Source of the DNA: Escherichia phage BAU.Micro_ELP-22
Reading direction: 5' to 3' (one strand)
Length of the DNA stretch: 64,000 nucleotides
Sequence record: OR699282.2
Both the position numbers and the translations under genes were made by a program. Shown here piece after piece: positions 1 to 64,000 of the stretch. Position 1 is the first letter of the stretch; each line of letters opens with the position of its first letter. Below the pieces are notes generated by a model. The model had not been told where the DNA came from. It did not search any database and saw only the letters and a program-made list of their open reading frames with translations.

Positions 1-226
1 ATAATTTAACCAGTATTGATATCAGTGAGTTGTACGCGTATTATCAAAGTGCATTAGAGATGCATAAGTTATTTTTGAGTACAGATTTTGTTCTAAATTA
101 CAATTTTGAGGAATTTAAAAATTATAATTTAGTACAGAAATATGTAGTAGCAAAGTACATGTACAATCAAGGAATCAAAGGTTGCATCGAATTCAATACC
201 GTTCTTGTTTTAGTTGAGGTAATTTT

Positions 227-733
227 ATGCACCGCATGTCTGATTTAGAGTTCAGTTTAGATGCAGCATTTAAATTTGTTCACAAAATAGAAACAATATA
301 CAGTACATTATGTGCAATAACATCAGTATCAAAAGAGCTTGATGTTGGTGAAAGGTATCAGGTGTGGAATAATTCATTTTTTAATAAAGAACATTCTTCG
401 ACGGCATTTTATATTTTAGCATTTAATCCCAGCAATTGTTACCCAGAGAAGCATGAACGTTATCCGAATGACGACATGTGGTTTGAGTACAAAGAAGATT
501 CTGATATGTCGTCAATTGTAGTTCCTGATGATTTTAATGCACAAGATTTAACAGAAGAGTGGTGGTTCCAGCAGAATTTAGTACATGATGATATTGATTT
601 ATTTTTCTATATTGCATTTAAAATGCTTTATCACAACAATATAGTTAAAGAAAGTGTATCGTTTTCATGTCTATATATTGATGATTTGTACAATGAAATT
701 CAAATAAACATGCCCAGAACGCCTGTATCGTAA
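227..733 (+). CDS. hypothetical protein, FQ-motif paralog family
   Basis: 168-aa ORF; C-terminal motif EEWWFQQNLVHDD fits family consensus [DE][DE]x[YF]FQxS-[LIV]-[YH]-D. Confidence 0.6.
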   Translation: MHRMSDLEFSLDAAFKFVHKIETIYSTLCAITSVSKELDVGERYQVWNNSFFNKEHSSTAFYILAFNPSNCYPEKHERYPNDDMWFEYKEDSDMSSIVVPDDFNAQDLTEEWWFQQNLVHDDIDLFFYIAFKMLYHNNIVKESVSFSCLYIDDLYNEIQINMPRTPVS

Positions 734-785
734 GATATGGGCTTTTTTCGTTTTGGTATTGACATAGAAGACCAAAGCTGTTATC

Positions 786-1328
786 ATGTGTATTCATTTT
801 AAAGGAGAACATATAGTGAGTTTCATAATCCCAAGTACATACGAAGATGCATCAAGTGCAGTTCATAAGATTCATTATATTTTTAATTTAATTATTAGAT
901 CTGCAAAAATTAAAATGTATGCACCTCTTGTGACAAATAATCGAAATGAAGAAATTTTTATTAGCACAGACAAAATTATTTTTCCATATTTCAATGAAGA
1001 TAGATTGTGGTTCATACATTTAGCTGCATTACAAAAATATAAGATGTCAATTCGTAATAATTTGGTTATACCGTTATATCATCCCGATATTGGAGAGGAT
1101 GAGTATTTTCAGTACAGCACAGTACACCGCCATGAAGATATCTTTGCTGCTATGCTTATTGCTAAATTGAACACCGTTGATTTGGAGCAGTACAAATACA
1201 ATAATAAATCATGTAAGATCATAATCCCTGCATTCATAGCTCTTTATGATTATGTGGTGCATAACAAAAAAGATGATACATATGCTTTCAATGAAGAGTA
1301 TTTGAATTTTTTTAAGGAGAAAATATGA
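786..1328 (+). CDS. hypothetical protein, FQ-motif paralog family
   Basis: 180-aa ORF; motif GEDEYFQYSTVHRHED. Confidence 0.6.
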   Translation: MCIHFKGEHIVSFIIPSTYEDASSAVHKIHYIFNLIIRSAKIKMYAPLVTNNRNEEIFISTDKIIFPYFNEDRLWFIHLAALQKYKMSIRNNLVIPLYHPDIGEDEYFQYSTVHRHEDIFAAMLIAKLNTVDLEQYKYNNKSCKIIIPAFIALYDYVVHNKKDDTYAFNEEYLNFFKEKI

Positions 1329-1864
1329 GCAGTACAACAGTATCAAAAGTACAGAAAGCAATGTCATTCAATGAAATTGGTACATTTAAAGATAAGATCA
1401 TTGATTGCCTTGAATACATGATTTGTAGTAATATCGAAAGTATCGAGATATTTAACAAGACAAATCGCTCTTACCATATGATGTACATTGCAAACAATAA
1501 TGGTATCATTCCATTTATTTCGGATAGTACAATATGGTACGCATGTGATACGAAAAAATACACAGCAGGTTCGTATAGCTTAGGGTCACATACGGAATTG
1601 ATTATTCCTGAGCATTGTATGCAAGAAGAAGAATATTTTCAAATGCAATGTATACATTCACCATTAGTGTTGTTTAGTTTATATATTATACCTTATATCA
1701 CCAAATGTGTTCATGAGAATAAAGCTCCGTGGAATCATGAATTTGTATCGTTGAAGTTATTGTATAATGTATTAGTAGAATATTATGATTACAGGCACAA
1801 TGGTACAATCAGTGATGTATGGGAATTTGAATCGCTAAGGGTGAAAACATACACAGGTGAATGA
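1325..1864 (+). CDS. hypothetical protein, FQ-motif paralog family
   Basis: 179-aa ORF, ATGA start/stop overlap with upstream gene; motif QEEEYFQMQCIH. Confidence 0.6.
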   Translation: MSSTTVSKVQKAMSFNEIGTFKDKIIDCLEYMICSNIESIEIFNKTNRSYHMMYIANNNGIIPFISDSTIWYACDTKKYTAGSYSLGSHTELIIPEHCMQEEEYFQMQCIHSPLVLFSLYIIPYITKCVHENKAPWNHEFVSLKLLYNVLVEYYDYRHNGTISDVWEFESLRVKTYTGE

Positions 1865-2480
1865 TATGACCAGAATTAAAATGTATGATTTGATGCAGTA
1901 CAGTAAAATTGCCATTCCAGTGCTTAATAAAGTGCTGGATGCATTCATTGCCAAATACCCTGAGAATTCAGTGTTATGTATTCCATTTAGTGTTCCAGAT
2001 AAAGATGATATATTCCAAGTGAATGTCAGTACACGTGGTATTACATTACAGCAGAAATACATGGATACGGAATATTATGGAATAAAGTTGGATTCAGTAC
2101 AGGGTTCAAAATCAGCCTATGATTTTTTTGTTCCTAATAATATAGAGTCATGGGAAACAAACATTTCAAAGAAAGATGAAAATGATGTTCCTATTAGTGG
2201 TGTGTTCAACAATAAAGTTTTTTATTATTACGAAACCGACAAATTCCCTGAAGAGTTATATTACAATTCAGAAATGAATGAAGATGTAGATGCATTCATG
2301 TTTCAATTATCTTTAGTACATGATATCATTGATGTTCAAGAGTTAAGAGCAGAAATCAATTTAGCTAAAGAGTTATCGGACATGCTGCCACCGTTTAGTA
2401 TGCTTTTTTGTGAAGGTGGTTATTTTTCAAAAGAAGTGTTTGAACATTTCGTAGATGTTGTAAAAGGGTTGGATATATAG
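1857..2480 (+). CDS. hypothetical protein, FQ-motif paralog family
   Basis: 207-aa ORF; motif DAFMFQLSLVHDIID. Confidence 0.6.
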   Translation: MNDMTRIKMYDLMQYSKIAIPVLNKVLDAFIAKYPENSVLCIPFSVPDKDDIFQVNVSTRGITLQQKYMDTEYYGIKLDSVQGSKSAYDFFVPNNIESWETNISKKDENDVPISGVFNNKVFYYYETDKFPEELYYNSEMNEDVDAFMFQLSLVHDIIDVQELRAEINLAKELSDMLPPFSMLFCEGGYFSKEVFEHFVDVVKGLDI

Positions 2481-2481
2481 T

Positions 2482-2676
2482 ATGCTTACAGTTGATGTTA
2501 AACAAAAATACCGTAAGTTTGATTGGTTCACCGACAGTTTCCAGCTTGAATTATTACATTTGAATATCTGTGAAACATTATGTGCAGAAACACAAGATGA
2601 ATTTGATGATAGAGTGATGAACATAGTAATGCTTTCTTGCTTTAAACATTTTGGTTATTTTTTCGGACAGAATTGA
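2482..2676 (+). CDS. small hypothetical protein
   Basis: 64-aa ORF filling the gap between neighbouring genes, same strand. Confidence 0.35.
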   Translation: MLTVDVKQKYRKFDWFTDSFQLELLHLNICETLCAETQDEFDDRVMNIVMLSCFKHFGYFFGQN

Positions 2677-2684
2677 GGTAAAAA

Positions 2685-3203
2685 ATGCATCAACACAAGC
2701 ATCATTCATATGATTTTGCAATTAACATTATGAAGTTCATTCGAGCGTTGGAGGATGGGAAGCTTAGTCATAAGTACAGAAAAGAGGGTAACAATTGGTT
2801 CAGAAATGATGATGATGAGTTCAGAAGTCATAAGATTGTTTACAGCAATAATTACAGTGCCAATTACCTACAAGATGTAGTGATGTGTTTTGAATACGTG
2901 TTGCAGTTCAGGGGTTCAATCCAGGATGAGTTGATGGAGCACATGTACATCAGATACCTTCCAATGCTCAAAGATGAAAATGTATTATTAAATTCAATAT
3001 ACCAACGAGTTCGTGAAATTGAGTGCAGGGATATATTAGATACAGAAGAATCGTATTTCCAGCAATCCCTGATTTATGCACCTGATTTATTACAGGTACA
3101 TAATTTGTTTAATACATTACGTCAAAACATCAGTACAGACATATTTTTGTCATTATCGGATTATGATACATTTGTCAAAGATTTAGAGGAAATAGGTTTA
3201 TGA
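2685..3203 (+). CDS. hypothetical protein, FQ-motif paralog family
   Basis: 172-aa ORF; motif TEESYFQQSLIYAPD. Confidence 0.65.
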   Translation: MHQHKHHSYDFAINIMKFIRALEDGKLSHKYRKEGNNWFRNDDDEFRSHKIVYSNNYSANYLQDVVMCFEYVLQFRGSIQDELMEHMYIRYLPMLKDENVLLNSIYQRVREIECRDILDTEESYFQQSLIYAPDLLQVHNLFNTLRQNISTDIFLSLSDYDTFVKDLEEIGL

Positions 3204-3544
3204 GTCAATTTTCGGTTTATATAGTAAACGTCAGTAAAGATGGTAGTTTAATTGAATTTGATGTAGTTGATAACAATGATAATTCATATGGTATTAAGGT
3301 ACAGGACAATGATGTACAGTTCAGTACAAGGACAAATTTTGAGAATCCAGTCCAAGTTCCGAATTTCATAGAAGATGAAGCTGCACGATTCCAATACGAA
3401 ACGGCATATGACAATGTACATATGCATATTATTATGCAAACGAGTTTAGTTCAATTAGTTCCTTTGTTCAGACAAAATATATATGTACATGAAGTGTCGA
3501 TTAATGGCATTCAAAGTTCCGTTTTGTTCGGTACAAATATGTAA
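3200..3544 (+). CDS. hypothetical protein, degenerate FQ-motif
   Basis: 114-aa ORF; weak motif EAARFQYETAYDN. Confidence 0.5.
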   Translation: MSQFSVYIVNVSKDGSLIEFDVVDNNDNSYGIKVQDNDVQFSTRTNFENPVQVPNFIEDEAARFQYETAYDNVHMHIIMQTSLVQLVPLFRQNIYVHEVSINGIQSSVLFGTNM

Positions 3545-3554
3545 GGAAAGTACA

Positions 3555-4106
3555 ATGAGTTCAATGAGTTTATTAGATACATTAGAAAAAGACAGAAGTG
3601 CAATTAAGCGTTTAAAAGAGCAAGTACAAAAGATTGTATACAACGTTGATAAGTTTGAAGTCCCAGGAAGATTTGGTGATATTTCCCATACGGAGATCAA
3701 ATCCCTTAAGTCAGATTTGTTGATTAAAAATAAAAATGGGTTGATTTTAGTTTTGAGTTCAGATATGATGGGGGCAACACATAGTTATAATGCAGTATCG
3801 GTGCGTTCAGAGTGTGAAGGTATATATCTATCACAGGGTTTCAATAGCGAGACACAGGTTTGTTTTTGTGATGCAGTACATGACCCTATGAAGTTCACGA
3901 GAAGTGAAGCCCAAGCGTTATTAGAGCTATCAGACGAGAGTTTGTTTCAGTACAGTACAATGTATGACAATGATAAGCTTCGTTGTATGTACGCTGTAAA
4001 GCATTATACACAGGAGTTTTCTGGATTTGCATACCTTTTAGTTAGAACCAATACCAGATATATTGATATGTTAGAAGATTACATCGATAAAGTTGTTAAT
4101 GTATGA
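3555..4106 (+). CDS. hypothetical protein, FQ-motif paralog family
   Basis: ORF track start 3483 overlaps upstream gene; internal ATG 3555 preceded by AAGGAAAG chosen; motif SDESLFQYSTMYDND. Confidence 0.6.
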   Translation: MSSMSLLDTLEKDRSAIKRLKEQVQKIVYNVDKFEVPGRFGDISHTEIKSLKSDLLIKNKNGLILVLSSDMMGATHSYNAVSVRSECEGIYLSQGFNSETQVCFCDAVHDPMKFTRSEAQALLELSDESLFQYSTMYDNDKLRCMYAVKHYTQEFSGFAYLLVRTNTRYIDMLEDYIDKVVNV

Positions 4107-4296
4107 TGTATTATTATGGGATGGGATAATGCTGATGAAAGAGTTATTTGAAGATCAGTTCAATACATATGTGGATAATATTCTTTATTCCAGCCGTGCT
4201 AGTCAACGAGGAAATCGTGCTTACAATATAGATTACCTATTAGTGGTGCTGAGTTCACAGTACACCTACGCTGTACAGAGGACATATTATGAATAA
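4093..4296 (+). CDS. small hypothetical protein
   Basis: 67-aa ORF, overlapping start/stop chain with neighbours. Confidence 0.35.
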   Translation: MLMYDVLLWDGIMLMKELFEDQFNTYVDNILYSSRASQRGNRAYNIDYLLVVLSSQYTYAVQRTYYE

Positions 4297-4492
4297 TTTT
4301 AGAGATGTTGCTAAGGAGAAGTTCAAGTGCAGTTTAGATTACGGTTTAAATGATTTTCTTACATGCACAATGTACAGGAATGATGATTATGAGCAATCCG
4401 TAATTTCGTTGCACAGATATTTCGAAATAATTTACGCAAGATATCTTAGAAGGTTAGATGGGATAGGGGATTGGAATTATGATTACGTTTGA
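4289..4492 (+). CDS. small hypothetical protein
   Basis: 67-aa ORF in tandem chain. Confidence 0.35.
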   Translation: MNNFRDVAKEKFKCSLDYGLNDFLTCTMYRNDDYEQSVISLHRYFEIIYARYLRRLDGIGDWNYDYV

Positions 4493-4688
4493 AGAGCCGG
4501 AAGTGTTAAGTTCGCATAGTATTAAGGGTTTTGAATACATGATGGATTTGATTTTGAAGGATACATATTTGGTTCAGAGTGTAGATAATACGGTACACCG
4601 AGTATTGAATTTATACGAGATGACGAGTCGAAGGCTTTGTGCGATGAAAAGGATTGAAGAAATCAAGCTTTCTAGGCTGAATAAATAG
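4479..4688 (+). CDS. small hypothetical protein
   Basis: 69-aa ORF in tandem chain. Confidence 0.35.
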   Translation: MITFEEPEVLSSHSIKGFEYMMDLILKDTYLVQSVDNTVHRVLNLYEMTSRRLCAMKRIEEIKLSRLNK

Positions 4689-4884
4689 AGACGTTTCATT
4701 TTTACAGGCCGCAGGGGGTCAAAAAAATTTCCGCTGAAAAACATGCTAAGGTATATGTTTAATATAAAGTTTTATATTGTGTTTTTCAGAGTACAGTCCA
4801 TGTTTCCTGAAACAAAAAATACCCCGCCCCCGCAACGTGCTCCTTATATTGGAGTTTACCTTATTAATTATAGTAGAGATTAAG

Positions 4885-5262
4885 ATGGAAATAAAATATA
4901 ATGAATTTTGTGCAAGGACATGGATGTACACTGGTGAGTTAGTTACGCACTCTAACTTATACAAGGGTGATTTAAACTACGCTAGGGACAAGATTTTAAA
5001 GTACTGGAATGCTGACTTTTATTTGATGGATTTTAGTACTGGGTTTCATGGGATATCTATCGAGATGCCGGACTATACAGTACTTGATGATGCTGCACTG
5101 TTCCAGGAGGCATTAGTATTTGATAAGAAGTACATCTGTACATTAGAAGAGATGATTGAATTACAGCGTAGAATTAAATGTATTCACAGGGAATGTATAG
5201 ATATCTGGTGCAGTACTGGTGAGGCCGATTTCTGGAAATTTTTTAATCTAGGAGAAGAGTGA
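4885..5262 (+). CDS. hypothetical protein, FQ-motif family (LFQEALVFDKKY subgroup)
   Basis: In-frame ATG 4885 (MEIKYNEF) after a non-coding stretch; motif DDAALFQEALVFDKKYICTLEEMIELQ. Confidence 0.6.
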   Translation: MEIKYNEFCARTWMYTGELVTHSNLYKGDLNYARDKILKYWNADFYLMDFSTGFHGISIEMPDYTVLDDAALFQEALVFDKKYICTLEEMIELQRRIKCIHRECIDIWCSTGEADFWKFFNLGEE

Positions 5263-5618
5263 TGGAATTTGATTTTTTAATATCAGTACATACTTTCAAG
5301 CACAGTTATCAGTACTTTTGTAATTTAAACAAAGGTGATTTAATGCACAGTGCGAATGAGTATGTTCATTACACTCAGGGTAAATTTACATTCATTGATT
5401 ACAGTTCATTACAGTATCCACACCAAGATATGCCGGACTATACATTAATGGATACCGCAGAACTATTCCAAGAATCATTAGTATTTGATAAGAAGTACTT
5501 GTGTACATTTGAAGAAGTTATTGCAATACAAAATGAAATGAAAGAGTATGCTGCTTTGCATAAACCCAATGCAAGTATTAATCAAGAATACAAATTCAAT
5601 TTAGGAATTCAAGAATGA
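5259..5618 (+). CDS. hypothetical protein, FQ-motif family (LFQESLVFDKKY subgroup)
   Basis: 119-aa ORF; motif DTAELFQESLVFDKKYLCTFEEVIAIQNEMK; close paralog of the 4885 and 5615 genes. Confidence 0.7.
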   Translation: MMEFDFLISVHTFKHSYQYFCNLNKGDLMHSANEYVHYTQGKFTFIDYSSLQYPHQDMPDYTLMDTAELFQESLVFDKKYLCTFEEVIAIQNEMKEYAALHKPNASINQEYKFNLGIQE

Positions 5619-5974
5619 CATATGATTATTCTATGTACTATTATAAGTTACCTAAAGGATGGGACTTGTGCTGTAATCTTATTAAGGGCGACTCGGAACA
5701 TGAGTTGAGTTTATATATGCATTACAAAGATTCTTGTTTTAAATTTATTCATGTATCACATGACGACTATGACTATGAATCTGAGAGTCTTATAGATTAT
5801 ACAGTACTGGACGATGGCGAACTATTTCAGGCTGCATTAGTGTTTGATAAGAATAAGTACTCCTGTACATTTGAAGAAATGGTTTCTTTGCAAAATGAAA
5901 TGAAGAGATTTGAAAAAGAAAACGTATTTAATCCATCCCCATCAAGAACGAATAATTATTATTTCAATATATGA
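5615..5974 (+). CDS. hypothetical protein, FQ-motif family (LFQxALVFDK subgroup)
   Basis: 119-aa ORF; motif DDGELFQAALVFDKNKYSCTFEEMVSLQNEMK. Confidence 0.7.
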   Translation: MTYDYSMYYYKLPKGWDLCCNLIKGDSEHELSLYMHYKDSCFKFIHVSHDDYDYESESLIDYTVLDDGELFQAALVFDKNKYSCTFEEMVSLQNEMKRFEKENVFNPSPSRTNNYYFNI

Positions 5975-5983
5975 GATTATAAA

Positions 5984-6475
5984 ATGACATTACAGAGTTC
6001 ATTGGAAAAAGCAAAGAAGATTCATGAGTACATGAATATGGCAAAAGAAGGTTCAGTTTACGGTGTTTTCAAAGACACAAGTACTCAATATTATGTACCG
6101 GATAACCTCCTTTATAATGACTGCTCAGATACAGAAACGTGCGTACTGGATACAGAAACGTGCATACTAGATACCGACCCTAATGATTATGAATGCTTCA
6201 TTAATATGCATAATGAGTACATGGTCTATATTAATGATACAGATACCATCAACAGTACTGACAGCGATTCCAATGACATTATAATTCCGAGTGAAGTACT
6301 GGAAGGTCCGTGGGATAGTGAAGAGTATTACTTCCAACAAAGTACTGTATATGATAATGAAGTACTTGATGTTATTATAATTATGTGGTACTTTAAAAGT
6401 ATTGGTTCTGGGAACTTCTATTTCGATTACAAATACGTAAAGAAAACTGTAGATAACGGTATTAACAGGGGTTGA
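5984..6475 (+). CDS. hypothetical protein, FQ-motif family (EEYYFQ/WYFK subgroup)
   Basis: 163-aa ORF; N-term MTLQSSLEKAKKIHEYM; C-term VLEGPWDSEEYYFQQSTVYDNEVLDVIIIMWYFKSIG; contains in-frame 21-bp tandem repeat. Confidence 0.75.
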   Translation: MTLQSSLEKAKKIHEYMNMAKEGSVYGVFKDTSTQYYVPDNLLYNDCSDTETCVLDTETCILDTDPNDYECFINMHNEYMVYINDTDTINSTDSDSNDIIIPSEVLEGPWDSEEYYFQQSTVYDNEVLDVIIIMWYFKSIGSGNFYFDYKYVKKTVDNGINRG

Positions 6476-6476
6476 A

Positions 6477-6947
6477 ATGAGTTTAGAAAGAGCATTAGAG
6501 ATTGCGAAGTTAATTGATTTATGCAGCAAAGAAATTGTAGCAAATTGTCTTAATGGATATCTATTCAAGGAAGGTAAATCTTATTGTCGAATGAGATACG
6601 ATGACAGTAGTGAGTACATTCACATGTATGAAGAAAACTTAGATTCTTCTGAAACAACACTCAATGGGTGTGATGTTAATTTGGAAGATAATTACATGTA
6701 CTTCTGTCGTGATGCTGATATTTTAATACAAGATTCTGACATTATATCTGGTGCAGCAGAGAAACATCTTCCGTATTCAGTACTGGATAATGACTGGGGA
6801 AGTGAAGAGTTCTACTTCCAGCAGAATACTATCTACGAGGAATATGTGCTTGACAAGCTTGTCATTCTGTGGTACTTTAATAATACCGATTGTCCTAGCT
6901 TCTATCTGGACTTGGATCTACTACGAGTTATTAAAGAGGATATATGA
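6477..6947 (+). CDS. hypothetical protein, FQ-motif family (EEYYFQ/WYF subgroup)
   Basis: 156-aa ORF; motif DNDWGSEEFYFQQNTIYEEYVLDKLVILWYF. Confidence 0.75.
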   Translation: MSLERALEIAKLIDLCSKEIVANCLNGYLFKEGKSYCRMRYDDSSEYIHMYEENLDSSETTLNGCDVNLEDNYMYFCRDADILIQDSDIISGAAEKHLPYSVLDNDWGSEEFYFQQNTIYEEYVLDKLVILWYFNNTDCPSFYLDLDLLRVIKEDI

Positions 6948-7384
6948 GTTTAGCAAGTGCACTTAAACTGGCACACAAAATACATCACTTCCACGATAAC
7001 ATAAAAAGTGGTTTCTATGGTGATAAAGTAAGTGCATTTGGTAATGAGTATTATCTATCAGGTATAAAGACATACTCTGATGATATTTTACTTATGGGCC
7101 ATGATAAAGACAATACTATACAGTACTCTTCATGTAGTCAATATACTAGTTTCTTTGTATATATTCCAGGTACTAAGATTACTTTTGACACATCAAATAC
7201 ACCTGTTGACTTCGGGGTACTTGATGGGCCGTGGGGTACTGAAGAGTATTACTTCCAACAGAGTCTTATTTTTAACCAAGAAATGCTTGATTCCTTGGTT
7301 GTTTTGTGGTACTTTAAGGAATTGAATTTTGAACCCTTCTTCCTTGACTGGGGAGCATGTGAATATTTAAGTACAGGGGATTAG
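6944..7384 (+). CDS. hypothetical protein, FQ-motif family (EEYYFQ/WYFK subgroup)
   Basis: 146-aa ORF; motif LDGPWGTEEYYFQQSLIFNQEMLDSLVVLWYFK. Confidence 0.75.
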   Translation: MSLASALKLAHKIHHFHDNIKSGFYGDKVSAFGNEYYLSGIKTYSDDILLMGHDKDNTIQYSSCSQYTSFFVYIPGTKITFDTSNTPVDFGVLDGPWGTEEYYFQQSLIFNQEMLDSLVVLWYFKELNFEPFFLDWGACEYLSTGD

Positions 7385-7386
7385 TA

Positions 7387-7878
7387 ATGTCATTAGAAAG
7401 TGCATTGAAAGAAGCAAAGAAGATTCATGAGTACATGATTATGGTACAAGAAGGTTCAGTGCCTGGTGTGTATAAAACATCTGATACTGAATTTTTTGTA
7501 AAAGACCGCGACGATTATGATGAGTCAGAGATACATGCAGAAACGTTAGTACTACACACTGATACGGGTGATACTGATGACTGTGAATATCATATGTACA
7601 ATCAGTACATTAGTTATTGTAGAGATGAAGATATTATAATTTACAGCCCTGATTACGATGATTATGACACAATCATTCCGTATTCAGTACTAGAAGGTCC
7701 GTGGGATAGTGAAGAATATTACTTCCAGAATAGTACGTTGTACAATGAAGAAGAATTAGATGTTATTGTAATTATGTGGTACTTTAAAAGTATTGGTTCT
7801 GATAGTTTCTATTTCGATTATGAATACGTAGAGAATACTGTAGGGGAAGATAATGTCATTACAAAGTGCTCTGGATAA
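7387..7878 (+). CDS. hypothetical protein, FQ-motif family (EEYYFQ/WYFK subgroup)
   Basis: 163-aa ORF; N-term MSLESALKEAKKIHEYM; motif LEGPWDSEEYYFQNSTLYNEEELDVIVIMWYFKSIG; about 100 nt near-identical to 6295-6410. Confidence 0.75.
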   Translation: MSLESALKEAKKIHEYMIMVQEGSVPGVYKTSDTEFFVKDRDDYDESEIHAETLVLHTDTGDTDDCEYHMYNQYISYCRDEDIIIYSPDYDDYDTIIPYSVLEGPWDSEEYYFQNSTLYNEEELDVIVIMWYFKSIGSDSFYFDYEYVENTVGEDNVITKCSG

Positions 7879-8296
7879 AGCAAAAGAACTACAGGTATAT
7901 ATTGAAGATATCAAGGCTGGGAAGTTCGAAGAAGTATACAAAGCCGAGAATGGTAACTACTACAAGGATAGTGATTTTGCTACAACTACAGTTATTCTTG
8001 GGTTGAATTCCAAAAGTCCCGCAGATTTTTCACAATACAATCCAGATGCAGAATTTATCAGTTATGCTTATGGTGGTGAAATCCGTTTTTATAATCGCAG
8101 CAGACCTTTAAAATTGAACTTTGAAGTACTGAAAGGTCCGTGGGATAGTGAAGAGTATTACTTTCAGAATAGTACTTTGTATGATGATGAAGTACTAGAT
8201 ACTTTAGTTATTATGTGGTACTTTAAAAGTATTGATAGTACAAGGTTTTATTTGGATTATGAATATGTACGTGCCGAACATAAGGGTAAACGATGA
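7853..8296 (+). CDS. hypothetical protein, FQ-motif family (EEYYFQ/WYFK subgroup)
   Basis: 147-aa ORF; N-term MSLQSALDKAKELQ; motif LKGPWDSEEYYFQNSTLYDDEVLDTLVIMWYFKSID. Confidence 0.7.
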   Translation: MSLQSALDKAKELQVYIEDIKAGKFEEVYKAENGNYYKDSDFATTTVILGLNSKSPADFSQYNPDAEFISYAYGGEIRFYNRSRPLKLNFEVLKGPWDSEEYYFQNSTLYDDEVLDTLVIMWYFKSIDSTRFYLDYEYVRAEHKGKR

Positions 8297-8607
8297 AATT
8301 ATTATACAGTATTCAGTACATTCCAGGTACAATTAGTTTAATGTATTTCTTCGATCATGATAATTTCCAGCACCTTGCCGTTAGAAGATGTAATGAATCT
8401 TTAATGATTGAATATCTTCACGATTGTGATTATCTTCCTGACTTCCTTGAATGTGATTACAGAGATGATCATGAATCATTTATTTTTCAGGAATCACTTG
8501 TATGGGATAAGAGAATTAATTTTTATGCTTTACTTGAGATACAAAAACATGTGAAGTACTACTGGGATTACTTAATTACCCAAAAATATATAGAGATTGA
8601 AATATAA
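8293..8607 (+). CDS. hypothetical protein, FQ-motif family
   Basis: 104-aa ORF; motif DHESFIFQESLVWDKRINF. Confidence 0.65.
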   Translation: MKLLYSIQYIPGTISLMYFFDHDNFQHLAVRRCNESLMIEYLHDCDYLPDFLECDYRDDHESFIFQESLVWDKRINFYALLEIQKHVKYYWDYLITQKYIEIEI

Positions 8608-9080
8608 TGTACGAAAGTGATCTTAAGCACGCTGAGGAATTAGTTAATATAGTAAAGTTCTTTCAAAATAATGTAAAGTACTTAGACGACAAAGGGGCAT
8701 ATATTAGTACTATAAGTGTTGGTACAGATATTCTAGGATTAGGTAATGAATATAAGTACGAGTCCCATGATTATGATTTGGAATTCAAGTACTTCGAATG
8801 GAATCCTGGAACTTTCTATTCAATCGATGAAAGTGGGAAATATTTTGAATTCACCGAAGAAGACGTACTATTCTTAAATTCAGAAGATGCTTACTTCCAG
8901 TACAGTACTATATACCCAAATAGTGCATTAAGATCTTTAGTAGTTTTTAATGCATTTCTGAAAGAGAACTTTAATAATTCTATATTCATTGATTTAAATT
9001 ATGTATATGAACTAAATCAGGTGATATATATGGAGTCCAGAAAAAATGAGTTACGAAAGTGCAATCAAGAAAGCAAATGA
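8607..9080 (+). CDS. hypothetical protein, FQ-motif family
   Basis: 157-aa ORF; motif SEDAYFQYSTIYPNSALRSLVVF; N-term IVKFFQNN shared with next gene. Confidence 0.65.
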   Translation: MYESDLKHAEELVNIVKFFQNNVKYLDDKGAYISTISVGTDILGLGNEYKYESHDYDLEFKYFEWNPGTFYSIDESGKYFEFTEEDVLFLNSEDAYFQYSTIYPNSALRSLVVFNAFLKENFNNSIFIDLNYVYELNQVIYMESRKNELRKCNQESK

Positions 9081-9492
9081 TATTCTAAAAGTTGTTAAGT
9101 TCTTCAAAGAAAATCCTGAATACGTAGATGATGAACGAAGAGAAGTTTCTAATGGCACGAAGATTACAATTGATTCTTTATTTGATACTAGCAACAACAA
9201 CTGTAGTACTATTGAATTAGCATACGATTATATTTCATTGAACAGAAAATATGATGAAGTTACGATAGAGCGTCATGAGAATGAAGAATCTTTTAAAATT
9301 TCTGATATTTTATCTCTGAGTACAGAAGAAGGGTACTTCCAGGGAAGTACTGTTTATAATGAAGGAACACTAGACAATCTATGTACATTTAGTGTACTAT
9401 ATCAGAAGTCAGTACTGGATATATTTTATCTAGACACTGAAAAACTTGATAGGTTAGTTGATTTCGTTACTATAGAAGAGGCATCCGTTTGA
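9046..9492 (+). CDS. hypothetical protein, FQ-motif family
   Basis: 148-aa ORF; motif TEEGYFQGSTVYNEGTLDNL; three AGTACTG copies within 60 nt just downstream (9560-9602). Confidence 0.65.
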   Translation: MSYESAIKKANDILKVVKFFKENPEYVDDERREVSNGTKITIDSLFDTSNNNCSTIELAYDYISLNRKYDEVTIERHENEESFKISDILSLSTEEGYFQGSTVYNEGTLDNLCTFSVLYQKSVLDIFYLDTEKLDRLVDFVTIEEASV

Positions 9493-10025
9493 GAAAAATT
9501 AACATTAATGATTATGATGCATTACAAGATTTATCAAAAAAGATTCGCACTATCGTACCAGTACTGAAGAAATGCAGTACTGGTTTAATCGATCCTAGTA
9601 CTGTTGTTAATGAGAAGTACAATTTTCATTATGTATTACAGGGTACTGGGGCATTCCAGAAGTGTGAGGTGCGTGAGACACACGTAATTGATACATCATT
9701 GTTTTCTATTGGTGCACCTGTGTCGAATAATACTATTTTCCTAGACAACGCTGGAAATATTCAACAATTAACATTTAAGAAAAGGAAAAAGAACAATAAC
9801 ATTGGTGTGTATGCGATGAAGTGGGGTCAACCTGATTTGAAGCGTGAAATTCACATCCCTAAGTACAATTACAATGCATTTGACGAACAGTGTTTTCAAC
9901 TATCGTGTACTGACCCTGACTATGCTATTATTCAGTTCTATATGGAATTGCAGATAGCATTTAACAGTAATTTGTATATTAACTTATTGGCGATGAACAT
10001 CGATGAAGTATTCAAAAACATTTAA
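9489..10025 (+). CDS. hypothetical protein, degenerate FQ-motif
   Basis: 178-aa ORF; motif FDEQCFQLSCTDPDY. Confidence 0.55.
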   Translation: MRKININDYDALQDLSKKIRTIVPVLKKCSTGLIDPSTVVNEKYNFHYVLQGTGAFQKCEVRETHVIDTSLFSIGAPVSNNTIFLDNAGNIQQLTFKKRKKNNNIGVYAMKWGQPDLKREIHIPKYNYNAFDEQCFQLSCTDPDYAIIQFYMELQIAFNSNLYINLLAMNIDEVFKNI

Positions 10026-10221
10026 TCGAATTGAATACATGAGAACTGTGAGTGCAGTGTGGGACATATGGTTCACTACTAAACCAAAAATGGATTACCA
10101 TGACTTTAAGCTCTTGTTCTTCGTTGGCTCTAACAAACAGGATGTTGCAATGAAGGGTTATATTCAGCACTTACAGGAACTAATCCAGAAGAGAATATAT
10201 GAAAATAATAGACCAAAATGA
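10003..10221 (+). CDS. small hypothetical protein
   Basis: 72-aa ORF between larger genes. Confidence 0.35.
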   Translation: MKYSKTFNRIEYMRTVSAVWDIWFTTKPKMDYHDFKLLFFVGSNKQDVAMKGYIQHLQELIQKRIYENNRPK

Positions 10222-10390
10222 CATTGCTAAACTATTCAATATATATTCTACTAGAATGATGCAAACAGACTCATATAGTACTGAATTCAAAGAGTTGAAA
10301 GTCCTGATGTACTTGGGAACCCAATATCAGGAACAAGTTATTTTGGAATATATTAATTCGCTGAAGAAGGATATCCGTTATGTACGATGA
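10199..10390 (+). CDS. small hypothetical protein
   Basis: 63-aa ORF between larger genes. Confidence 0.35.
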   Translation: MKIIDQNDIAKLFNIYSTRMMQTDSYSTEFKELKVLMYLGTQYQEQVILEYINSLKKDIRYVR

Positions 10391-10940
10391 TTTAGATCTT
10401 GCGTTTGAACGTATGGTAATTTTAATGCAATGTGCAGAAATGCATGAAACAATCCGTCGCACCAAAGGGATTGAATATACAAGTAAACTATTCTCATACG
10501 AAAGTCGTCGAGGGATGGATCATTTTTACTGCACTGATTGTTCAAAGTTTTCAGTACTGAAATATTATCATCCTACTGTTTCCAATAATAGTTTAATATC
10601 CACATATGACGGTGATCTGTTTAGTGTAATGTATGACACATTACATCCATCAATTTCAATCTATAAAGATTGCGATAGTAGTTTATCGTATATAATTGAA
10701 GATTACTTATCTCCTAATACTGAAGAGAATATTTTTCAGAACAGTGTGTTGTATGATGAATTAAGTATAAAATGCATCTATATGTTCAATAAGTTAAAAG
10801 AGTACGCCGATAATAATTACTTAATTGATAAGTTAGCAGTATTGTCTGTTTCCGTTTTTAATACAAATGACATTGATATGAAATACTATAATGAGATTTG
10901 TAAAGTACATCATATGTATAAGGAACTATTATGTCAATAA
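10380..10940 (+). CDS. hypothetical protein, FQ-motif paralog family
   Basis: 186-aa ORF; motif TEENIFQNSVLYDELSIKCIYMF. Confidence 0.6.
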   Translation: MYDDLDLAFERMVILMQCAEMHETIRRTKGIEYTSKLFSYESRRGMDHFYCTDCSKFSVLKYYHPTVSNNSLISTYDGDLFSVMYDTLHPSISIYKDCDSSLSYIIEDYLSPNTEENIFQNSVLYDELSIKCIYMFNKLKEYADNNYLIDKLAVLSVSVFNTNDIDMKYYNEICKVHHMYKELLCQ

Positions 10941-11533
10941 ATGCAAATAAATGTTGTAGTGCAGATGTGCATTTGTTTTTTAAGAAATTAGCAAATGATA
11001 TTATATATATGCAGGAAATGATTTATCACAAACGAGCGGATTTAGAAAAAGCATTAGTACAGTTCTCATTTATGCTTGATGGTGATATATTTCTAGAGAG
11101 TGATGCATTGCGAATAGTATTAGACAAAAATGCTAAAAGATTTTTATTTCATATAGATAATAAATTATGTTCCTCCGTATGTCGTACTTTTTATAATCGT
11201 GATTCGGACTTATATCAATTCCTTTATTCTAAAGGTGCAGTAGAAGCATCATATGGTGATGGTTATGCCCTAGGAAAGAGTATTCCATTTATGAAATCAT
11301 TTAAAATAGAACACATCAGTACTGATGAAGATGTAATGTTCACAAATGATATAACTATGGGACGTGAAGATGCAATGCGATATATTACAAATTCTATGCA
11401 TACATTCTTTCAACGAACAGAATTTGATAATGTATATATATCAAATGTAAATATTTTCAATGACCTGTGTCAGTACTTGAAAAGTGTTTGTGATTTTGAT
11501 GAAAGCTATTGTAAGCTATACACTGAGGTATAA
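10931..11533 (+). CDS. hypothetical protein
   Basis: 200-aa ORF, no clear motif. Confidence 0.5.
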   Translation: MSINANKCCSADVHLFFKKLANDIIYMQEMIYHKRADLEKALVQFSFMLDGDIFLESDALRIVLDKNAKRFLFHIDNKLCSSVCRTFYNRDSDLYQFLYSKGAVEASYGDGYALGKSIPFMKSFKIEHISTDEDVMFTNDITMGREDAMRYITNSMHTFFQRTEFDNVYISNVNIFNDLCQYLKSVCDFDESYCKLYTEV

Positions 11534-11538
11534 AACCA

Positions 11539-11901
11539 ATGAACACATTAAGTATTACATACTATACAACTAAAAAATTAGTTACTTGTTTAATATCATT
11601 GAAGACAAATCATGATGATATGTTTGATATGGCGGCATATGAATTAGAATTATCAGAAGATGGCTTCAAGAGCTATGAAGTATATAGCTATGTTCGTGAA
11701 GATGTAATTGACACTACACTAATGCAAGAGGATGAGTTATTCCAAGAAAGTTTAGTATGGGATAATAAGTACGATTGTAACTTTGATTTCTTATGTTTAA
11801 TCCAGAAAGAAATGAAAAGAATCTTTGATAATTATCCAGTGAAGAGATTGAGTACTGGACCGGAGCAGTACAGGAGAATTTTATTCCGTTATGAAGACTG
11901 A
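11539..11901 (+). CDS. hypothetical protein, FQ-motif family (LFQESLVWD subgroup)
   Basis: 120-aa ORF; motif QEDELFQESLVWDNKYDCNFDFLCLIQKEMK. Confidence 0.7.
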   Translation: MNTLSITYYTTKKLVTCLISLKTNHDDMFDMAAYELELSEDGFKSYEVYSYVREDVIDTTLMQEDELFQESLVWDNKYDCNFDFLCLIQKEMKRIFDNYPVKRLSTGPEQYRRILFRYED

Positions 11902-12226
11902 ATTAGTGAAAGTAATGTACGCTACTCATATTAAACTACTACTTGTGAAATTTGATTATAATAAAAAACATAATGATTTCTATACTTTAATTCGTGATGA
12001 AAATACATTCTCCTTGCGATGCAACAATATACCGTTGAAGATAAATGATTTTACTTCACTTGACGAGGGTGAATTATTTCAAGAATCATTAGTTTTTAAT
12101 AGTAATATAAAAATTGATATAGAAGTTATTAAAAAATACCAGATTTTATTGAACAAAATTATGAATTGTTATCCATGTGAAATAGGTGGTCATATGCAGT
12201 TCAAATCAAAAATGTATGAATTATGA
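11891..12226 (+). CDS. hypothetical protein, FQ-motif family
   Basis: 111-aa ORF; motif DEGELFQESLVFNSN. Confidence 0.65.
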   Translation: MKTELVKVMYATHIKLLLVKFDYNKKHNDFYTLIRDENTFSLRCNNIPLKINDFTSLDEGELFQESLVFNSNIKIDIEVIKKYQILLNKIMNCYPCEIGGHMQFKSKMYEL

Positions 12227-12233
12227 GGTTTAT

Positions 12234-12770
12234 ATGTTAGATGAAAAAATGAACAATGGAACACAATATAATCATCTTAAGTTAGATACATTCGAATCAG
12301 CTATCAGTACTGCACAAGATATAATTGATATTATCAAGTTCATTAAAGAAAATAAGTTCAAATGTTTGAAAATACTAAATCGTTCAATGTACCGTGATAA
12401 CAATATTCATGTATCAGTACGTAGACCGAAAGATAAAGAAAGTGGGAGAGATTTCTATAACAACAGTGAGCAGTTCGAATGTGAATATGATCCAGAATTC
12501 AGAGGCGGTTTCATGTGTTACAGTATAAAGGATACCTCACACATTGAGATACGTTCATCGAAAGGTGGCATACGTACATTAGAGTTCATTGATATAGTTT
12601 TAAATCAGGAATACTACTTTCAACTATCATTATTGTTTCCTGCATACGATTTAGGAGTTCTATTCATGTATAAGTACTTTTATGAGCACTGGAATGAAGA
12701 CTTCTATCTGGACTTAGAAGATTACCAATTAGTTTGGAAAGAAATGGTAGAACTTCGCAATCCCTCTTGA
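12234..12770 (+). CDS. hypothetical protein, FQ-motif paralog family
   Basis: In-frame ATG 12234 with GAGG 8 nt upstream preferred over track start 12186; motif NQEYYFQLSLLFPAYD. Confidence 0.6.
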   Translation: MLDEKMNNGTQYNHLKLDTFESAISTAQDIIDIIKFIKENKFKCLKILNRSMYRDNNIHVSVRRPKDKESGRDFYNNSEQFECEYDPEFRGGFMCYSIKDTSHIEIRSSKGGIRTLEFIDIVLNQEYYFQLSLLFPAYDLGVLFMYKYFYEHWNEDFYLDLEDYQLVWKEMVELRNPS

Positions 12771-12796
12771 CACCCACCGATTCTTTGTGATATAAT
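12767..12796 (+). promoter_or_regulatory. sigma70-like promoter with extended -10
   Basis: TTGACA (12767-12772), 18-nt spacer, TGaTATAAT (-10 hexamer 12791-12796); followed by inverted repeat CCCTTTA/TAAAGGG (12796-12818) in the leader. Confidence 0.6.
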
Positions 12797-12829
12797 CCCT
12801 TTATATTAATTGTAAAGGGTTATAACACA

Positions 12830-13306
12830 ATGTCCAAAGACCTATCATTTAGCAATGCACAAAAAATAGCAAAAGACATTATCAGGGTTTATAAATTCCT
12901 TGCGAATGTTACTGAAGATTTTTCCGTGGGGGAACATAAAGTTATTAAACGAAATGGATACCTTTCATTTATGGATGGGTTACTCTATAGTTCAGATGAA
13001 TCAACTTGTAGCATTAGAGTACTTGATGAAGTACCAAGTGGTGATTTTATTTCATACCATTTTCCAAGTTCAGATAATTTCAAATACTACAATCATCTTC
13101 TTATAAATGAAGCATTTAATACGATTGTAATTAACACTGAAGAAGAGTTCTTCCAGTACAGTACTGTGTATCCAGAGAGGATTGTTTTCAGTTCAGTGAT
13201 TTTAACAGCCCTTAAAAATGAACTAAATTCCGATAGTGATCATTTCTACTTGGACCTGAACAATGTCGATTGTATTATTGAGTACCTGGAGAAAAATGGT
13301 TTATGA
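12830..13306 (+). CDS. hypothetical protein, FQ-motif paralog family
   Basis: 158-aa ORF; motif TEEEFFQYSTVYPERIVF. Confidence 0.65.
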   Translation: MSKDLSFSNAQKIAKDIIRVYKFLANVTEDFSVGEHKVIKRNGYLSFMDGLLYSSDESTCSIRVLDEVPSGDFISYHFPSSDNFKYYNHLLINEAFNTIVINTEEEFFQYSTVYPERIVFSSVILTALKNELNSDSDHFYLDLNNVDCIIEYLEKNGL

Positions 13307-13788
13307 TTACTACAGAATATGATTACTATGGTGTTTTAGAATTTACAGAAAATATCTATCGCATTGCAAAGGAGTTCAGAAGTCCTAAGCCTTTTGGTGG
13401 AATGCCTTTTGGTGGTATGTTTCAATACGATGAGTTCAGTTCATCTAAAGGAAGACTAGCATTTACTAATGGTAGAGGTAATCAAATCTACGCGGAGTAC
13501 TTTGATGATAATGACTTTCATTACAAAGCCGAATACATTTCATATTGCCCTGGGTCTGATTTGAAGATTAATATTGATACATTTAGAGAAGCAGTATTTG
13601 TTCCGTATAATGATTTAGTCTTCATGTCAGAGGAAATGTACTTTCAGGGTTCTTGTATTCATGATGTAAAAGTACTTAATGCTATGTTATTTTATGGTGC
13701 ACTACTTAATCATTACAAATACAATCAACGATTCTTTTTAGATTTAGCAGTCTACTATAAATGCGTGGATTATTTGAATGCAAAATAA
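13303..13788 (+). CDS. hypothetical protein, FQ-motif paralog family
   Basis: 161-aa ORF; motif SEEMYFQGSCIHDVKVLN. Confidence 0.65.
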   Translation: MITTEYDYYGVLEFTENIYRIAKEFRSPKPFGGMPFGGMFQYDEFSSSKGRLAFTNGRGNQIYAEYFDDNDFHYKAEYISYCPGSDLKINIDTFREAVFVPYNDLVFMSEEMYFQGSCIHDVKVLNAMLFYGALLNHYKYNQRFFLDLAVYYKCVDYLNAK

Positions 13789-14140
13789 GAAAACAATTCA
13801 GTACATGACGGATGGCAATGAATGCTTTGCTTCAAGATATGAATTCAACAAGAACCATTTCGTAACCTATATCCCTGAATATAATCAGTTTTATCTACAG
13901 ATTTACCAAAATGATTCATATATGAATGAGATATATTCTGAAATAAAAATCCTGGATTATAGTACTTTATCAGAAGAGGAATTGTTTCAGCAGAGCACTA
14001 TCAGTACTGAAGATGTGTATGAAATAATGGAATACCAGAAGGTACTTAAATATTTCCATGAAGTTCAGGATATACAAATGGATAGTGTTAAAGCGTGGAA
14101 TTATAACACATACGAGGTAAATTATGTTCGAAATGATTAA
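13778..14140 (+). CDS. hypothetical protein, FQ-motif paralog family
   Basis: 120-aa ORF; motif SEEELFQQSTISTEDVYE. Confidence 0.6.
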   Translation: MQNKKTIQYMTDGNECFASRYEFNKNHFVTYIPEYNQFYLQIYQNDSYMNEIYSEIKILDYSTLSEEELFQQSTISTEDVYEIMEYQKVLKYFHEVQDIQMDSVKAWNYNTYEVNYVRND

Positions 14141-14537
14141 AATTATGCAACGATGTATTGTAGACCAACACGGGATATATGGATATAGTTTAAGTGCTCC
14201 TATTGACAAAAATAAAACAACCTATGTAAGCTATAATGCTGTACAAGGATTTGATATATTCATTGATGCCAACAATAAAATCAAACAAGCTAAGGATGTG
14301 TCTATAATGACCCCTGACGAGCTATTTCAGTACAGCTTAGTTCTGCCTACCTGTATTGATTTACAACGTCTAGGAGCTATACAGAAGGTTTTACGCGAAC
14401 ATAAAGTACAACCCAATAAAGTCACACACATTCCAGAAACAATCTTCAAAACCATAGAAGTAGAAACTCCTGATTATATGTTAAGTGATGATGAGTACTA
14501 CGAGAAACACTTCCCTGGTAAAGTTTGGAGAGACTAA
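14124..14537 (+). CDS. hypothetical protein, FQ-motif paralog family
   Basis: 137-aa ORF; motif TPDELFQYSLVLPTCIDL. Confidence 0.6.
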   Translation: MFEMIKIMQRCIVDQHGIYGYSLSAPIDKNKTTYVSYNAVQGFDIFIDANNKIKQAKDVSIMTPDELFQYSLVLPTCIDLQRLGAIQKVLREHKVQPNKVTHIPETIFKTIEVETPDYMLSDDEYYEKHFPGKVWRD

Positions 14538-15019
14538 TGAACCGAAAGTACAGAGAAACTATGAAGTTCGCTAAGGAGTGTTTAGAGACAGTTGATTTCA
14601 TTTTCGATAACAAAGACTCACTGGGTCATCACTTCGTAATTACAAAGAAAGAAGATAAGAGATACAAGTGTGAAAGATTAGGATACAGTATTGAGTTCTC
14701 CTTAATGATTGATGGAATGATAAACTCCTTATATGAATGTGGTAAGACTGATTACCTTTCATTTAGATCATGGAGTGAAGGTATCATGTTCTTGAGAACA
14801 AATGGAGTTTTATATCCGTTTCTTGATGATTTATCAGAAGAAAGTTACTTTCAAAATAGTTTAATTTACACAGAAAAAGAACTCAAGATGCTATTCATTA
14901 TGTCGTACTTTAAAAAGTACTGCAATTTTAAATCATTATCTTTTGAGATCTCTGCAATGAAAGTATTCATTAAAAATGTAAAAGAATTAAAGAGGATTTA
15001 CGATGTACATAGAAAATGA
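14525..15019 (+). CDS. hypothetical protein, FQ-motif paralog family
   Basis: 164-aa ORF; motif SEESYFQNSLIYTEKELKMLFIMSYFK. Confidence 0.65.
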   Translation: MERLMNRKYRETMKFAKECLETVDFIFDNKDSLGHHFVITKKEDKRYKCERLGYSIEFSLMIDGMINSLYECGKTDYLSFRSWSEGIMFLRTNGVLYPFLDDLSEESYFQNSLIYTEKELKMLFIMSYFKKYCNFKSLSFEISAMKVFIKNVKELKRIYDVHRK

Positions 15020-15545
15020 TAATGTAAAATGCATTGCCGACATTTGTATAAAATTAATGAAAATTTTCATTAACCCAAAATACAAGACTCGTTCTTTACG
15101 TCATAATATTGATGAGCATTGTACCATTAATATACTAGGTAGTATTCTTGATGTAAAATATGATGGTAAAATGTTATTCGGTATAAGAGAAGAGAAGATA
15201 GATGATGCATTCTTTTCTTCTAAAGATAAATTTGAACCTTCTGATTATAAAGTGATTATTCGTGATGATAGCATCTATATTAGTAGTGATTATTCAAATT
15301 ACTTCGATAAAATATACACTGAAAACGTTGACTACCATTATGAAATGATTGATTTACCAGTAACAGACATTGATATGGAGAGAATCAAATTTTCATTATC
15401 AGATAATGAGTACTTAGGTATACAAACATATTATTCACTACAAGGAAAGATTCCACCTGCTATGTATATAAGGATTGAGATTGGTAATGTATTCAATGAT
15501 AAGGTTATATCAATTGCTGATAAAATATTGAGGGTTGAATTATGA
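15003..15545 (+). CDS. hypothetical protein
   Basis: 180-aa ORF in array; motif not evident. Confidence 0.5.
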   Translation: MYIENDNVKCIADICIKLMKIFINPKYKTRSLRHNIDEHCTINILGSILDVKYDGKMLFGIREEKIDDAFFSSKDKFEPSDYKVIIRDDSIYISSDYSNYFDKIYTENVDYHYEMIDLPVTDIDMERIKFSLSDNEYLGIQTYYSLQGKIPPAMYIRIEIGNVFNDKVISIADKILRVEL

Positions 15546-16105
15546 ATATCAATGATTACCAATTTCATAGGCTTGAATTTCGTCATTGTGTTGCATTTGC
15601 AAAAACATTGATGTGCATCATTGACACTCTTTCATCCAAACAATTTCGTAAGGATAATGATTTATTTCTGAAAAAAGGTCGTGTAACATCATCCGATATC
15701 AGTGTTGAACTATTTGTTGATATCAGTGTTGATACCGGAGACAGTACAAGGGTTGGTTGTATAGGTCATATTGGTACACATTGCTTCACATGGAATCCAA
15801 ATACAAGTCAAGTACGAATTGATTATAGAAATTCACGTTGGGTTGATCTTAGTACTGAATCCGATTTAGAATCAGCTATGTTCCAGCTAAGTTTAATTCA
15901 CAATCCTAATGAACTTCTTTACATTATTACTTTCAGTTATCTGTTACAAAACTACGATAATCCATCAGGGTTTTTCATAGAATCGGATATAGAAGAAATT
16001 ATGGAAGAGTTTCCTAGTTTAAAGGATATTCTGGAAGAAAAAGATTTCTATGAAGACTTCAGAGATTTATACGACATGCACTTGGAGTTATTTAAGAATG
16101 GATAA
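15542..16105 (+). CDS. hypothetical protein, FQ-motif paralog family
   Basis: 187-aa ORF; motif ESDLESAMFQLSLIHNPNELLYII. Confidence 0.6.
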   Translation: MNINDYQFHRLEFRHCVAFAKTLMCIIDTLSSKQFRKDNDLFLKKGRVTSSDISVELFVDISVDTGDSTRVGCIGHIGTHCFTWNPNTSQVRIDYRNSRWVDLSTESDLESAMFQLSLIHNPNELLYIITFSYLLQNYDNPSGFFIESDIEEIMEEFPSLKDILEEKDFYEDFRDLYDMHLELFKNG

Positions 16106-16616
16106 AGATGATATTCTAATTAGACTAATTAAGAGTTTAATAAAGTTCTCAAATAATGATGTCGATACATACAAAGTAGGGGATATTGAATTCAAATCAT
16201 TTGGTATGTACGGTGAGGACAAAACATATTATGCGTCAATGAAAATTCAAGATTTTCACGAGATGTTAATATCGTTATCATATGAAGATGTTGATCCAAG
16301 ATGGAGTTCCAGTATTTCACTATCGAGAATGGTAATTCGTAGTAAGCATCGTTACATTTCGTCAAAGAATACTCCTAACTTGATTAATATTGTGTTGAAT
16401 GAAAATACCAATCCTATATCTAAACTTGATATCGTACCGTTAACCGATGAAGTACTTTTTCAATTGAGTACCATTTGTGATGAAGATGTGATATCATGTA
16501 TGAAAATTTATGAGACGGTTGGGAGTGATATTCCCATGAACTATTACCTAACGATAGATGGAACATACCTCAGAGATGAAGCTCTAGCGTACATTGACAG
16601 TGTTTTACCAAAATAA
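16098..16616 (+). CDS. hypothetical protein, FQ-motif paralog family
   Basis: In-frame ATG 16098 overlapping upstream stop; motif TDEVLFQLSTICDEDV. Confidence 0.55.
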   Translation: MDKDDILIRLIKSLIKFSNNDVDTYKVGDIEFKSFGMYGEDKTYYASMKIQDFHEMLISLSYEDVDPRWSSSISLSRMVIRSKHRYISSKNTPNLINIVLNENTNPISKLDIVPLTDEVLFQLSTICDEDVISCMKIYETVGSDIPMNYYLTIDGTYLRDEALAYIDSVLPK

Positions 16617-16637
16617 AGACCCTTATTGGGTCTTTTT
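16617..16637 (+). terminator. rho-independent terminator
   Basis: AGACCC-ttatt-GGGTCT hairpin followed by TTTTT. Confidence 0.7.
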
Positions 16638-16648
16638 GTGTTTACGTC

Positions 16649-16677
16649 TTTACAGTAGCATTCAGATGTGTTATAAT
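16649..16677 (+). promoter_or_regulatory. sigma70-like promoter with extended -10
   Basis: TTTACA, 17-nt spacer, TGtTATAAT (-10 hexamer 16672-16677); 28 nt upstream of ATG 16705. Confidence 0.6.
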
Positions 16678-16704
16678 CGCTTTTAATAGAGTACAGGAGA
16701 AGAT

Positions 16705-17271
16705 ATGAGTACTGAATTAATTAAAGAAGTTACCTTACTTCTGAAGCATTGTTTTAAGTTCATTCCTGATACTGGTTCACGCCAGTACATTAAAGTTAAT
16801 GAGAAATATAACATCAATATCCTTGTATCTGAAACTGCGAGCAGTTATGCTAACATTGAGTTGGATTCTGAAGAAAAATATACAGTATTACAAATCATAG
16901 CAGATGTACAACGTAAACAAGATTATCGTTCTTCATTTTACAACGATTATCTGTGTGTTTGCTCAAACTTCAGTGAGAATAAAATTGTGTATAAGAATTT
17001 ATACACACATGAAGTGATTGATACATATAATTATAAAATTTCATCTGATGAATACAATGTGCTAATGTTCAACGCAAACCTTTTGTATGATGCCAGTACT
17101 GTACGCTGTTTAGAGTTAGCATATAAAATTCCAAAGATCATGGAAAGAAAAGATTTGATTCACTTTAAAACTATTTTAAAATACAGTACAAAAGAATTAG
17201 AGGATTTAGTACAGGCTCTTAAGAATTTCATTAATGAACATGTACCTGTTAAATTCGAGGATGCACAATGA
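16705..17271 (+). CDS. hypothetical protein, degenerate FQ-motif
   Basis: 188-aa ORF with AGGAG RBS; weak motif NVLMFNANLLYDASTV. Confidence 0.6.
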   Translation: MSTELIKEVTLLLKHCFKFIPDTGSRQYIKVNEKYNINILVSETASSYANIELDSEEKYTVLQIIADVQRKQDYRSSFYNDYLCVCSNFSENKIVYKNLYTHEVIDTYNYKISSDEYNVLMFNANLLYDASTVRCLELAYKIPKIMERKDLIHFKTILKYSTKELEDLVQALKNFINEHVPVKFEDAQ

Positions 17272-17852
17272 ACCATATCAGAACTAAAATTTTGAGACTC
17301 ATGCATGACATTGCAGAACTTTCAGAGATTCATGACATTACAGAAATTGTTGAATTTGATGATTATCGACTGAAAATTGAAAACAAATCCAAACATCGTT
17401 TTGGATCAGTTCAGTTGGATGTATATAAAACTTATGAATTTTCTAAAAAAATTAAAAGTTCATGGGATACGATTACTATGTACATTCGCACATCCAGAAA
17501 TCGTGAACGTATTGGTTCTATTTCTTCTAATATGGTATTTGCGAATGCATTACATGAAAAAATGAATAAAATTGTAGAATCTGATTTCAGTGAAGATGAT
17601 GGTTTTATTGGGTTGGATGTTCCACCAGAATTAGACCAAAGTGAAGATATTCGAGATGCATTCATTTTCCAGAAATCATTGTTGGACAATTACAAAGAAT
17701 TCGAGTACTTAATGCTTTGTTACGATACTGCAAAAGTTCTTGATTGTGGTGAACTAGTTATGTACAATGATTTTATCAATTACAAGACTGATGTTCTGAA
17801 TACACTACTTCAAAATATAGAATCGGTTAAGGAAAAATATGAACGCTTATAG
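17268..17852 (+). CDS. hypothetical protein, FQ-motif paralog family
   Basis: 194-aa ORF; motif DIRDAFIFQKSLLDNYKEFEYLML. Confidence 0.6.
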   Translation: MNHIRTKILRLMHDIAELSEIHDITEIVEFDDYRLKIENKSKHRFGSVQLDVYKTYEFSKKIKSSWDTITMYIRTSRNRERIGSISSNMVFANALHEKMNKIVESDFSEDDGFIGLDVPPELDQSEDIRDAFIFQKSLLDNYKEFEYLMLCYDTAKVLDCGELVMYNDFINYKTDVLNTLLQNIESVKEKYERL

Positions 17853-18417
17853 TTATATGACAGAACGCCATCAGTTATTATATGATATCAGTACAAAAAT
17901 GTTATCAATTGTTAGTAGTGCAAAAGAAATTGAAAAACAATACCTCATCCGTGATGTAGCAATTTCATCTAAATGTTGGTCCAATGAATATTACGATCAC
18001 GGTATTCTTACTATTTCTGGGGCTAGAAATATTTGTATTGTAAAAAATAAAAATAAAAGTAATGAAGAGTGTGAGATTATAACCGATATACAAATTAAGG
18101 ATGATGGAAGTTTTTCACACCACCCATTCCATATTAGTACTATTGGTGTTTTATATAATATTAAAGTACTATTCGGTGATGAAGAGTATGTGTTAAAATC
18201 TATCAATCCAGAATCAAGTACAGTTGAAGAAGAACTGTTCCAGATGAGCACTGTTATACCTGAAGAGGTTCTTAGTACTGTTATTTTTTGTAGTTTAATT
18301 TATCATGAATACAAAAAGTACCAGTTCGATTTCCACATGTTAGGAACATACATCTTCAATAATTTGAATGTAGATCGTTTAACAGCATTAAATGCAGCAA
18401 TGGATAAGGTGCTATAA
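17839..18417 (+). CDS. hypothetical protein, FQ-motif paralog family
   Basis: 192-aa ORF; motif VEEELFQMSTVIPEEVL. Confidence 0.6.
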   Translation: MNAYSYMTERHQLLYDISTKMLSIVSSAKEIEKQYLIRDVAISSKCWSNEYYDHGILTISGARNICIVKNKNKSNEECEIITDIQIKDDGSFSHHPFHISTIGVLYNIKVLFGDEEYVLKSINPESSTVEEELFQMSTVIPEEVLSTVIFCSLIYHEYKKYQFDFHMLGTYIFNNLNVDRLTALNAAMDKVL

Positions 18418-18845
18418 TGACAAGAGATGATTGTTTGTACATATGGGATATAATTGAAACTACACTTTCAAATCCAGAAAATTATAAAACAAAAAAAAGA
18501 CAACGACACAAAATATGGATAGATTTGTTCGTTGAGGGCATACACGCAGTGACTATTTGGGATTCACCGAGGGCATCATCATCTACTCTGTTGGACAATG
18601 AATGCATTGATTGCATTAATTCCACTTTTCATCTCCACGGTACTACAATTTTTGGTACATTTCTGGATATTGAAAGTAAAGATGATATTGATTCACTTGC
18701 GTTACAATACCAAGTACTATATAATACTAAATTAATTTACGATTTAGTACTAGCTTCTTATGTGTATAAATTAATGATGAAATATAATCATATTTCTGTT
18801 TCAGTTTATACTAAGGATATTCTTTCATTAAGAGACAAAACATGA
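18417..18845 (+). CDS. hypothetical protein
   Basis: 142-aa ORF, start/stop coupled to neighbours. Confidence 0.5.
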   Translation: MTRDDCLYIWDIIETTLSNPENYKTKKRQRHKIWIDLFVEGIHAVTIWDSPRASSSTLLDNECIDCINSTFHLHGTTIFGTFLDIESKDDIDSLALQYQVLYNTKLIYDLVLASYVYKLMMKYNHISVSVYTKDILSLRDKT

Positions 18846-19351
18846 GTTTATTAAATGCACGCGAATTGGTTGAGATGTATGAGATTTTGTCTTCATATAA
18901 AAATTCTCCAAAAGATGTAATTCTAAACAAAAAGTTCCATGTCAGTGTTGAACATATAACAAATATAGATATGATTTCTTTGGTGGAAAGTAATAAGTCA
19001 GGTCTGGAGCGTGATATCATGCGTTTGATTTATATTCCTAAACCATCATATACTAATGATAGTACTATTAGCAATGAGACATTCATGTATAGTCCTGGTA
19101 CGGATTCTACTATAGTATCGCTGTCCAATAAATCAATGGATACTTTCCAATTCATCTATACCAGTACTGATAACATTGAAGAAATTGAATTTCAAAACAA
19201 TACATTAAGTCCATGTAGTAGTGTTATAACCTTTATGTCATATCTATGGTCAACTAAAACAAGTGCTGTTGTATATAGTTCAAATTATACACAAGATAGT
19301 ATTGTTGAATCATATAAAGTTCTAAAGGAATACTATGAAAATAACAAATGA
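18842..19351 (+). CDS. hypothetical protein, degenerate FQ-motif
   Basis: 169-aa ORF; motif IEEIEFQNNTLSP. Confidence 0.55.
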   Translation: MSLLNARELVEMYEILSSYKNSPKDVILNKKFHVSVEHITNIDMISLVESNKSGLERDIMRLIYIPKPSYTNDSTISNETFMYSPGTDSTIVSLSNKSMDTFQFIYTSTDNIEEIEFQNNTLSPCSSVITFMSYLWSTKTSAVVYSSNYTQDSIVESYKVLKEYYENNK

Positions 19352-19916
19352 TTTTATTAAAAGTGTAGTACACCCTATGCTTAGTATTATGAAAAAAATA
19401 CAGAATCTACCGGAAGATAACGATTACAAGTTTAATCGTTTTGATTCAGATGTGTTTTGTATTGAAATTGAAATTAATAACAATCGTAATTTACATTTAA
19501 AATTCAAAGAATCTTCGAGTCCGTACTACAACTTTGATATGAATTTTAAAATAGATACTGACATTGAAGAAAACGTAATATCAAATCATACTAGCAAAAA
19601 TGGTTTTATGCATAGAACTACTATGTACAATAATAAAAATAGTATTATATCTAAATGGAATCAACAATTCACTAAAATTTGTGAAATTGAATATAATGAT
19701 TTTGGTGAAGAACATTACTTTCAGTTAAGTACAATTCATGAACTTCCACCATATGATTATGTTAAAACATGGTTTGATATTCATAATATAATTGATGATG
19801 CAATCAAACTTCCATTTGGTGTGTCAATATCATATACTGCTCCTAAAACATTTGTTTTTACTGAAGATATGATTATGAAAAAGATATGGGCAATCATCCC
19901 ACTTATGATGGATTAA
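19335..19916 (+). CDS. hypothetical protein, FQ-motif paralog family
   Basis: 193-aa ORF; motif GEEHYFQLSTIHELPPYDY. Confidence 0.6.
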   Translation: MKITNDFIKSVVHPMLSIMKKIQNLPEDNDYKFNRFDSDVFCIEIEINNNRNLHLKFKESSSPYYNFDMNFKIDTDIEENVISNHTSKNGFMHRTTMYNNKNSIISKWNQQFTKICEIEYNDFGEEHYFQLSTIHELPPYDYVKTWFDIHNIIDDAIKLPFGVSISYTAPKTFVFTEDMIMKKIWAIIPLMMD

Positions 19917-19923
19917 ATTTGTA

Positions 19924-19949
19924 CCAGGGGTTGACTCTGGTTTTTTTGT
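19924..19949 (+). terminator. putative rho-independent terminator
   Basis: ACCAG-gggttgact-CTGGT hairpin followed by TTTTTTT. Confidence 0.5.
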
Positions 19950-19977
19950 ATGATACATTGTTCTCAAGGAGAATTTT

Positions 19978-20529
19978 ATGAACTACAATCATGATCTTTT
20001 TACATTATGTGCATCCAAATGTGTTGAAGGATGGGCAGATAAAATCAATACCATAATTCATCGATATCTCGTCTTTAGTTCCCGTGCACGAAGTGAGGGG
20101 GCTATGGATTTCAAATATACACTATCTATTGATGGTGTAACTATCCATGCAGACGAAGAACGTCTGAACATTAATTTGTATGATTCCTGTGTATTTGCTA
20201 TTCACCAAAAGATGGGGAAAGGATGGGGTTGTAATAACATTAACTCCAAAGCTATCTTTTGGGTTGGTCACCATCAGACAGTACTTGATCCTTCAATCAA
20301 ATCTAATCTTTTATCCGATAATATGGTTTATGATTTATTGTACTCCGAAGAACAACATTTTCAGTTAAGTACATTACATGATCTGGCACAGTACGAGGAT
20401 TGTTACAAAACATTAGAACTATGCCATTCCCTTGAACTTAAAGATAAATTGATACAAGTTTACCCTTCATTCTTTCATGAAGAAGTACAAAGTACACTAG
20501 ATCATATTTTATATGGATACGATAAATGA
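19978..20529 (+). CDS. hypothetical protein, FQ-motif paralog family
   Basis: 183-aa ORF with AGGAG RBS; motif SEEQHFQLSTLHDLAQYED. Confidence 0.65.
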   Translation: MNYNHDLFTLCASKCVEGWADKINTIIHRYLVFSSRARSEGAMDFKYTLSIDGVTIHADEERLNINLYDSCVFAIHQKMGKGWGCNNINSKAIFWVGHHQTVLDPSIKSNLLSDNMVYDLLYSEEQHFQLSTLHDLAQYEDCYKTLELCHSLELKDKLIQVYPSFFHEEVQSTLDHILYGYDK

Positions 20530-21128
20530 GAAAAAGTTATCAAGAAGCTATTGACTTAATTCGTGAAGTTATCAAGGTGGCTCCTGCTGCTATTGAGTTC
20601 AAGAAGTCCATATACAAGAAGTATGGTTCAATGTCGAGTATGTGCTTTCAAAAGAAACGTAGAGCATTCACTACCCAGTACTGGAATGATTCTATCATCC
20701 TGAGCAATGAGACTCAGCGTATTTTAACACTAGAATCTGAACCTAATGAGTACGGGGAAGGGAACATTTGTGTACCTGATTATGATGAAATTAACTTCAA
20801 CTGCGGTGATTTTGAAACAACATTATTACTTCATGAGGGTTATCCAGAAGGTGATGTATTAGCTGAGTACAATCCAAAAACTAAAATTCTCAAAAGAGGA
20901 ATCCAGTTCACTATTAATAACAAAGATGATGTTCAAGCAGCACTGATGCAACTGAGTACAAGTGAACCTATCACTATTAGTGTAGAAGAGTTATGGGGAA
21001 TTATTTCAGTACTCAATGAGTGCTACAAAGTAAAATCATTGCGTAAACACAGCATTATATTACATACCAATATGGCAAATATAAAATGTAAGCACATTCA
21101 AGAAATGGTGGTTCCAGATGGACTTTAA
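20526..21128 (+). CDS. hypothetical protein, degenerate FQ-motif
   Basis: 200-aa ORF; motif DDVQAALMQLSTSEP. Confidence 0.55.
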   Translation: MRKSYQEAIDLIREVIKVAPAAIEFKKSIYKKYGSMSSMCFQKKRRAFTTQYWNDSIILSNETQRILTLESEPNEYGEGNICVPDYDEINFNCGDFETTLLLHEGYPEGDVLAEYNPKTKILKRGIQFTINNKDDVQAALMQLSTSEPITISVEELWGIISVLNECYKVKSLRKHSIILHTNMANIKCKHIQEMVVPDGL

Positions 21129-21702
21129 AGAAATTGAAAGTAAATTAAAGTACTTCAAAGATATCAAACTTCTTTGGAAAAAGTATAAAGTTGATTACAA
21201 TTTCAGTGATGATGAGACAATAAAATACATTGAGATTAATATCAAAATCAAGTTCAAGAATAATAATTATGGTGAAGTAACCTTAAATCATACTGGTATA
21301 TCACTCAAGGACTATGATGGTACAACACTCGCATATTTTGACTTCACACCAGAACCAGGTGAAACACTACTTAGTGAGATAAATTCCTATGACATGGAAG
21401 TGTTCGGCGGGAATCCGTTACTGTTCCGACTTTCTGAAGAGTGGAGTGAAGAGTACTACACTTACAAAGATGGTGTAGTACTTGACATTCATGGAGAAGT
21501 TGTGAATGACTTGGAAGAACGTTTGTTCCAAGAATTGTGTGTTTCAAATACTTCATATGCATACAATCATATCCTTGACATGTTTGATTTATATAGTAAA
21601 ATAGATGCTGAAATGAAGGCACATGGTATTCATTACCTTACAATTAACGACTATGCTCAACTCGAAACCGCTGTGAAAGCATTGACTAAAGTACTGAAAT
21701 AG
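21118..21702 (+). CDS. hypothetical protein, degenerate FQ-motif
   Basis: 194-aa ORF; motif LEERLFQELCVSNTSY. Confidence 0.55.
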   Translation: MDFKEIESKLKYFKDIKLLWKKYKVDYNFSDDETIKYIEINIKIKFKNNNYGEVTLNHTGISLKDYDGTTLAYFDFTPEPGETLLSEINSYDMEVFGGNPLLFRLSEEWSEEYYTYKDGVVLDIHGEVVNDLEERLFQELCVSNTSYAYNHILDMFDLYSKIDAEMKAHGIHYLTINDYAQLETAVKALTKVLK

Positions 21703-21711
21703 GAATGAAAT

Positions 21712-22125
21712 ATGAAACTGTATCATGCGAGTACTGTAAAAATTGATAACTTTTATATCCCGTATGGTGGTCTTCATATGGGAGGTAAACACAGTGCTTT
21801 GGAAGCTGCATTACGCAAGCTGAGAAGCCCACTGAACGTAGTAGACGCATGTACAGTATACTTGCATACCTTAGAAGTTGATGTTGATAACGTGCTTCTG
21901 TGTGAAGATTTAGGCAGTGATGATGAGTGGCGTTCACTTATTGAGAATTGCACTGCTCAAGGTTATGATGCTGTTCAGTACAAAAATGATTACGAGCCAG
22001 ACAATGTTCCTAGCTTTATGATTTGGGATGCATCTAAAGTTCGCATCATTGAAGTTGATGCTATGCATATGGATGAAGCTGAAATGATTATCGAAGATTT
22101 TCTTGATGAATATGAAGGTGTATAA
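21712..22125 (+). CDS. hypothetical protein (no FQ motif, interrupts array)
   Basis: 137-aa ORF, acidic C-terminus, AGGAAT-type RBS. Confidence 0.55.
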   Translation: MKLYHASTVKIDNFYIPYGGLHMGGKHSALEAALRKLRSPLNVVDACTVYLHTLEVDVDNVLLCEDLGSDDEWRSLIENCTAQGYDAVQYKNDYEPDNVPSFMIWDASKVRIIEVDAMHMDEAEMIIEDFLDEYEGV

Positions 22126-22661
22126 TGACTGACCCGATGGTAGCACTGGCACGTACTAAGTTACTATTAAAGATTGGTGAGATTTTTACGGTTCTTCTGT
22201 CCAATAATATTGATATTACTGAGCTAGATATTAAGCAACCGTGGGAAGTGACTATGTTCTCGGCGTTCCACCGATTGTCATATAAAGGTGAAAGTGTTCT
22301 TGATTTTAACCCTAAAGCAAAATTCATAGATTATGCTGCGTTGTACAGAGAGTTGCACCGAAATATTTATTCCGGTTGTATAACCAATAACTTCAAAGAA
22401 ATTAAAGTTCAAACTGCATCACATGAGTTCAATGATTTACTTTATCCAGAATTTAATCTAACGGAAGAATTACTCTTTCAGTACTCGTTAATTCTCACAA
22501 ATCTCGAAACGCTAGAGTACTACAAAGAGTTAGTAGATATTTTTATGAATACACGTCTTTCAAAAGATATTGTGATATTCTGGTATACAGAGCATGTTAC
22601 GGAGGAATTGCTTACTGAATTTCTTCTAAATATGACAGCTATAAAGGAGAAGTTATGTTAG
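22125..22661 (+). CDS. hypothetical protein, FQ-motif paralog family
   Basis: 178-aa ORF; motif TEELLFQYSLILTNLETLEYY. Confidence 0.6.
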   Translation: MTDPMVALARTKLLLKIGEIFTVLLSNNIDITELDIKQPWEVTMFSAFHRLSYKGESVLDFNPKAKFIDYAALYRELHRNIYSGCITNNFKEIKVQTASHEFNDLLYPEFNLTEELLFQYSLILTNLETLEYYKELVDIFMNTRLSKDIVIFWYTEHVTEELLTEFLLNMTAIKEKLC

Positions 22662-23128
22662 ATATTTTAGGAAACATCGACACTGCAAATTATTTTATTC
22701 AAGATGCATTGTTTAATACAGTACAACAAGGTTTAGAAGTTCACCACAATGTTTATCAGGGTGATGGATATTTTGTTGATATTATCGAGACACGTAAAAA
22801 TACATTTAATGTTAACATTACGACGCTTGGAAGACAGAACATTGCACGAATTTTAGTAAGTAAAGATGAAATAGTACTGAGATACAGTGCTAAGTTTATG
22901 TTGACTTATAAGAAAAAAACTGATATGTTCAGTACTAATTTATTTGATGAGCCATTTGACCTTGAAGATATTGAAGCTACTTTCTTTACTCAAAGTACTA
23001 TGGTAAAATACACTGATGTTCAATTTTCTGCTGATGTAATGTCGGAAACATTACAAATGATCAAGGTATTATTTTATGCATTTGAGCAATTTAGAGAAGA
23101 AAGAAACAAGGTTAACAACCACAGATGA
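22655..23128 (+). CDS. hypothetical protein, degenerate FQ-motif
   Basis: 157-aa ORF; motif DIEATFFTQSTMVKYTD. Confidence 0.5.
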   Translation: MLDILGNIDTANYFIQDALFNTVQQGLEVHHNVYQGDGYFVDIIETRKNTFNVNITTLGRQNIARILVSKDEIVLRYSAKFMLTYKKKTDMFSTNLFDEPFDLEDIEATFFTQSTMVKYTDVQFSADVMSETLQMIKVLFYAFEQFREERNKVNNHR

Positions 23129-23489
23129 ACTAATAGAGGCGATCACTAAGGAGTCAAAATACCACAAAGGGATTCGTCTATATTTTATAGATATTGGTTC
23201 AATGGAAGGCATATACATTTATGGTTCACAATCTTTATCTTATGATGTAATGCCAAAAAAACATGTAAAAATCTTTTTAGGTTCAGATAAAAAAACTTTC
23301 TTGACAATTAATGATAAAAACGTTATTATGAATTCGTTGGGTCATGATAAGGTGGAAATTGATCTAAACACACTGGAGGATATTGATTTTTTTCAATACG
23401 AGTGTTTAGGTGTTGACTTACATGGCATTAGTAGCGATATGATAAAATCATTAATCAAATATTTCGAAGGTGTTCATAAATGTATCTAA
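23076..23489 (+). CDS. hypothetical protein, degenerate FQ-motif
   Basis: 137-aa ORF (start uncertain, overlaps upstream gene); motif LEDIDFFQYECLGVD. Confidence 0.45.
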   Translation: MHLSNLEKKETRLTTTDELIEAITKESKYHKGIRLYFIDIGSMEGIYIYGSQSLSYDVMPKKHVKIFLGSDKKTFLTINDKNVIMNSLGHDKVEIDLNTLEDIDFFQYECLGVDLHGISSDMIKSLIKYFEGVHKCI

Positions 23490-23977
23490 CTAAATCAATG
23501 AAAAATTCATTTGATAAAATCAAGAGTTGTCTTGATGGGGAAAATATTACAAGTGTTACACAAACTGCTGACCAAATTCAAAGCAGTTCAAGTGATTGTA
23601 CTGTTATTTTAGGTTTACATAGTCTACGTTTATCAATAGTAAATAATATTGACAACACTGCTATTGTAATCACACCATGCCATATTCAAAATGAGAATGG
23701 TGTATATCTTCATCACATGGGAACAGTATTTCATATTTTCAATACAAACGAAAACATTGTTAAGGAATACAAATCTCTTAATATTGATTCAGGTGAATTA
23801 TTTCAAATGAGTACTTTGTACTCATGTAATTTTACAGATACTTCATGTATTTTGCCATTTTTCTTGGAAATTATTAAGAAAATGGAAAATTTAAAACGTG
23901 AATACAATAAAGAAATGGTTCCTGAAGCTATATTAAATATTACTAATGCTATAGAGAAGTATAATGCAGTGACTTAA
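23480..23977 (+). CDS. hypothetical protein, FQ-motif paralog family
   Basis: 165-aa ORF; motif DSGELFQMSTLYSCNF. Confidence 0.6.
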   Translation: MYLTKSMKNSFDKIKSCLDGENITSVTQTADQIQSSSSDCTVILGLHSLRLSIVNNIDNTAIVITPCHIQNENGVYLHHMGTVFHIFNTNENIVKEYKSLNIDSGELFQMSTLYSCNFTDTSCILPFFLEIIKKMENLKREYNKEMVPEAILNITNAIEKYNAVT

Positions 23978-24019
23978 TAAAAACGCACATGGAGTGCATT
24001 AGAAGATCAAGGATAGATC

Positions 24020-24493
24020 ATGGAGATTAAAACTGTTGAAAATGGGAAAATTGATGACATTTTAGAGTTGGACGCATTCAAAGTTCATGATATAATGTTT
24101 AATGTGAAGGACATTATTCAATGTCTATTTTTGTGTAGCAAGACAATGCATGATTTTTTTCACAACCCAAATACTAACGTTTTTATACTAACAATCAGTA
24201 CTGAAAACTCGTTTATCATGGGTATGCCTATGAGTACAAATGAACAATATATTGATTGTGTTATTCGTAATAACGATAGTATTACGCCACAATCTGAAGT
24301 ACGTAAAAAGAAAAACACCTACACAATCAAAGATGATAAAATTATGATGTGCTGTAGTAAAGGGTTTATATTAGATAATTTTATCATCAAAGACAGTTAT
24401 CACGACTTTAAAGTGTCTGAAAATCAATCCAATGTAGTTCTTTATGCGAGTGACATAGAAAGTCTAACAGTTAAAGATCCCAGTTTGGAGTAA
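24020..24493 (+). CDS. hypothetical protein
   Basis: 157-aa ORF. Confidence 0.5.
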   Translation: MEIKTVENGKIDDILELDAFKVHDIMFNVKDIIQCLFLCSKTMHDFFHNPNTNVFILTISTENSFIMGMPMSTNEQYIDCVIRNNDSITPQSEVRKKKNTYTIKDDKIMMCCSKGFILDNFIIKDSYHDFKVSENQSNVVLYASDIESLTVKDPSLE

Positions 24494-24495
24494 GT

Positions 24496-24627
24496 ATGGC
24501 TAAGAAAGTAAACAATTTCGTACAGAAACACATGAATGAGTTTAACAAGCCTCAGACACATGTTGATCGTAAGAAAGAAATGAAAAATGGTAAAGTAAAA
24601 CACAAGTCGAGATTTATTCTCGACTAA
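24496..24627 (+). CDS. small basic hypothetical protein
   Basis: 43-aa ORF (MAKKVNNFVQKHMNEF...) not in the >=60-aa track; ends inside terminator hairpin. Confidence 0.3.
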   Translation: MAKKVNNFVQKHMNEFNKPQTHVDRKKEMKNGKVKHKSRFILD

Positions 24628-24634
24628 TTTTTTG
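24605..24634 (+). terminator. rho-independent terminator
   Basis: AGTCGAG-atttatt-CTCGACT hairpin followed by AATTTTTT. Confidence 0.65.
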
Positions 24635-24656
24635 TCTAAATTTATGGAGATTTTAT

Positions 24657-25508
24657 ATGTTAGATAGCACTGACTTTCGCAATTTCAAAAAGTATTCAGT
24701 TCTTGAACATATAAACGAATTTCTAAATTCTACTACACCATTTGGCATCAGTGCGTTCGACTCATACGATGGGTATAGAATCTTCTCATGCAATGACTTT
24801 CAAATTTCCGTCAAAAAAGGTTTTACAAAAGAAGTTGCAATTCGTGATGTAGTACTGTATAGCGATTCTTCCATTTCTTACTGTCATGATGCGAACAATT
24901 TTGAATCTCTTTCAACACCTAATTGTTCATACTACAAATCCCATGACACGATGATGTACAAAGAACAACATATCAATGGTGTTTCGTTCTATAAAACGAA
25001 CAGTGATAAGTCATATACATCGAGAGATGATTTTGGAAAGTACACATGTACTATGCACGCGGATAATGAAAAAACAAGCTACACACATTCATTCGAGTCC
25101 AAATTCAAAGAGAGTGACTTTTCAAATATCACTATTCAAGAACAAGTTACAGAAGAAGGTGTTGTATATCGTAGTACTGCATTCTTTCGCATGAAAGATA
25201 TTGTCACTGGTAGACCAATGATGTACAATATTGACATATATATGAAAGGTGATATATCCGAAGTAGTGATTAGTACTGGTTATCGTGAAAAATATACAGT
25301 TACGATGGAATCACCAGATGCATCACTAGTTCACCTCTTTAACAATTTATACACATTCCAATTCGAACTTAGTTTCGAACCCAATGAATATCAAATATTC
25401 GATGTATTAAAAAGTAATATTATTAATAAGTTAGAATATTACTACAAGTTAGGTGGGAAAATGAGCATAGTTAATACTATGTTACATAACATAAAAGAAA
25501 CATTATAA
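24657..25508 (+). CDS. hypothetical protein
   Basis: 283-aa ORF with GGAGA RBS; no recognisable motif. Confidence 0.6.
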   Translation: MLDSTDFRNFKKYSVLEHINEFLNSTTPFGISAFDSYDGYRIFSCNDFQISVKKGFTKEVAIRDVVLYSDSSISYCHDANNFESLSTPNCSYYKSHDTMMYKEQHINGVSFYKTNSDKSYTSRDDFGKYTCTMHADNEKTSYTHSFESKFKESDFSNITIQEQVTEEGVVYRSTAFFRMKDIVTGRPMMYNIDIYMKGDISEVVISTGYREKYTVTMESPDASLVHLFNNLYTFQFELSFEPNEYQIFDVLKSNIINKLEYYYKLGGKMSIVNTMLHNIKETL

Positions 25509-25523
25509 ATTGGAGGATTTGGG

Positions 25524-25817
25524 ATGGATACTAAATTCAAAGTTATATTTAAAACTAAGCCGTATATTCCGCATACAGCAGAACGTTTTATACCACATGG
25601 TGCAGAGGAAATTATTCACCATGATGGTACAAAGTTATATCTAGTGCCATGTTCATATGAACGTGCAGTAGAAATGTTACTCATGAATTCTAAATTATGT
25701 ACAAACAAGTACATTAGCTACTTATACAATGAACATATTTTAGATTTTAATGATGAAAATATGTTTATTCTAGCAATTGAAGATTTTAATAATTGGTACA
25801 ACATTATTAAAATCTGA
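25524..25817 (+). CDS. hypothetical protein
   Basis: 97-aa ORF with GGAGGA RBS. Confidence 0.55.
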   Translation: MDTKFKVIFKTKPYIPHTAERFIPHGAEEIIHHDGTKLYLVPCSYERAVEMLLMNSKLCTNKYISYLYNEHILDFNDENMFILAIEDFNNWYNIIKI

Positions 25818-25825
25818 TAAAAATA

Positions 25826-25864
25826 TTGTGAACATATTAAATCTTTATGATATAATGTTCACAT
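25826..25864 (+). promoter_or_regulatory. extended -10 promoter embedded in an inverted repeat
   Basis: TGaTATAAT (-10 hexamer 25851-25856) flanked by TGTGAACAT (25827-25835) and ATGTTCACA (25856-25864). Confidence 0.5.
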
Positions 25865-25887
25865 CTTTTTTGATAATGGAGATATAG

Positions 25888-26274
25888 ATGAATACAAGTT
25901 CAATCCTAAAAGCAATTGGTGGTGTTTTACTTATTGAAGTGAAAGGTGAACCAAAACTATGCTGTTTGGAAGATATGAAGAATACAAAACACTTCAGTAC
26001 TGGTCAGATTTTTAATGCCATTCGTGTTCTAAATGATAAATCAATCGCTGATTATGGTAAAGTTTGGCCTGTATATCAAAACGCAGAGGGTGATATCAGT
26101 TCTGACTGGAAAACCATCGAAGCAGTTCGACAAAGTTGCGATAGTGACTGGGACTTTATTGTCGAAGTATGTGATCAACTACAAGAAGATGTTCCAGAAA
26201 TTGTCGAACGAAAAGAAGTCCTAGCACGACTTGAAAAATTCCGTCACGGAACACTACAGTATGACACAATCTAA
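25888..26274 (+). CDS. hypothetical protein
   Basis: 128-aa ORF with GGAGA RBS. Confidence 0.55.
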   Translation: MNTSSILKAIGGVLLIEVKGEPKLCCLEDMKNTKHFSTGQIFNAIRVLNDKSIADYGKVWPVYQNAEGDISSDWKTIEAVRQSCDSDWDFIVEVCDQLQEDVPEIVERKEVLARLEKFRHGTLQYDTI

Positions 26275-26323
26275 TCTGCTTATTAAAAATATCTAATTAA
26301 CATTATATAAAAGGAATTTAAAA

Positions 26324-26629
26324 ATGGAAGACAATGGAATGAAATTTGATATGTTTGAAGGTGTACCAGAGTTCGATTTCAATAAACTTGAAAATGGTGA
26401 AGAATCAGAACTAGTAAGTGTTACACTAAAATCAGATACCAAAAAGAAATATTCCCCATCAGTTCGTTCACGTTCTCAAGAAGAATATGAAACCTTCATT
26501 GAGAGTATTCATTACGAAACGTTCCATCATGCAGATGGTACTCCGTATGAAGTTCGTGTTACAGTACTGAAGCCTGAAGTAAACCCAATGGAAAATCTAC
26601 GTCCTGTTTACTGCTGGGCAAGCCACTAA
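26324..26629 (+). CDS. hypothetical protein
   Basis: 101-aa ORF with AAGGAA RBS. Confidence 0.55.
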   Translation: MEDNGMKFDMFEGVPEFDFNKLENGEESELVSVTLKSDTKKKYSPSVRSRSQEEYETFIESIHYETFHHADGTPYEVRVTVLKPEVNPMENLRPVYCWASH

Positions 26630-26640
26630 TAAACCAAAGG

Positions 26641-26670
26641 ACGGGATATAATATCTCGTCTTTTTTTTTG
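26641..26670 (+). terminator. rho-independent terminator
   Basis: GACGGGAT-ataat-ATCTCGTC hairpin (one G-U pair) followed by T9. Confidence 0.65.
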
Positions 26671-26681
26671 TCTGGAGATAT

Positions 26682-27530
26682 ATGAAACTTTATCTAATCG
26701 TTGACTACAGTAAGGGTTATTATGACTACGCAGAAGAATCTGAAGGGTATTGCTCGTCTACTAATGTCAATGTACGCACCAGTAGTACACATGAGCATGA
26801 ATCTATTACAAACCTAAAAGATTTCATCGCATATCGAGCATTTGAAAAGAATTTCTGTCGTAGTAGATATTCGAAGTTTGAGTACCCGTTAATTGATGTT
26901 CCTGATGAATTGATGTTCCAGTTAATGCTCACTGGAGTACAAGATTATGATTACATCGCGTACAATCACATTACTAAGAAAATTTATATCGGTACGTCAA
27001 CACATGACATTTCTATGTATGCATCATGCCCCGATGATCGAATGAATGATAGAAAATCATACTATAGTGGATCAGTTGGTTCAAATGATTCATTAAATAA
27101 AAATTTATTCTTTGAGTACGAGTTTGATAATCATCGAGGGAAAAAAGACCGAGAAGATTATTGTACTGAAATTGATAGTACCAATGGATATGAAGAAGTG
27201 AAAGAAGCGATAATGCCATATATCCTTGACAAGTACTACAAAGATTTTCAGTACTGTAGTAATTTTCTAATCCGAAATTCTATCATAATCGGTCGTCAAA
27301 GTACTGCATTCTCTAAGTACTACAATGATTCCCCTGTTGCTGAAAATGAAAACTGTAATATTCTCTCAATCCCACGTGAAGATATGGTATTCATGTTCAC
27401 ATCTTTCATTGAAGATGATGAGTTGTATGTAAAAAACAAGCACAGGTTCATGCCAAGTAAGATTGAGGTTATGAGAAGCTTAAGTGCAGATATCTTAACT
27501 AATTTCACTGAAAAAACAGAATACAACTGA
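26682..27530 (+). CDS. hypothetical protein with FQ-like motif
   Basis: 282-aa ORF; motif VPDELMFQLMLTGVQDYDY in N-terminal third. Confidence 0.55.
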   Translation: MKLYLIVDYSKGYYDYAEESEGYCSSTNVNVRTSSTHEHESITNLKDFIAYRAFEKNFCRSRYSKFEYPLIDVPDELMFQLMLTGVQDYDYIAYNHITKKIYIGTSTHDISMYASCPDDRMNDRKSYYSGSVGSNDSLNKNLFFEYEFDNHRGKKDREDYCTEIDSTNGYEEVKEAIMPYILDKYYKDFQYCSNFLIRNSIIIGRQSTAFSKYYNDSPVAENENCNILSIPREDMVFMFTSFIEDDELYVKNKHRFMPSKIEVMRSLSADILTNFTEKTEYN

Positions 27531-27560
27531 GACATACCATAAGTTTATGATATAATGTAA

Positions 27561-27594
27561 GGTGACAGCAGAATATGTTGTCGCCTTTTTTTTT
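27561..27594 (+). terminator. putative rho-independent terminator
   Basis: GGTGAC...GTCGCC hairpin (one G-U pair) followed by T10; preceded by TGATATAAT at 27548-27556. Confidence 0.5.
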
Positions 27595-28132
27595 AATCCT
27601 GAAAGGTTCCATATGGAAATGATTAAAGCCTAATCCACTCGAAAAGTAGAGGGTAGATGAGTAGTCCTTTCAGTACGAACAGCAAATGAAACCCGTTAGA
27701 TGATGGCATAGTTTGAACCACTCACGGCAATGCGGCTGTATAAAGAACTCCAATAGGATAAAGAGAGTTCCTCGATAGACATATAAGGATCGCACCTTAC
27801 CAATTATCTAAGGGAGATTTCATGAGAAATTTGCGGTCGTAATTTATACAAAATAGTTGCGTCCAAAATTCGTGAAATCAAATACAAGTACTGGTCATAT
27901 GGTATTTGTATTATGTGTCGGGATGTTTAAGACCGACGACCGTTGCTACAAGAACCGCGATAGAGAGAAACAGAGCAACCCGCTTTCGTCTCGTAAGAGA
28001 ATTCGTGATATGAACTATGTGAAGGCCACCAGCGTCAAACTTTTTTGTTCTTTCCCCTGCGGGGGGATGAAATATGCTCAAGCAAACCCCGTCAATATTA
28101 ATTAAAAGAAAATAGTACTTGTAGAATTAGAC

Positions 28133-28753
28133 ATGCGTAGCATGGTAATTCTACTGATGTTGATGGAATCAACGTCACGTATATTCATTGATGTTTCCAT
28201 AGGAATAATGATGGCATTTATTAGAAAACAAAAAACTTTTACCTATAAGACTTTGGATTTTGTTGATTGTGAAAACCAATTACAAGATGAAGATAACTTT
28301 ACAGGATTTGTTGTTATTAAAGAAAAAGGATGCATTTCGTATATAAAGGAATTACAGAACGGCATTGAAGTTACTTCAGTCAAATTACTTCCTACACAAA
28401 AACCAACAATATTAAAAGCACAGTATGGTAATTATTTCGAGGAAAGATATAGTAATAATTTAATAAGTGTTAAGGCTCATATTATAAAAGGAGAACTAGA
28501 AGGAGAATATAGAAAATACAACCCACAAGGAAAATGTGTTTGGGTTAAATACTTCAATTCAGGAAATGATGTAACATCTGAAATAATTGAGTTTTTAGGT
28601 TTAACATGTACCCCTGAAACTCTTCATGATTACAAATTTAATACTGAAGAAGAGTTTAATCTGATGATGCGTTATGGTTCACATTTTAAATTTTTATATG
28701 AATATAACATTGACAGTAGTACTTTTGATAAGATAGTACAGAACTGTCTCTAA
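28133..28753 (+). CDS. hypothetical protein
   Basis: 206-aa ORF; true start may be the internal ATG at 28208 or 28211 after AGGAATA. Confidence 0.5.
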   Translation: MRSMVILLMLMESTSRIFIDVSIGIMMAFIRKQKTFTYKTLDFVDCENQLQDEDNFTGFVVIKEKGCISYIKELQNGIEVTSVKLLPTQKPTILKAQYGNYFEERYSNNLISVKAHIIKGELEGEYRKYNPQGKCVWVKYFNSGNDVTSEIIEFLGLTCTPETLHDYKFNTEEEFNLMMRYGSHFKFLYEYNIDSSTFDKIVQNCL

Positions 28754-28769
28754 CAAAAGGAATTATATA

Positions 28770-29291
28770 ATGTCGAAGAAGGATGCTTCGAAAAAACATT
28801 CAGTACATTTTAGTACTGGTAAAGATAACTGGACAACTCCAAAAGATTTCTTTGAAGAGTTAGATGAGTTATGGGGATTTACGCTTGATGCTGCTTGTGT
28901 TGATGAGACTGCATTATGTGAGAATTATTTTACACCAAATGATGATTCTCTTTCACAGGATTGGGGAAAGAATATAGTTTGGTTGAACCCTCCATATAGT
29001 GATTTGAAAACATGGTTATCTAAAGCAGTAGATGCGTATAATAAAGGAGCAACTGTATTAATTCTTGTACCATCAAGAACGGATACTATAGCCTTTCAGG
29101 ATTATGCTGCGAAAGTTTGTGATTGTATTTGTTTTATTAAGGGAAGGTTACGATTTGGTATCCCAGAAGAACCAGAGAAGAAAACAGATTCAGCACCATT
29201 TCCTTCGTGTCTGATAGTACTGGATAAGTACTTAACCACTGCTAAAATCAATTATCTTAAATCTCTTGGATTGGTGATGAAGAATTTATGA
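28770..29291 (+). CDS. DNA N6-adenine methyltransferase (phage Dam family)
   Basis: WTTPKDFFEELDELWGFTLDAACVDE, catalytic NPPY (VWLNPPYSD), LVPSRTDT and PFPS motifs typical of the phage N6A-MTase family. Confidence 0.8.
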   Translation: MSKKDASKKHSVHFSTGKDNWTTPKDFFEELDELWGFTLDAACVDETALCENYFTPNDDSLSQDWGKNIVWLNPPYSDLKTWLSKAVDAYNKGATVLILVPSRTDTIAFQDYAAKVCDCICFIKGRLRFGIPEEPEKKTDSAPFPSCLIVLDKYLTTAKINYLKSLGLVMKNL

Positions 29292-29821
29292 AAGAAACAT
29301 GCGTATTAACTTTTGGACGTGTTAATCCCGTACATCGTGGACATGGTTTAGTTTTTGAAAAGGCCAAAACATTACAAGAACAGTACAATGCTGATTTAAA
29401 AATATATCTAAGCACCAGTACTGACAATATAAAAAACCCACTCCCACCTGAACTAAAAATGTATTATACAGAGGGATTTTATCCTTCAGTGCAAGAGAAC
29501 ATCTACACAGAAGACAATCTGTTTGATATAATGAGAGAACTGGATGGAAAGTACTTAGATGTTCTTTTCATATGTGGTTCTGACCGTATTGATTCTTTTC
29601 AAAAAACTCTTGACATGTACAATGGTAAGTTGTATAATTTTTGTAGTATAAAAGTAATTCAAGCAGGTATTGACCGTAATGTAAGTCAATATAGCTCAAC
29701 ACAAATGCGTAACTTCGCAAAAAATGAAGATTTTGATAGTTTTCGTGAGTTTTTACCTGGAAATGACGAGAACTTAAAAATACAATTATTTGAAGACGTT
29801 ATAAAATACATGAGGAAATAA
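29288..29821 (+). CDS. nucleotidyltransferase, NMN/NaMN adenylyltransferase-like
   Basis: N-terminal HxGH motif (FGRVNPVHRGHG) and C-terminal SSTxxR-type motif (YSSTQMRNF) of the cytidylyl/adenylyltransferase fold; start overlaps MTase stop. Confidence 0.55.
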   Translation: MKETCVLTFGRVNPVHRGHGLVFEKAKTLQEQYNADLKIYLSTSTDNIKNPLPPELKMYYTEGFYPSVQENIYTEDNLFDIMRELDGKYLDVLFICGSDRIDSFQKTLDMYNGKLYNFCSIKVIQAGIDRNVSQYSSTQMRNFAKNEDFDSFREFLPGNDENLKIQLFEDVIKYMRK

Positions 29822-29823
29822 TT

Positions 29824-30117
29824 ATGTCAGTACTGTTCAAAACCAATCCAGTACTTTGGGATCAAAATGAGCAATCAGGATTTCGTTCCATCCATGTTGA
29901 ATACAAAGGTAATACTGTAGTTGCAATTATTGCTAACAAAACTCTAGGAAACTGGACTGCACAGGTTGTTCCTATGGGATATTCTTACACATCTGATGAG
30001 GTTCAATTCCTGGCTGAACTATATCGTCAAGTGCCGTTTATCATTAATGTACTAGAAGGTAATGATACATTATCACATGCAGATGTGATTAATTTTCTTG
30101 GAAACTTGCATGTGTGA
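29824..30117 (+). CDS. hypothetical protein
   Basis: 97-aa ORF. Confidence 0.5.
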   Translation: MSVLFKTNPVLWDQNEQSGFRSIHVEYKGNTVVAIIANKTLGNWTAQVVPMGYSYTSDEVQFLAELYRQVPFIINVLEGNDTLSHADVINFLGNLHV

Positions 30118-30397
30118 TGAAATAAATCTTACAGGATATTTTTTACAAGAATCAATGATTAAATTTAGTGATAAATTTTCAGTACTGGATGGTATCGAAA
30201 TGTGGCATGTCAAACCACTGTTCCACACTTTCAGTAAAGAGCACAAAATGTTATTGACTGAAGCGAGTAAATCAAATAACATATGTGAAATCAAAATTGG
30301 TGTAAATGTCTATAAAGGGATGGTTATCTTTTTTGACAATAACAGCAACTACTTTTATATTGTTAAGGAGCATTACGTTGACAAATACAAATACTAA
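30098..30397 (+). CDS. hypothetical protein
   Basis: 99-aa ORF. Confidence 0.45.
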   Translation: METCMCDEINLTGYFLQESMIKFSDKFSVLDGIEMWHVKPLFHTFSKEHKMLLTEASKSNNICEIKIGVNVYKGMVIFFDNNSNYFYIVKEHYVDKYKY

Positions 30398-30992
30398 TAC
30401 ATACTTCCGTTATCTTCGCTTAGGTCTTTCCCTACGTCCGATCCGTGGAAAGTGCGATTCACTCGCTGACCTTGACTATGCATATGCATTACATCATGAA
30501 GGTGTACAGTATGTATTGGGTGATTATGGTGAATTTGAAGAAACAAATGACAGTACTGGAATTAATGCTGGTGTAGAAAATCTTAACAACATTGCTAACA
30601 GTTCTCGCCATGACATTGTGTTACAGATTCAAAACTTTATTGAGCAGCACACAGGTAAACGTGTTTGGTGCTATGTCGGTACTGATGCACAAATGTCAAT
30701 TTCATTCGGTAACGATGAAGGATATGTTGCACAGCTTATTATGGATTTTGAATCTGAAGAGAAGTTTTTAGAATTCAAAGAAAAGATTATTCAGTCACTT
30801 GTTGATATGGGTATCCCCGAAGATAAAATGCCAGAAGTTCAAAACATTGATGAATTTGTTTTGATTCCATCTGATGAGAAATATGATGCAATGTTTACTG
30901 CCCTTAATATTCCAGGAGTTATTGTGGAGTACTTTGATGATGGTGATGATAGTATCTATATCGATCTAGATGACGATGACGACGATGAATAA
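30378..30992 (+). CDS. hypothetical acidic protein
   Basis: TTG start 30378 preceded by AAGGAG (7-nt spacing) chosen over track start 30306; poly-acidic C-terminus DLDDDDDDE. Confidence 0.5.
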   Translation: MTNTNTNTYFRYLRLGLSLRPIRGKCDSLADLDYAYALHHEGVQYVLGDYGEFEETNDSTGINAGVENLNNIANSSRHDIVLQIQNFIEQHTGKRVWCYVGTDAQMSISFGNDEGYVAQLIMDFESEEKFLEFKEKIIQSLVDMGIPEDKMPEVQNIDEFVLIPSDEKYDAMFTALNIPGVIVEYFDDGDDSIYIDLDDDDDDE

Positions 30993-30999
30993 TGTACAT

Positions 31000-31026
31000 A
31001 GCCCGACATAAGTTCGGGCTATTTTT
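31000..31026 (+). terminator. rho-independent terminator
   Basis: AGCCCGA-cataagt-TCGGGCT hairpin followed by ATTTTT. Confidence 0.7.
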
Positions 31027-31038
31027 GTAAGGGGATAT

Positions 31039-31314
31039 ATGAATTATAAAGTTCTACAATATACATACAGTGTTTTGTTTGATTTACATCACAATGGAAG
31101 ATATCTCAATACAATACGAGAAAACACATTCACTCATACTATCTGGATTAATCACTTAATAATGATACGTGAATATTTTGTTAATAGTGAGATAATCATT
31201 CGTGGTAAAAAACAGAAGATAGAACAAGTTAATAGTTTTGGTGGTAAATTAGTACTATCATTTATAGATAGTAATACTAATGAAAGATATAGTATAGATT
31301 TGGTGGACATATGA
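31039..31314 (+). CDS. hypothetical protein, small paralog family 2
   Basis: 91-aa ORF; N-term LQYTYSVLFDL pattern shared with the next six genes. Confidence 0.6.
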   Translation: MNYKVLQYTYSVLFDLHHNGRYLNTIRENTFTHTIWINHLIMIREYFVNSEIIIRGKKQKIEQVNSFGGKLVLSFIDSNTNERYSIDLVDI

Positions 31315-31577
31315 ATTATAAAGATTTCCTACTAACATACAAGATTATTCGAGATTTAGCACACGACAATGATAGCCCTAGTCTAGAAGACACATGCACT
31401 GAAATGATTCATACAATTCGTGGTAAGATTAAAAAAAAATTCAGTACTGTTATTATTGGTGATGACCATGCAGAATTTTCTGATATAATCATTAGACGTG
31501 ATGGTAAAGTTGAGGTTCAGTACTACACTGATTTTGGATTTACCAGTATTCCGTTGGAGATATTCCCTTGGGATTAA
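31311..31577 (+). CDS. hypothetical protein, small paralog family 2
   Basis: 88-aa ORF; LLTYKIIRDL N-term. Confidence 0.6.
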   Translation: MNYKDFLLTYKIIRDLAHDNDSPSLEDTCTEMIHTIRGKIKKKFSTVIIGDDHAEFSDIIIRRDGKVEVQYYTDFGFTSIPLEIFPWD

Positions 31578-31879
31578 ATTTAAATGATATACAATTCACT
31601 TATAAGATCCTATATGATTTGTATGATGTATACCTTGTTAGTAACAAAATAGGTTCACATAACCCATACAAAGAACAACCATTTATTGATTTATATATTG
31701 AGTACTTAGATTCAGTAGGTGAATATATAAAAAAGAATTACAGTACTTTTATCGATGGAAATGATAAATTCGATTTCTATGGTGTGCAATCATATAATGG
31801 TATAATCCATGTTCAATTTCAGGAAATAACCGATAGGGGATTTATCGAGATTAAAGTTGTGAAGTTGGTGAATTTATAA
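31568..31879 (+). CDS. hypothetical protein, small paralog family 2
   Basis: TTG start per ORF track; IQFTYKILYDL N-term. Confidence 0.5.
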   Translation: MGLNLNDIQFTYKILYDLYDVYLVSNKIGSHNPYKEQPFIDLYIEYLDSVGEYIKKNYSTFIDGNDKFDFYGVQSYNGIIHVQFQEITDRGFIEIKVVKLVNL

Positions 31880-31889
31880 GAGGTTACAT

Positions 31890-32201
31890 ATGTTATTAAA
31901 TGATATACAATTCACATACAAATTTTTGTATATCCAATACGCTACGGTTGATGCTGGAGAATATCTCTACAGTGAAATCTATCGTTCGGTATGGATAAAG
32001 TTTTTGGATGAATTACATGATTATTACCATGATTTGTGTATAGTTCGTGATAATAAAATATACAAATTCCGCGATATTGTTAGTCATAGCGGTAAGCTAC
32101 GATTGGAATTAAGTACTGATAGTGATGTTGATTGGATTGGTGTAAATTTACTGGAATTGAAGAATGAAAAACAACTTAAAGGAAATACAAGTATTTTATA
32201 A
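31890..32201 (+). CDS. hypothetical protein, small paralog family 2
   Basis: 103-aa ORF; IQFTYKFLY N-term. Confidence 0.6.
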   Translation: MLLNDIQFTYKFLYIQYATVDAGEYLYSEIYRSVWIKFLDELHDYYHDLCIVRDNKIYKFRDIVSHSGKLRLELSTDSDVDWIGVNLLELKNEKQLKGNTSIL

Positions 32202-32448
32202 ATTCTTATACTTATCATATGTAAAAGATGAGTACTATGAAAGTGTGTATTATTTTTTATGGCAACATTACCGTACTATAGTAAGAGATTTATATATAGG
32301 AAAATCTATCATATCCAATGGTGAAAAATGTATCTGTACGGATGTAGTTAGTTTTAATGGTTCTTTAACATTGTGTTTCAGATGCGATAATAATAGTGGA
32401 TCATTTTCATTAAACGTATATCAGTTAGAAGGAATAAATTTTGAATAA
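32164..32448 (+). CDS. hypothetical protein, small paralog family 2
   Basis: 94-aa ORF; IQVFYKFLYL N-term. Confidence 0.55.
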   Translation: MKNNLKEIQVFYKFLYLSYVKDEYYESVYYFLWQHYRTIVRDLYIGKSIISNGEKCICTDVVSFNGSLTLCFRCDNNSGSFSLNVYQLEGINFE

Positions 32449-32641
32449 ATGTCCATATTGTAACAGTACTCAATTAGCTCGTTTCCGTTTAGATTCAGAC
32501 TGGGCGACTGGTGCTGGTGATTTCTTCCCTATTAATGATGATGCAGAATACACCGAAGAACAGCACAAAGATTTTGATAAATCATGGCGACCTGACATTG
32601 AGTGCATTTATTGCCTTAATTGTGAGCGTGTTCATGACTAA
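32441..32641 (+). CDS. small zinc-ribbon protein
   Basis: 66-aa ORF with two CxxC pairs (CPYCNS ... CIYCLNC). Confidence 0.5.
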   Translation: MNKCPYCNSTQLARFRLDSDWATGAGDFFPINDDAEYTEEQHKDFDKSWRPDIECIYCLNCERVHD

Positions 32642-32897
32642 AGCTGAACTAATAGTTCATACATATAAAATGATATCAAGTACTGAGTTATCATATAGTG
32701 CAGATAATCCAGTACTGGATTATTTTGTTGAATTATTGAAAGAGCATTATATTGGTAAATCACTGATTCTTAATAATATTAATTTCACGGTAAAGGATGT
32801 AGCACCTGGAAAAAACGTACTAATAGTATGTGTTACTTCATCTGATAACCCAGTATACCCAATATCAATAATTTTTGAGATATTAGGAGATTTATGA
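32634..32897 (+). CDS. hypothetical protein, small paralog family 2
   Basis: In-frame ATG 32634 (ATGACTAA overlap with upstream stop) preferred over track start 32511. Confidence 0.5.
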   Translation: MTKAELIVHTYKMISSTELSYSADNPVLDYFVELLKEHYIGKSLILNNINFTVKDVAPGKNVLIVCVTSSDNPVYPISIIFEILGDL

Positions 32898-33184
32898 ATA
32901 TCATTTTAATGCAGAAAACATATGCTATATTGGTGAAAGATTATTCCATTACTTTCGATTCACAAGAAAGTGCTCTACATAACCTATACAAAAACGTAAC
33001 ACAAGAATACAGAAATATGTTTTCTGACTTAGTAGTAGGAAGGTATTTCAGTACTAGAAAATACCCAAAACTTCAAATAGTTGATGTTTCTTTTTATTTC
33101 AATGGTCATATTACTATTCATAGTTTAGACCAAGATTCAACAACGTACTTAAACTTTTCATTTGATGAGGTAACATTTTTATGA
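32894..33184 (+). CDS. hypothetical protein, small paralog family 2
   Basis: 96-aa ORF. Confidence 0.55.
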   Translation: MNIILMQKTYAILVKDYSITFDSQESALHNLYKNVTQEYRNMFSDLVVGRYFSTRKYPKLQIVDVSFYFNGHITIHSLDQDSTTYLNFSFDEVTFL

Positions 33185-33357
33185 GAACAGTATTTTTTAT
33201 CTGGAGTCTTTTTTCATTGGCAGTACTGACAGTATGTGGGATTTGTTTCCTTTCATCAATTAATACTTGGTATATCAATTTACTATTTCCATTTGTCGGT
33301 GTTGGTTTAGGGTTTACTTTGCATAGTGTATGTAAGGATTACAATGAGAACAAATGA
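33181..33357 (+). CDS. small membrane protein
   Basis: 58-aa ORF (MRTVFFIWSLFSLAVLTVCGICFL...), two hydrophobic segments; below ORF-track cutoff. Confidence 0.35.
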   Translation: MRTVFFIWSLFSLAVLTVCGICFLSSINTWYINLLFPFVGVGLGFTLHSVCKDYNENK

Positions 33358-33622
33358 AGTACTTATTGCTGAAACAATGAAGATGATTTACAATATCACG
33401 TCAGCACAGAATATGCCCTATCCAACTAAGTCTTTATTGAGGACTGTGTATCTGGGGATAGTACAGGAATACTACAAATCCAAGCACCGAAGCATTATTA
33501 GTGTTTATCGTGATTATGAAAGGATTCGTATTTTATTCTGGAACAAGAATCGAGTACGTTCTGAATGTGACCTAGTGGACTTTAAATTAGAGAATCTTTA
33601 TTGCTATAAACAGGGACAATAG
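33326..33622 (+). CDS. hypothetical protein
   Basis: 98-aa ORF; start may be 33344. Confidence 0.45.
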   Translation: MYVRITMRTNEVLIAETMKMIYNITSAQNMPYPTKSLLRTVYLGIVQEYYKSKHRSIISVYRDYERIRILFWNKNRVRSECDLVDFKLENLYCYKQGQ

Positions 33623-33640
33623 TTTAATTCATGATATAAT
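33613..33640 (+). promoter_or_regulatory. sigma70-like promoter with extended -10
   Basis: GGGACA (33613-33618), 16-nt spacer, TGaTATAAT (-10 hexamer 33635-33640); upstream of the 33681 gene. Confidence 0.5.
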
Positions 33641-33680
33641 AATGGGTAAGGAACAATAATTAACACAAGGAGTGTGTGAA

Positions 33681-34409
33681 ATGCTTGACCGTATCCGTTT
33701 CGCTACAGAGATGGCGAATGAATTAAACATGGCAAATTTCCAAATGTTAACATCAGTAATGGCTGAACATGCATGTGCTTATTCTGTAAGTGGTGTGCAG
33801 TGTGGTCAGGAGAATATGTTAGCAGATGTTTATAGTGAAGTGCAAAGTAAGCAATATAGTGTAAAGACATATAAGGATAAGTTTGTTAGTCTTTATATGA
33901 ACGAAGATATTGCCGAAGACCGTAAATTCACTGATTTTATTATTGAACGCCGAGTATCAGGTGTATCTAATCCTAATGCATCAAGCGAGGAAGTTTTTGC
34001 AGAAGTACTGAAAGATATATACGAAAATGAATTAAAAAGTAAGAATCATTACAATGTACGTGAAACTAACACAGTGCTCTTGGGATATGATGAAGACGAA
34101 GAATACTATTATTTTCGTATGACTGAAGTTCCTTTTGAATACAAATCTCCATATACAACTACAGTGAAAGAATTTACTGAAAAAAGTAAAAACTTCATGA
34201 AGCATGAAGGAAATCGTTGTAGTATAAATGGTTATGACGAAAATGGCATTCACATTTATGAATGGGTTCACCCAAATTGTCAGACATACACTCGTTGCTT
34301 GAAAAAACGTTATAATTTAGAAGAGCATGAATCATTCTATTTTAAAGTTAAGAAGCAAGGTTACACTCGCCCCGCCGATTCTGAATTGATGGGTATGATA
34401 TATTTCTAA
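33681..34409 (+). CDS. hypothetical protein
   Basis: ATG 33681 with AAGGAG RBS (track used GTG 33672); 242 aa, no recognisable motif. Confidence 0.6.
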   Translation: MLDRIRFATEMANELNMANFQMLTSVMAEHACAYSVSGVQCGQENMLADVYSEVQSKQYSVKTYKDKFVSLYMNEDIAEDRKFTDFIIERRVSGVSNPNASSEEVFAEVLKDIYENELKSKNHYNVRETNTVLLGYDEDEEYYYFRMTEVPFEYKSPYTTTVKEFTEKSKNFMKHEGNRCSINGYDENGIHIYEWVHPNCQTYTRCLKKRYNLEEHESFYFKVKKQGYTRPADSELMGMIYF

Positions 34410-34419
34410 GGAAACTTCT

Positions 34420-34701
34420 ATGGATTTTTATCTACACACATGGACATACGAACAATATATTACATTATATCTTGAAATTATTAACACAGAACCTAGGTGT
34501 GGTTGTTGGTTCGCAGATATCATAAAAGAGTATGCTGACGAGTTCGAGTTTGTGTATCTTGGGTCTGATATATTTGTAAAAAGTGTAGGTAAAACCGGAC
34601 GAATCACTGATATAGATTACGACACTGTTAGTGTGAATTTCTATGTTGATTTTCCTGATGCTGGAGTTGATGGTGTATATTGTCTTTATGAAATAATTTA
34701 A
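34420..34701 (+). CDS. hypothetical protein
   Basis: 93-aa ORF. Confidence 0.5.
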   Translation: MDFYLHTWTYEQYITLYLEIINTEPRCGCWFADIIKEYADEFEFVYLGSDIFVKSVGKTGRITDIDYDTVSVNFYVDFPDAGVDGVYCLYEII

Positions 34702-34707
34702 ATTCTT

Positions 34708-34732
34708 AGGCCAGCGTTTGCTGGTCTTTTTT
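34708..34732 (+). terminator. rho-independent terminator
   Basis: GGCCAGC-gttt-GCTGGTC hairpin followed by TTTTTT. Confidence 0.7.
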
Positions 34733-34745
34733 CGCAGGTACAAAG

Positions 34746-35048
34746 ATGTTCAGTATAGATTTAATTAACAGTACTATCAAAATGTTGGCTGATTTGGTGA
34801 GACAATCCAATGGAACTTTATATCCATCAATGTATAAAATGTTTGACCGATACATCAAGGATTGTAACATATCATTATATGGACTTACTGTTGATATAGA
34901 CGATTACTATGGAATTAATACTTCATATAAAACAGGAATTTTAATTGGTATTAATATAAAGATGGGGTATTTCCCTTATTACTGTATAGGATTACCAGAT
35001 AATACTTTGGTAGAATATCCAGCCAGTACTATTAAATTAAGAGGATAA
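34746..35048 (+). CDS. hypothetical protein
   Basis: 100-aa ORF. Confidence 0.5.
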   Translation: MFSIDLINSTIKMLADLVRQSNGTLYPSMYKMFDRYIKDCNISLYGLTVDIDDYYGINTSYKTGILIGINIKMGYFPYYCIGLPDNTLVEYPASTIKLRG

Positions 35049-35055
35049 AACTAAA

Positions 35056-35634
35056 ATGAATGTATTAGAATTAAGTACTAAGCTGATTAGTATGCGTAAT
35101 GAGTGGTACGATTGGTTTTATAATGGTACTGATATGGATTTTTCAAAATATCCATTTATGGAATCAGGATGTGATGCAAGATACCGCTGGTTGAGCAAAG
35201 ATTGTTCTGGTTTACATATTCTAGTTGACGATAGTGGTCAGGGAATTATAAAAGATTTACTTCAAGTTGAACAACTCGTCCATGATAATTGGTGTGATAA
35301 CGATCCATACCTTGGAAATATGATTTATGTAAGTGAAGATGATTGCATATTCGTTATCCAGCGTCATGGTAATTCTATGTTTTATGTAGCAGATAGCAGT
35401 ACTCCAGAAGGTGCAGCAGCCGATGGACTTATGCCTAAGATTGATATATTGGAATTTGGATTACCTGAGCACTTCCAGATTAGTACTTTATACGATATTC
35501 CACCACTTGAGTTCTTTGAAGAATTTAAATTGTACTACAATGATCTTCAAAAATTGAGTACTGATCGACGCATTGAAATAACTGTTAAGTACATGGACGG
35601 AACGAAATTAACTGATACGGGGATAGAATTTTGA
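35056..35634 (+). CDS. hypothetical protein with FQ-like motif
   Basis: 192-aa ORF; motif LPEHFQISTLYDIPPLEFF. Confidence 0.55.
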   Translation: MNVLELSTKLISMRNEWYDWFYNGTDMDFSKYPFMESGCDARYRWLSKDCSGLHILVDDSGQGIIKDLLQVEQLVHDNWCDNDPYLGNMIYVSEDDCIFVIQRHGNSMFYVADSSTPEGAAADGLMPKIDILEFGLPEHFQISTLYDIPPLEFFEEFKLYYNDLQKLSTDRRIEITVKYMDGTKLTDTGIEF

Positions 35635-36320
35635 TTAAAGATTTAGATAGAATTTTATATGTACTAAGGGGTGTAATTACATTACATCCACAAATCAATC
35701 GAATTGAAAGTACATTTCAGTTGGAGTCAAGAGAAACTCCATATTCACATATATCAAATGTAGTTGGTTCACTCAGTACTGAAGACTCGTCTTACGATAT
35801 TTGTGTATGTGAAGTACAACCAAGTTCGGATCTTGGATTTGCTATTTTTGATAAAGATCAAAATCTCATTAGTATGTTTCAGTGCAATAATCCTTTTTGG
35901 AAAACATGCCTGTATCCAGAGTGGGCTATGCTTGATCCAACCAAGAGTACCATTAAAGTTTATGACTCTAAAAATGATGAAGTCGTTATTGATTTGGATG
36001 AGTCAATGTCAGAGGAAGAACACTTTCAGCTAATGATGATGCGTGCTATGCCGGAATACAATGCAATGATTAACACTGTGCAATACATTAAGGATACCAT
36101 GCCAGCGTTGCGTACACATGAGTTTTGTCATCCGGTATTGTATGAACATCTAGATTTAGACTTCAGTACTATTAAATTTAAAGATAGTGTTAAAAAATAT
36201 ATTCAAGAGAATGTTAAATTTGATTTTATTAGTACTATGAACAATAATCCAAAAACTAATTTTAGGCATCAGTACAATGAATCTTTGTCTAATGGACGTG
36301 ATACCAGTTGGTGGAAATAA
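35631..36320 (+). CDS. hypothetical protein with FQ-like motif
   Basis: 229-aa ORF; motif SEEEHFQLMMMRAMPEY. Confidence 0.55.
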   Translation: MIKDLDRILYVLRGVITLHPQINRIESTFQLESRETPYSHISNVVGSLSTEDSSYDICVCEVQPSSDLGFAIFDKDQNLISMFQCNNPFWKTCLYPEWAMLDPTKSTIKVYDSKNDEVVIDLDESMSEEEHFQLMMMRAMPEYNAMINTVQYIKDTMPALRTHEFCHPVLYEHLDLDFSTIKFKDSVKKYIQENVKFDFISTMNNNPKTNFRHQYNESLSNGRDTSWWK

Positions 36321-36321
36321 T

Positions 36322-36585
36322 ATGAATATTCAAGATAGATTACAATTACTGTACACACTTGAACAGGCTGCTTATGATCTTGTTCGAAAAATCTCAGATG
36401 AACTACCTAAAGGAACTAAAGTTCGTGTACGTGAGATGAATTATTTTTCTGGAGTAATTGAAGAACAAGTACTAACAGTGAATAAAGTAACATACTATGA
36501 ATCTGAGTTGTCTATTCAGTGTGAATCTGATGATGGATTAATATCATATTATGGAACTGATGTAGATATAGAGGTAATAAAATGA
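36322..36585 (+). CDS. hypothetical protein, small paralog family 3
   Basis: ATG 36322 preferred over track start 36277; core DELPKGTKVRVREMNYFSGVI. Confidence 0.5.
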   Translation: MNIQDRLQLLYTLEQAAYDLVRKISDELPKGTKVRVREMNYFSGVIEEQVLTVNKVTYYESELSIQCESDDGLISYYGTDVDIEVIK

Positions 36586-37724
36586 CCCTTTTGCAAATAT
36601 ATGAAGATTTAATGCACTTATGTAATACAAACGATGCATTCTTTTATGTGGATCATAAAAGTCCTGCTGGTGGCACGTATCGTGTATTCAGTTATCGTCT
36701 AGCATCATACACTGATTTCATGCAACCAAATGCGTTGGAAACCCGTGGCTCTATGTGGGAAATTGATGAAGAAGGTGAAATGATACGTTGTGCAGCACGT
36801 ACAATGAAAAAGTTCTTCAATGCTTACGAGAATCCTGCTACAATGTTCCCTGCTAACACCACATGCGATGACATTGCGGTAGTGATGCCTAAGTTGGATG
36901 GTTCGATTATCAGTACTTACCGTGATAATGATGGTGAGATTCGTTGTAAATCACATACTGCATTGTATTCTGACCATGCGATTAACAGTACTCGACTTAT
37001 TAACGAGAACCAGAATTTGTATCAGTACATCGACGAAGCGGAACGTTTAGGTTACACAGTTAATATGGAGTATACAAGCCCAGAGTACCGAATTGTATTA
37101 CCATATCAGGTAGAACAACTGTTTGTACTGAACGTTCGTCATCGTGTGAGTGGTGAGTTGCTATGTGGTAAAGCACTACGTGATAAGTTTCCATGTCTTG
37201 CACAGTACAGTACTAATATGACTGGAAAAGATATTCATCACACTTTTCCGGTACGAAATACCTTCCGTGAAAGCGTGGAGGAAGTTCATAAAATGCTTGA
37301 TATTGAGGGTTTTGTGTGCATCCTAAATAATGGGACAATGTGTAAAATAAAGACTGACTGGTACAGTTCATTACATCTTACAAAAGATAGTATTATTATT
37401 GATTCTCATTTATATGAAGCAGTATTAAATGGTTCAAGTGATGATTTAAAACAATTGTTCAGTACTGATGAATATGCTATGCAAAAGATATTAAGAATGG
37501 AACAATTGGTATTTTCGTGCTATAATGCATTACAAGATGAAGTAGAAAGCTTCGTCAAGGAACACAAGCACTTGGAGCGAAAGGAATTCGCAATGAAGGT
37601 TCAGGAGTGTTTAACTAATGAACTGAATCGTCAGGGCTTGGCCTTTGCAATGTATAACAATAAGAAAGTTGATTACAAAGAGACTCTTATAAAATACATG
37701 AAAATTGTACTAAAGGATTTTTAG
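36582..37724 (+). CDS. rnlA: RNA ligase 1
   Basis: 380-aa ORF aligning from memory with T4 RnlA: FFYVDHKSPAGGTYRVFSYRLASY...ALETRGSMWEIDEEGE...KKFFNAYENP and nucleotidyl-transfer lysine motif KLDGS. Confidence 0.85.
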   Translation: MTLLQIYEDLMHLCNTNDAFFYVDHKSPAGGTYRVFSYRLASYTDFMQPNALETRGSMWEIDEEGEMIRCAARTMKKFFNAYENPATMFPANTTCDDIAVVMPKLDGSIISTYRDNDGEIRCKSHTALYSDHAINSTRLINENQNLYQYIDEAERLGYTVNMEYTSPEYRIVLPYQVEQLFVLNVRHRVSGELLCGKALRDKFPCLAQYSTNMTGKDIHHTFPVRNTFRESVEEVHKMLDIEGFVCILNNGTMCKIKTDWYSSLHLTKDSIIIDSHLYEAVLNGSSDDLKQLFSTDEYAMQKILRMEQLVFSCYNALQDEVESFVKEHKHLERKEFAMKVQECLTNELNRQGLAFAMYNNKKVDYKETLIKYMKIVLKDF

Positions 37725-37754
37725 TACTATCTAGCCTAAGCACAAGGAGAAGTG

Positions 37755-38009
37755 ATGGCTAAACCTAAGTATAAAAATGACGGTTCCCTTTCTCCGACTG
37801 AGTTCAGGAAAATACAAGAAGAAATCGATGAATTACAGCACAAACGCTCAATGAAAGGTGTGAAGATAAGTAAGAAACGAATCGAGAATACCTTCGGATG
37901 TAGTAGTACTGAATACAAGAAGAAAAGGAAACCAAAAGGTGTTAAGCCGAGAATACATGATGTAACTCGCTATACATCGAAACGTGAAAATAAATTCGAC
38001 CCACTATAA
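37755..38009 (+). CDS. small basic hypothetical protein
   Basis: ATG 37755 with AAGGAG RBS; lysine/arginine-rich. Confidence 0.5.
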   Translation: MAKPKYKNDGSLSPTEFRKIQEEIDELQHKRSMKGVKISKKRIENTFGCSSTEYKKKRKPKGVKPRIHDVTRYTSKRENKFDPL

Positions 38010-38018
38010 GGAGTTCAT

Positions 38019-38255
38019 ATGAAAGTTGAAGTTCAGCATAGTATTGTTCAGGATATGTCAGTAGTTAAATTTCTTTCCTTGAAAGATTATTTCAGATGTA
38101 TCAAGTTCCTAGAAGAATCTCAATTACAGTGGACCCCATTAAAGTACAGTTCATCCAATGATACTGCTAGTATTCGTTGTGATGAATCTGTACTTGTGAA
38201 AATCTCCAAGCGATTTGGGATTGGGAAATACAATGATAAACAATGCACAAAGTAA
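38019..38255 (+). CDS. hypothetical protein
   Basis: 78-aa ORF. Confidence 0.45.
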   Translation: MKVEVQHSIVQDMSVVKFLSLKDYFRCIKFLEESQLQWTPLKYSSSNDTASIRCDESVLVKISKRFGIGKYNDKQCTK

Positions 38256-38544
38256 TTTACTATATATAAAGTCAGTAGAAGCTGAAATTAAAAATTCAGT
38301 ACAAACTATCGTCGATGAAATGATTGACAAATACAAGAGCAATCTTATTGGGAAGAAAGTCAGATGTTGGGATTACACATTCAAACACTGGTACGATTCC
38401 GAGATTGTGAAAGTTGATGTGAATACTGATAGTAATGGTCTAATTAATGGTATTGCGTATATTGGTGTTTTAATACGCAAGGGAACACCACAGGAATGGC
38501 TAACTTATCATAATATAGAGCATGTTAAATTTTTAGAGGATTAA
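38233..38544 (+). CDS. hypothetical protein, small paralog family 3
   Basis: ATG 38233 preferred; core KSNLIGKKVRCWDYTFKHWYDSEIVKVDV. Confidence 0.5.
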   Translation: MINNAQSNLLYIKSVEAEIKNSVQTIVDEMIDKYKSNLIGKKVRCWDYTFKHWYDSEIVKVDVNTDSNGLINGIAYIGVLIRKGTPQEWLTYHNIEHVKFLED

Positions 38545-38547
38545 AGG

Positions 38548-39480
38548 ATGCCAACTATCACACTAACAGTTGGATTGCCTGGGTGTGGTAAAACTACATG
38601 GGCAGTGCAAGAGATTAAAAACGCCAAATCCAAGACTATCAACATCAACCGTGATGATATTCGTGAATCTATGGCTGGGTCACATGATGCTTACAAATTC
38701 AACGATGCTAATGAGAAGTACGTAACTAATTTACAGTTCAGTGCAGCAAATTCAGCAGCAGAGAATGGTTGGAACATCATCATATCCGATACGAACCTTA
38801 AACAACATTTCCGTAATCTATGGAAAGTATGGGCTAAAGATAATGGCTATGATTACAAAGAAAAGAACTTCTATGATGATTTTGTACCTAATGAAGACCG
38901 TGGTGCAGATGTTCATGAATTCTTTAAGATTAAAGAGTTCGTAAAACTTTGCAAGAAATATAATCTCCAGCGTGAGCGTTCAGTACAAGATAATATCATT
39001 GACACTATGGCAGATACGTACTATTATAGTAAAGCATTGCACATTGGTTACTATGGTAATTCACGAGAAGCTGCTATTATCGTTGATATCGACGGTACTC
39101 TTGCTCATAAATGGGGTCGTAATCCTTACGATGAAAGTACTGTTCTTCAGGATACACCTGATGAAGAAGTTATTTTGTCTATTATCGCTGAAGCAGTTTT
39201 TCATAAACGCAAGATTATCGTCATGAGTGGGCGTACTGAAGGGTGTCGTGCTGATACCGAACAGTGGCTTAAGAATTGGGGTGTTCCTTACGATGCATTG
39301 TTTATGCGAGATATCGATGATAAACGTCCTGATGATGTTGTAAAATTCGACCTGTACATGAAAAATGTGGTTGATCATTACGATGTTAAAAAGGTATATG
39401 ATGACCGCGATCAAGTTGTATTCATGTGGCGTAAACTACTTGGGTTGAAAGTTTTCCAAGTGGCTGAAGGAAATTTCTAA
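38548..39480 (+). CDS. pseT: polynucleotide 5'-kinase/3'-phosphatase
   Basis: Walker A P-loop GLPGCGKTTW at N-terminus; HAD-type phosphatase motif VDIDGTLA; tail DDRDQVVFMWRKLLGLKVFQVAEGNF parallels T4 Pnk C-terminus. Confidence 0.85.
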   Translation: MPTITLTVGLPGCGKTTWAVQEIKNAKSKTININRDDIRESMAGSHDAYKFNDANEKYVTNLQFSAANSAAENGWNIIISDTNLKQHFRNLWKVWAKDNGYDYKEKNFYDDFVPNEDRGADVHEFFKIKEFVKLCKKYNLQRERSVQDNIIDTMADTYYYSKALHIGYYGNSREAAIIVDIDGTLAHKWGRNPYDESTVLQDTPDEEVILSIIAEAVFHKRKIIVMSGRTEGCRADTEQWLKNWGVPYDALFMRDIDDKRPDDVVKFDLYMKNVVDHYDVKKVYDDRDQVVFMWRKLLGLKVFQVAEGNF

Positions 39481-39484
39481 TACA

Positions 39485-39516
39485 AAAGGGATCATATATT
39501 GGTCCCTTTTTCTTTT
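39485..39516 (+). terminator. rho-independent terminator
   Basis: AAAGGGATC-atatatt-GGTCCCTTT hairpin followed by T-run. Confidence 0.65.
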
Positions 39517-39705
39517 AAGGTACATTATAGTGAATGTAACAACACAGATGTTATTACGAAAAGACTACTTAGAAAATATAGAACGATACTATAGATTGTC
39601 TTTGTATGAAAATAAGCATAAAAATTATAGTTTTGATAAACTACTAAATTCCAGTACTGATGATTATCTATTTTCATCAATGTTTTATGTGAGAGGTTTA
39701 TTATA

Positions 39706-39966
39706 ATGGATAAATTTCACACAGATATAACACAGATAGGTAATCTTATCAATAGTCTAATTACTGATTTAGAAGAAAAGTACTTAGGTCGAAATGTATA
39801 CGTAGAAATGTATGAAACATATGGTGTTATTGATATGATTTATTACAGTGCATTGAAGTGTGAAATACGTTTAACAATATGTTTGTTTGAAAAAAATACA
39901 TTCAACAGAAGTACTGCAATTCGCCAAGTTGGAGTTGATGATATAGAATTATACGAGGAACAATAA
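39706..39966 (+). CDS. hypothetical protein, small paralog family 3
   Basis: 86-aa ORF; core LITDLEEKYLGRNVYVEMYE. Confidence 0.55.
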   Translation: MDKFHTDITQIGNLINSLITDLEEKYLGRNVYVEMYETYGVIDMIYYSALKCEIRLTICLFEKNTFNRSTAIRQVGVDDIELYEEQ

Positions 39967-40217
39967 TGTTTGAGCAGGACTTAGAGATATTCAAAAGTCA
40001 TATTGATTACTTGACTATATTAGAAAATGATTTAACTACAAAGTACAAAGGCATTCGTGTTCTGTGCTGGTATGATGATTGGGATTATAAACGTGAACTC
40101 ACGATTGATCGAATTTATTTCAGTGACGGTGTACTAAATGTACATGGTGTAAATGATTTTGGTCATTCATATACATATTCTAATAATGCTAAATTTAAAA
40201 GGATCTACAATGAATGA
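39966..40217 (+). CDS. hypothetical protein, small paralog family 3
   Basis: 83-aa ORF; core LENDLTTKYKGIRVLCWYDDWDY. Confidence 0.55.
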   Translation: MFEQDLEIFKSHIDYLTILENDLTTKYKGIRVLCWYDDWDYKRELTIDRIYFSDGVLNVHGVNDFGHSYTYSNNAKFKRIYNE

Positions 40218-40512
40218 ATATTATCATAATTTATTCGATTACATAAAACTAATAGATGATCTTTCTTTTGAATTTCTCAGTACTGAAAAAGTTCTTGAAC
40301 CTCTCTATTATGATTGTATTAGTTCACTATGTTTAGATGAAAAAGAGATATTAGCAAACAACTTACCATCCACGGTCTGTACAATCAATGGTTCCAAGGC
40401 ATTAGTGTGCGAGGTTAATTTTCATAAATCACTTAATACAATTGTTTACAAGTTCGATAACACTTGGGTAAATCATGTAACCAGTAATATTAAATCTGTG
40501 AGATTTTTATGA
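40210..40512 (+). CDS. hypothetical protein
   Basis: ATG 40210 (MNEYYHNLF) preferred over track start 40153. Confidence 0.5.
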   Translation: MNEYYHNLFDYIKLIDDLSFEFLSTEKVLEPLYYDCISSLCLDEKEILANNLPSTVCTINGSKALVCEVNFHKSLNTIVYKFDNTWVNHVTSNIKSVRFL

Positions 40513-40805
40513 ATATAAAAAAATTATTTGAACAAGTAAATTTATTGTACTGGTGTTCAGACGGTTCAGATAAGGAATATAGTGAAGTTTATTTAGAACT
40601 GTTTAGAACTGAAATTCATCAAATTCGAAGATACCTAATTGATAACAAAACTAAAGTACAAGTAAGATACCATAACGGTACGTTAAAGAATGGTGTAATT
40701 ATTGGATTGATAGTTACACGAATGTCTAATAATATTAAAGTTGCAGTTAGATTAATGACTGATGATGGTGTCTACACAATAGAAGCTAGTGAGATTATAT
40801 ATTAA
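40509..40805 (+). CDS. hypothetical protein, small paralog family 3-like
   Basis: 98-aa ORF; core NKTKVQVRYHNGTLKNGVIIGL. Confidence 0.5.
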   Translation: MNIKKLFEQVNLLYWCSDGSDKEYSEVYLELFRTEIHQIRRYLIDNKTKVQVRYHNGTLKNGVIIGLIVTRMSNNIKVAVRLMTDDGVYTIEASEIIY

Positions 40806-41111
40806 ATGGATATACAAACATTCAATAAACTTAAGTACTATGATGATGGTTTTGCATTAATAATTAACGAACTTGATGGAATACCATACGAATATCATAA
40901 TCAAGTAATGAAGATAATAAAATGTATATGTGAAGAATTAAAAAGTATATTTAAAAATGAATATGTTTATGATTTAGGTAATAGTAGCAAAAAACTATAC
41001 ATAAAGAAATTCTGGGGAACGCATTGCGGTTTGATGGTCGATTTAGGTTTAAGTTTAGACGATAATTCTGAATCATGTTCATTATATATAGATGAAATGC
41101 GAATATCATGA
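40806..41111 (+). CDS. hypothetical protein
   Basis: 101-aa ORF. Confidence 0.5.
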   Translation: MDIQTFNKLKYYDDGFALIINELDGIPYEYHNQVMKIIKCICEELKSIFKNEYVYDLGNSSKKLYIKKFWGTHCGLMVDLGLSLDDNSESCSLYIDEMRIS

Positions 41112-41151
41112 GACGTATCAGAATTCGGTGATATAATTTGATTACATCACC
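41109..41151 (+). promoter_or_regulatory. extended -10 promoter flanked by inverted repeat
   Basis: TGaTATAAT (-10 hexamer 41132-41137) between GGTGAT (41127-41132) and ATCACC (41146-41151); GGGAGA RBS follows. Confidence 0.5.
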
Positions 41152-41168
41152 AATAGGGAGAAGTTGAA

Positions 41169-41495
41169 GTGAATGGTTCGTTTTTAACAATATTAGAAAA
41201 GACAACCGAGATGCTTTCTAGCTCGTTAATGCAGATTTTCAGTACTAATAATTTATACAATACCCAGGTGTTAGATTCAATTAATAATAACTATGTGGTA
41301 AGTATATCTGATGAAATATGTCCATTTAACGCGTATTCAATTTATAGTGTAGAAGAGTTTCATATATCCGAGATTCGATGTGGTTTTGGTGCTTGGTTAG
41401 TTCTAAATGAACGTTCAGGGTTGTCTTTATACATCGAAGAAGTTAGTAAATTTATATACAAAGGAGTAGAATATGTTAACCCCAATTATTCTTAG
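41169..41495 (+). CDS. hypothetical protein
   Basis: GTG start with GGGAGA RBS 8 nt upstream; 108 aa. Confidence 0.5.
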   Translation: MNGSFLTILEKTTEMLSSSLMQIFSTNNLYNTQVLDSINNNYVVSISDEICPFNAYSIYSVEEFHISEIRCGFGAWLVLNERSGLSLYIEEVSKFIYKGVEYVNPNYS

Positions 41496-42102
41496 CAGTG
41501 CATATGTAATCGGTATTATTATTTCTGGTATGCTTGCATATAACTATAACAGAAGTGTTCTAGGTTATGTAGTACTTGGTACAGTACTAAGTCCAGTGAT
41601 TGCCATTGGTCTTCTTGTTATGCTAGGTGAGAAAAATACAAGCTTCTTTATTACTAAAGAACTTGATAAAATCACTCCAGCACCAGAAACAGTTATTCCA
41701 GAAGTTAAAGAAGAAGTTAAAGAAGTTGAAGTTCAAATGCAAGTTAAAGTGTATAATACACTTGAAGAAACTGATCCTAAAGTTGTAGTGAATGTAGTTC
41801 CAGTAGTTGAAGATGTGAAACCAAAAGCTCCTAAAGTACAGAAAAATACTAAAACTGCAAAGAAAGCTCGTTACACTAAAGGTAAGAACAAAGGTAAATC
41901 TAAGGATGAACCACAACTAGGTGTTCATGACCATACTGCACAAATTGCAACGGCAGCGACCGCAGCAGCAATCGTAACATCACCAATCTACAACAATGAT
42001 GATTACAGTGATTATAGCCGTCACAGCAGTTCTTCCTCTGATTCTTGTTCCTATGATAGCTCTAGTTCTGATTCAAGTTCATCGTCTGGAAGTTGTGATT
42101 AA
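41473..42102 (+). CDS. membrane protein with Ser/Asp-rich C-terminal tail
   Basis: N-terminal hydrophobic helices, central KEEVKEVEVQ region, C-terminus SSSSSDSCSYDSSSSDSSSSSGSCD. Confidence 0.55.
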   Translation: MLTPIILSSAYVIGIIISGMLAYNYNRSVLGYVVLGTVLSPVIAIGLLVMLGEKNTSFFITKELDKITPAPETVIPEVKEEVKEVEVQMQVKVYNTLEETDPKVVVNVVPVVEDVKPKAPKVQKNTKTAKKARYTKGKNKGKSKDEPQLGVHDHTAQIATAATAAAIVTSPIYNNDDYSDYSRHSSSSSDSCSYDSSSSDSSSSSGSCD

Positions 42103-42431
42103 TGTCAATGAAACCACTAATTCAACATAATATTTTTTATAGGTCATTATTCAAAATTCAAGATGATTTTTATCAGACGTTGAGTAATGATCTTATAGGT
42201 AAAACTGTACGATATTCGGAACAATACATCAAACGTATGACAAGTGAGTATATTGACCCTGAATACGAATACGACATTGAACACATTAATCCCAATACTA
42301 GAATGAAAATCATTGAGATATTTAAGAATGGGAGAACTATAGGTGCTGAAATTGAGTACTTGAATTGTGATTGTTACATAGATACCGAGTTAAGTTTGGA
42401 TTATCTTGTTTTAGTGGATGATGAGGAATAA
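42102..42431 (+). CDS. hypothetical protein, small paralog family 3
   Basis: 109-aa ORF; core LSNDLIGKTVRYSEQY. Confidence 0.55.
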   Translation: MSMKPLIQHNIFYRSLFKIQDDFYQTLSNDLIGKTVRYSEQYIKRMTSEYIDPEYEYDIEHINPNTRMKIIEIFKNGRTIGAEIEYLNCDCYIDTELSLDYLVLVDDEE

Positions 42432-42433
42432 TT

Positions 42434-42649
42434 ATGATAACATTTTTTGCAATATATGGTTTTGTAGCATTTGTTACATTTATAACCAACTTTCTAGTAC
42501 TTAATTGGGGTTGTTTTAAAGATGAAATCATGATTATCATGAATCTCCAAACAGCAGCACTGATGGCTATTATTTGGCCTGTAACATTAGTATATATTTT
42601 TATTTCACTTACCCAAGATATTATTAACAAATATAAGAGAAAGAAATAA
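42434..42649 (+). CDS. small membrane protein
   Basis: 71-aa ORF, two hydrophobic segments. Confidence 0.5.
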   Translation: MITFFAIYGFVAFVTFITNFLVLNWGCFKDEIMIIMNLQTAALMAIIWPVTLVYIFISLTQDIINKYKRKK

Positions 42650-42900
42650 TGTTCAACACTGACTTATCACATTTGCGATATCTTATGTCTTTGGCTGATG
42701 ATTTTATAAATGATCTGAAGCCAAAATATATTGGTCAAGAAGTACGATTAATAAACTCCAGAGGGTATGGAAAGTATATTATTACTGATATGTATATTAG
42801 TGGTGGTGAATGGCGTTTTAAAATTAATACTTATCTTAAAGATGGTTCTTTTGCTGGAACACAAGTTACTAAACACACTAATATTATATGGTTGGAGTAA
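42649..42900 (+). CDS. hypothetical protein, small paralog family 3
   Basis: 83-aa ORF; core INDLKPKYIGQEVRLINSRGYGKYIITDMY. Confidence 0.55.
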   Translation: MFNTDLSHLRYLMSLADDFINDLKPKYIGQEVRLINSRGYGKYIITDMYISGGEWRFKINTYLKDGSFAGTQVTKHTNIIWLE

Positions 42901-42902
42901 TA

Positions 42903-43646
42903 ATGAAACACTTCTTAGAAGTAACTGTACCTGATGATAAAGATTTATACATTGTAGGTGATTTGCATGGTAATGGTAAACTATGGGATGCTACAGTGAA
43001 AGAATTTGGTATTACACACAATGATTATGTTTTCAGTGTAGGTGATATTATCGACCGTGGAGAACAAAATTCAAAGCTCCTTTTTGAATTTTTGTTCGGA
43101 GAAAATCGTTACATGATTGCGGGTAATCATGAGATGATGTGCGTTGATTCGGAAACACTTCGAGATTGGTATCATTGTTGGATAAGTAATGGTGGTGATA
43201 AATTCCTTGATGAAGTTGGAGGAACAGGCATTCAATTCTTTCGTCAGTACTTAAAGGATCTCCCTATGATTATCCAAATCAATCACCGAGGATTGAAGAT
43301 TGGGTTAGTTCATGCTGGAGTTCCGTTGGAATATACAACATGGGAACGATTTGTTAATGGGACAAAATCACTTAGTGCTGATATAATTGATAAGTGCTTG
43401 TGGGATAGAAAAACATTCGATTATTGTAGAACTAATAATACATATTATGCACCTAAGTTAGATGGAGTGCATTGTGTCTTTAGTGGACATACAGCAGTTA
43501 CAGACCCACTCATTTACGGTAATCGCATTTGGATTGATAGTCAGTTCTTGACGGGTGACTTAACTCTCGCTACTCCACAAAGTGGTGGGATGAGATATTT
43601 ACGTAAAGAAAAAGATGAGTACTCATTCAATCGTTTCAAAAGGTAA
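42903..43646 (+). CDS. Ser/Thr protein phosphatase (PPP-family metallophosphoesterase)
   Basis: Motifs GDLHGN, GDIIDRGE, GNHEMM in canonical order; ATG 42903 with GGAG RBS preferred over track start 42888. Confidence 0.75.
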   Translation: MKHFLEVTVPDDKDLYIVGDLHGNGKLWDATVKEFGITHNDYVFSVGDIIDRGEQNSKLLFEFLFGENRYMIAGNHEMMCVDSETLRDWYHCWISNGGDKFLDEVGGTGIQFFRQYLKDLPMIIQINHRGLKIGLVHAGVPLEYTTWERFVNGTKSLSADIIDKCLWDRKTFDYCRTNNTYYAPKLDGVHCVFSGHTAVTDPLIYGNRIWIDSQFLTGDLTLATPQSGGMRYLRKEKDEYSFNRFKR

Positions 43647-43651
43647 TAATT

Positions 43652-43921
43652 ATGCATGATGTAGTTAAAAAATATTTGAATGATAGATATATTATGAAAA
43701 AATCTATTAATTCTATCCTAAAAGACCATGCAAATCAAATACGTGAGATTCTATCAAATAAACTTATTGGTTGTTCAGTTGAGTTCAACTACAAAAAGAA
43801 TGTCGTGAAGGTTGGAGTTATTAAACGTGTAGTTGCTGTTTATGACCAAGATGTATATGTTGAAATAGAATATGATGATAAATTATCACAATTAAGTACT
43901 GAAGATTTAACATTTTTATAA
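43652..43921 (+). CDS. hypothetical protein, small paralog family 3
   Basis: 89-aa ORF; core LSNKLIGCSVEFNYKKNVVKVGVI. Confidence 0.55.
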   Translation: MHDVVKKYLNDRYIMKKSINSILKDHANQIREILSNKLIGCSVEFNYKKNVVKVGVIKRVVAVYDQDVYVEIEYDDKLSQLSTEDLTFL

Positions 43922-43931
43922 GGAAATAGAA

Positions 43932-44159
43932 ATGAAAGTAATTCAAGTTATGGTAGAAAAATACCAAACTGAAGATGGTCGTATTTTTGATTCAGCTAAA
44001 CAAGCTGAACACCATGAACGTATTATTTCTGGTGCACGTAAAGTATGTCCTACATGTAATGGAACACAACAAGTACCGTCAGAAGATTACCGCAGCTTTT
44101 ATGCTTGTCCACACTGTGATGGTAAAGGGTTTTTAGAAAAACAAGAGGTATGGAAATGA
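43932..44159 (+). CDS. small zinc-ribbon protein
   Basis: 75 aa; CPTCNG ... CPHCDG (two CxxC pairs, DnaJ-like zinc finger spacing). Confidence 0.5.
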   Translation: MKVIQVMVEKYQTEDGRIFDSAKQAEHHERIISGARKVCPTCNGTQQVPSEDYRSFYACPHCDGKGFLEKQEVWK

Positions 44160-44569
44160 AATTGTATTGCTTAACTAATATGTACTGTCAAGGTGTCCAA
44201 GCTGGCATTCAAGCATTCCATGCTGGTGTTAAACTAATTAAAGAGTATGAAGGTTCTGCTTTCAGTACTATTATTGATGAATGGTACTATGAACACGAAA
44301 CTATTGTAGTACTAAATGCTGGTGGACATGATAAGTTAAATTCTTATTATAACAACCTTAGCAAACAGGGAAAAGTTCCGTTTGCCAAATTCAATGAAGC
44401 TGGATTGAATGATGCTATTACCTGTGTAGCAGTACTGTGTACGTCTGAAATGATTGAAGACATGGCTGTTATGCGTATGAATCTTCCTGCTGGTGATCAA
44501 CTAATGCAAGTAAAATATGGTGCATTGTTTGACACATTAAAAGCAATCAGCACAATGAGGACAATTTGA
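44150..44569 (+). CDS. hypothetical protein
   Basis: 139-aa ORF. Confidence 0.5.
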   Translation: MEMKLYCLTNMYCQGVQAGIQAFHAGVKLIKEYEGSAFSTIIDEWYYEHETIVVLNAGGHDKLNSYYNNLSKQGKVPFAKFNEAGLNDAITCVAVLCTSEMIEDMAVMRMNLPAGDQLMQVKYGALFDTLKAISTMRTI

Positions 44570-45768
44570 TGGATTTTCCAGAGAAGTTATTTGTTGCACG
44601 TTCCTATGTAAACCACAACCAAGTTGATGGTTTTATTATCGATGCAACAAAATCACATACAAAAGCGTTTGAAACAAAGAAAGAGAGAGCAGAGTACTGG
44701 GCAAAGAAGAACAATCTTCCATCGTTATATATTGACAACGTTCCAACTACGGGATTTTGTGTAGTTGATAAATTAACAACTCATGCACGAGAAACATATT
44801 TCACGATCCGTCACCCAGAAGGATTTGAATTTATGATTAGTGCAAAAAACATGAATGATTTAATTATCAATAACGATATAATCAAAGGTGTTTTTGTAGA
44901 CCCAATGTTTTTCAACAATAACTTAGAATTAATTAATGGTAAAACAAAAACGTTTGCTAAGTTAGTTGAAAAAGAAAATAAAAAAGAACAACAAAAAGAA
45001 ACTGTAGCAGGTCTTAAAGTTGGTGATGGTTTCACTTATCTTAAAGAAGATTACTATTACTGCGGTAAAGTACATGCAATTTGTATAAAGAAAACTAAAG
45101 AATTTGCATATCCAGACAAAAGTTCAGTTTATCATTTACTTTTTAACAGTACTCGTGGAACTTATGCATTGAATCAACGTTTGGATAATTACAATCTTGA
45201 ACCTCGTGCACTCTTGAATAAGAAGACTACAGCAGATGAAGAAATTAAACTTGCTAATGAATTTTGGCAAAGCTATAGAACAAACAGACATAACCCATTA
45301 GGTGAATCTAACATTCCAGTACTGGTACACAATAAATCATTTAAAGCAAAAGACCTTAAAATTAAATACGAAGAAATAAATGTTGATGATCTTATGAATA
45401 ATGGACGTTTCAACGAGAACGTACCATTTATGACTAAAGATAATGAACAAACATATCGCGTATTTTTTGGTGTAAGTAATAATACAACGCGTAGTTATTA
45501 TGGGCGTAGTGGAGATTATAATATCCATTATAATGATAAATTTGAACGCTTTAGTGCATATCCAGTTCAAATTGATGATAATGGGATTATGGTAATGGAT
45601 GTTGATATTAATGAACACTCATCATTTAGTACATGGAATGGCTATCGTTCCCCATTCTTCCCACCAAATGAACGCAAAACATCAAGCACTCGTTACTACC
45701 AAGACAAACCATGTCACGTTCAACTATCAATTAGTAATCCACTTTATATTGGAAAGTATTATCTATAA
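44566..45768 (+). CDS. hypothetical protein
   Basis: 400-aa ORF, lysine-rich central segment; no recognisable motif. Confidence 0.6.
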   Translation: MMDFPEKLFVARSYVNHNQVDGFIIDATKSHTKAFETKKERAEYWAKKNNLPSLYIDNVPTTGFCVVDKLTTHARETYFTIRHPEGFEFMISAKNMNDLIINNDIIKGVFVDPMFFNNNLELINGKTKTFAKLVEKENKKEQQKETVAGLKVGDGFTYLKEDYYYCGKVHAICIKKTKEFAYPDKSSVYHLLFNSTRGTYALNQRLDNYNLEPRALLNKKTTADEEIKLANEFWQSYRTNRHNPLGESNIPVLVHNKSFKAKDLKIKYEEINVDDLMNNGRFNENVPFMTKDNEQTYRVFFGVSNNTTRSYYGRSGDYNIHYNDKFERFSAYPVQIDDNGIMVMDVDINEHSSFSTWNGYRSPFFPPNERKTSSTRYYQDKPCHVQLSISNPLYIGKYYL

Positions 45769-45779
45769 AGGAATATACA

Positions 45780-47198
45780 ATGAGCATTTTAGCAATTCTT
45801 GAAAGCATTAAAAATACTAGCAGTACTCTGGGCAAAAAGGCTATTCTTGAACAAAATAAAGATAATGTAACTTTACAAAAAGTACTGAAATATACACTAG
45901 ACCCTTCTATCGTAAGTGGCTATAAGAAGCTCCCTGACGCTGATGACGTATATCAACATATGACGTTAGATGAAGCAATTGATAAGCTAGAATGCATTTA
46001 CAAGCGTGATGTGACAGGAAATGCGGGGCGTGATTTCATTGCTTCAGTACTGGGTTCTGTATCAGAAGATGACCAAGAAGTTCTTCGTAAAATGCTCACG
46101 AAGAACCTTGATTGTGGTATTCAAGAAAAGAACTGCAATGATGTATTTGGTAAAGGATTCATCAAAGACGAACCATATATGCGTTGTTCTTTGATTGACA
46201 AAAAGACTGCAAAGAACATCAACTTCAAAGATTATGGTTACGCTATATCAGAAGTGAAAATGGATGGTCAGTACTTGAACCACGTTGTCATTAATGGTTC
46301 ATTAACTTCTACATCCCGTAATGGTAAACTATACGACTTCCTGGGTTGTCGTGATGGTGAGATGGCAGGTCTTGCTCACATCATCCAAAGTAAAGATGAA
46401 CGTTTTAGTAGTGGTGTGGTCTTTATGGGGGAAGGTGTAGTACTGGACAATGATGGAGAAACCATTCTCCCACGCACTACTGGCAACGGTATAATTCAGA
46501 AAGCTGGTAAAGATAGCATCAGTCAGAATGAAGCAATGCGTACTGTATTCGTTCTATGGGATGTTGTTCCATATGATGCATTTTGTGAAGGTGTATGGGA
46601 TGTAAAACGTAAAGAACGTCGCGAGATCTTAGTAGATGCAATTAACGAACTCAATAGTGATTTTGTTCGTATGGTTGGATTCCGTAAAGTTCTAAACATC
46701 AAAGAAGCATTTGAGTACAATAGTGAACTAATGAACGAAGGTGAAGAGGGTTCAGTACTGAAATGCGAAGATGGTATCTGGAAATCTCACACTTCTCCTA
46801 AGCAGTTGAAAATGAAACTTAAGATGCAATTGGATTTGCGTATTGTTGGTTTCAATGAAGGTGAAGGGAAGCGTAAAGGTAGCCTTGGTTCTTTACAACT
46901 GGAAAGTGCATGTGGCACATTGAAAGTTAATGTAGGTACAGGCATCCGTGAAAAAGATGCCGAATGGACGTTTAAAACCATTTGGGAAAGAATGCAAGAA
47001 CTTATTGGTAAAGTGGTTACAGTTGAGTGTAATGACATTGTATTCGAGAAGCGTACTGGTGAGCCATCACTGTTCTTACCAGTGTTTATTGAATTTAGAT
47101 TTGACAAAAACACTTGTGACGACTATACTCGTATTTTAGAAATTCGTGATAGTGCTGTTGAGGTGTTCTCAAACAGTATCATTGAATCACTTGGCTAA
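45780..47198 (+). CDS. ATP-dependent DNA ligase (T4 gp30-like)
   Basis: N-term ILAILESIKNTSSTLGKKAILEQNKDN parallels T4 ligase ILKILNEIASIGSTKQKQAILEKNKDN; adenylation lysine motif EVKMDGQ; LKMKLKMQLDLRIVGF near C-terminus. Confidence 0.85.
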   Translation: MSILAILESIKNTSSTLGKKAILEQNKDNVTLQKVLKYTLDPSIVSGYKKLPDADDVYQHMTLDEAIDKLECIYKRDVTGNAGRDFIASVLGSVSEDDQEVLRKMLTKNLDCGIQEKNCNDVFGKGFIKDEPYMRCSLIDKKTAKNINFKDYGYAISEVKMDGQYLNHVVINGSLTSTSRNGKLYDFLGCRDGEMAGLAHIIQSKDERFSSGVVFMGEGVVLDNDGETILPRTTGNGIIQKAGKDSISQNEAMRTVFVLWDVVPYDAFCEGVWDVKRKERREILVDAINELNSDFVRMVGFRKVLNIKEAFEYNSELMNEGEEGSVLKCEDGIWKSHTSPKQLKMKLKMQLDLRIVGFNEGEGKRKGSLGSLQLESACGTLKVNVGTGIREKDAEWTFKTIWERMQELIGKVVTVECNDIVFEKRTGEPSLFLPVFIEFRFDKNTCDDYTRILEIRDSAVEVFSNSIIESLG

Positions 47199-47217
47199 AC
47201 ACTTATAGGAGGTAATT

Positions 47218-48009
47218 ATGAAATTTGTTGTAACGTCTGACGTACACGGTGGTACTGATTACCTCCATAGTGGTGATTACAGTGATACAGTACTGATTAT
47301 TGCTGGGGATTTTGATGAAGTTAAACGTAGTCGTTATCGTACTGGCATTGAATCCCTGTGTAAACAGTTTAAGAATGTAGTACTGGTTCCTGGCAATCAT
47401 GAATATTATGGTTCCAATATCCACAAAACGCATAAAGTACTGTCCGATATGCAAGATGAGATTCCAAATTTCATCTTTTTGCAAAACAAATTTGTATGGC
47501 TGGATGGAGTACTGCTTGTTGGTAGTACTCTGTGGACAGACTTCGATAAAGGTAATTCTTTGACGAAGTTTGATGCTTGTCAGAAGATGAACGATTACAA
47601 ACATATCCGTCATGGAACAACATCAGAGCCTTGGCGTAAGAAACTGACACCAGATGATACTGAGTTTATGCATCACAAAGATAAACAATTTATCAAAAAT
47701 TCTATTGACACAGTTCGCTTTATGCATGATAATGATTTCAAGGTCATCGTGGTTACCCATCACGCACCAAGTTATCAAAGTGTTTCACCAAAATATAAAA
47801 ATGATTCACTGAATGGTTGTTACTGTTCCGATATGGATCAGTACATTGAAGATTTGGGTGCTGATGTTTGGATTCATGGTCATGTTCATAGTAGCTTTGA
47901 CTACCACATTGGTAAGACACGTATCATTTGTAATCCACGAGGCTATGAATCATACAGTGGAGCTTGTGAGAATTTTGATTACAATCCTAAATTTGTATTT
48001 GAAATTTAA
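47218..48009 (+). CDS. calcineurin-like metallophosphoesterase
   Basis: Motifs VVTSDVHGG, IIAGDFDE, VPGNHEYYG, VVTHHAP, WIHGHVHSS. Confidence 0.75.
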   Translation: MKFVVTSDVHGGTDYLHSGDYSDTVLIIAGDFDEVKRSRYRTGIESLCKQFKNVVLVPGNHEYYGSNIHKTHKVLSDMQDEIPNFIFLQNKFVWLDGVLLVGSTLWTDFDKGNSLTKFDACQKMNDYKHIRHGTTSEPWRKKLTPDDTEFMHHKDKQFIKNSIDTVRFMHDNDFKVIVVTHHAPSYQSVSPKYKNDSLNGCYCSDMDQYIEDLGADVWIHGHVHSSFDYHIGKTRIICNPRGYESYSGACENFDYNPKFVFEI

Positions 48010-48021
48010 TGAGAGGATATT

Positions 48022-48405
48022 GTGTCATTAATTTATTTTGAACTACCAGAATATACCAATTATCCAAGCCGAGTTATTTGCTCAGTTTATAGTAATGCAT
48101 ATCATCACTTGTTAGTGAATAGTAATAAAGCTGTGCATTATTATCGAAATAAAGAACCACGTACATTAAAGAATCGTTATGGGTTTGACCCAACTAACAC
48201 TGAAGTTGAACTCTGTGATCTGTTCGGGGAAGTAATGGTGGTGTTGAAACGAGATATTCATCTTTTCCATACATACAAACTTAATCAGTACTTTATGGAA
48301 ACACTGTCTATACGTTCCCATGCTCCGATGATTAAAGTTGATTTGAATTATGTTGATGATAAATTGAAATATGATTTCATTAATTCACTTGTTTATTTGG
48401 AGTAA
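48022..48405 (+). CDS. hypothetical protein
   Basis: GTG start with GAGAGGA RBS; 127 aa. Confidence 0.45.
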   Translation: MSLIYFELPEYTNYPSRVICSVYSNAYHHLLVNSNKAVHYYRNKEPRTLKNRYGFDPTNTEVELCDLFGEVMVVLKRDIHLFHTYKLNQYFMETLSIRSHAPMIKVDLNYVDDKLKYDFINSLVYLE

Positions 48406-48406
48406 T

Positions 48407-48811
48407 ATGAATATACGTTCAGTACGAATATTTTCATTTGTTGATATGAATAAAAAACACTCTTATGTGTTTGAAAATGTCAATAAGTTAAATCCTCATA
48501 CGGCAAAAATGATTGAAACCATGAAGAACTTGAGTTTACATATAGAAGTTTACTATCTTCATGACGATTCTGTTTATGTATATGATGATGGATGGTATGA
48601 CGGTGTGTTTTATGATGACATTAGCACTACTGCTGATTACTACTTTCTAGTGAGTAATCCACTATTCAGTACTAAAACTTTGTTTGACATTACCGATACA
48701 AGCGTGTATGATACAAGTCATGTTGAGTTACTTAAGTTTGATCCAGTATTATTCAACAAAGAGACGGCGTATTGGATGACTGATTTCTTTTCAAATATTC
48801 CAGTAAAATAG
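48407..48811 (+). CDS. hypothetical protein
   Basis: ATG 48407 with GGAG RBS preferred over track start 48371. Confidence 0.5.
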   Translation: MNIRSVRIFSFVDMNKKHSYVFENVNKLNPHTAKMIETMKNLSLHIEVYYLHDDSVYVYDDGWYDGVFYDDISTTADYYFLVSNPLFSTKTLFDITDTSVYDTSHVELLKFDPVLFNKETAYWMTDFFSNIPVK

Positions 48812-48812
48812 T

Positions 48813-48841
48813 TTGGACATTTTAAATCTTAGTGATATAAT
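48813..48841 (+). promoter_or_regulatory. sigma70-like promoter with extended -10
   Basis: TTGGAC (48813-48818), 17-nt spacer, TGaTATAAT (-10 hexamer 48836-48841); upstream of clpP. Confidence 0.6.
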
Positions 48842-48875
48842 ACTCACAACAACGAAATAATAGAGGAAATTAATA

Positions 48876-49571
48876 ATGGTTGAACAATTCATGTTTGGTG
48901 GTTATGCTAATGGCGAAGTACGTAACATTTCTATTCCTTACGTAGTTGAGAAAGTTAATGGTTCAGAACGTACATATGATCTAGCATCTCGTATGATGCA
49001 AGACCGTATCATTTTCCTTGATACTGATTTCAATGATCAAATGGCACATATCATCAAACAACAATTGGTATGGTTAGACTCACAAGGTGATTCCCCTATT
49101 ACATTCTACATTAGTTCACCGGGTGGTTCAGTACACGCAGGTTTGGGTATTGCAGATGTTGCTAAGTCTTGTATTTCTCCAATTCGCACTGTAGTAATGG
49201 GCTATGCAGCATCAATGGGTTGCTATACACAATCTGTAATTGGCACTAAAGGTTTCCGTTTAGGTGGTAAGCGTTCTTATTTCATGTGTCACCAAGTAAG
49301 TTCTGGTACACAAGGTCTAATTACTGACCAGAAGATTTCACTTAAACATTCTGATGCCCTAAACACTCTATTGACTAAAGAAATTGCAGAAGCAGTTGGT
49401 GTAACACACGAACAACTACTTAAAGATGCAGACCGTGATTTGTGGTTAAATGCAGAAGAAGCTCTTGAATATGGTGAACATGGTTTCATCGATGGTATTA
49501 TTCTTGGGCCACGCAATGAAGAAGGTAAGTACTTAGTTAAGCGTCGCGGTGGCGTGGAAGAGTGGGTGTAA
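48876..49571 (+). CDS. clpP: ATP-dependent Clp protease proteolytic subunit (ClpP homolog)
   Basis: RIIFLDTDFNDQMAHIIKQQLVWLD, ISSPGGSVHAGLGIAD, catalytic Ser context GYAASMGC, His context MCHQVSSGTQG and Asp in DADRDLWL all align with bacterial ClpP. Confidence 0.85.
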   Translation: MVEQFMFGGYANGEVRNISIPYVVEKVNGSERTYDLASRMMQDRIIFLDTDFNDQMAHIIKQQLVWLDSQGDSPITFYISSPGGSVHAGLGIADVAKSCISPIRTVVMGYAASMGCYTQSVIGTKGFRLGGKRSYFMCHQVSSGTQGLITDQKISLKHSDALNTLLTKEIAEAVGVTHEQLLKDADRDLWLNAEEALEYGEHGFIDGIILGPRNEEGKYLVKRRGGVEEWV

Positions 49572-49619
49572 GATAGATTTTGATGCCTCAATATGGGGCA
49601 TCATCTTTGTGGAGATTAT

Positions 49620-49910
49620 ATGAAAGTACTAGTACGTAATAATACGGAAGTAGCAAATGTATTAGAAGATTCCGATTTTATTAATGTTGCGTTCGATCAA
49701 ATTAGTGCAGTAGCACTTGAATTAAAAAATGTAGATGAATCTGAGCGTGTGCTGAATGGTTTTGCAATTGTACTTGAATTAATGAAAGAAGTACTAATTA
49801 AAAAGAACATTAATCCAGTTGATGCGGTTCAACATGCAGAAGCTGTGCGTAAAGAACACGGTACATTCTCTGACAAAAAATACATTCAAACTGATGAGGT
49901 AAAAGAATAA
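49620..49910 (+). CDS. hypothetical protein
   Basis: ATG 49620 with GGAG RBS; 96 aa. Confidence 0.5.
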   Translation: MKVLVRNNTEVANVLEDSDFINVAFDQISAVALELKNVDESERVLNGFAIVLELMKEVLIKKNINPVDAVQHAEAVRKEHGTFSDKKYIQTDEVKE

Positions 49911-49911
49911 T

Positions 49912-50358
49912 ATGTCCAATGCACAATATAAAGATGGTTATGACGCATACAAAGCAAAAGTAGTTCTAAGTGCTGAACAGCTAAAAATGCAGCATCCATT
50001 ATATCGTCAGGGCTATCGTGCAGCACAAGCAGAAGCAATGAAGAAAAATAATGTAACTTTTCCTACTACACTATATGATATTCCAAAACGTCCACACATT
50101 TTTAAAGCTGAATGGACTGATATTATGGCAGCGACAAAGCGTCCACGCTTTGCTAAATTACACACCGATGAAGGTCGCTGGTTGCTAATGGGGATTATGA
50201 AAGCAGTTGAGAATCAATCTCATAAGATTGTTCGTTATAAAGATGTTGTTGCTATGGTTGATAAAGCATTTGACCTTGTACTTCAATATGGTTATGATGA
50301 AGGTGTTCTAACTGTCGCTGATTGTGAAAAATATCAGTACACCCCATATCAAAAATAA
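49912..50358 (+). CDS. hypothetical protein
   Basis: 148-aa ORF. Confidence 0.55.
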   Translation: MSNAQYKDGYDAYKAKVVLSAEQLKMQHPLYRQGYRAAQAEAMKKNNVTFPTTLYDIPKRPHIFKAEWTDIMAATKRPRFAKLHTDEGRWLLMGIMKAVENQSHKIVRYKDVVAMVDKAFDLVLQYGYDEGVLTVADCEKYQYTPYQK

Positions 50359-50368
50359 TATTGTGAAA

Positions 50369-50397
50369 AGGAATCCTATCATGGGATTCCTATTTTT
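50369..50397 (+). terminator. rho-independent terminator
   Basis: AGGAATCC-tatcatg-GGATTCCT hairpin followed by ATTTTT. Confidence 0.75.
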
Positions 50398-50484
50398 ATT
50401 GCTGTATATCAATTTTCCATTGATCATATTTTGATCTATATGAGCTAAATACCCAAGGAATCATTGTTACTAGGGTAGGTGAAT

Positions 50485-51033
50485 ATGCAGCAATATAATT
50501 TAACTGAAGAACAAAGTGATATTTTTTACCATCATATGTTTTTAATTGATGAATTTGCTTTAAAAATTAATTCTGAAGCAATTGATATATTGAAGAAATG
50601 GTATAGTTGTTATAATAAAAACAAAAAGTGGTATTGGTTTAATAGAAATATAAAATCATTTCTAAAAACAATCACACACACTGATAGTATTGAGTTAATA
50701 CATAGTTCTATTGGATATAGTTACTTAACTAAACACAACAGTACTATGATGTTATCAGGGTTTAAAGTTGAAAGAATTTCCAAGTTAACAGGTTTATCAT
50801 TAGAAACAATTCTATATGATATTGAGAAAATTTGGAAAACTATAGAATTAATGCATAAAAATATGTCATTCATATATAGAAATTATGATATATTCACTGA
50901 TGTAAGACAATATCATAATAAACCGTATGTATTGGATGAAAAGTACTATAATCATATGGAAGTTTGTTCTAAACTCGTTGATGATTGGAATCTAGAGGGA
51001 CATAATGAAATACACACACCTAAGTATAGATGA
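50485..51033 (+). CDS. hypothetical protein
   Basis: ATG 50485 (track used GTG 50479); 182 aa. Confidence 0.55.
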   Translation: MQQYNLTEEQSDIFYHHMFLIDEFALKINSEAIDILKKWYSCYNKNKKWYWFNRNIKSFLKTITHTDSIELIHSSIGYSYLTKHNSTMMLSGFKVERISKLTGLSLETILYDIEKIWKTIELMHKNMSFIYRNYDIFTDVRQYHNKPYVLDEKYYNHMEVCSKLVDDWNLEGHNEIHTPKYR

Positions 51034-51529
51034 TACTAATATCTGGTTAGATAACATAATCAAGACATTAGAATTAATTAAACTTACATTACAAAAAACT
51101 ACTGATATTGAAATTAAAATTAAACAAGAAATATTAAACTATTATCATAGAAACAAATATAGCACGTTTATCTCTAAATTAATTTATGGATTATATGATA
51201 TTGAAGATATTTGCATCGGTTACAGTACTGGTATTTGCTTCACAGTTAATGGTTTAAAAAATGATTTAAATTTCAGACTTTCCGATGAAGAGCAAGATTT
51301 TCGTAGATTTTGTGATAATATTATGGATACAGATAAAATTACATTTGTTATTGAATTAAATCAAACGTGGTCTACATATGCAGATAAACCATTTGAAATT
51401 AATGAAACAGATGTGTTAAACTATATTCGAGTTATGAAAATTCATGATTTGTGTAAAAACGCATTGTTAAGTATTGGAGCTTATAATGAAACATACGACT
51501 TGGTTGAAGATAGCAGAAGTAGTTGCTGA
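51005..51529 (+). CDS. hypothetical protein
   Basis: 174-aa ORF. Confidence 0.5.
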   Translation: MKYTHLSIDDTNIWLDNIIKTLELIKLTLQKTTDIEIKIKQEILNYYHRNKYSTFISKLIYGLYDIEDICIGYSTGICFTVNGLKNDLNFRLSDEEQDFRRFCDNIMDTDKITFVIELNQTWSTYADKPFEINETDVLNYIRVMKIHDLCKNALLSIGAYNETYDLVEDSRSSC

Positions 51530-51965
51530 GGAAAGTAAATGTATTTCACAAAAAGTTGGTTGTGTTATTGTTAAAAATAACCGAGTATTGAGTACTGGAT
51601 ACAATGGTACTCCATCAAAACAACCAAATTGTTGTGATGTGAATCAACACTTAGTCAATGATGGACGTTTTCAAGACTGGGTTAGTGATGAAGCAAAGCA
51701 TGAACATCATGAGTGGAGTAATATTCATGAAATCCATGCTGAAATGAACGCTTTACTCTATAGTTCTCCTGCTGAACGTCAAGGTGCTACTCTTTACACA
51801 ACACTACAACCATGTTATACTTGTTCTAAGTTGATCGCAGGTAGTGGGATTTCACGTGTAATTTATCTCAAAAATTATCCTCGTACACCACCAGAAGCTA
51901 TTAAAGTACTGGAAGATGCTGGAATTATTGTTAATTGCATTTATGATAAGGGTCTTGATAAATGA
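51486..51965 (+). CDS. cd: deoxycytidylate (dCMP) deaminase
   Basis: ESKCISQKVGCVIVKNNRVLSTGYNGTP, zinc ligand motifs HAEMNAL and PCYTCSKLI; closely parallels T4 Cd; ATG 51486 with GGAG RBS. Confidence 0.85.
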   Translation: MKHTTWLKIAEVVAEESKCISQKVGCVIVKNNRVLSTGYNGTPSKQPNCCDVNQHLVNDGRFQDWVSDEAKHEHHEWSNIHEIHAEMNALLYSSPAERQGATLYTTLQPCYTCSKLIAGSGISRVIYLKNYPRTPPEAIKVLEDAGIIVNCIYDKGLDK

Positions 51966-52219
51966 CAGTAATAATTATTATTGCTTTTCTAATAACAGTG
52001 TTTTTTATTTTTATGTTATATATAGTTGCTATGGATGAACCTAATACTTCTTTTCGAAATTATGAAGTTCGTTTTTCTGCACAAAATAATAAGTACTATA
52101 TTGTAAACTGTATACAGCGTAGTGAGAAAAGGGTAACAAGTAGATTTGGATTTACCATTTATTATAAAGACCGAGTAGAAGCTGATATGATTTGTCAGAA
52201 GCTTAATACTGTAGAATAA
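51962..52219 (+). CDS. small membrane protein
   Basis: 85 aa, N-terminal TM helix (IIIIAFLITVFFIFMLYIVAM). Confidence 0.5.
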   Translation: MTVIIIIAFLITVFFIFMLYIVAMDEPNTSFRNYEVRFSAQNNKYYIVNCIQRSEKRVTSRFGFTIYYKDRVEADMICQKLNTVE

Positions 52220-52246
52220 AAAAAGGAGCCGTATGGCTCCTTTTTT
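52217..52246. terminator. bidirectional rho-independent terminator
   Basis: A-run, GGAGCC-gtat-GGCTCC hairpin, T-run; sits between convergent + and - strand genes. Confidence 0.75.
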
Positions 52247-52247
52247 G

Positions 52248-52625
52248 TTAACCAGGGAGGTTACAATAATACAAATCCCAAGGGTGATATTTCATCGCAC
52301 CAGTACTCAATTTAATTTTATGAAACTGGAATGATTCGGCAAATGCACTATCGTCAATCTTAATACAAAAAGTGTTTTTGGCTAGAGTTGGTGCAATTTC
52401 CAATGCTGTTTTAGATGCATCTAATCTAATTTTATCTTTATCATAACTAGTGATAGTTACAAAACGATAAACATTAAAATCAGTATCAATGAGATCGTAA
52501 ACACAACTAGAACGTTGATTAAAGATGTTCAAGTTATATTTCAATTCACCGTTTATATTAGCTGCGGTTACACAAAACCCGCCGATATTGAATGGTAGTT
52601 TACCTTGTGCTGCGATAGCTTTCAT
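52248..52625 (-). CDS. hypothetical protein (only minus-strand gene in window)
   Basis: 125-aa ORF on - strand bounded by the bidirectional terminator. Confidence 0.5.
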   Translation of the reverse strand: MKAIAAQGKLPFNIGGFCVTAANINGELKYNLNIFNQRSSCVYDLIDTDFNVYRFVTITSYDKDKIRLDASKTALEIAPTLAKNTFCIKIDDSAFAESFQFHKIKLSTGAMKYHPWDLYYCNLPG

Positions 52626-52695
52626 ATTTTATTTCCTTTTTTAAATATAAGTATGAAATATATTTGTTTTTTACATCAGATGCACCATGAACTAG

Positions 52696-52724
52696 TTGAC
52701 AAAACATCAGTGGTATGATATGAT
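52696..52724 (+). promoter_or_regulatory. sigma70-like promoter
   Basis: TTGACA (52696-52701), 17-nt spacer, TGaTATGAT (52719-52724); TTAAGT(A/G) triple repeat follows at about 52770-52810. Confidence 0.5.
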
Positions 52725-52850
52725 CTGTTATAAACTGTACACCTTAAGTTTTATTTTTAAAAATTTGAGTTAAGTACAGAAAAAGTTTGACTTAAGTGTT
52801 TAAGTACTATATTATTTATATCTTCCTAAACAAAATTGAGGACTTGTTAT

Positions 52851-53459
52851 ATGAAAAGACTATGGCTTGAAGTGATACAAGCAGCGATGTTTCTATTGTT
52901 AATAAATTTTCCAGCCAGTGCTGGTATTGAAAGTAAAAATGTGATAAAGTATAATCCTGAAACCCGAAATGTATATTTCATATCAGATATTACAGATGGG
53001 TCGCTCAAGAGAATGATAGAGTTGTATGATAAAGAACACTATGATACCATCACAATTACATCTCCTGGTGGTGATTTTGATGCAGGTATTCGAATGGCAA
53101 ACTTTGTTAGAGACAATGGGATAAATTTAATTGTTTCTAGGTATTGCAATTCAGCATGTACTGTGGTATTCTTTAGTGTATCTCCCGAAAAGCGATATAT
53201 GACAAATCGCTCAGTACTGGGTCTTCATAACATTTCGATTAAAAGTAATGTTACTGATGGTGATAATTCATTTGTGTCTGTAAGACAGTTATCAACTTTT
53301 ACCGAAGAAATGGCAACAAAGGTAGGTTTCCTTTTTTCACTATATGCAGCAAATGGAATCCCACCAGAAGTACTATTTAGAGTTAGTCGTTCTCGTGGTG
53401 AAGATGTTGTAATATTAACAAAACCAGAACTGGTTTTTTACGGTTCAGTCAAACAATAA
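52851..53459 (+). CDS. secreted ClpP/S49-fold serine peptidase-like protein
   Basis: Signal peptide MKRLWLEVIQAAMFLLLINFPASAG; ITSPGGDFDAGIRMANFV and CNSACTVVFF resemble the ClpP SPGG and active-site Ser segments. Confidence 0.5.
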   Translation: MKRLWLEVIQAAMFLLLINFPASAGIESKNVIKYNPETRNVYFISDITDGSLKRMIELYDKEHYDTITITSPGGDFDAGIRMANFVRDNGINLIVSRYCNSACTVVFFSVSPEKRYMTNRSVLGLHNISIKSNVTDGDNSFVSVRQLSTFTEEMATKVGFLFSLYAANGIPPEVLFRVSRSRGEDVVILTKPELVFYGSVKQ

Positions 53460-53529
53460 AAATAATTAAAATAACAGGATGATTATGATGTACTTCCTTT
53501 GTTATTAATTATATTGAGATTATATAACT

Positions 53530-53790
53530 ATGACAAACATCCAAAACTTGACATCTATTATTTTTTATGCTACTGTAGTAATGTATGCTACAGTTATTTT
53601 TCTAACAGTTTTCATTTACAAAGATTATCGTAATGGCTTTATTGATCCAACTACAATGAAGTTCAATTCAAAATTCGAAGCAATAATTTATTATGTACTA
53701 TCAACTTCATACTTGGTGTGCCTAATGTTGTTAGGAGCACTAATTTATATCTTATACACAACATTATTTGCAATTGGAGCTATTTTATGA
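53530..53790 (+). CDS. small membrane protein
   Basis: 86 aa, two to three hydrophobic segments. Confidence 0.5.
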   Translation: MTNIQNLTSIIFYATVVMYATVIFLTVFIYKDYRNGFIDPTTMKFNSKFEAIIYYVLSTSYLVCLMLLGALIYILYTTLFAIGAIL

Positions 53791-54380
53791 CCTGTATTAT
53801 TGCACACACTGACGGAGTAAGTTCTTTTATTGCTGGGGATAAGTTAGGAAGCAATGGATTTACAAAAACTGTTCAAACTGAGCCAAAGGTATTCGAGAAA
53901 GAATTTATCAAGTTACATGATGATGGACTAACTAGAACTAAAGAAGTAATGGCATTGGGTTATACTACATCATTTCGTATGGGTCAGTTGTTAAATTATA
54001 ACCTTAATTTACCTGAACAAGATGCTAGTCAAACATTTTCACAATATTTGGTTCTTAAAGTTATTCCAATTATTCGTCAAATGTTTAAAGAAGAATGGGG
54101 TGCACGAGATGCATCACAAGATGTAGGTGGTGGACAATTTATCATTCTCCACAATCATACAATCTATGAAGTTCAAGAAGACTTTTCAGTACTACAACCT
54201 AAAACAAGAATTACCGCAGTAGGTAGTGGGACATATCATGCAATTGCAGCAATGCAAGCATATATTGAAGTTGAGAACGAATCTAAAAAACCACTACACG
54301 AACGTATCAAATCAATTTTTAAAATTGTTAGTGATAATGTAACAAGCGTAAGCGAAGAGTTTGATGTTTTAAAATATTAA
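53787..54380 (+). CDS. HslV/proteasome beta-like Ntn hydrolase
   Basis: ATG 53787 (ATGA overlap) gives M-TCIIAHTDGVSSFIAGDKLG resembling the HslV N-terminus TTIVSVRRNGHVVIAGDGQ with Thr nucleophile; ITAVGSGTYHAIAAM matches LIAIGSGGPYAQAAA. Confidence 0.6.
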   Translation: MTCIIAHTDGVSSFIAGDKLGSNGFTKTVQTEPKVFEKEFIKLHDDGLTRTKEVMALGYTTSFRMGQLLNYNLNLPEQDASQTFSQYLVLKVIPIIRQMFKEEWGARDASQDVGGGQFIILHNHTIYEVQEDFSVLQPKTRITAVGSGTYHAIAAMQAYIEVENESKKPLHERIKSIFKIVSDNVTSVSEEFDVLKY

Positions 54381-54407
54381 AAGTACTAATATTATAAGAG
54401 AGAATAG

Positions 54408-54602
54408 ATGATGGCATACACAATTTATGAATGGGTTTTGAGTTTTTTTATAGTTTTTTCTATTGTTGTAATTTATAACAATGCTAAATGCTTATATAGG
54501 GACTTGAAATCCAATGGTTATCACAAAGATAATAATTTTATGTATGCCTATCATATTGGAATCATTCTGTTATTATCAATATATTTAATTGTTTTTTTAT
54601 AA
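54408..54602 (+). CDS. small membrane protein
   Basis: 64 aa, two hydrophobic segments. Confidence 0.45.
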   Translation: MMAYTIYEWVLSFFIVFSIVVIYNNAKCLYRDLKSNGYHKDNNFMYAYHIGIILLLSIYLIVFL

Positions 54603-54611
54603 GGATTGAAT

Positions 54612-55364
54612 ATGATATCAGAAAAATTTATAAGCAATGAAGGTAAAAAGCGATTACTGATTATATCAGGTGCAGGACTTTCTGTTGAAAGTGGTATGGA
54701 ACCTTTTCGATTTGATGATGGTTTGTGGGATACATTTAAAATTAATGATGTATGTAACATTGCTAGTTTAACTACAAAATATCATGTTGTTCATTCTTTC
54801 TATAATACATTACGTGTAAAATTGGGACAATGCGAACCCAATGCAATGCATTATTTTATAAAATCGTTAGAAGATCAATATGGTGATTGCTTCCTTCATA
54901 TGACTTCTAACATGGATGATCTTTATACTCGTATCGGTGGTCATGAGCTTAAACTTCATGGAAACTTGTGCGAAGTTATTGAAAATTATAGTATCAATTC
55001 TGATGATTATAATGTTATTAACTGCGGATACGAACCATACATACCAAAACATGATGTTTTTGCTAAACCAAATGTAGTAATGATTGGAGAATATCATCGT
55101 TATGTTGATGGTATTCGCTTACCAATTTACGAAGAACGAAATAATGTGTTGAAATCTCTTAATGAAAATGATACAGTTATTGTAATTGGTAGTAGCGATA
55201 CAGTACTGGTGTGGTCGAGATTAGCAGCAGCATTGCCATGTTATAGTGTTAATGTTAACATTCGTAAAAATGATAATGATTTTTTGTTTAATGAAAAAGT
55301 TATCAAGCCAGCAACCAAAGCAATACCTCAACTAGAGACTATAATTAAGGAACGTATGAAATGA
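54612..55364 (+). CDS. Sir2-family NAD-dependent deacylase/ADP-ribosyltransferase-like protein
   Basis: LLIISGAGLSVESGMEPFRFDDGLW (NAD-binding GAGxSxxSGIxxFR), catalytic-His context ELKLHGN, VIVIGSSDTV; ATG 54612 with AAGGA RBS. Confidence 0.65.
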   Translation: MISEKFISNEGKKRLLIISGAGLSVESGMEPFRFDDGLWDTFKINDVCNIASLTTKYHVVHSFYNTLRVKLGQCEPNAMHYFIKSLEDQYGDCFLHMTSNMDDLYTRIGGHELKLHGNLCEVIENYSINSDDYNVINCGYEPYIPKHDVFAKPNVVMIGEYHRYVDGIRLPIYEERNNVLKSLNENDTVIVIGSSDTVLVWSRLAAALPCYSVNVNIRKNDNDFLFNEKVIKPATKAIPQLETIIKERMK

Positions 55365-55912
55365 GTGTTAAAGAAGTTCCCTTTGGTGAATATGGCACAC
55401 GTGCAAATTTTGTATTTTGCTATTTCTTTGCAAGAAAATGCAACCCTTACGAAAACTATGAGTTAAATGATATACCAGAAGTAAATCTGGTATTACTACA
55501 ATTACGATGGGATGGTCTTCTTGGTGGATGTGGTGGAACCGTAGAAAGTACTGATATCTCACTAGAAGATGCGTTGCGTCGTGAAGTTCAAGAAGAAATG
55601 GATTACAATATTTTTGTTTCCCATCTTCGACCACTCAAAACTTTTGAAATTTACCCAGGTGCAAACAGTCATAGTTTTAGCTATGAAGTGAGCTATGACG
55701 AGTTGAAACACATTAGAGATGGATACACTAATGCTAAACATGCAAGTGCAGAAGTGGCTGGTGTAAATTTATGTCATATTTCTCGTTATTCTAAGGGACA
55801 AAATCGAGAAGCGGGATATAATAATCTTATGACACAGAACTTCATCGGTACAGCAAAACAAGAATTGGAGTATCTGGTTCAAAAAGAAAACTTACTAATT
55901 AGTTATCTATAG
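55361..55912 (+). CDS. putative Nudix hydrolase (divergent Nudix box)
   Basis: GGCGGTVESTDISLEDALRREVQEEMDY resembles Gx5Ex7REUxEExGU but with a longer E-to-RE spacer. Confidence 0.45.
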   Translation: MSVKEVPFGEYGTRANFVFCYFFARKCNPYENYELNDIPEVNLVLLQLRWDGLLGGCGGTVESTDISLEDALRREVQEEMDYNIFVSHLRPLKTFEIYPGANSHSFSYEVSYDELKHIRDGYTNAKHASAEVAGVNLCHISRYSKGQNREAGYNNLMTQNFIGTAKQELEYLVQKENLLISYL

Positions 55913-55921
55913 GAGTTTAAC

Positions 55922-56242
55922 ATGTCTTACTCAATGTTTTTGGATGATATTCGTGATGCAAATCTATATTATCCAAACCAAGATATGGTGGTATGTCGTG
56001 ACTTTAAAAGTGCATGTGAATATGTTATTGAAAATGGAATTCCAGCATTTGTATCATTCGACCATGACTTGGGTGATGTGAGCGAAGACGAAAAGACTGG
56101 ATATTCTTTTGCTAAGTTTCTTATTGATTATATGTTTGATAATAATATTAAAGAACCGTTTGAGTACTTTGTTCACAGTAGTAATCCTGTTGGTAAAATT
56201 AATATTGAAACATACTTAAACAATGGATTTAACGCATTATGA
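55922..56242 (+). CDS. hypothetical protein
   Basis: 106-aa ORF with GGAG RBS. Confidence 0.55.
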   Translation: MSYSMFLDDIRDANLYYPNQDMVVCRDFKSACEYVIENGIPAFVSFDHDLGDVSEDEKTGYSFAKFLIDYMFDNNIKEPFEYFVHSSNPVGKINIETYLNNGFNAL

Positions 56243-56541
56243 TTCAAACACACATCAAAAGTCTTATTTGTACTGTTCTGTTAGGTGCAGGAGTTCTTTG
56301 GTTCGGACAGTATCACGAGAACACTAAGCGTACCAACATTCACTACAATACCGCAGAAGTTGTTAGTTTAGGACAATGTAGCGAGTCCAAATGTTCATTT
56401 ATGTATAAAACCCAAAATGGTGAAGTACGTAATGGACTATCAAGAGAACCAGTTTCAATTGGTCAACTTGTTTACCAGGAGTGCTGGGAAGAAAAGGTTC
56501 GAGGTTCACGTTGCTATGTTGAATACGAACCAAATATGTAA
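56239..56541 (+). CDS. hypothetical membrane-anchored protein
   Basis: 100 aa; N-terminal hydrophobic segment LICTVLLGAGVLWF. Confidence 0.5.
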   Translation: MIQTHIKSLICTVLLGAGVLWFGQYHENTKRTNIHYNTAEVVSLGQCSESKCSFMYKTQNGEVRNGLSREPVSIGQLVYQECWEEKVRGSRCYVEYEPNM

Positions 56542-56601
56542 TAATCCGAGTCAATAACATTAGTCGAGTACAAGGATGTACTCATAACTCAAGGATGTTT
56601 T

Positions 56602-58041
56602 ATGAAAAAATATACAATTGACACAAACGTACTACTATCTGACCCTAATGCATCTATTGCTTTTGATGGTGCTGCAATCATTCTACCATTTACAGTACTG
56701 GAAGAATTGGATTCAATTAAGAGTCGTAATGTAGATGTTTCACGCGATGCTCGTGTTGCTATTCGTAACATTGAAGCAATTATTGCAGATGCATCACATG
56801 ATGAGATTAGTAGTACTGGTGTTAATATTGCTGATGTTCATACCAATATGAATCCTGATAGCAAATTGTTTGTTATTACAAACGAAGAAGCTGAAGCACT
56901 AATTCGTACTAAAGGTTCAGAAGAGAAAGTTCAAACCCTTCTCAAAAGCACAGTACCTGATGATAAAATCATTCTGGTAGCTTTAGCAACAGAATCAGTA
57001 CTGGTAACTCGTGATATCAACATGCGTATCAAAGCACTAAGTTATGGTGTCGAGGTACAAGATTATCGCCATGATATTGTTATTGGTGATAGTGATTTGA
57101 TTCACATTGGTCAACACCATTTGGAAATTAATTTTTGGGAAGTATATAGCAACTTAACCAATACTAATATTCAATCCGAACAAGTTGGTCGTCGTTTGTA
57201 TCATTACATTTCTAAAAGCTTGATTGAACATTTGCTTCCACAAAATCTATGCATCGGTGATTATCTATATGATGATGCAGACGTATTATTTGTGTACGAA
57301 GGTCAATCAGCAATTGAGGAAGATGATGGAACACTAACACCAGAAGATATTTTGGTATTCCAAGATATTGGACAATCAGTAGCTTTACGTGCTAAAGTAT
57401 GGGATATTAAAGCAAAGAATATCCAACAAGCACTCGCCATCAACAGTATTCTCGATCCTGATGTACATCTAACAGTACTGCTAGGTTCTGCTGGTACTGG
57501 TAAAACACTAATTACGATTGCTACTGCATTAGAATTAGTACTGGAAAAACGTAAATACGACCGAATCATCTTCTCTAAAACTCAAGACTCACAGTTTGAA
57601 GATATTGGTTTCTTGCCAGGTTCAGAAGCAGAAAAAGTGATTCCATTCTGTGGAGCCGCAATTGACGCGTTAGAGTTTCTTCATAAAGATGATGCTAACC
57701 CACAAGGTAGTATTGAAGAGATTATGAAACGTAATGTTATTCAATTTAAAGCACTAAACTTTGTACGTGGACGTTCATTCACCAACACTATTCTAGTAGT
57801 TGATGAATTCCAAAACATTACACCTGCACAAGCCAAAACAATCTTGACACGAGCAGGATTAAACTGTAAAGTAGTAATTATGGGTAACTTGAGTCAGATT
57901 GACAGTAAGTTTATTAGTCCTGTTAACAGTGGTTTGACATATGTAACTGAGAAGTTTAAAGATTGGGCAGGTTGTCGTGTCATCGAACTAGAAGGTGTTG
58001 TTCGTTCACCACTTGCAGAATTTGCTGAAGAAAATATGTAA
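56602..58041 (+). CDS. phoH: PIN-domain / PhoH-like ATPase fusion protein
   Basis: N-terminal PIN-like YTIDTNVLLSDP...LEELD; C-terminal Walker A LLGSAGTGKTLITIA and Walker B-like ILVVDEFQN. Confidence 0.75.
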   Translation: MKKYTIDTNVLLSDPNASIAFDGAAIILPFTVLEELDSIKSRNVDVSRDARVAIRNIEAIIADASHDEISSTGVNIADVHTNMNPDSKLFVITNEEAEALIRTKGSEEKVQTLLKSTVPDDKIILVALATESVLVTRDINMRIKALSYGVEVQDYRHDIVIGDSDLIHIGQHHLEINFWEVYSNLTNTNIQSEQVGRRLYHYISKSLIEHLLPQNLCIGDYLYDDADVLFVYEGQSAIEEDDGTLTPEDILVFQDIGQSVALRAKVWDIKAKNIQQALAINSILDPDVHLTVLLGSAGTGKTLITIATALELVLEKRKYDRIIFSKTQDSQFEDIGFLPGSEAEKVIPFCGAAIDALEFLHKDDANPQGSIEEIMKRNVIQFKALNFVRGRSFTNTILVVDEFQNITPAQAKTILTRAGLNCKVVIMGNLSQIDSKFISPVNSGLTYVTEKFKDWAGCRVIELEGVVRSPLAEFAEENM

Positions 58042-58045
58042 TATT

Positions 58046-58078
58046 GTATGGGACATAATGTCCCATACATGATATAAT
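58046..58078 (+). promoter_or_regulatory. perfect palindrome overlapping extended -10 promoter
   Basis: GTATGGGACAT-a-ATGTCCCATAC (58046-58068), then TGaTATAAT (-10 hexamer 58073-58078); GGGACA sits at the -35 position. Confidence 0.5.
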
Positions 58079-58109
58079 GTTGTTATCATAATACAGAAGG
58101 AGATATAAA

Positions 58110-58307
58110 ATGGCTAAACAACCTAAGAAACAAGAACCAGTAGCAAAAGTTAAGAAAGAGAAAGTTATTCAATCTAAAGAACAACGTATGTACGAACAAC
58201 GTAAGAGTGAAACCCTATCCGGTCTACAAGCTCTACGCAAACAAGGTGTACTAACTCGTGCTCAATACCGTGAGATAGTAGCACAAAAAGGTTATTGGGG
58301 CATTTGA
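58110..58307 (+). CDS. small basic hypothetical protein
   Basis: 65 aa with AAGGAG RBS; lysine-rich. Confidence 0.55.
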   Translation: MAKQPKKQEPVAKVKKEKVIQSKEQRMYEQRKSETLSGLQALRKQGVLTRAQYREIVAQKGYWGI

Positions 58308-58401
58308 AGCAATAAACTGGAGTTCATGATAAATACTTTCATAAGAATAATAATACTTTTTATTAATTTAAAAAGAACTCCATGTGTTATTTCAGTTTTT
58401 C

Positions 58402-58429
58402 ATCCCTGTCTTTTGGCAGGGATTTTTTA
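58402..58429 (+). terminator. rho-independent terminator
   Basis: ATCCCTG-tcttttgg-CAGGGAT hairpin followed by TTTTTT. Confidence 0.7.
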
Positions 58430-58524
58430 TATCTATATCTTGACAAAAGGAACAAATCATGAGAACATGTATTAAAGGAAGAATGACTTTCCATTAGGTT
58501 ATTTTAACTTAAAGGAGATTTCAT

Positions 58525-59082
58525 ATGTTTTTTGACCAAACATTTACGTTGTATCACGATTCTGGTAAAGTTGAGATTATTGATAATCTGTTAGAGTACA
58601 TTGCGGAACATGACGGTATAGACCGTTTCCACAGTAAGATGAAATTCGATTTAGCTGAATTCAACAAAAAGAATCGTGAAACATTTTGGAAGAACCGTTT
58701 CTATTACGAAATGTTTCCAGAAAAGTTTGTGGGTTATTATCTTTGTACTGAAAAAGGATTACTTGTATCTCCTGATTTACTTATGGGTGAATACATGATA
58801 CTCTATAATGAGTACTGGGAACATAAACGTAAAGCTCGTGATACTGAATGGCGACATAAGCGTTCGTATATGTACAAACATAACCACTCACGATACAAGC
58901 GTCCTAAGACTCAACAAGAGCGTCGTATGGCTTGTGCAGTACTGAAGGATGAGGGGGAACCTGAAATACGTGGAAGACGTAAGATGCGTTCATTACCATC
59001 GTATTGGGACGATATCAGAACAAGACATAGTACTGGCTGGAAATACAGTACTAAACGTAAACATCAATACAAAGGGAGCTAA
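58525..59082 (+). CDS. hypothetical basic protein
   Basis: 185 aa with AAGGAG RBS; Arg/Lys-rich C-terminal half. Confidence 0.55.
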   Translation: MFFDQTFTLYHDSGKVEIIDNLLEYIAEHDGIDRFHSKMKFDLAEFNKKNRETFWKNRFYYEMFPEKFVGYYLCTEKGLLVSPDLLMGEYMILYNEYWEHKRKARDTEWRHKRSYMYKHNHSRYKRPKTQQERRMACAVLKDEGEPEIRGRRKMRSLPSYWDDIRTRHSTGWKYSTKRKHQYKGS

Positions 59083-59100
59083 TGCTCCCTAATTTTATAG

Positions 59101-59439
59101 GTGAACTTTATGAACAAAATTGACGTTACTGTAGTGATTGGTTATATTGAAATTGAACCGTGTGGCATTGATACCTTTATTGACACTCTTAATAAGTATC
59201 GTGCTGAATATAACGGTCCCATTAGTCTTTCACCAGACGGTGGTTACGGCGGGTTCGATGGATACAATGTAATTTGGACCAGAGAAGAAACTGACGAAGA
59301 ATATAATACACGAATTGAAGCTGAATCTAAAAGATGTGAAGAAATTGAACGTCAAGAAATGAAACACTTAATGAACAAGAAATCATTAAGTACCGAAGAG
59401 AAATCTAAACTGCTAAAATACATCAAGGATTACATGTAA
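59101..59439 (+). CDS. hypothetical protein
   Basis: GTG 59101 per track (ATG 59110 alternative). Confidence 0.5.
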   Translation: MNFMNKIDVTVVIGYIEIEPCGIDTFIDTLNKYRAEYNGPISLSPDGGYGGFDGYNVIWTREETDEEYNTRIEAESKRCEEIERQEMKHLMNKKSLSTEEKSKLLKYIKDYM

Positions 59440-60089
59440 TGAAAAATGTAACTCAAGAAAAGATTCTGTACCTTGCAAAGTACAATGGTGGTTTCAATAT
59501 CATTAGCCGTGAGTACAGTGGTAATTTGGCTAAGTTGATTGACAGTTTGTTAGAATTTGATTTCATTAAATGGGAAACTAATGAACTTTGGTACGAATAT
59601 GCTGGTCAGAAATGGGAAAGTGATTATGATAATGCAATACATTCATACACTATCACCAAAGCAGGTGAAGTTCGATTAGCCATTATGCGTTGTGCATATA
59701 CTTACAAAAATCATAAAGGTGAAGAAAAACATATTCGCAGAAATGAAGAGCTATTACTTCTCATGGAAGCAGCAAAAGTTACAATGCATGATTTGTTCCA
59801 CCACCCACGTTGGTATGAAAATCTAACAAAAGCAGAGTACAAAGCTTTACGTTACATTGATGAACAAAACAACAACCCAGTTGAAGTTGATGATGTTAGT
59901 GATGACGAACTAAGCCTCAAAAATGTATTTGAAAGTACCAGTACTGAAAGTATTACAGACATTTCTGTACAGATGGCACTAAAAGCAATGGAACTTTTCA
60001 AGACACAATATGAAGGACACAGTGCTGAAGAAGTAGAGCGTGAGTTCATTACACGCGTACAGATTGCATTGTTCCAATCGAAAAAGTAG
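59439..60089 (+). CDS. hypothetical protein
   Basis: 216-aa ORF. Confidence 0.55.
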   Translation: MKNVTQEKILYLAKYNGGFNIISREYSGNLAKLIDSLLEFDFIKWETNELWYEYAGQKWESDYDNAIHSYTITKAGEVRLAIMRCAYTYKNHKGEEKHIRRNEELLLLMEAAKVTMHDLFHHPRWYENLTKAEYKALRYIDEQNNNPVEVDDVSDDELSLKNVFESTSTESITDISVQMALKAMELFKTQYEGHSAEEVEREFITRVQIALFQSKK

Positions 60090-60293
60090 GATGATATGAA
60101 ATATGAACATCCGTGATGGGTTATCATATAAAGAAGCAGGTAAAGATGGTGTCAAAGTCTTTGCATTTGTGCACTTGACATGTTCGCTTTGTAATGCGAT
60201 AATATAAGTTCAGAAGAGATGGAACGTGAGTTCCTTACTTACATGAATGTTAAACTAGCCAAATGGCGTAAATCAATTCAATAGGTATTTTAA

Positions 60294-61265
60294 ATGAAAA
60301 CTAAAATTATTTCTGAACAAAAAATTGGCAATACTACAGTACTGAATCTTGAAGTTCAAGGTCTTAGTAATGTTCGTTCTCTTACGGTTTGTACTCAGAG
60401 AGATGATTTGACTGATTTCTATAGCTCAGAATACATGTCAGAAGAACCTTGGGATATGGGATGGTTGGACGGTAGTAGTTATATCAGTTCACGTTATAGT
60501 TTTGGTTCTCATGAAAATATTGAACAATTAAAAAATGAGTATATTAAACTCAGTGATACTATTGAAATGAAAGAAGAAGATTGTGTAGAACTTTTCATTT
60601 TTGAATTCGATGCCGGAAATGGTAATTCATTACTAGTAAGTAATATTGAAGAACATTTAATGTATCATGAAATTGAAGATGTAGATTTTGAAAGTATTAA
60701 AAATGTTGTTCATATGGTTGGTGGTAGTATTACTGATGATTCAGATATCGGTCATAATATTTCACTTTGCTTAATTTCTCATCCAAAAACTCGTGGTTTT
60801 AAAGTTCCACAAGATGAAACTTACGTGTCTGAAACTGCTGATGAAGGAATTTATCCTTGGAATGATTATGTAGAATACTATGGTCATTTCTGTTCTGATA
60901 CAAAAGAACTGAAAAAAGGCGAACAATATTTTGATATGTTCCGTGCTGCACAGCGTTTAGTACTGAATAATACTGAACTATTTCCTGATCGCGGCGAAGA
61001 AAATATGATTGATATTATCTTCAAGAACTATGATTATGTACAGAACATTCCTGATAATGTACATTTGGAATATGTTCACGGTTCTTCAAACAAATTCTAT
61101 AATATTGAATTGAATGCTCCAGTGTGTGAAGTAATTATTGAGTACGGTGCTATTGGTAAAACCAGTACTACTGATGGTGAAGAATTCGAAACTATTGAAG
61201 AAGCACGTAAGTTCTTCGAGAAGAAAGTAATTTCCAAAATTAAAAGTGGTTATAGCCCAAAATGA
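60294..61265 (+). CDS. hypothetical protein with C-terminal WGR-like domain
   Basis: C-terminal ~80 aa (YVHGSSNKFYNIELNAPVCEVIIEYGAIGKTSTTDGEEFETIEEARKFFEKKV) resembles the WGR domain of PARP-type proteins. Confidence 0.45.
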   Translation: MKTKIISEQKIGNTTVLNLEVQGLSNVRSLTVCTQRDDLTDFYSSEYMSEEPWDMGWLDGSSYISSRYSFGSHENIEQLKNEYIKLSDTIEMKEEDCVELFIFEFDAGNGNSLLVSNIEEHLMYHEIEDVDFESIKNVVHMVGGSITDDSDIGHNISLCLISHPKTRGFKVPQDETYVSETADEGIYPWNDYVEYYGHFCSDTKELKKGEQYFDMFRAAQRLVLNNTELFPDRGEENMIDIIFKNYDYVQNIPDNVHLEYVHGSSNKFYNIELNAPVCEVIIEYGAIGKTSTTDGEEFETIEEARKFFEKKVISKIKSGYSPK

Positions 61266-61642
61266 AAATCACACGCTTTGGTAAAACCTTTGAACTAAAC
61301 ATTGTTTCTGTTTATAAAAAAGGAAAATCAGGAAAGTTAAGCACTGATAATATTAGATTTGTTATTAGTGATTATTATGATATGTTTAATCAGGCATTTG
61401 AAGAAAATAAATTTGGTTTGATTTTATGTAAACCACAAAAACCGGAATTAGGTATTTTGGATTTAAGAACTGATAAGTCTGATTTTATTGGTAATCTTGA
61501 TATTATTGAATTTAAAGTTGATATATCAAAAGAACATTTTAGAGTTAAAAACTATAATTATTACAAAGTTGATATTAATTCTATCGAAGTACAAAACGTA
61601 CTTGATGAACTTATCAGTAATAATTCGTGTTTTACTAAATGA
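61262..61642 (+). CDS. hypothetical protein
   Basis: 126-aa ORF. Confidence 0.5.
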   Translation: MKITRFGKTFELNIVSVYKKGKSGKLSTDNIRFVISDYYDMFNQAFEENKFGLILCKPQKPELGILDLRTDKSDFIGNLDIIEFKVDISKEHFRVKNYNYYKVDINSIEVQNVLDELISNNSCFTK

Positions 61643-61887
61643 GAAAAAATATCATGAAAAATATATTCATTACATTAACAATATTTGTATCCATTATTCT
61701 CTGTGGTTGTGCTCCTAAAGTTGATGAGATGGATGCTGAAATCATCCGTCAAGGTTTAACAAAACTAAATCACCAAGGAACACTATACGCATGTCATACT
61801 ATGCGTCATGGACAAGATCTTAATCTCATGTGCAGGAAGATTGTGAATCGCAAACGTCTTAATACTGTTCCGAAGGATGCACAATGA
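61639..61887 (+). CDS. putative lipoprotein
   Basis: Hydrophobic leader then cysteines (IFITLTIFVSIILCGCAPK), lipobox-like. Confidence 0.45.
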   Translation: MRKNIMKNIFITLTIFVSIILCGCAPKVDEMDAEIIRQGLTKLNHQGTLYACHTMRHGQDLNLMCRKIVNRKRLNTVPKDAQ

Positions 61888-62053
61888 AAGAAGTAATTGG
61901 CTACAAATGTAAAAATTGTGGCAAAGATAAGGGTAAGCATTCAGTACAAGGAATGGCTTGCCCGAATCCAGGTCGTGGTAATTTCAGAGGGTTCAGTACT
62001 GAAAAGTCTTACGAGCCGGATCATACCAAACCTGTAATGGGTTATAAATTATG
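61884..62053 (+). CDS. small cysteine-rich (zinc-ribbon-like) protein
   Basis: 56-aa ORF below track cutoff (MKEVIGYKCKNCGK...MACPNPG), start/stop coupled on both sides. Confidence 0.35.
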
Positions 62054-62410
62054 AGTGATTATGTAGCATTTCTTCATCGCTTTGGAGAAGCTAAAGAAAA
62101 ACATATTATCCGTATGCCATTATATGGTGAAAAAGACTGGTACAAAAGTACTATCAGTGTAGGTGCATTTCGTGACCGTGAAGCTGGATTCTTTCTGGGT
62201 AAGAAACATGAACGAGAGGTACTTTGCTCACTGTGGCGTTTGGATGAATGGGATAGTGAGAACGTAAGAACTGCTGAATCAATGCTGGCTATTGTTGGTA
62301 TTGCGAACTATCAGCATCCATATGACCTATTACCTACATTTGAACATGCTTCTTTGTTTGACTTTTACAAAGCAGTAGGGTATGATTATAAAAAGAAACG
62401 TTACATTTAA
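62051..62410 (+). CDS. hypothetical protein
   Basis: 119-aa ORF. Confidence 0.5.
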   Translation: MSDYVAFLHRFGEAKEKHIIRMPLYGEKDWYKSTISVGAFRDREAGFFLGKKHEREVLCSLWRLDEWDSENVRTAESMLAIVGIANYQHPYDLLPTFEHASLFDFYKAVGYDYKKKRYI

Positions 62411-62455
62411 TATCAGTACTGTCATAATGGCAGTACTTTTTAATTGGAGATTACT

Positions 62456-63070
62456 ATGACTACATCGGAAAAGTACTGGTGGATTTTGGCTCATCCCAAA
62501 TTCATAAACAAAGATATGGTTCCAGCTAGGATTGATATAGAACCTCATGATGTGTGTCCAATGACAAATCGAATTGAAGATTTCAAAGCATTGAATACAA
62601 AGACTCAATTTTGGGTAGAATTTCTTTCACCAATGTATATTGAGCAAGACGACGAATGGGTACAAGCACATGATTATCAATTGGATTGTGGTGGTGATAC
62701 GTATGAAGAGGCGATTGAAAAATTATACAAAAATGTGCTAAACACATATGGTAATTACACCCAACAAGAAGCAGATAACACATTTAATAAGATCCATGCA
62801 TTCAAATCTACTCCATCAATTTTTAATCCCACTAAAACTGTTTGGGAGGAACGACACAGTTGGAGTTCATGTGTAATCGATGAAGAAACCAAAGAAAAAA
62901 TCATCGATGATATAAAAAATTTAAAAAATACGATAGAAGCCTTGCGTGAATTCATAATGTCTTGTACAATAGAACAACAGAAAGAGGCAAAGATACATTT
63001 GGAGAGTGAAGAATGTAAACTTTGGGTTCTAGAGAAATCTATTGAAAAGGGTATAGACTTAGACTTATGA
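62456..63070 (+). CDS. hypothetical protein
   Basis: ATG 62456 with GGAG RBS preferred over track start 62444. Confidence 0.5.
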   Translation: MTTSEKYWWILAHPKFINKDMVPARIDIEPHDVCPMTNRIEDFKALNTKTQFWVEFLSPMYIEQDDEWVQAHDYQLDCGGDTYEEAIEKLYKNVLNTYGNYTQQEADNTFNKIHAFKSTPSIFNPTKTVWEERHSWSSCVIDEETKEKIIDDIKNLKNTIEALREFIMSCTIEQQKEAKIHLESEECKLWVLEKSIEKGIDLDL

Positions 63071-63435
63071 ATAGTAAATTGGAGAAACTAATCGAAGAAT
63101 TACGCCAGATGCCACCTATTGAACAAGTAGGAAATTACAAACGGTATCGTGTTATTGCTCGTGCACTTGATAAAAAAGGTAGAGTACTGGCAACTCGCAC
63201 AAATTCTTATACACAGACTCACCCAGTACAGAAGGGTTTCGCCATTCGTGCTGGGCGACCGCAAGGTGAGTTTCTTCATGCTGAAATTTCATGTTTACTG
63301 GCTGCTCGTACTGATGTTCATACTTTACTGATTGCACGGATAAGTAAAGATGGAATTCCTGTTCCGGCTAAACCATGTGAAATTTGCTCATTAGCAATAA
63401 AAGAATATGGGGTGAAAGAGATTATCCACACATGA
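63067..63435 (+). CDS. small CDA-fold zinc-dependent deaminase-like protein
   Basis: Zinc-ligand signature HAE (FLHAEISCLLAA) and PCxxC (PAKPCEICSLAI) with spacing typical of the cytidine/dCMP deaminase fold; 122 aa. Confidence 0.55.
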   Translation: MNSKLEKLIEELRQMPPIEQVGNYKRYRVIARALDKKGRVLATRTNSYTQTHPVQKGFAIRAGRPQGEFLHAEISCLLAARTDVHTLLIARISKDGIPVPAKPCEICSLAIKEYGVKEIIHT

Positions 63436-63653
63436 AAATTGAAAGATATGCTAAGCATACTGTTGGGTGTGTAAATGATATATTCTATTATTATATTTTT
63501 GCACCTGAACTACGTTTTCAAATCACAACATACAATGATGGCAGATTTAAAGATACAAACTTCCTCATAACCGACTTAGCAAAGTATGCGAATACAGAAC
63601 ATTTTAATCATTTAGTATTTGTGTACTGTATACCAAACCCAAATAAAAAGTAG
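63432..63653 (+). CDS. hypothetical protein
   Basis: ATG 63432 overlapping upstream stop (ATGA). Confidence 0.45.
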   Translation: MKIERYAKHTVGCVNDIFYYYIFAPELRFQITTYNDGRFKDTNFLITDLAKYANTEHFNHLVFVYCIPNPNKK

Positions 63654-63663
63654 GAGATTAAAA

Positions 63664-64000
63664 ATGGCTAAAACAATTTCTTTAAAAAATGAAAATGTAG
63701 GACAACGCAAAGATGGTTTCTTTGGTTTTTCTTGGACAACATTATTCTTTGGACCGTTCCCTGCATTGTTTCGTGGTGACTTTATTACGTTCATCGGTGC
63801 ATTTGTAATTTACTTCATCCTCAACGCAGTGTCATTTTGGATTGTGGGTACAATTGCAATGGTTGTATGGGCATTTCTTTATAATAAGTACTACACCGTG
63901 AATCTCATCAAGAATGGGTATAAATTCAATGGCACACATGAAGAAAATGCTGAAGCTGCAATGGCTTTGCAAATTGATTTGAATAAAAACAACACAGTTG
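63664..64000 (+). CDS. membrane protein (3'-truncated at window end)
   Basis: AGGAG RBS 7 nt upstream of ATG 63664; open to window end; hydrophobic segments. Confidence 0.55.
   Translation, partial: MAKTISLKNENVGQRKDGFFGFSWTTLFFGPFPALFRGDFITFIGAFVIYFILNAVSFWIVGTIAMVVWAFLYNKYYTVNLIKNGYKFNGTHEENAEAAMALQIDLNKNNTV

Follow-up and report, generated by a model that had tools for sequence, protein, structure and literature searches.

Three protease-like genes of a Rak2-like jumbo coliphage, and the ClpA and ClpS-like genes found with ClpP in its close relatives

The 64,000-nucleotide stretch of Escherichia phage BAU.Micro_ELP-22 DNA that we analysed (referred to here as the window; OR699282.2) carries three genes for protease-like proteins, and raises the question of whether these represent one cluster of orphan peptidases which would have to borrow unfoldases from the host, as the initial annotation had suggested, or separate activities. 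All three ORFs are present, at positions 48,876–49,571, 52,851–53,459 and 53,787–54,380, and their catalytic residues are intact. The window phage is an Asteriusvirus jumbo coliphage (Rak2-like) with a genome of ~350 kb. Our genome-wide statements rest on close complete relatives, the window itself being 64 kb, and chiefly on PBECO4, which is collinear with the window over 63.5 of its 64 kb at 97.2% identity; phAPEC6 shares 99.3% identity over 7.5 kb spanning the protease genes. It should be noted that public records already annotate the three genes, that comparative papers mention them, and that the window contains no new kind of element. The original observation is confirmed and its first interpretation partly supported, and the content was already known.

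ClpP and its partner genes in close relatives

The first gene, clpP (48,876–49,571, + strand), encodes a cellular-type ClpP serine peptidase of 231 aa which matches the Pfam CLP_protease family (PF00574) at 3.8e-41 (141.4 bits, cut-off 20.2) over profile positions 2–179 of 182. Its closest solved relatives are cellular ClpPs (PDB match 4.6e-36), and it shares 35% identity with E. coli ClpP in an alignment that bears out the Ser/His/Asp contexts recognised earlier, with Ser113 (in GYAASMG), His139 (in MCHQ) and Asp188 (in DRDLW) placed on the E. coli catalytic residues Ser97, His122 and Asp171. A 19-residue N-terminal leader precedes the conserved IPYVVE start. On the NCBIfam models for cellular ClpP the protein scores 151–155 bits, which is below the equivalog cut-offs of 249–309, and judged by its sequence it is a divergent member of the family. 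In the ATPase-docking pocket, Y62 and M92 are kept relative to E. coli, I90V and F112L are conservative, and Y60T, F82S and L114G are changes. Counterparts of this gene are phAPEC6 gp353c and PBECO4 gp105, and ClpP is found in 155 phage records.

The 64-bp gap upstream of clpP holds a sigma-70-like promoter candidate (48,814–48,841, + strand; TGGACA, 16-nt spacer, TATAAT with an extended -10 TG, 11/12 matches), and 10 nt past the stop there is an intrinsic-terminator-like hairpin with a 10-bp stem followed by a T-rich tail (49,581–49,603, + strand). This bracketing suggests that clpP is a monocistronic unit, and terminators are annotated in the clpP stretch in the record of phage G17. Another promoter candidate (52,696–52,724, + strand; TTGACA, 17-nt spacer, TATGAT, TG) lies in the 225-bp gap before the second protease gene. 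Both promoter candidates are suggestive only; the region has 58 promoter-like sites compared with 54.6 in shuffled sequence, which is no excess.

The claim that the proteases have no AAA+ partner holds for the part of PBECO4 equivalent to the window, where no Clp/Hsp100, ClpX or HslU homolog is found, but elsewhere in that genome gp539 (762 aa) is a ClpA-type double-AAA+ unfoldase gene. The gp539 protein matches the ClpA model TIGR02639 from end to end as one continuous match (9.5e-227; score 754.7, under the equivalog cut-off of 993), while its matches to ClpB models break into two stretches. It contains the Pfam domains AAA, AAA_lid_9, AAA_2 and ClpB_D2-small, and shares 43% identity with E. 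coli ClpA. It has the ClpA architecture of an N-domain and two AAA+ modules, lacks the ClpB middle domain, and has an IG[LMVF] docking loop. The Walker A and Walker B motifs and the pore loops are kept in the phage ClpA, and the ClpP-docking IGL loop occurs as IGM in PBECO4, IGV in RaK2, and IGF in PA5oct and Atu_ph07.

A ClpS domain (PF02617; 24.7 bits, cut-off 23) is found at residues 74–144 of PBECO4 gp457, which has 29% identity with E. coli ClpS and a ~60-residue N-terminal extension. We take N34, D35, T38, M40 and H66 to be the N-degron-binding residues of E. coli ClpS; in the alignment D35 and T38 are kept, and N34D, D36P, M40A and H66N are changed. When E. coli Clp and Hsl proteins were used as phmmer queries against all 1885 PBECO4 ORFs, the only matches were to the clpP, clpA and clpS-like genes, with no HslU or ClpX homolog among them. 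These three genes are dispersed across the genome and do not form an operon. We found ClpA in 179 phage records and the ClpS-like protein in 71, and the same Rak2-like and PA5oct-like lineages recur in the ClpP, ClpA and ClpS-like lists, with each protein present in 32–33 records of Escherichia jumbo phages and across the whole Rak2-like clade. Most Rak2-like phages were reported to keep ClpA by Attai 2018 (PMC6102473), where the Clp genes are listed, and Iyer 2021 counted ClpP and ClpS among the host-directed peptidase systems of jumbo phages; no experimental study of jumbo-phage ClpP, ClpA or ClpS proteins was found in the literature we searched. To judge from these homologies the window clpP is not an orphan, as matching ClpA motor and ClpS-like adaptor genes occur in close complete relatives, and the description of the proteases as lacking an ATPase fails for ClpP and stands for the HslV-like protein only.

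Several records carry the label 'head maturation protease' for this ClpP, its top PHROG match is the family of that name (phrog_94, 3.6e-44), and one ClpP peptide is recorded in the CBB virion proteome, all of which could be taken to mean that ClpP is a morphogenetic protease which processes proheads or virion proteins. We give this reading very little credence, as PBECO4 has a dedicated Peptidase_S77 (T4 gp21-type) protease, gp520, encoded between gp518 (major head protein) and gp523 (portal), and this head module is ~225 kb from clpP, the neighbours of which are ligase, phosphatase/phosphoesterase and deaminase genes. In addition, none of the three protease-like proteins is among the 62 proteins of the phAPEC6 virion proteome, ClpP has no fused scaffold domain, and the head-maturation ClpP-related NCBIfam model NF045542 is not reached (51 bits, cut-off 120, compared with the 151–155 bits obtained on the cellular models). 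The initial annotation had placed ClpP among non-structural genes, where all three protease genes are indeed found, had doubted that it was the ordinary prohead protease, and had proposed looking for a separate one elsewhere in the genome; gp520 is such a protease. The separate S77 protease in the head module and the model scores make the 'head maturation protease' label misleading, and the ClpP unit is outside head assembly.

The putatively exported and the HslV-like peptidases

The second gene (52,851–53,459, + strand) encodes a 202-aa ClpP-fold Ser/His peptidase with a predicted signal peptide at residues 1–24 (52,851–52,922), called by eye and hydropathy only, and cleavage after FPASA. Invariant residues in this family are S71-x-G73-G74 in the oxyanion loop, C99-x-S101-x-C103 around the nucleophile, and H126. 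Of the earlier description as a signal-peptide-bearing ClpP/S49-like protein, the signal peptide and the ClpP fold are retained, with Ser101 and His126 invariant, but not the S49 assignment: the protein does not show the combination of a Ser-Lys dyad and a closest structural similarity to SppA that marks an SppA/S49 signal peptide peptidase.

Some records name this protein 'ClpP subunit 2', and it could be argued that it stays in the cytosol as a ClpP2- or ClpR-like subunit and assembles with the phage ClpP into mixed rings: its nearest folds are ClpP1/ClpP2-type subunits, a long helix (residues 144–167) is found at the place of the ClpP handle helix, and the gene is ~4 kb downstream of clpP, a spacing that is kept in RaK2 and XaC1. 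This synteny is weak evidence because these genomes are broadly collinear, and the N-terminal hydrophobic helix with the conserved FPASA is typical of a Sec signal peptide; in distant relatives, too, the N-terminus resembles a signal peptide or a lipobox. Conservation in the family does not extend to the third triad residue, and the two invariant cysteines around the predicted nucleophile fit an oxidising compartment. We therefore regard a mixed-ring subunit as improbable, and because of the signal peptide this protein is probably out of reach of a cytosolic unfoldase.

The third gene (53,787–54,380, + strand) encodes a 197-aa proteasome-beta/HslV/BPH-like Ntn hydrolase which matches PHROG 1040 'peptidase HslV family' at 4e-24. 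The protein starts Met-Thr (Thr codon 53,790–53,792), and removal of the initiator Met would expose an N-terminal Thr. Residues M1, T2, C3, D18, K34, G146 and G148 (in G-S-G) do not vary among 36 homologs with identities as low as 27%, giving a predicted catalytic set of Thr1, Asp17, Lys33 and GSG when the Thr is taken as residue 1. The AlphaFold model (pLDDT 92.3) finds HslV (4e-10, TM 0.6–0.7) and BPH (TM 0.73) as its top Foldseek matches, and the HslV-type Ntn hydrolase with N-terminal Thr proposed earlier is upheld. However, sequence identity with HslVs and BPH is 15–20%, the HslV equivalog models are not reached (NF003964, 19.9 bits, cut-off 137; TIGR03692, 18.9 bits, cut-off 157.75), and a search of solved structures with the single sequence gave no significant match. 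Phage proteasome homologs have been described as PPH, AAH and CPH, with PPH having ~140 aa and lacking helix H2 (Fuchs et al. 2021, PMC8665760). We rejected a PPH assignment, as the window protein has 197 aa and its model holds both helices of the first pair (H63–72 and H84–104); a ~20-residue insertion (approximately residues 37–57) is absent from shorter relatives.

No cognate HslU was found for this protein: of all PBECO4 ORFs, the ClpA-like one alone was hit by E. coli HslU as query, and weakly (1.2e-05), and the HslV-like homologs of EPS7 and Aeromonas phage 4L372D have no HslU next to them. The family occurs in 197 phage records, which include 110-kb T5-like phages. As had been noted earlier, small membrane proteins flank the gene, each with two strongly hydrophobic segments. 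The upstream one (53,530–53,790, + strand; 86 aa) has no Pfam or PHROG match and does not resemble the membrane protein encoded ahead of the HslV-like gene in EPS7, and its stop overlaps the HslV-like start (ATGA), which suggests translational coupling of the two. The other (54,408–54,602, + strand; 64 aa), directly 3' of the HslV-like gene, has a weak match to PHROG 18969 'membrane protein' (0.0029). At the syntenic RaK2 locus the HslV-like gene is missing and NAD-salvage genes are found instead. The HslV-like gene is best read as a lineage-specific insertion between two small membrane proteins, and the three genes do not form a conserved unit, as ClpP and the exported peptidase persist in RaK2 without it.

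Proposed roles and partners

We consider it probable that the three are unrelated, catalytically competent peptidase genes with separate activities, in which ClpP is the core of a phage ClpA-ClpP system with a ClpS-like adaptor, the second protein is Sec-exported, and the third is a Thr1 peptidase. This explanation builds on computed homology, folds, catalytic residues, gene locations, co-occurrence and the docking loop; from these we infer how the proteins assemble, which partners they use, what they degrade and when. In this model, hexameric phage ClpA would bind the ClpP tetradecamer by means of its IGM loops, select substrates by itself or with the help of the ClpS-like adaptor, unfold them, and pass them into the ClpP chamber; we infer this docking for a phage ClpP in which several pocket residues diverge from E. 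coli. The likely task of ClpA-ClpP would then be the remodelling or removal of proteins of either host or phage in the course of infection, and the ClpP unit looks early-expressed. The exported peptidase may act ATP-free in the periplasm or at the membrane after Sec export, and the HslV-like peptidase may do without an ATPase of phage origin, acting by itself, as has been proposed for BPH and Anbu, or together with host HslU.

The alternative that these are orphans which redirect host proteolysis by docking on host unfoldases (ClpX or ClpA in the case of ClpP, HslU in that of the HslV-like protein) seems unlikely to us. The window-equivalent part of PBECO4 has no AAA+ unfoldase, the lack of an HslU or ClpX homolog in PBECO4 makes host HslU the sole possible AAA+ partner for the HslV-like protein, and the ClpP N-terminal region and parts of the pocket (Y62, M92 and I90V) are kept, such that cross-docking with host ClpX or ClpA is possible. 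Nevertheless, a phage ClpA with a docking loop and a ClpS-like adaptor are encoded by relatives and co-occur with ClpP across the clade, several ClpP pocket residues are unlike those of E. coli, and the second protein is predicted to be exported. The HslV-like protein is distant from HslVs in both identity and model score, and BPH, to which it is structurally closest, is not known to use HslU (PMC5777263). The earlier suggestion of orphan proteases hijacking host unfoldases is therefore not supported.

Our preferred reading of separate activities can be extended, though tentatively and with considerable doubt, to propose that Rak2-like phages have a complete degradation system that does not depend on the Clp network of the host, in which the IGM/IGV loop of the phage ClpA is matched to a diverged ClpP pocket and a ClpS-like adaptor with an altered N-degron pocket takes part in selecting host or defence proteins, plus two ATP-independent peptidases, one an exported ClpP-fold enzyme with a possibly redox-gated CxSxC active site and one a stand-alone proteasome-like Thr type coupled to small membrane proteins. 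If true, an independent phage ClpA-ClpS-ClpP machine would be a case of a virus bringing its own regulated proteolysis, and would provide a handle on the host or defence proteins whose removal a prolonged jumbo-phage infection requires. Both the exported ClpP-fold peptidase and the partner-less proteasome-like one belong to conserved families. The main value of this analysis lies in setting right the view that an ATPase partner is missing, and the head-maturation label, which is misleading.

Comparison with known systems

Like ClpP-type prohead proteases (NCBIfam Clp_rel_HeadMat and related PHROGs), to which it is distantly similar in sequence, the window ClpP has the ClpP fold, but it is encoded away from portal, scaffold and capsid genes, scores much lower on the head-maturation model than on those for cellular ClpP, and occurs in a phage with a separate S77 protease. 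The second protein resembles SppA (S49) and NfeD membrane or periplasmic peptidases in being a ClpP/crotonase-fold serine peptidase predicted to be non-cytosolic and ATP-free. The HslV-like protein is similar to HslV, BPH and PPH/AAH/CPH in the proteasome-beta fold, the Thr1/Asp17/Lys33/GSG site and a spread among phages, and in being a compact subunit with no propeptide past the initiator Met; it differs from HslV and BPH in its low identity and in the lack of a phage-encoded HslU, and from PPH in its length and in having both helix pairs. Its ~20-residue insertion sets it apart from shorter relatives.

In comparison with bacterial ClpAP and ClpS (E. coli; ClpP is MEROPS S14), the phage set has the same ClpP fold, Ser/His/Asp triad and ClpA architecture and a ClpS-domain protein, but its genes are dispersed whereas the bacterial ones form clpS-clpA and clpP-clpX operons, and the phage proteins have 35% (ClpP), 43% (ClpA) and 29% (ClpS) identity with those of E. 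coli and fall below the NCBIfam equivalog cut-offs. The phage ClpS-like protein also differs from bacterial ClpS in its N-terminal extension and altered N-degron-pocket residues. The Clp sets of Rak2-like and other jumbo phages (Atu_ph07, RaK2, GAP32, CBB and PA5oct) have orthologous ClpP, ClpA and ClpS proteins, and the window carries the Asteriusvirus copy, in which nothing essential differs.

Identity of ClpP and of the prohead protease

The region carrying the three peptidase genes (window 48000–55500) shares 99.3% identity with Escherichia phage vB_EcoM_phAPEC6 and 98.9–99.2% with PBECO4, UB, G17, SP27 and further members of Asteriusvirus, jumbo coliphages with genomes of about 350 kb. 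PBECO4 is collinear with the whole window (97.2% identical across 63,502 of the window's 64,000 bases). The window has a G+C content of about 32% and contains no tRNA genes; of its 110 ORFs with 90 aa or more, 106 lie on the plus strand. All three protease-like ORFs described in the initial annotation are present with their catalytic residues intact, and we note that they are known content, having already been annotated and discussed. PADLOC defence-system models matched none of seven local proteins. Elsewhere in the window, small paralogous genes lie in tandem arrays (4885–9492, 11539–11901 and 14537–15019; hypothetical proteins in the PBECO4 annotation), and paralogs could be assigned to a six-member family (5984–8296 and 14537–15019), a four-member family (4885–5974 and 11539–11901) and two pairs (8607–9492 and 31890–32448).

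ClpP (48876–49571, 231 aa) matches nearly the full Pfam CLP_protease profile (3.8e-41), and its closest solved relatives are cellular ClpPs (4.6e-36). Pairwise alignment with E. coli ClpP (35% identity) places the catalytic triad at Ser113 (GYAASMG), His139 (MCHQ) and Asp188 (DRDLW), in agreement with its earlier description as a full homolog with an intact Ser/His/Asp triad. The protein is widely labelled a 'head maturation protease', and the sole hint towards a role in the particle is one peptide of ClpP recorded in the virion proteome of CBB (PMC5259590). Against a function as the prohead protease, the check proposed initially for a separate enzyme identified PBECO4 gp520, a Peptidase_S77 match of the T4 gp21 type (9.9e-21) that lies at about 297–301 kb, with the major head protein gp518 to one side and the portal gp523 to the other, and apart from ClpP (gp105, at 72 kb). 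Furthermore, all three peptidases (gp353c, gp346c and gp345c) are missing from the 62 proteins of the phAPEC6 virion proteome, which does contain gp347 and the PhoH-like gp341c, and ClpP scores 151–155 bits on cellular ClpP models from NCBIfam compared with 51 bits on the ClpP-related head-maturation model (cut-off 120). We therefore reject ClpP as the prohead protease and, because NCBIfam favours the cellular models, regard the widespread label as an artefact of PHROG transfer.

Unfoldase and adaptor genes beyond the window

There is no ATPase partner of ClpP inside the window, as had been noted, but the complete PBECO4 annotation includes two 'ATP-dependent protease' genes beyond the equivalent region (the window's own genome is known for 64 kb, and the partner genes were read in 97–99% identical relatives). 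PBECO4 gp539 (330788–333076, 762 aa) matches the NCBIfam ClpA model TIGR02639 over its full length in one stretch (9.5e-227); ClpB models match it in two stretches, and it therefore lacks the middle domain. It contains the Pfam domains AAA, AAA_lid_9, AAA_2 and ClpB_D2-small, shares 43% identity with E. coli ClpA, and keeps both the Walker A and B motifs as well as the pore loops. The position of the ClpP-docking IGL loop is occupied by IGM in PBECO4, by IGV in the related jumbo phage RaK2, and by IGF in PA5oct and Atu_ph07. Judged from its sequence, gp539 is a ClpA-type unfoldase. A ClpS domain was found above the Pfam threshold in gp457 (181 aa), and the sister genomes encode both a cognate ClpA with its docking loop and a ClpS-domain protein. 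When E. coli ClpP, ClpX, ClpA, ClpS, HslU and HslV were used as phmmer queries against all 1885 stop-to-stop PBECO4 ORFs, only the ClpP, ClpA-type and ClpS-like genes were recovered, and neither ClpX nor HslU was found.

The three Clp genes co-occur across phages. A tblastn search of 50,697 phage records found ClpP in 155 (33 of them Escherichia records), ClpA in 179 (32) and the ClpS-like protein in 71 (33). All three are present in Klebsiella RaK2-like, Cronobacter GAP32, Erwinia, Serratia BF, Yersinia fHe-Yen9 and Salmonella phages; PA5oct-like phages, Atu_ph07 and SCTP-2 appear in both the ClpP and ClpA lists, and the ClpS-like list includes Pectobacterium CBB. Many records already carry the names clpA or protease adaptor / ClpS, and Attai et al. 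(2018, PMC6102473) describe ClpA conservation in most Rak2-like phages. Jumbo-phage ClpP and ClpS have been considered probable host-directed systems (Iyer et al. 2021, PMC7824862), and the PA5oct and Sharanji papers are silent on Clp genes and on the timing of Clp expression.

Given the ClpA-type and ClpS-domain genes in relatives and their co-occurrence across phages, the best explanation of ClpP is that it forms the core of a ClpA–ClpP machine encoded by the phage, with a ClpS-like adaptor. Such a machine would assemble as ClpA6–ClpP14, and the adaptor would guide the choice of substrates. The three phage proteins are all divergent and score under equivalog cut-offs, and alignments read by hand indicate that several docking-pocket residues of E. 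coli ClpP are altered in the phage protein (Y60T, F82S and L114G) and that most N-degron-pocket positions of E. coli ClpS are changed in the ClpS-like protein. This divergence could reflect a co-adapted pair specific to the phage. The most striking element of the initial reading, that of compartmentalised proteases without any unfoldase, fails given the rest of the genome; what is left of that finding is a set of conserved phage peptidases.

Other candidate unfoldases were rejected. PBECO4 gp010, an 'ATPase' among tail genes, has a marginal AAA match and is likely a virion component, gp484 is a DnaB-type helicase, and gp528 resembles (by eye only) a Rad50/SbcC-type protein. The 'ATPase' label under the match in Escherichia phage vB_EcoM_CRJP21 (OQ708376.1, our record L002), a possible local partner, is an artefact of displaced product names. 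It should be noted that in this record the Sir2 gene is called 'ATPase', the exported peptidase 'nudix hydrolase' and the ClpA gene 'putative virion protein and lysozyme murein', which makes it a trap for annotation transfer. A 441-aa protein among the PBECO4 tail genes (locus L003, 10012–11337, minus strand, outside the window) has a marginal PF00004 AAA match (21.3 bits); its size fits the 49.5-kDa 'ATPase' of the phAPEC6 virion proteome and, if this holds, it would be an ATPase packaged in the particle.

Expression signals and gene neighbourhood

The 64 bp preceding clpP contain a strong sigma-70-like site (48814–48841; 11/12 matches with an extended -10), and the clpP stop codon is followed by a hairpin with a 10-bp stem and a T-rich tail (49581–49603). 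A further sigma-70-like site (52696–52724) is found within the 225-bp intergenic stretch upstream of the exported peptidase gene, and from this gene through to the Nudix gene the intergenic gaps range from -4 to 70 nt. These signals are only suggestive of early transcription by host RNA polymerase, of clpP as a monocistronic unit and of a second operon that spans the genes from the exported peptidase to Nudix, because promoter-like sites are no more frequent across the whole region than in shuffled sequence.

The gene order in RaK2 is ligase, ClpP, dCMP deaminase, a minus-strand structural gene and the exported peptidase, followed by Sir2–Nudix–PhoH, with a cytidyltransferase, an HNH endonuclease and a nicotinamide phosphoribosyltransferase in the interval between exported peptidase and Sir2; the trio of HslV-like gene and flanking membrane protein genes is absent from this locus. 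The three peptidase genes are not one module, and the HslV-like insert is lineage-specific. In the window, a Sir2-family gene and a Nudt16-like Nudix gene overlapping by 4 nt come directly after the HslV-like cassette (54612–55912; comparison locus L015, 7571–13107), and the RaK2 pair is preceded by cytidyltransferase and nicotinamide phosphoribosyltransferase genes, such that the locus looks like an NAD-metabolism island in which the HslV-like trio stands in place of NAD-salvage genes. The sole sizeable minus-strand gene nearby (52248–52625) corresponds to phAPEC6 gp347, a 14-kDa virion protein (75% peptide coverage; PHROG 33171, 'virion structural protein'), and is therefore a structural gene embedded among enzyme genes, as is also seen at the same position in RaK2. 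Further downstream, the 479-aa PhoH-like protein (56602–58041; gp341c, 31% coverage in the phAPEC6 virion) has an N-terminus which looks, by eye, like a PIN-type nuclease domain.

The probably exported peptidase and the HslV-like peptidase

Single-sequence searches of solved structures gave only chance matches for both remaining proteins, and profiles and structure prediction were therefore needed. The exported peptidase (ATG at 52851, 202 aa; PHROG 26024, 'protease') falls under the CLP_protease cut-off (0.0043), Pfam placed neither it nor 10 distant relatives in any family above threshold, and the cluster names of these relatives were 'hypothetical protein' only. The family profile recovers 1889 distant relatives, and S71, G73, G74, C99, S101, C103 and H126 are invariant in a 28-member alignment. 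At the N-terminus, one hydrophobic helix precedes a conserved FPASA motif, and more distant relatives have equivalent signal-peptide-like starts. The protein is thus a Ser/His peptidase of the ClpP fold and very probably an exported one; of the earlier description as a signal-peptide-bearing ClpP/S49-like protein, the signal-peptide-like start and ClpP fold are retained and the S49-like alternative is unsupported. Only 49 phage records, almost all from jumbo phages of about 350 kb, contain this peptidase, which may act in the envelope independently of ATP. The nucleophile Ser101 sits between two invariant cysteines (C99 and C103; CxSxC) in 28/28 aligned members. In an exported protein these could be joined by a disulfide that bridges the active-site turn, which would allow redox control of activity.

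The HslV-like protein (53787–54380, 197 aa) begins Met-Thr-Cys and has no Pfam family above threshold. M1, T2, C3, D18, K34 and the G-S-G glycines G146 and G148 are unchanged in all 36 homologs aligned, with identities as low as 27%, and with Thr counted as residue 1 this set equals the proteasome Thr1/Asp17/Lys33. The model (pLDDT 92.3) matches HslV (4e-10) and BPH (TM up to 0.73), and PHROG 1040 ('peptidase HslV family') matches the protein at 4e-24, upholding its assignment as an HslV-type Ntn hydrolase with an N-terminal Thr. The small ORFs on either side (53530–53790 and 54408–54602) each have two strongly hydrophobic segments, as expected of the membrane proteins reported there, with the upstream ORF running into the HslV-like start codon through an ATGA overlap. 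This upstream protein was dismissed as a conserved partner because the membrane protein preceding the homolog in the T5-like phage EPS7 has no similarity to it.

HslV-like proteins were found in 197 phage records, mostly from unrelated smaller phages and including T5-like Epseptimavirus (about 110 kb), Aeromonas and Vibrio phages, XacN1, SCTP-2 and Geobacillus E3; the EPS7 gene lies among nucleotide-metabolism genes with no ATPase near it. The peptidase might be active without a partner or be assisted by HslU. Aeromonas phage 4L372D (locus L014, 3501–4954) has two adjoining genes labelled 'peptidase HslV family' (183 and 294 aa), a pair which is a hint of a two-subunit proteasome-like set in some phages. 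Phage-borne proteasome homologs have been described as PPH, AAH and CPH (Fuchs et al. 2021, PMC8665760), and the HslV-like protein is not of the PPH type, which is about 140 aa in length and lacks helix H2.

Follow-up and report, generated by a model that had tools for sequence, protein, structure and literature searches.

Why would a jumbo phage encode an enzyme that consumes NAD+ and couple its translation to that of a Nudix hydrolase? The question is raised by a 64,000-nucleotide stretch of Escherichia phage BAU.Micro_ELP-22 (OR699282.2), hereafter called the window, whose source lineage is the PBECO4/121Q (Rak2-like) group of E. coli jumbo phages. A sequence-only reading of the window had noticed a Sir2-family gene next to a Nudix-like gene and had combined this pair with a presumed NMN adenylyltransferase and a WGR-domain protein, both encoded elsewhere, into an NAD/ADP-ribose toolkit. 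We found that the two family assignments and the pairing were right but that the pair belongs to a larger block: the genes for the sirtuin and the NUDT16-like Nudix protein are followed by genes for a cREC domain protein, a small cysteine-rich protein, and a PIN-PhoH protein, and these last three had been missed. The five genes are consecutive and lie on the plus strand between positions 54612 and 58041 (Table 1).

The block is compact, with junction spacings of -4, +9, and -4 nt from the sirtuin gene through to the 100-aa gene. The sirtuin stop codon and the Nudix start codon overlap by 4 nt (ATGA, 55361-55364), as expected from the translational coupling that had been proposed for this pair, and the sequence AAGGAA is found 7 nt upstream of the Nudix ATG. 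GGAG precedes the cREC ATG in the 9-nt gap that separates it from the Nudix gene, and the cREC stop codon again overlaps the start of the following gene (ATGA). The sirtuin itself likely starts at the ATG at 54612, as previously read, with an AAGGA ribosome-binding site 6 nt upstream; an alternative TTG start is present at 54606. A consensus scan of the region from 52 to 58.6 kb revealed an interval free of terminator-like sites between 53.6 and 58.4 kb. After position 53594, the sole strong terminator-like site on the plus strand is the hairpin listed in Table 1, which, judged by its sequence, could possibly mark the end of the transcription unit. Promoter predictions in the scan were not above chance (43 sites versus 36 ± 6.6 expected from shuffled sequences), no Rfam family was found between 50 and 64 kb, and the window contains no tRNA gene.

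Table 1. Features of the sirtuin block and two further genes considered in the text
Feature	Position	Strand	Basis
CobB-class sirtuin, zinc-less phage clade, 250 aa	54612..55364	+	Pfam SIR2, CobB match
NUDT16-like Nudix hydrolase, 183 aa	55361..55912	+	Pfam Nudt16-like and NUDIX
cREC (cyclic-phosphate-processing receiver-like) domain protein, 106 aa	55922..56242	+	Pfam cREC_REC
100-aa protein, hydrophobic N-terminal segment, 5 Cys	56239..56541	+	Serratia BF gp114 ortholog
PIN-PhoH (PIN RNase domain and PhoH-type P-loop ATPase), 479 aa	56602..58041	+	Pfam PIN_4, PhoH
Terminator-like hairpin, 9-bp stem and T-run	58402..58423	+	Consensus match only
HIGH-type nucleotidyltransferase-like protein, 177 aa	29288..29821		HxGH/SSTxxR motifs, fold match
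WGR-domain protein	60294..61265		Pfam WGR

The first protein of the block matched Pfam SIR2 (PF02146) with 73.1 bits (cut-off 24; E = 3.7e-20), its sole Pfam match, and structures of E. coli CobB (1s5p/6rxj) with an E value of about 1e-22. CobB was also the top fold match (TM 0.77-0.86) of its AlphaFold model, which had a pLDDT of 92. The protein harbors the motifs GAGLSVESG..PFR and TSNMDD as well as a catalytic histidine in LHG. This histidine (H116), on which the sequence-only reading had made its Sir2 call depend, is invariant across 27 sirtuin homologs, as are G20, G22, S27, N100, D102, and D103, while F32 and R33 are each found in 24 of the 27. The residues for NAD binding and catalysis are all retained, and so is the (F/I)GE loop. 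The fold, the NAD-binding loop, the N/D motif, and the catalytic histidine are alike in the phage protein, E. coli CobB, and human SIRT5. However, the phage sirtuin is 28% identical to these enzymes, its clade has invariant motifs of its own (VCNI, GY, and W201), and the Cys4 zinc site has been lost in 26 of the 27 clade members, which harbor 0 to 2 cysteines in the corresponding 45-residue segment; P0050, the most distant member, alone retains CxxC...CxxC. Phage sirtuins of this zinc-less clade occur in about 1,000 phage genomes, including T5-like, rV5-like, KVP40-like, and Rak2-like phages. No PADLOC model matched the sirtuin at E <= 1e-3, and this, together with its CobB-like nature, rules out a defence-type SIR2 NADase (ThsA, DSR1/2, SIR2-HerA, or SIR2-APAZ).

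The second protein scored 67.7 bits against Pfam Nudt16-like (PF22327; cut-off 27) and 29.8 bits against Pfam NUDIX (PF00293; cut-off 21.1), and it matched the X29/NUDT16 structures with E values from 3e-12 to 1e-11. Its Nudix box, GGTVE..RREVQEE, is intact, including the RE..EE metal ligands, with G58, G59, E62, R74, E75, E78, and E79 invariant in the alignment of homologs. Compared to X29/NUDT16, the phage protein retains the NUDT16-type box plus H104 and E131, while the local similarity is about 30% and the phage protein is adjacent or fused to cREC. A search with this protein alone returned only the 121Q genome, and a NUDT16-like Nudix protein is linked to Sir2 in Rak2-like phages only. 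A role of the NUDT16-like protein in cleansing ITP/IDP against ATP-deaminating defences was also considered and set aside, since it has a literature reference only and no contextual support.

The third protein matched Pfam cREC_REC (PF20274) with 80.5 bits (cut-off 27; E = 1.5e-22), and its residues D8, D9, and D47-H48-D49, which include the receiver-type aspartates, are invariant. Nudix and cREC are encoded by separate genes here and are fused in Serratia phage BF and in CBB; Pfam detected the Nudt16-like and cREC domains in the fusion protein of L004. The 100-aa protein, for which NCBIfam and PADLOC searches gave no family match, is 43% identical to gp114 of Serratia BF, encoded at the same position, and in relatives its ortholog carries a membrane-protein annotation. 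The PIN-PhoH protein scored 72 bits against Pfam PIN_4 and 150 bits against PhoH and is 68% identical to its Serratia BF ortholog, also at the same position.

Overall, the block orthologs are 43 to 68% identical to their Serratia BF counterparts, and the block is kept in Serratia BF, CBB, RaK2, and one Logan contig. A word-index homolog search yielded close relatives only. The five-gene block is common to all Rak2-like jumbo phages by inheritance, and synteny within a single lineage is weak evidence for a functional linkage. Gene neighbourhoods were also compared in other phages. In L133, an rV5-like phage representing an independent lineage, a Rnl1-like RNA ligase, cREC, Sir2, and a MazG-type pyrophosphatase are encoded together, with genes for a PNK-type kinase and a metallophosphoesterase alongside; the cREC of L133 was detected by Pfam, while our narrow custom cREC HMM missed the rV5-like cREC. 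A 607-kb contig carries a Rnl1 ligase gene two genes upstream of Sir2. Outside Rak2-like phages, the recurrent neighbours of cREC are a metallophosphoesterase and a Macro domain (5 of 29 each), a PNK-type kinase (4 of 29), a PNKP-type HAD protein (2 of 29), and an RNA ligase (2 of 29). Of 28 phage sirtuin groups, 9 have a PhoH gene within 5 kb of the sirtuin. RNA ligase is outside the top-ranked sirtuin neighbours overall and is not adjacent in this phage; Rnl1 and PNKP genes are encoded in the window, 16 to 18 kb upstream of the block. Finally, Nampt or NMNAT adjoins the sirtuin in at least four lineages, indicating that the sirtuin truly turns over NAD+.

The link to NAD proved to be a property of the family. 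In 13 of the 14 Rak2-like genomes from IMG/VR, Nampt and NMNAT-Nudix genes (NARP2-type salvage) lie directly upstream of the sirtuin block; the only genome without a Nampt locus is of the 121Q type, which is the lineage of the window. The same two genes are directly upstream in RaK2 and L093, and in Serratia BF and CBB, NMNAT-Nudix, Nampt, and an Acb1-like 2H phosphodiesterase (PF23474; E = 3.6e-15) are encoded ahead of the block. By tblastn, neither Nampt nor, at E <= 1, the Acb1-like 2H protein of BF was found in the window, and no PBECO4/121Q-group phage was among the Nampt matches listed, down to 38% identity. The upstream position that is filled by Nampt and NMNAT-Nudix in relatives harbors an HslV-like peptidase gene. 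NARP2 (Nampt plus NMNAT-Nudix, e.g., NadV/NatV of KVP40) has been described in PMC13464706, and both of its genes stand beside the sirtuin in RaK2, BF, CBB, L093, and L140. In contrast, neither NARP2 nor NARP3 (PnuC plus a NadR-like protein) turned up in the window or the 121Q-type genome. Lacking Nampt, NMNAT-Nudix, and PnuC/NadR-like genes, the window does not belong to NARP1, NARP2, or NARP3. The NAD/ADP-ribose theme of the sequence-only reading is reasonable in view of the relatives, while its four-gene toolkit within the window does not hold.

Two members of that toolkit deserve mention. The product of the gene at 29288, which lies 25 kb from the sirtuin block and had been taken for an NMN adenylyltransferase, has invariant HxGH/SSTxxR residues (H16, G18, H19, S136, S137, and R141). 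The HxGH and SxTxxR motifs are common to PPAT and other members of the HIGH family. The protein scored 17.3 against Pfam CTP_transf_like, below the cut-off of 21, and 20 bits against the NCBIfam NMNAT model TIGR00482 (cut-off 112), over residues 8 to 28 only, and neither the protein nor its profile matched any PDB sequence at E <= 10. A Foldseek search with its AlphaFold model ranked PPAT/CoaD at the top (E = 1.8e-6), NMNAT1 fourth, and NadD seventh, all at 13 to 19% identity. Searches by tblastn against phages placed it in a stand-alone family found mostly in cyanophages. It is distinct from NMNAT-Nudix, which Serratia BF carries in addition, and is a different paralog from the NMNAT-Nudix protein of relatives, with neither a Nudix nor a kinase domain. 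We conclude that it has a generic HIGH nucleotidyltransferase fold and that its assignment as an NMN adenylyltransferase is not supported. The WGR domain of the second protein was correctly recognized (PF05406; 41.9 bits, cut-off 22; C-terminal residues 256 to 322), but its role in NAD metabolism was not supported: the 255 N-terminal residues had no Pfam, PHROG, NCBIfam, or PADLOC match, and a PARP catalytic domain is absent. Its gene is a variable accessory one that occurs in only 17 phage records and is missing from the near-identical phage JP4. We thus ruled it out as an NAD-linked component; phage WGR proteins have been treated as DNA-binding transcription factors (Iyer et al. 2021). In sum, the toolkit fails because the nucleotidyltransferase is remote and not assignable to NMNAT, Nampt was found neither in the window nor in the 121Q-type genome, the WGR protein lacks a PARP domain, and the sirtuin consumes NAD+ and hence cannot by itself counter NAD depletion.

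What, then, might the block do? The family memberships, the intact catalytic motifs, the tight coupling, and the conservation and recurrence of the gene set are direct observations. Our best explanation, to which we would give a probability of about 0.4, is a sirtuin-centred, NAD-dependent system for RNA repair or processing, for which we infer the identity of the substrate and all biochemical steps. The sirtuin would spend NAD+ on a macromolecular substrate, most probably RNA ends, yielding nicotinamide and an ADP-ribose derivative. The Nudix hydrolase would cleave the pyrophosphate of this derivative to give AMP and a phosphoribosyl product, and cREC would hydrolyse the leftover (cyclic) phosphate ester. 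The sirtuin might in this way strip 2'-phosphates in the fashion of Tpt1/KptA while cleaved RNA is repaired or processed, with PIN-PhoH as a putative RNA nuclease/helicase partner. Tpt1/KptA enzymes remove 2'-phosphates in an NAD+-dependent reaction that yields ADP-ribose 1''-2'' cyclic phosphate. The proposed logic is alike in that NAD+ would be spent on an RNA phosphate and the by-product handed to a cyclic phosphodiesterase and a Nudix enzyme, and RNA ligase and PNK genes belong to the context. However, the enzymes are not homologous, as the fold of Tpt1 is that of an ADP-ribosyltransferase rather than a sirtuin, and the phage activity is purely a prediction.

A sirtuin-centred RNA-repair system has been predicted computationally for this block by Iyer et al. 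(2022; PMC9503650, section 3.7.3; Viruses 14:1977), who list cREC as uncharacterised; we found no experimental test of the phage sirtuin clade or of cREC in the literature. Our block resembles their type-1 sirtuin neighbourhood (prototype Serratia phage BF, AQW88637.1), which comes from the same Rak2-like lineage and has the same order of sirtuin, Nudix, cREC, and PIN-domain protein. It differs in its unfused Nudix and cREC genes and in the HslV-like peptidase gene that stands upstream in place of the 2H/Acb1-like, Nampt, and NMNAT-Nudix genes. Two points against RNA repair are that the closest relative in both sequence and fold is the protein deacylase CobB and that an RNA ligase gene does not adjoin the block in this phage. 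A further one is that the sirtuin, Nudix, and cREC proteins are all acidic (pI 5.8, 5.1, and 4.2, respectively), unlike typical RNA-end enzymes such as Tpt1. In addition, to our knowledge, 2'-phosphate junctions are not created by the T4-type Rnl1/Pnkp pathway that the window encodes.

The kinship with CobB and Sirt5, both protein deacylases, would be accounted for directly if the sirtuin were a lysine deacylase remodelling host or phage protein acylation, with the Nudix enzyme, and possibly cREC, destroying O-acyl-ADP-ribose and the Nampt and NMNAT of relatives recycling nicotinamide. The retained NAD-binding residues, catalytic residues, and (F/I)GE loop would be compatible with such an activity, and O-acetyl-ADP-ribose is a known substrate of Nudix hydrolases such as Ysa1 and NUDT5. 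We nevertheless consider a deacylase rather unlikely: the Cys4 zinc site, which is required by canonical deacylases, has been lost in 26 of the 27 clade members, and the recurrent context of cREC, RNA ligase, kinase, phosphoesterase, and PIN-PhoH would be left unexplained. The Nampt and NMNAT genes adjoining the sirtuin in several lineages fit this reading as well, but any sirtuin reaction that consumes NAD would be expected to go with nicotinamide recycling, which therefore does not discriminate between the readings.

Those salvage genes also enter the proposal, improbable in our view and close to the idea of the sequence-only reading, that the block neutralises NAD/ADP-ribose-based immunity and shares an anti-defence island with an Acb1-like nuclease and salvage of the NARP2 type. 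Nudix and cREC would then degrade signals or toxins derived from ADP-ribose (cyclic ADPR variants, ADPr>P, or ADPr-1''P) or the ADP-ribose marks carried by RNA. Defences that deplete NAD are known to be countered by NARP2, and both ADP-ribose conjugates and NAD-type RNA caps are cleaved by NUDT16 enzymes. The genes preceding the block in BF, CBB, RaK2, and L093 point in the same direction, and for phage Nudix, Macro, and cREC domains a role against soluble ADPr derivatives has been proposed by Iyer et al. However, the lineage of the window has none of the Nampt, NMNAT-Nudix, and 2H genes, a sirtuin that consumes NAD+ has no obvious restoring role, no component matches a known anti-defence protein or is tied to a particular defence system, and the inclusion of the putative NMNAT (29288) and the WGR protein (60294) is unsupported. 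The gene context across lineages, with cREC, RNA ligase, PNK-type kinase, phosphoesterases, and PIN-PhoH, favours RNA repair or the processing of ADP-ribose derivatives over counter-defence against NAD depletion. Still less probable is a role in RNA decapping and decay for host shut-off, whereby the Nudix protein would remove NAD/FAD-type caps or 5' pyrophosphate, like NudC/RppH, and feed the decapped RNAs to the PIN-PhoH nuclease/helicase, the sirtuin being functionally separate. The closest solved Nudix relatives, NUDT16 and X29, are indeed RNA decapping enzymes, a PIN-PhoH RNase/ATPase is encoded in the same unit, and eukaryotic DNA viruses are known to encode Nudix enzymes for decapping. 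Yet decapping would explain neither the coupling to Sir2, nor the Nudix::cREC fusion, nor the rV5-like cREC-Sir2-MazG arrangement.

The sirtuin-Nudix-cREC block is already known: GenBank carries annotations for its genes, and a description of the neighbourhood was published in 2022. It is conceivable, though we regard it as doubtful, that the zinc-less clade as a whole acts on RNA and not on proteins, as an NAD+-dependent 2'-phosphotransferase or RNA ADP-ribosyltransferase, with cREC as a new class of cyclic phosphodiesterase and the Nudix enzyme clearing the ADP-ribose by-product. Such a nucleic-acid-directed sirtuin pathway would, if true, be the first of its kind; since it has been published as a prediction, the novelty would be in its proof. 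Close to a thousand sequenced phages encode sirtuins of this clade, and well-studied and therapeutic types (such as T5-like, rV5-like, and Rak2-like phages) are among them. NAD+ is a central resource in the conflict between phages and bacteria, and a phage enzyme that deliberately spends it, usually beside nicotinamide salvage genes, needs an explanation. The 121Q/PBECO4 lineage, in which the block is kept while Nampt and NMNAT are missing, offers a natural contrast for experiments. If the sirtuin works on RNA ends, it would represent a new class of RNA-repair enzyme and would show how phages survive RNA-cleaving defences.

The gene at the head of the block is a Sir2-family gene as the sequence-only reading had described it. 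Its product scored 73 bits against Pfam SIR2 (cut-off, 24), matched the PHROG "Sir2" family (E 2e-77) and aligned to E. coli CobB structures at E ~1e-22. The start given in that reading, ATG 54612 with AAGGA in front of it, was retained as the probable one. Among 27 sirtuin homologs, residues G20, G22, S27, N100, D102, D103, and H116 (numbered from this ATG) were invariant, the catalytic histidine, H116, thus being kept in all 27. E. coli CobB gave the best fold matches to the AlphaFold model (TM 0.77 to 0.86), followed by Sirt5 and Sir2Af, and the phage sirtuin is a CobB-class enzyme. A defence-type SIR2 was rejected, as the protein is CobB-like and matched none of the corresponding PADLOC models (E ≤1e-3). 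The clade comprises 986 phage records, including T5-like, rV5-like, KVP40-like, and Rak2-like phages, and conserves the specific motifs VCNI, GY, and W201. The zinc site is missing: 26 of the 27 members carry 0 to 2 cysteines in the 45-residue small-domain segment, and only the most distant one retains CxxC...CxxC. Judging from this alignment, loss of the site sets the clade apart as unusual. In the sirtuin of Klebsiella phage RaK2 (L008:5264-6001), GNG replaces GAG and the Phe-Arg of the cofactor-binding loop is absent, with the catalytic His kept; this protein may be impaired or inactive.

The second gene had been read as a Nudix-like ORF translationally coupled to the sirtuin, and both points stood. 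The protein scored 67.7 bits against Pfam Nudt16-like and 29.8 bits against NUDIX and is of the NUDT16/X29 type (X29 and human NUDT16 structures, E 3e-12 to 1e-11), with G58, G59, E62, R74, E75, E78, and E79 invariant in five homologs. Such NUDT16-like proteins were limited to 74 records, nearly all Rak2-like. The Nudix ATG overlaps the Sir2 TGA in an ATGA (55361-55364) and is preceded by AAGGAA 7 nt upstream, which makes coupling plausible. The three genes that follow had been overlooked. The cREC gene starts 9 nt 3' of the Nudix gene, and its product has invariant receiver-type aspartates (D8, D9, D47, and D49); its stop shares an ATGA with the start of the translationally coupled 100-aa protein, for which no family match was found, and 60 nt separate the latter from the PIN-PhoH gene. 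Our scan detected no terminator-like site between 53594 and 58402 and a strong one at 58402-58423.

Features of the window considered in this analysis (positions in window coordinates)
Feature	Position	Strand	Remarks
Dam-like N6-adenine methyltransferase	28770-29291		overlaps next gene by 4 nt
HIGH-motif nucleotidyltransferase	29288-29821		25 kb from sirtuin
T4 Rnl1-type RNA ligase (Rnl1)	36582-37724	same as sirtuin	end-repair set
PNKP (kinase + HAD phosphatase)	38548-39480	same as sirtuin	end-repair set
Two calcineurin-like phosphoesterases, PTH2-like peptidyl-tRNA hydrolase, ATP-dependent DNA ligase	42888-43646, 44150-44569, 45780-47198, 47218-48009	same as sirtuin	rest of end-repair set
dCMP/cytidine-deaminase-like	51474-51965		JP4 annotation
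ClpP/NfeD-like protease	52836-53459		just upstream of sirtuin
HslV-like peptidase	53718-54380		just upstream of sirtuin
Sir2	54612-55364	+
Nudix	55361-55912	+
cREC ("cyclic-phosphate processing receiver") domain protein	55922-56242	+	PF20274, E 1.5e-22
100-aa Cys-rich protein	56239-56541	+	hydrophobic N-terminal segment, five cysteines
PIN-PhoH protein	56602-58041	+	PIN_4 72 bits, PhoH 150 bits (Pfam)
WGR protein	60294-61265		41.9 bits (Pfam WGR)
dCMP/cytidine-deaminase-like	63067-63435		JP4 annotation; HAE...PCxxC zinc motif visible

Over positions 53500-58100, the window shares 99.2 to 99.6% identity with the PBECO4/121Q/JP4 group, Rak2-like jumbo phages of E. coli with genomes of ~350 to 370 kb. 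Its GC content is ~32%, and nearly all genes lie on the + strand. Positions 1-28000 hold an unbroken same-strand run of ~60 ORFs, mostly of 100 to 190 aa and all hypothetical in the annotation of the close relative JP4; the two deaminase-like genes are distinct and <12 kb apart. The order of the block is kept in Serratia phage BF (Sir2, 43.6% identity; Nudix and cREC, 50.7%; 100-aa protein, 42.9%; PIN-PhoH, 68%), where, as in phage CBB, Nudix and cREC form a single fused protein (Nudt16-like + cREC_REC). It is also kept, despite inserted extra genes, in RaK2 and in a Logan metagenome contig (L093) whose Sir2 is 47% identical to that of the window and which carries a BI-1-like membrane protein gene between Nudix and cREC. 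The position of the 100-aa protein is conserved across Rak2-like phages.

The sequence-only reading had assembled the sirtuin, the Nudix protein, an NMN adenylyltransferase (NMNAT), and a WGR protein into an NAD/ADP-ribose toolkit. At the level of the family, the NAD theme was partly supported. A NARP2-type salvage pair, Nampt and an NMNAT-Nudix fusion, lies directly upstream of the sirtuin block in the Logan contig and in phages RaK2, BF, and CBB. When neighbors within a 5-kb radius were surveyed without bias in 28 phage-sirtuin groups of IMG/VR, they included PhoH (9), NrdD (7), Nampt (6), NMNAT-Nudix (5), and metallophosphoesterase (4). Three of the six groups with Nampt are non-Rak2 lineages (L138, L140, and L170). 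The sirtuin is thus repeatedly found beside nicotinamide salvage, as expected of a nicotinamide-releasing enzyme. BF and CBB also carry, between Nampt and the sirtuin, a gene for an Acb1-like 2H phosphodiesterase (PF23474, E 3.6e-15; BF, L004:3507-3953; CBB ortholog, L003:4273-4719). The 148-aa product, encoded two genes before the sirtuin and labelled 'RNA ligase', matches the anti-CBASS Acb1 family.

As a four-gene toolkit of the window, the theme failed. Nampt, NMNAT-Nudix, and the 2H gene were not found in the window, and no PBECO4/121Q-group phage was among the Nampt matches listed down to 38% identity. Thirteen of the 14 Rak2-like IMG/VR genomes with the block have the Nampt locus, the sole exception being a 121Q-type genome of the window's own lineage. 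The HslV-like peptidase, together with the ClpP/NfeD-like protease, takes the upstream position held by the salvage genes in RaK2, BF, and CBB; in RaK2, the protease is present and precedes the salvage genes. The proposed NMNAT scored 17.3 bits against Pfam CTP_transf_like, under the cut-off of 21, and matched the NCBIfam NMNAT model over residues 8 to 28 only (20 bits versus 112); no PDB sequence was matched at E ≤10, whether by the protein alone or by a profile of 13 sequences. The protein does carry HxGH and SSTxxR, both invariant, but HIGH-motif nucleotidyltransferases share these motifs in general. Against its AlphaFold model, which is confident (pLDDT 88.5), phosphopantetheine adenylyltransferases (PPAT) ranked first (E 1.8e-6), human NMNAT1 4th, and NadD 7th, all at 13 to 19% identity; the nucleotidyltransferase fold is right, and the matches do not single out a specificity. 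The family to which this 177-aa protein with its PPAT/NMNAT-like fold belongs is stand-alone, ~170 aa long, and common in T4-like cyanophages: of 565 phage records that have it, 375 are Synechococcus phages. Since BF encodes an ortholog at 32 kb besides a genuine NMNAT-Nudix at 54 kb, the two are different paralogs. The WGR domain is real, and the remaining 255 residues matched nothing in the searched family databases, hence the protein lacks a PARP catalytic domain. Only 17 phage records contain it; JP4, 99.6% identical around the sirtuin, has small ORFs in its place. The WGR gene is therefore a variable accessory gene and not a member of an NAD module; phage WGR proteins have been treated as DNA-binding transcription factors (Iyer et al. 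2021, PMC7824862). Of the original observations, the NMNAT was thus lost, and the sirtuin, the Nudix protein, the coupling of the two, and the WGR domain survived.

The block corresponds to the "type 1" neighborhood of Iyer, Burroughs, Anantharaman and Aravind 2022 (PMC9503650), who read it in section 3.7.3 as an NAD+-utilising RNA-repair system with the sirtuin acting like KptA (see also PMC7824862) and state that cREC is experimentally uncharacterised. Our literature searches turned up no experimental study of cREC or phage sirtuins published since then. We consider this model the most likely mechanism, with a probability of roughly 0.4. The sirtuin would spend NAD+ on RNA ends, taking off 2'-phosphates as Tpt1 does, the by-product, an ADP-ribose (cyclic) phosphate, would be processed or disposed of by Nudix and cREC, and PIN-PhoH would be a partner for RNA handling. 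The strongest contextual argument that cREC, sirtuin, and pyrophosphatase share one pathway comes from the rV5-like lineage, unrelated to Rak2-like phages, in which the trio recurs with a non-homologous pyrophosphatase: the order there is Rnl1-like RNA ligase, cREC (PF20274, E 4.5e-14), Sir2, and a pyrophosphohydrolase termed MazG-type by Iyer et al. (PMC9503650), adjoined by a divergently transcribed PNK-type kinase and metallophosphoesterase. Among 29 non-Rak2 groups, the genes that recur beside cREC serve RNA end healing/sealing and ADP-ribose processing: metallophosphoesterase and Macro (5 groups each), PNK-type kinase (4), and PNKP-type HAD phosphatase and RNA ligase (2 each). At none of these loci does a sirtuin or NUDT16-like Nudix lie within 8 kb. 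In a 607-kb, megaphage-sized IMG/VR contig, the second gene upstream of the sirtuin encodes an Rnl1 ligase, and an arginase-family protein (PF00491, E 9e-76) lies in between (L163:3582-6708). In the window, Rnl1 and PNKP sit 16 to 18 kb upstream of the sirtuin, and the RNA/DNA end-repair set spans 7 to 18 kb upstream.

Several points count against RNA repair. Sirtuin, Nudix, and cREC are all acidic (pI 5.8, 5.1, and 4.2), gene order conserved in a single lineage is weak evidence, and a T4-type ligase pathway is not known to make 2'-phosphates. The sirtuin is, moreover, closest in likeness to a protein deacylase, and a CobB-like deacylase whose O-acyl-ADP-ribose is disposed of is a possible, if rather unlikely, alternative. 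Nicotinamide salvage fits every model with a catalytically active sirtuin and does not discriminate among them. Counter-defence against ADP-ribose-based signals or marks, within an anti-defence island such as the Acb1-like gene of BF and CBB might suggest, appears doubtful, and the earlier idea that the combination remedies NAD depletion was not supported. RNA decapping or decay driven by the NUDT16/X29-type Nudix and unrelated to the sirtuin seems improbable, the recurring trio arguing for a common pathway.

The feature is already known: public records of near-identical phages carry annotations for its genes, and its neighborhood and predicted function are published. What remains of value is the predicted biochemistry of the block and the fact that the window's lineage keeps it apparently without phage-encoded NAD salvage.

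Follow-up and report, generated by a model that had tools for sequence, protein, structure and literature searches.

A predicted 122-residue zinc deaminase of an Escherichia jumbo phage represents a large phage family distinct from dCMP deaminase

dCMP deaminases convert dCMP to dUMP under allosteric control by dCTP and dTTP. They are also the best-scoring characterised relatives, as judged by profile comparison, of the small phage protein described here. In the helix-4 division of the deaminase fold, helix 4 is followed by a strand 5 that runs parallel to strand 4 (PMC3239186), and the helix-3 motif of TadA reads E-P-C-(l)-M-C (PMC3239186, Table 1). The 2011 census of the fold contains no phage clade of the type reported below (PMC3239186).

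The 64-kb stretch of phage DNA analysed here (the window) carries a canonical dCMP deaminase gene (Cd; 51486..51965, + strand), whose product was recognised by its GYNG, HAEMN and QPCYTC motifs and its C-terminal extension. A second gene (63067..63435 including the stop codon, + strand) encodes a protein of only 122 aa that was identified as a minimal zinc deaminase of the cytidine deaminase (CDA) fold by its open reading frame, Pfam and an AlphaFold2 model. Escherichia phage JP4 matches the region at 99.8% identity, and phages PBECO4, 121Q, slurp01 and Sharanji match it at 92–99%. These relatives are Asteriusvirus jumbo myoviruses of ~350 kb, and the window likewise comes from an Asteriusvirus jumbo coliphage. 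The window differs from JP4 by an indel of ~1.4 kb located between Cd and the small deaminase gene (about 51965 to 63067), and its coordinates are accordingly offset from those of JP4 by 45620 at Cd and by 46999 at the small deaminase gene, which marks it as closely related to JP4 without being that phage.

The small deaminase gene and its product

The small deaminase gene sits within a long run of small genes on the same strand, and its reading frame overlaps those on both sides. The upstream gene (62444..63070, + strand) encodes 208 aa when read from a TTG codon, or 204 aa from the ATG codon used in 121Q, and its stop codon overlaps the deaminase start codon in an ATGA sequence. The product of this upstream gene matches phrog_16370 (2e-100) and has no Pfam match. 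At the other end, the deaminase stop codon forms a second ATGA overlap with the start codon of a 73-aa gene (63432..63653, + strand) that is annotated in JP4 and 121Q, and whose product has no Pfam or PHROG match. The 208-aa gene is found directly upstream of the deaminase only in Asteriusvirus, RaK2 and GAP32-like jumbo phages (neighbour cluster C9, 14 loci).

A hairpin that resembles a terminator is located between a 119-aa ORF and the 208-aa ORF (62415..62437, + strand). It has a perfect 10-bp stem, AGTACTGTCA-TAA-TGGCAGTACT, followed by the T-run TTTTAATT. The hairpin is a pattern match from a consensus scan in which terminator-like sites were no more common than in shuffled sequence, and it is plausibly an intrinsic terminator or an RNA-processing site in front of the three-gene unit containing the deaminase, where it may mark the boundary of a transcription unit. 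We do not claim a promoter, because the number of promoter-like sites in the same type of scan equals the expectation from shuffled sequence. The neighbour at 62051-62410 has no informative annotation in Pfam or PHROG.

Farther upstream are Cd and genes for ClpP/HslV-like proteases, Sir2, Nudix, PhoH and a WGR-domain protein, and the genes for NrdD and NrdG lie ~2.5 kb downstream of the small deaminase, past the end of the window. The Sir2-like NAD-dependent deacylase, Nudix hydrolase, PhoH-like (479 aa) and WGR-domain (323 aa) genes occupy 54606-58041 and 60294-61265. Their names are taken from the annotations of related phages, and the set may serve in the handling of NAD or of nucleotide signals, or in counter-defence.

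The 122-aa protein has a predicted mass of 13.7 kDa and a predicted pI of 9.67. Superfamily membership was judged by the Pfam gathering cut-off together with the zinc and catalytic motifs [HC]xE ... PCxxC. The protein scores 29.3 bits against PF00383 (dCMP_cyt_deam_1), for which the cut-off is 25, and both motifs are present. Its AlphaFold2 model (pLDDT 92.9) adopts the cytidine deaminase fold, with the elements in the order α1-β1-β2-(extra helix)-α2-β3-α3-β4, and residue 122, the last, lies at strand 4. The three-layer α/β/α architecture is present in the model, and helices 2 and 3 each carry one of the two motifs at the N-terminus.

The first motif, H71-A72-E73 (63277..63285, + strand), begins helix 2 and provides a His zinc ligand together with the catalytic Glu, both of which are invariant in 160 family members. 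The second, PCEIC (P103-C104-E-I-C107; 63373..63387, + strand), begins helix 3 and supplies two Cys zinc ligands; its Pro and both Cys residues are likewise invariant. Directly before P103 is K102, which gives the 'AKPC' sequence typical of the family. Two other conserved features lie outside the zinc site. One is the segment N46-S-Y-T-Q-T-H52-P53-V-Q55 (63202..63231, + strand), which corresponds to the family consensus N-S-Y-x-K-T-H-P-x-Q. The other is R91 (63337..63339, + strand), an Arg that ends strand 3 and is nearly invariant, being present in 157 of 160 family members and having no exception in alignments A1, A2 and A4.

The motifs and the model together show that the ORF should encode a stand-alone CDA-fold zinc deaminase whose catalytic site is intact. 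The residues H71, C104 and C107 would hold a zinc-bound water and E73 would shuttle protons. Because the H, E, C and C residues are invariant, we can safely infer the chemistry itself, namely hydrolytic deamination of a base, in which an exocyclic amino group would be removed (C to U, or A to I). An earlier note on this DNA had called attention to a 122-aa ORF with HAE and PCxxC in deaminase spacing. Both motifs are confirmed (residues 71-73 and 103-107), and the profile search that it proposed places them within a deaminase fold.

A family distinct from dCMP deaminase, TadA and tetrameric CDA

When the small protein alone was compared with the sequences of the PDB, nothing meaningful was returned; a family profile was needed to reach deaminases, and it finds the S-TIM5 dCD at 2.3e-6. 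Likewise, alignment of the family with phage Cd by hhalign yields 98% and 2.9e-13. The small family shares with T4 Cd, cyanophage S-TIM5 dCD and ComEB the PF00383 domain, the H-x-E ... P-C-x-x-C zinc site and a G-x-N motif in strand 2. Furthermore, both Cd and the small family are borne by phages, and both are sometimes located near ribonucleotide reductase (RNR) genes.

Despite this affinity, several hallmarks of dCMP deaminases are missing. The Asn of HAExN is present in all 77 canonical phage Cd proteins from control loci but in 0 of 277 members of the small family, where the corresponding residue is A, S, H, D, R or Q (S75 in the window protein). The residue before PC is Lys in 202 of the 277 members, whereas canonical Cd proteins mostly have Ser. 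As judged from models of the window protein and the longer relative P0045, the small family also lacks the helix 4, the parallel strand 5 and the C-terminal segment of dCMP deaminases. In contrast, the extra helix and the THPxQ motif are features of the small family relative to dCMP deaminases, and R91 has no counterpart in the canonical enzymes.

The NCBIfam ComEB model (TIGR02571) gives no match to the small protein at E≤1; the canonical Cd of the window is also below the cut-off of this model (71.9 bits versus 219). We rejected a dCMP deaminase identity on the basis of the absent HAExN Asn, the absent helix 4 and C-terminal segment and the failure to match ComEB. The earlier note had described the gene as a second deaminase in addition to Cd. 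This phage does encode two deaminases, but the smaller one belongs to a separate large phage family and is not a shortened paralogue of Cd.

The relationship to TadA was evaluated in the same manner. TadA has E-PC at the position where the window protein has K102-P-C-E-I-C, and Glu precedes PC in just 6 of 277 family members. TadA and ADAT2 also use helix 4 and C-terminal helices to bind the anticodon loop, and these are absent from the window protein and P0045 models. The small deaminase does have the HAE-I-x-A-L motif in common with TadA, as well as an element of the form H-(D)-P. A TadA identity was rejected since E-P-C and the C-terminal tRNA-binding helices are lacking and since the NCBIfam TadA model (NF008113) gives no match at E≤1.

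Tetrameric CDAs and blasticidin-S deaminases (BSD) differ from the small deaminase in using Cys rather than His as the zinc ligand. Their PCxxCR motif is also absent, with the second Cys being followed by S108 in the window protein and by Q, E or S in the family. The TIGR01354 model for tetrameric CDA gives 13.8 bits, far under its cut-off of 113.65, and on these three grounds a CDA or BSD identity was rejected. An antiparallel β4-β5 hairpin of the CDA/BSD type is seen in the model of the extended member P0045, where the two strands are joined by a turn and no helix 4 is present, while the window protein has no strand 5. More generally, the C-terminus of family members is either a simple β4-β5 hairpin or, as in the window protein, ends right after strand 4.

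The complete family signature is G-x-N46-S-Y-x-K-T-H52-P53-x-Q55, [YF]-L-H-A-E-I-x-A-L, R91, G96, A-K-P-C-x-I-C and [YH]-T. Conservation among the 160 members is 157 for N46, 151 each for H52 and P53, and 141 for Q55. A profile search of 1.84 billion cluster representatives returned 4350 matches at E≤1e-3 and 1027 at E≤1e-10, and the family thereby comprises more than 1000 clusters at 50% identity, nearly all from phages. Typical members are about 100-135 aa long; the matched proteins are nearly all stand-alone and 96-166 aa in length, and no domain fusion was found among the longest members. Homologues occur in RaK2, GAP32, Erwinia jumbo phages, phiKZ (PHIKZ260), Aeromonas phages, cyanomyoviruses, Cobetia phage Carin-5 and Limnohabitans phage DC31.

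A scan of IMG/VR with back-translated patterns yielded 151 confirmed family loci in viral contigs, and a similar scan of 185,579 prokaryotic genomes (one per species) yielded only 2 short MAG contigs; both scans are indicative rather than exhaustive because the patterns are narrow. These data show that the small deaminase is a member of a large family, distinct from dCMP deaminase, TadA and tetrameric CDA, that is found almost only in phages.

Our search of the literature retrieved no study of the function of the family or of PHIKZ260. For the PHIKZ260 gene, a primary start of transcription has been mapped early in infection (PMC8244752). The ORF itself and a generic deaminase domain annotation are already public. 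In the literature searched, we did not find a separate phage family, its minimal C-terminus with a His ligand, its own signature, its basic charge, its coexistence with Cd or its enrichment near tRNA genes.

Coexistence with Cd, charge and gene neighbourhood

A canonical Cd gene is located within ~10 kb of a small-family gene in four lineages, which are the window phage, Limnohabitans phage DC31, L042 and L076. The clearest case of coexistence is DC31 (L011 4992-6037; PQ492658.1), a 76-kb Pakpunavirus-like phage whose small deaminase gene precedes Cd by two genes within one operon; ThyX is encoded a few kb farther downstream. Since canonical Cd is found this close in four lineages, the small deaminase is not redundant with Cd.

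The two types of protein also differ in charge. Members of the small family (n=279) have a median pI of 9.67 and a median net charge of +9, and 98% of them exceed pI 8.5. Canonical phage Cd proteins (n=80) have a median pI of 6.5, and the Cd of the window has a pI of 6.6. Small neighbouring ORFs have a median pI of 7.1, but roughly one in four is very basic too, so that charge by itself is a weak argument. Conserved basic residues of the family map to the loops that follow strands 2 and 3 and to the position directly preceding PCxxC, and the charge would suit the binding of a polyanion.

Genes for nucleotide metabolism and for tRNAs both recur near the family, and only the latter separate it from Cd. 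RNR genes are present in the same locus in 8 of 33 family lineages and in 7 of 39 Cd loci, and the RNR-linked genes near family loci encode NrdA/B, NrdD/G and glutaredoxin. When lineages were collapsed at 70% identity and compared with Cd controls from the same collection with the same flanks, a tRNA gene was found within 1 kb in 8 of 33 family lineages versus 0 of 39 canonical Cd loci (Fisher p=0.0012), and within 3 kb in 13 of 33 versus 2 of 39 (Fisher p=0.0004), the metagenome-derived lineages in this comparison being not fully independent. A conservative permutation of tRNA proximity within each locus gave a combined p of 0.067, which is not significant, and the tRNA claim therefore rests on the comparison with Cd loci. 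The association involves only about a quarter of the lineages.

Many metagenomic phage contigs have the deaminase gene inside or next to the tRNA cluster, and several individual loci illustrate this arrangement. The gene is wedged among tRNA genes in L037, L066, L057, L064 and L078, with tRNA-Pro and tRNA-Cys as its flanks in the first two and tRNA-Ile(UAU) as an immediate neighbour in L057 and L064. A series of 13 tRNA genes precedes it in L008, and in L068 (541-8404; IMGVR_UViG_3300012933_000323, 205 kb) it is located 1.6 kb downstream of 28 tRNA genes and a tmRNA gene contained within 8 kb. Members that are adjacent to tRNA genes share up to 48-51% identity with the window protein. In contrast, the 64-kb window has no tRNA gene, and the tRNA cluster of Sharanji is ~195 kb from its small deaminase gene. 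tRNAs with A at position 34 are not enriched near family genes (7 of 185, versus 2 of 62 in control loci).

Some features of these loci were observed in passing. The L068 tRNA set includes a putative suppressor-type tRNA(CUA). A well-formed class-II tRNA-Ser(ACU), with A at position 34, occurs in three unrelated phage groups that carry the deaminase, namely Asteriusvirus Sharanji (L178 17471-17562; Sharanji record 95470-95561), the L045 group (L045 9112-9201) and a 225-kb freshwater phage contig (L005 13899-13988), and the sister contigs L037 and L066 have a homologous tRNA-Ser with the usual GCU anticodon. The 225-kb contig has nine tRNA genes and encodes, 3.5 kb from the deaminase, a PP-loop ATPase (Pfam ATP_bind_3, TilS family; L005 11805-12428), which is possibly another tRNA-modification gene near the small deaminase. 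At other loci (L038, L051, L069, L032 and L028-L031), a conserved block encoding ATP-grasp, phiEco32-like COOH-NH2 ligase, Amidoligase_2 and class-I and class-II glutamine amidotransferase proteins lies ~1-6 kb from the deaminase gene.

Candidate substrates and current annotation

The earlier note had also suggested that the second deaminase acts on a substrate different from that of Cd. Indirect support for this suggestion comes from the missing dCMP deaminase features, the coexistence with Cd, the charge and the gene neighbourhood. Our best guess, which is held tentatively, is that the small deaminase acts on bases in a polynucleotide, most likely tRNA or other RNA, and not on free dCMP. We favour this reading because of the positive charge, the open and shortened C-terminus, the failed dCMP deaminase signature, the coexistence with Cd and the linkage to tRNA genes. 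The phage would use the enzyme early in infection on host or phage RNA, separately from the supply of dUMP by Cd.

Several observations speak against an RNA substrate. These include the tRNA-free window, the absence of A34 enrichment, the lack of TadA-type tRNA-binding helices and the p value of 0.067 from within-locus permutation. To these can be added that dCMP deaminases are the nearest relatives by profile, that linkage to RNR is like that of Cd and that the DC31 gene shares an operon with Cd. A more specific proposal, that the family comprises unrecognised polynucleotide-editing deaminases of phages, ~100-120 aa in size, that act on tRNA, for instance at an A or C in the anticodon loop of a host or phage tRNA such as the unusual tRNA-Ser(ACU) of phages, is rather unlikely.

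It is also possible that the protein deaminates a free nucleotide or nucleoside, working as a compact homo-oligomer like tetrameric CDA on a pyrimidine other than the substrate of Cd. Candidates include dCTP, CMP or CTP, (deoxy)cytidine and modified dCMP, and the role of such an enzyme would be to channel cytosine nucleotides towards dUMP and dTTP for an AT-rich genome. We regard this as nearly as likely because of the affinity to dCMP deaminases, which top the profile searches, the conserved sugar-binding Asn and the RNR, Cd and ThyX neighbourhoods. Specifically, the strand-2 residue N46, whose equivalent holds the sugar in other deaminases, is retained in 157 of 160 members; RNR genes are about as frequent as at Cd loci, with NrdD and NrdG close downstream here; and in DC31 the gene pair lies near ThyX. 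In addition, Foldseek ranks highest the tetrameric cytidine deaminases and blasticidin-S deaminases, which are of similarly small size, and a 5′-phosphate could be bound by conserved Arg and Lys residues close to the pocket.

Weighing against a free nucleotide substrate, however, the HAExN Asn that all Cd controls possess is missing, as is everything after strand 4. The family is uniformly very basic and is enriched near tRNA genes, both unlike Cd. Moreover, the host already has Dcd, Cdd and CodA, and with these and the phage Cd at hand the added value of another such enzyme is not evident.

An improbable alternative is that the protein deaminates single- or double-stranded DNA, and that it damages or mutates host or competing DNA, or disables a defence, in the manner of small bacterial toxin deaminases. 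Weak structural matches to DddB, DddA and SsdA are consistent with this idea, and some family members reach or approach the cut-off of the Pfam MafB19-deam model. The window protein, in contrast, scores 12.3 bits against the cut-off of 27 for that model, which gives an ordinary Cd 56.7 bits, and it matches no other toxin-clade Pfam model at E≤10. Its gene-order partners with overlapping ORFs are kept within one group of jumbo phages and not throughout the family, and an unrestrained enzyme would also harm the phage's own DNA.

The setting of the gene differs from that of toxin deaminases as well (MafB19, YwqJ, SCP1.201/DddA, BURPS668_1122 and Pput_2613). It is a stand-alone phage gene in an operon of phage early type, and the family has neither the secretion domains nor a family-wide immunity-like partner that would be expected of polymorphic-toxin deaminases. 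Membership in a toxin-deaminase clade was rejected given the lack of a significant match and of a delivery or immunity context.

Least probable is some other role. The protein might deaminate a signalling nucleotide, a cofactor or a modified base, for instance within amidoligase or amidotransferase pathways, or it might serve mainly as a partner subunit of another protein such as the 208-aa neighbour. At least three lineages have an adjoining ATP-grasp, COOH-NH2 ligase, Amidoligase_2 and GATase cluster, and the frame overlaps both of its neighbours in the window. These neighbours, however, vary from lineage to lineage, in contrast to the family-wide deaminase signature and catalytic residues, and the invariant H, E, C and C favour catalysis over a structural role.

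The finding is important only if polynucleotide editing, the reading we favour, proves true. Editing of tRNA or another nucleic acid would add an RNA-editing layer to the takeover of translation by large phages, and would explain why a deaminase gene recurs inside phage tRNA clusters. By editing tRNA, large phages could reprogramme decoding or escape host defences that target tRNA. The proteins would then be among the smallest natural nucleic-acid deaminases known, and a naturally occurring catalytic unit of 100-120 aa, more compact than TadA and the APOBECs, could be of practical use in base editing. If the protein instead acts on free nucleotides, it would represent a new type of minimal nucleotide deaminase, one that combines a hairpin-type C-terminus with a His zinc ligand and operates in parallel with Cd in the pyrimidine metabolism of the phage.

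The labels in current databases are unreliable for these genes, since records differ in naming a single gene 'dCMP deaminase', 'cytidine deaminase', 'TadA' or 'hypothetical'. Phages in which the small deaminase homologue is labelled 'dCMP deaminase' include 121Q and JP4, and those in which it is a 'hypothetical protein' include PBECO4 and Sharanji (gp468). The Sharanji record and the paper on this phage give the Cd homologue gp491 (WNN14772.1; L181 4357-4836) as a 'tRNA-specific adenosine deaminase' and as a translation factor (PMC11895373). This label looks wrong, because the equivalent protein of the window matches ComEB/dCMP deaminase profiles.
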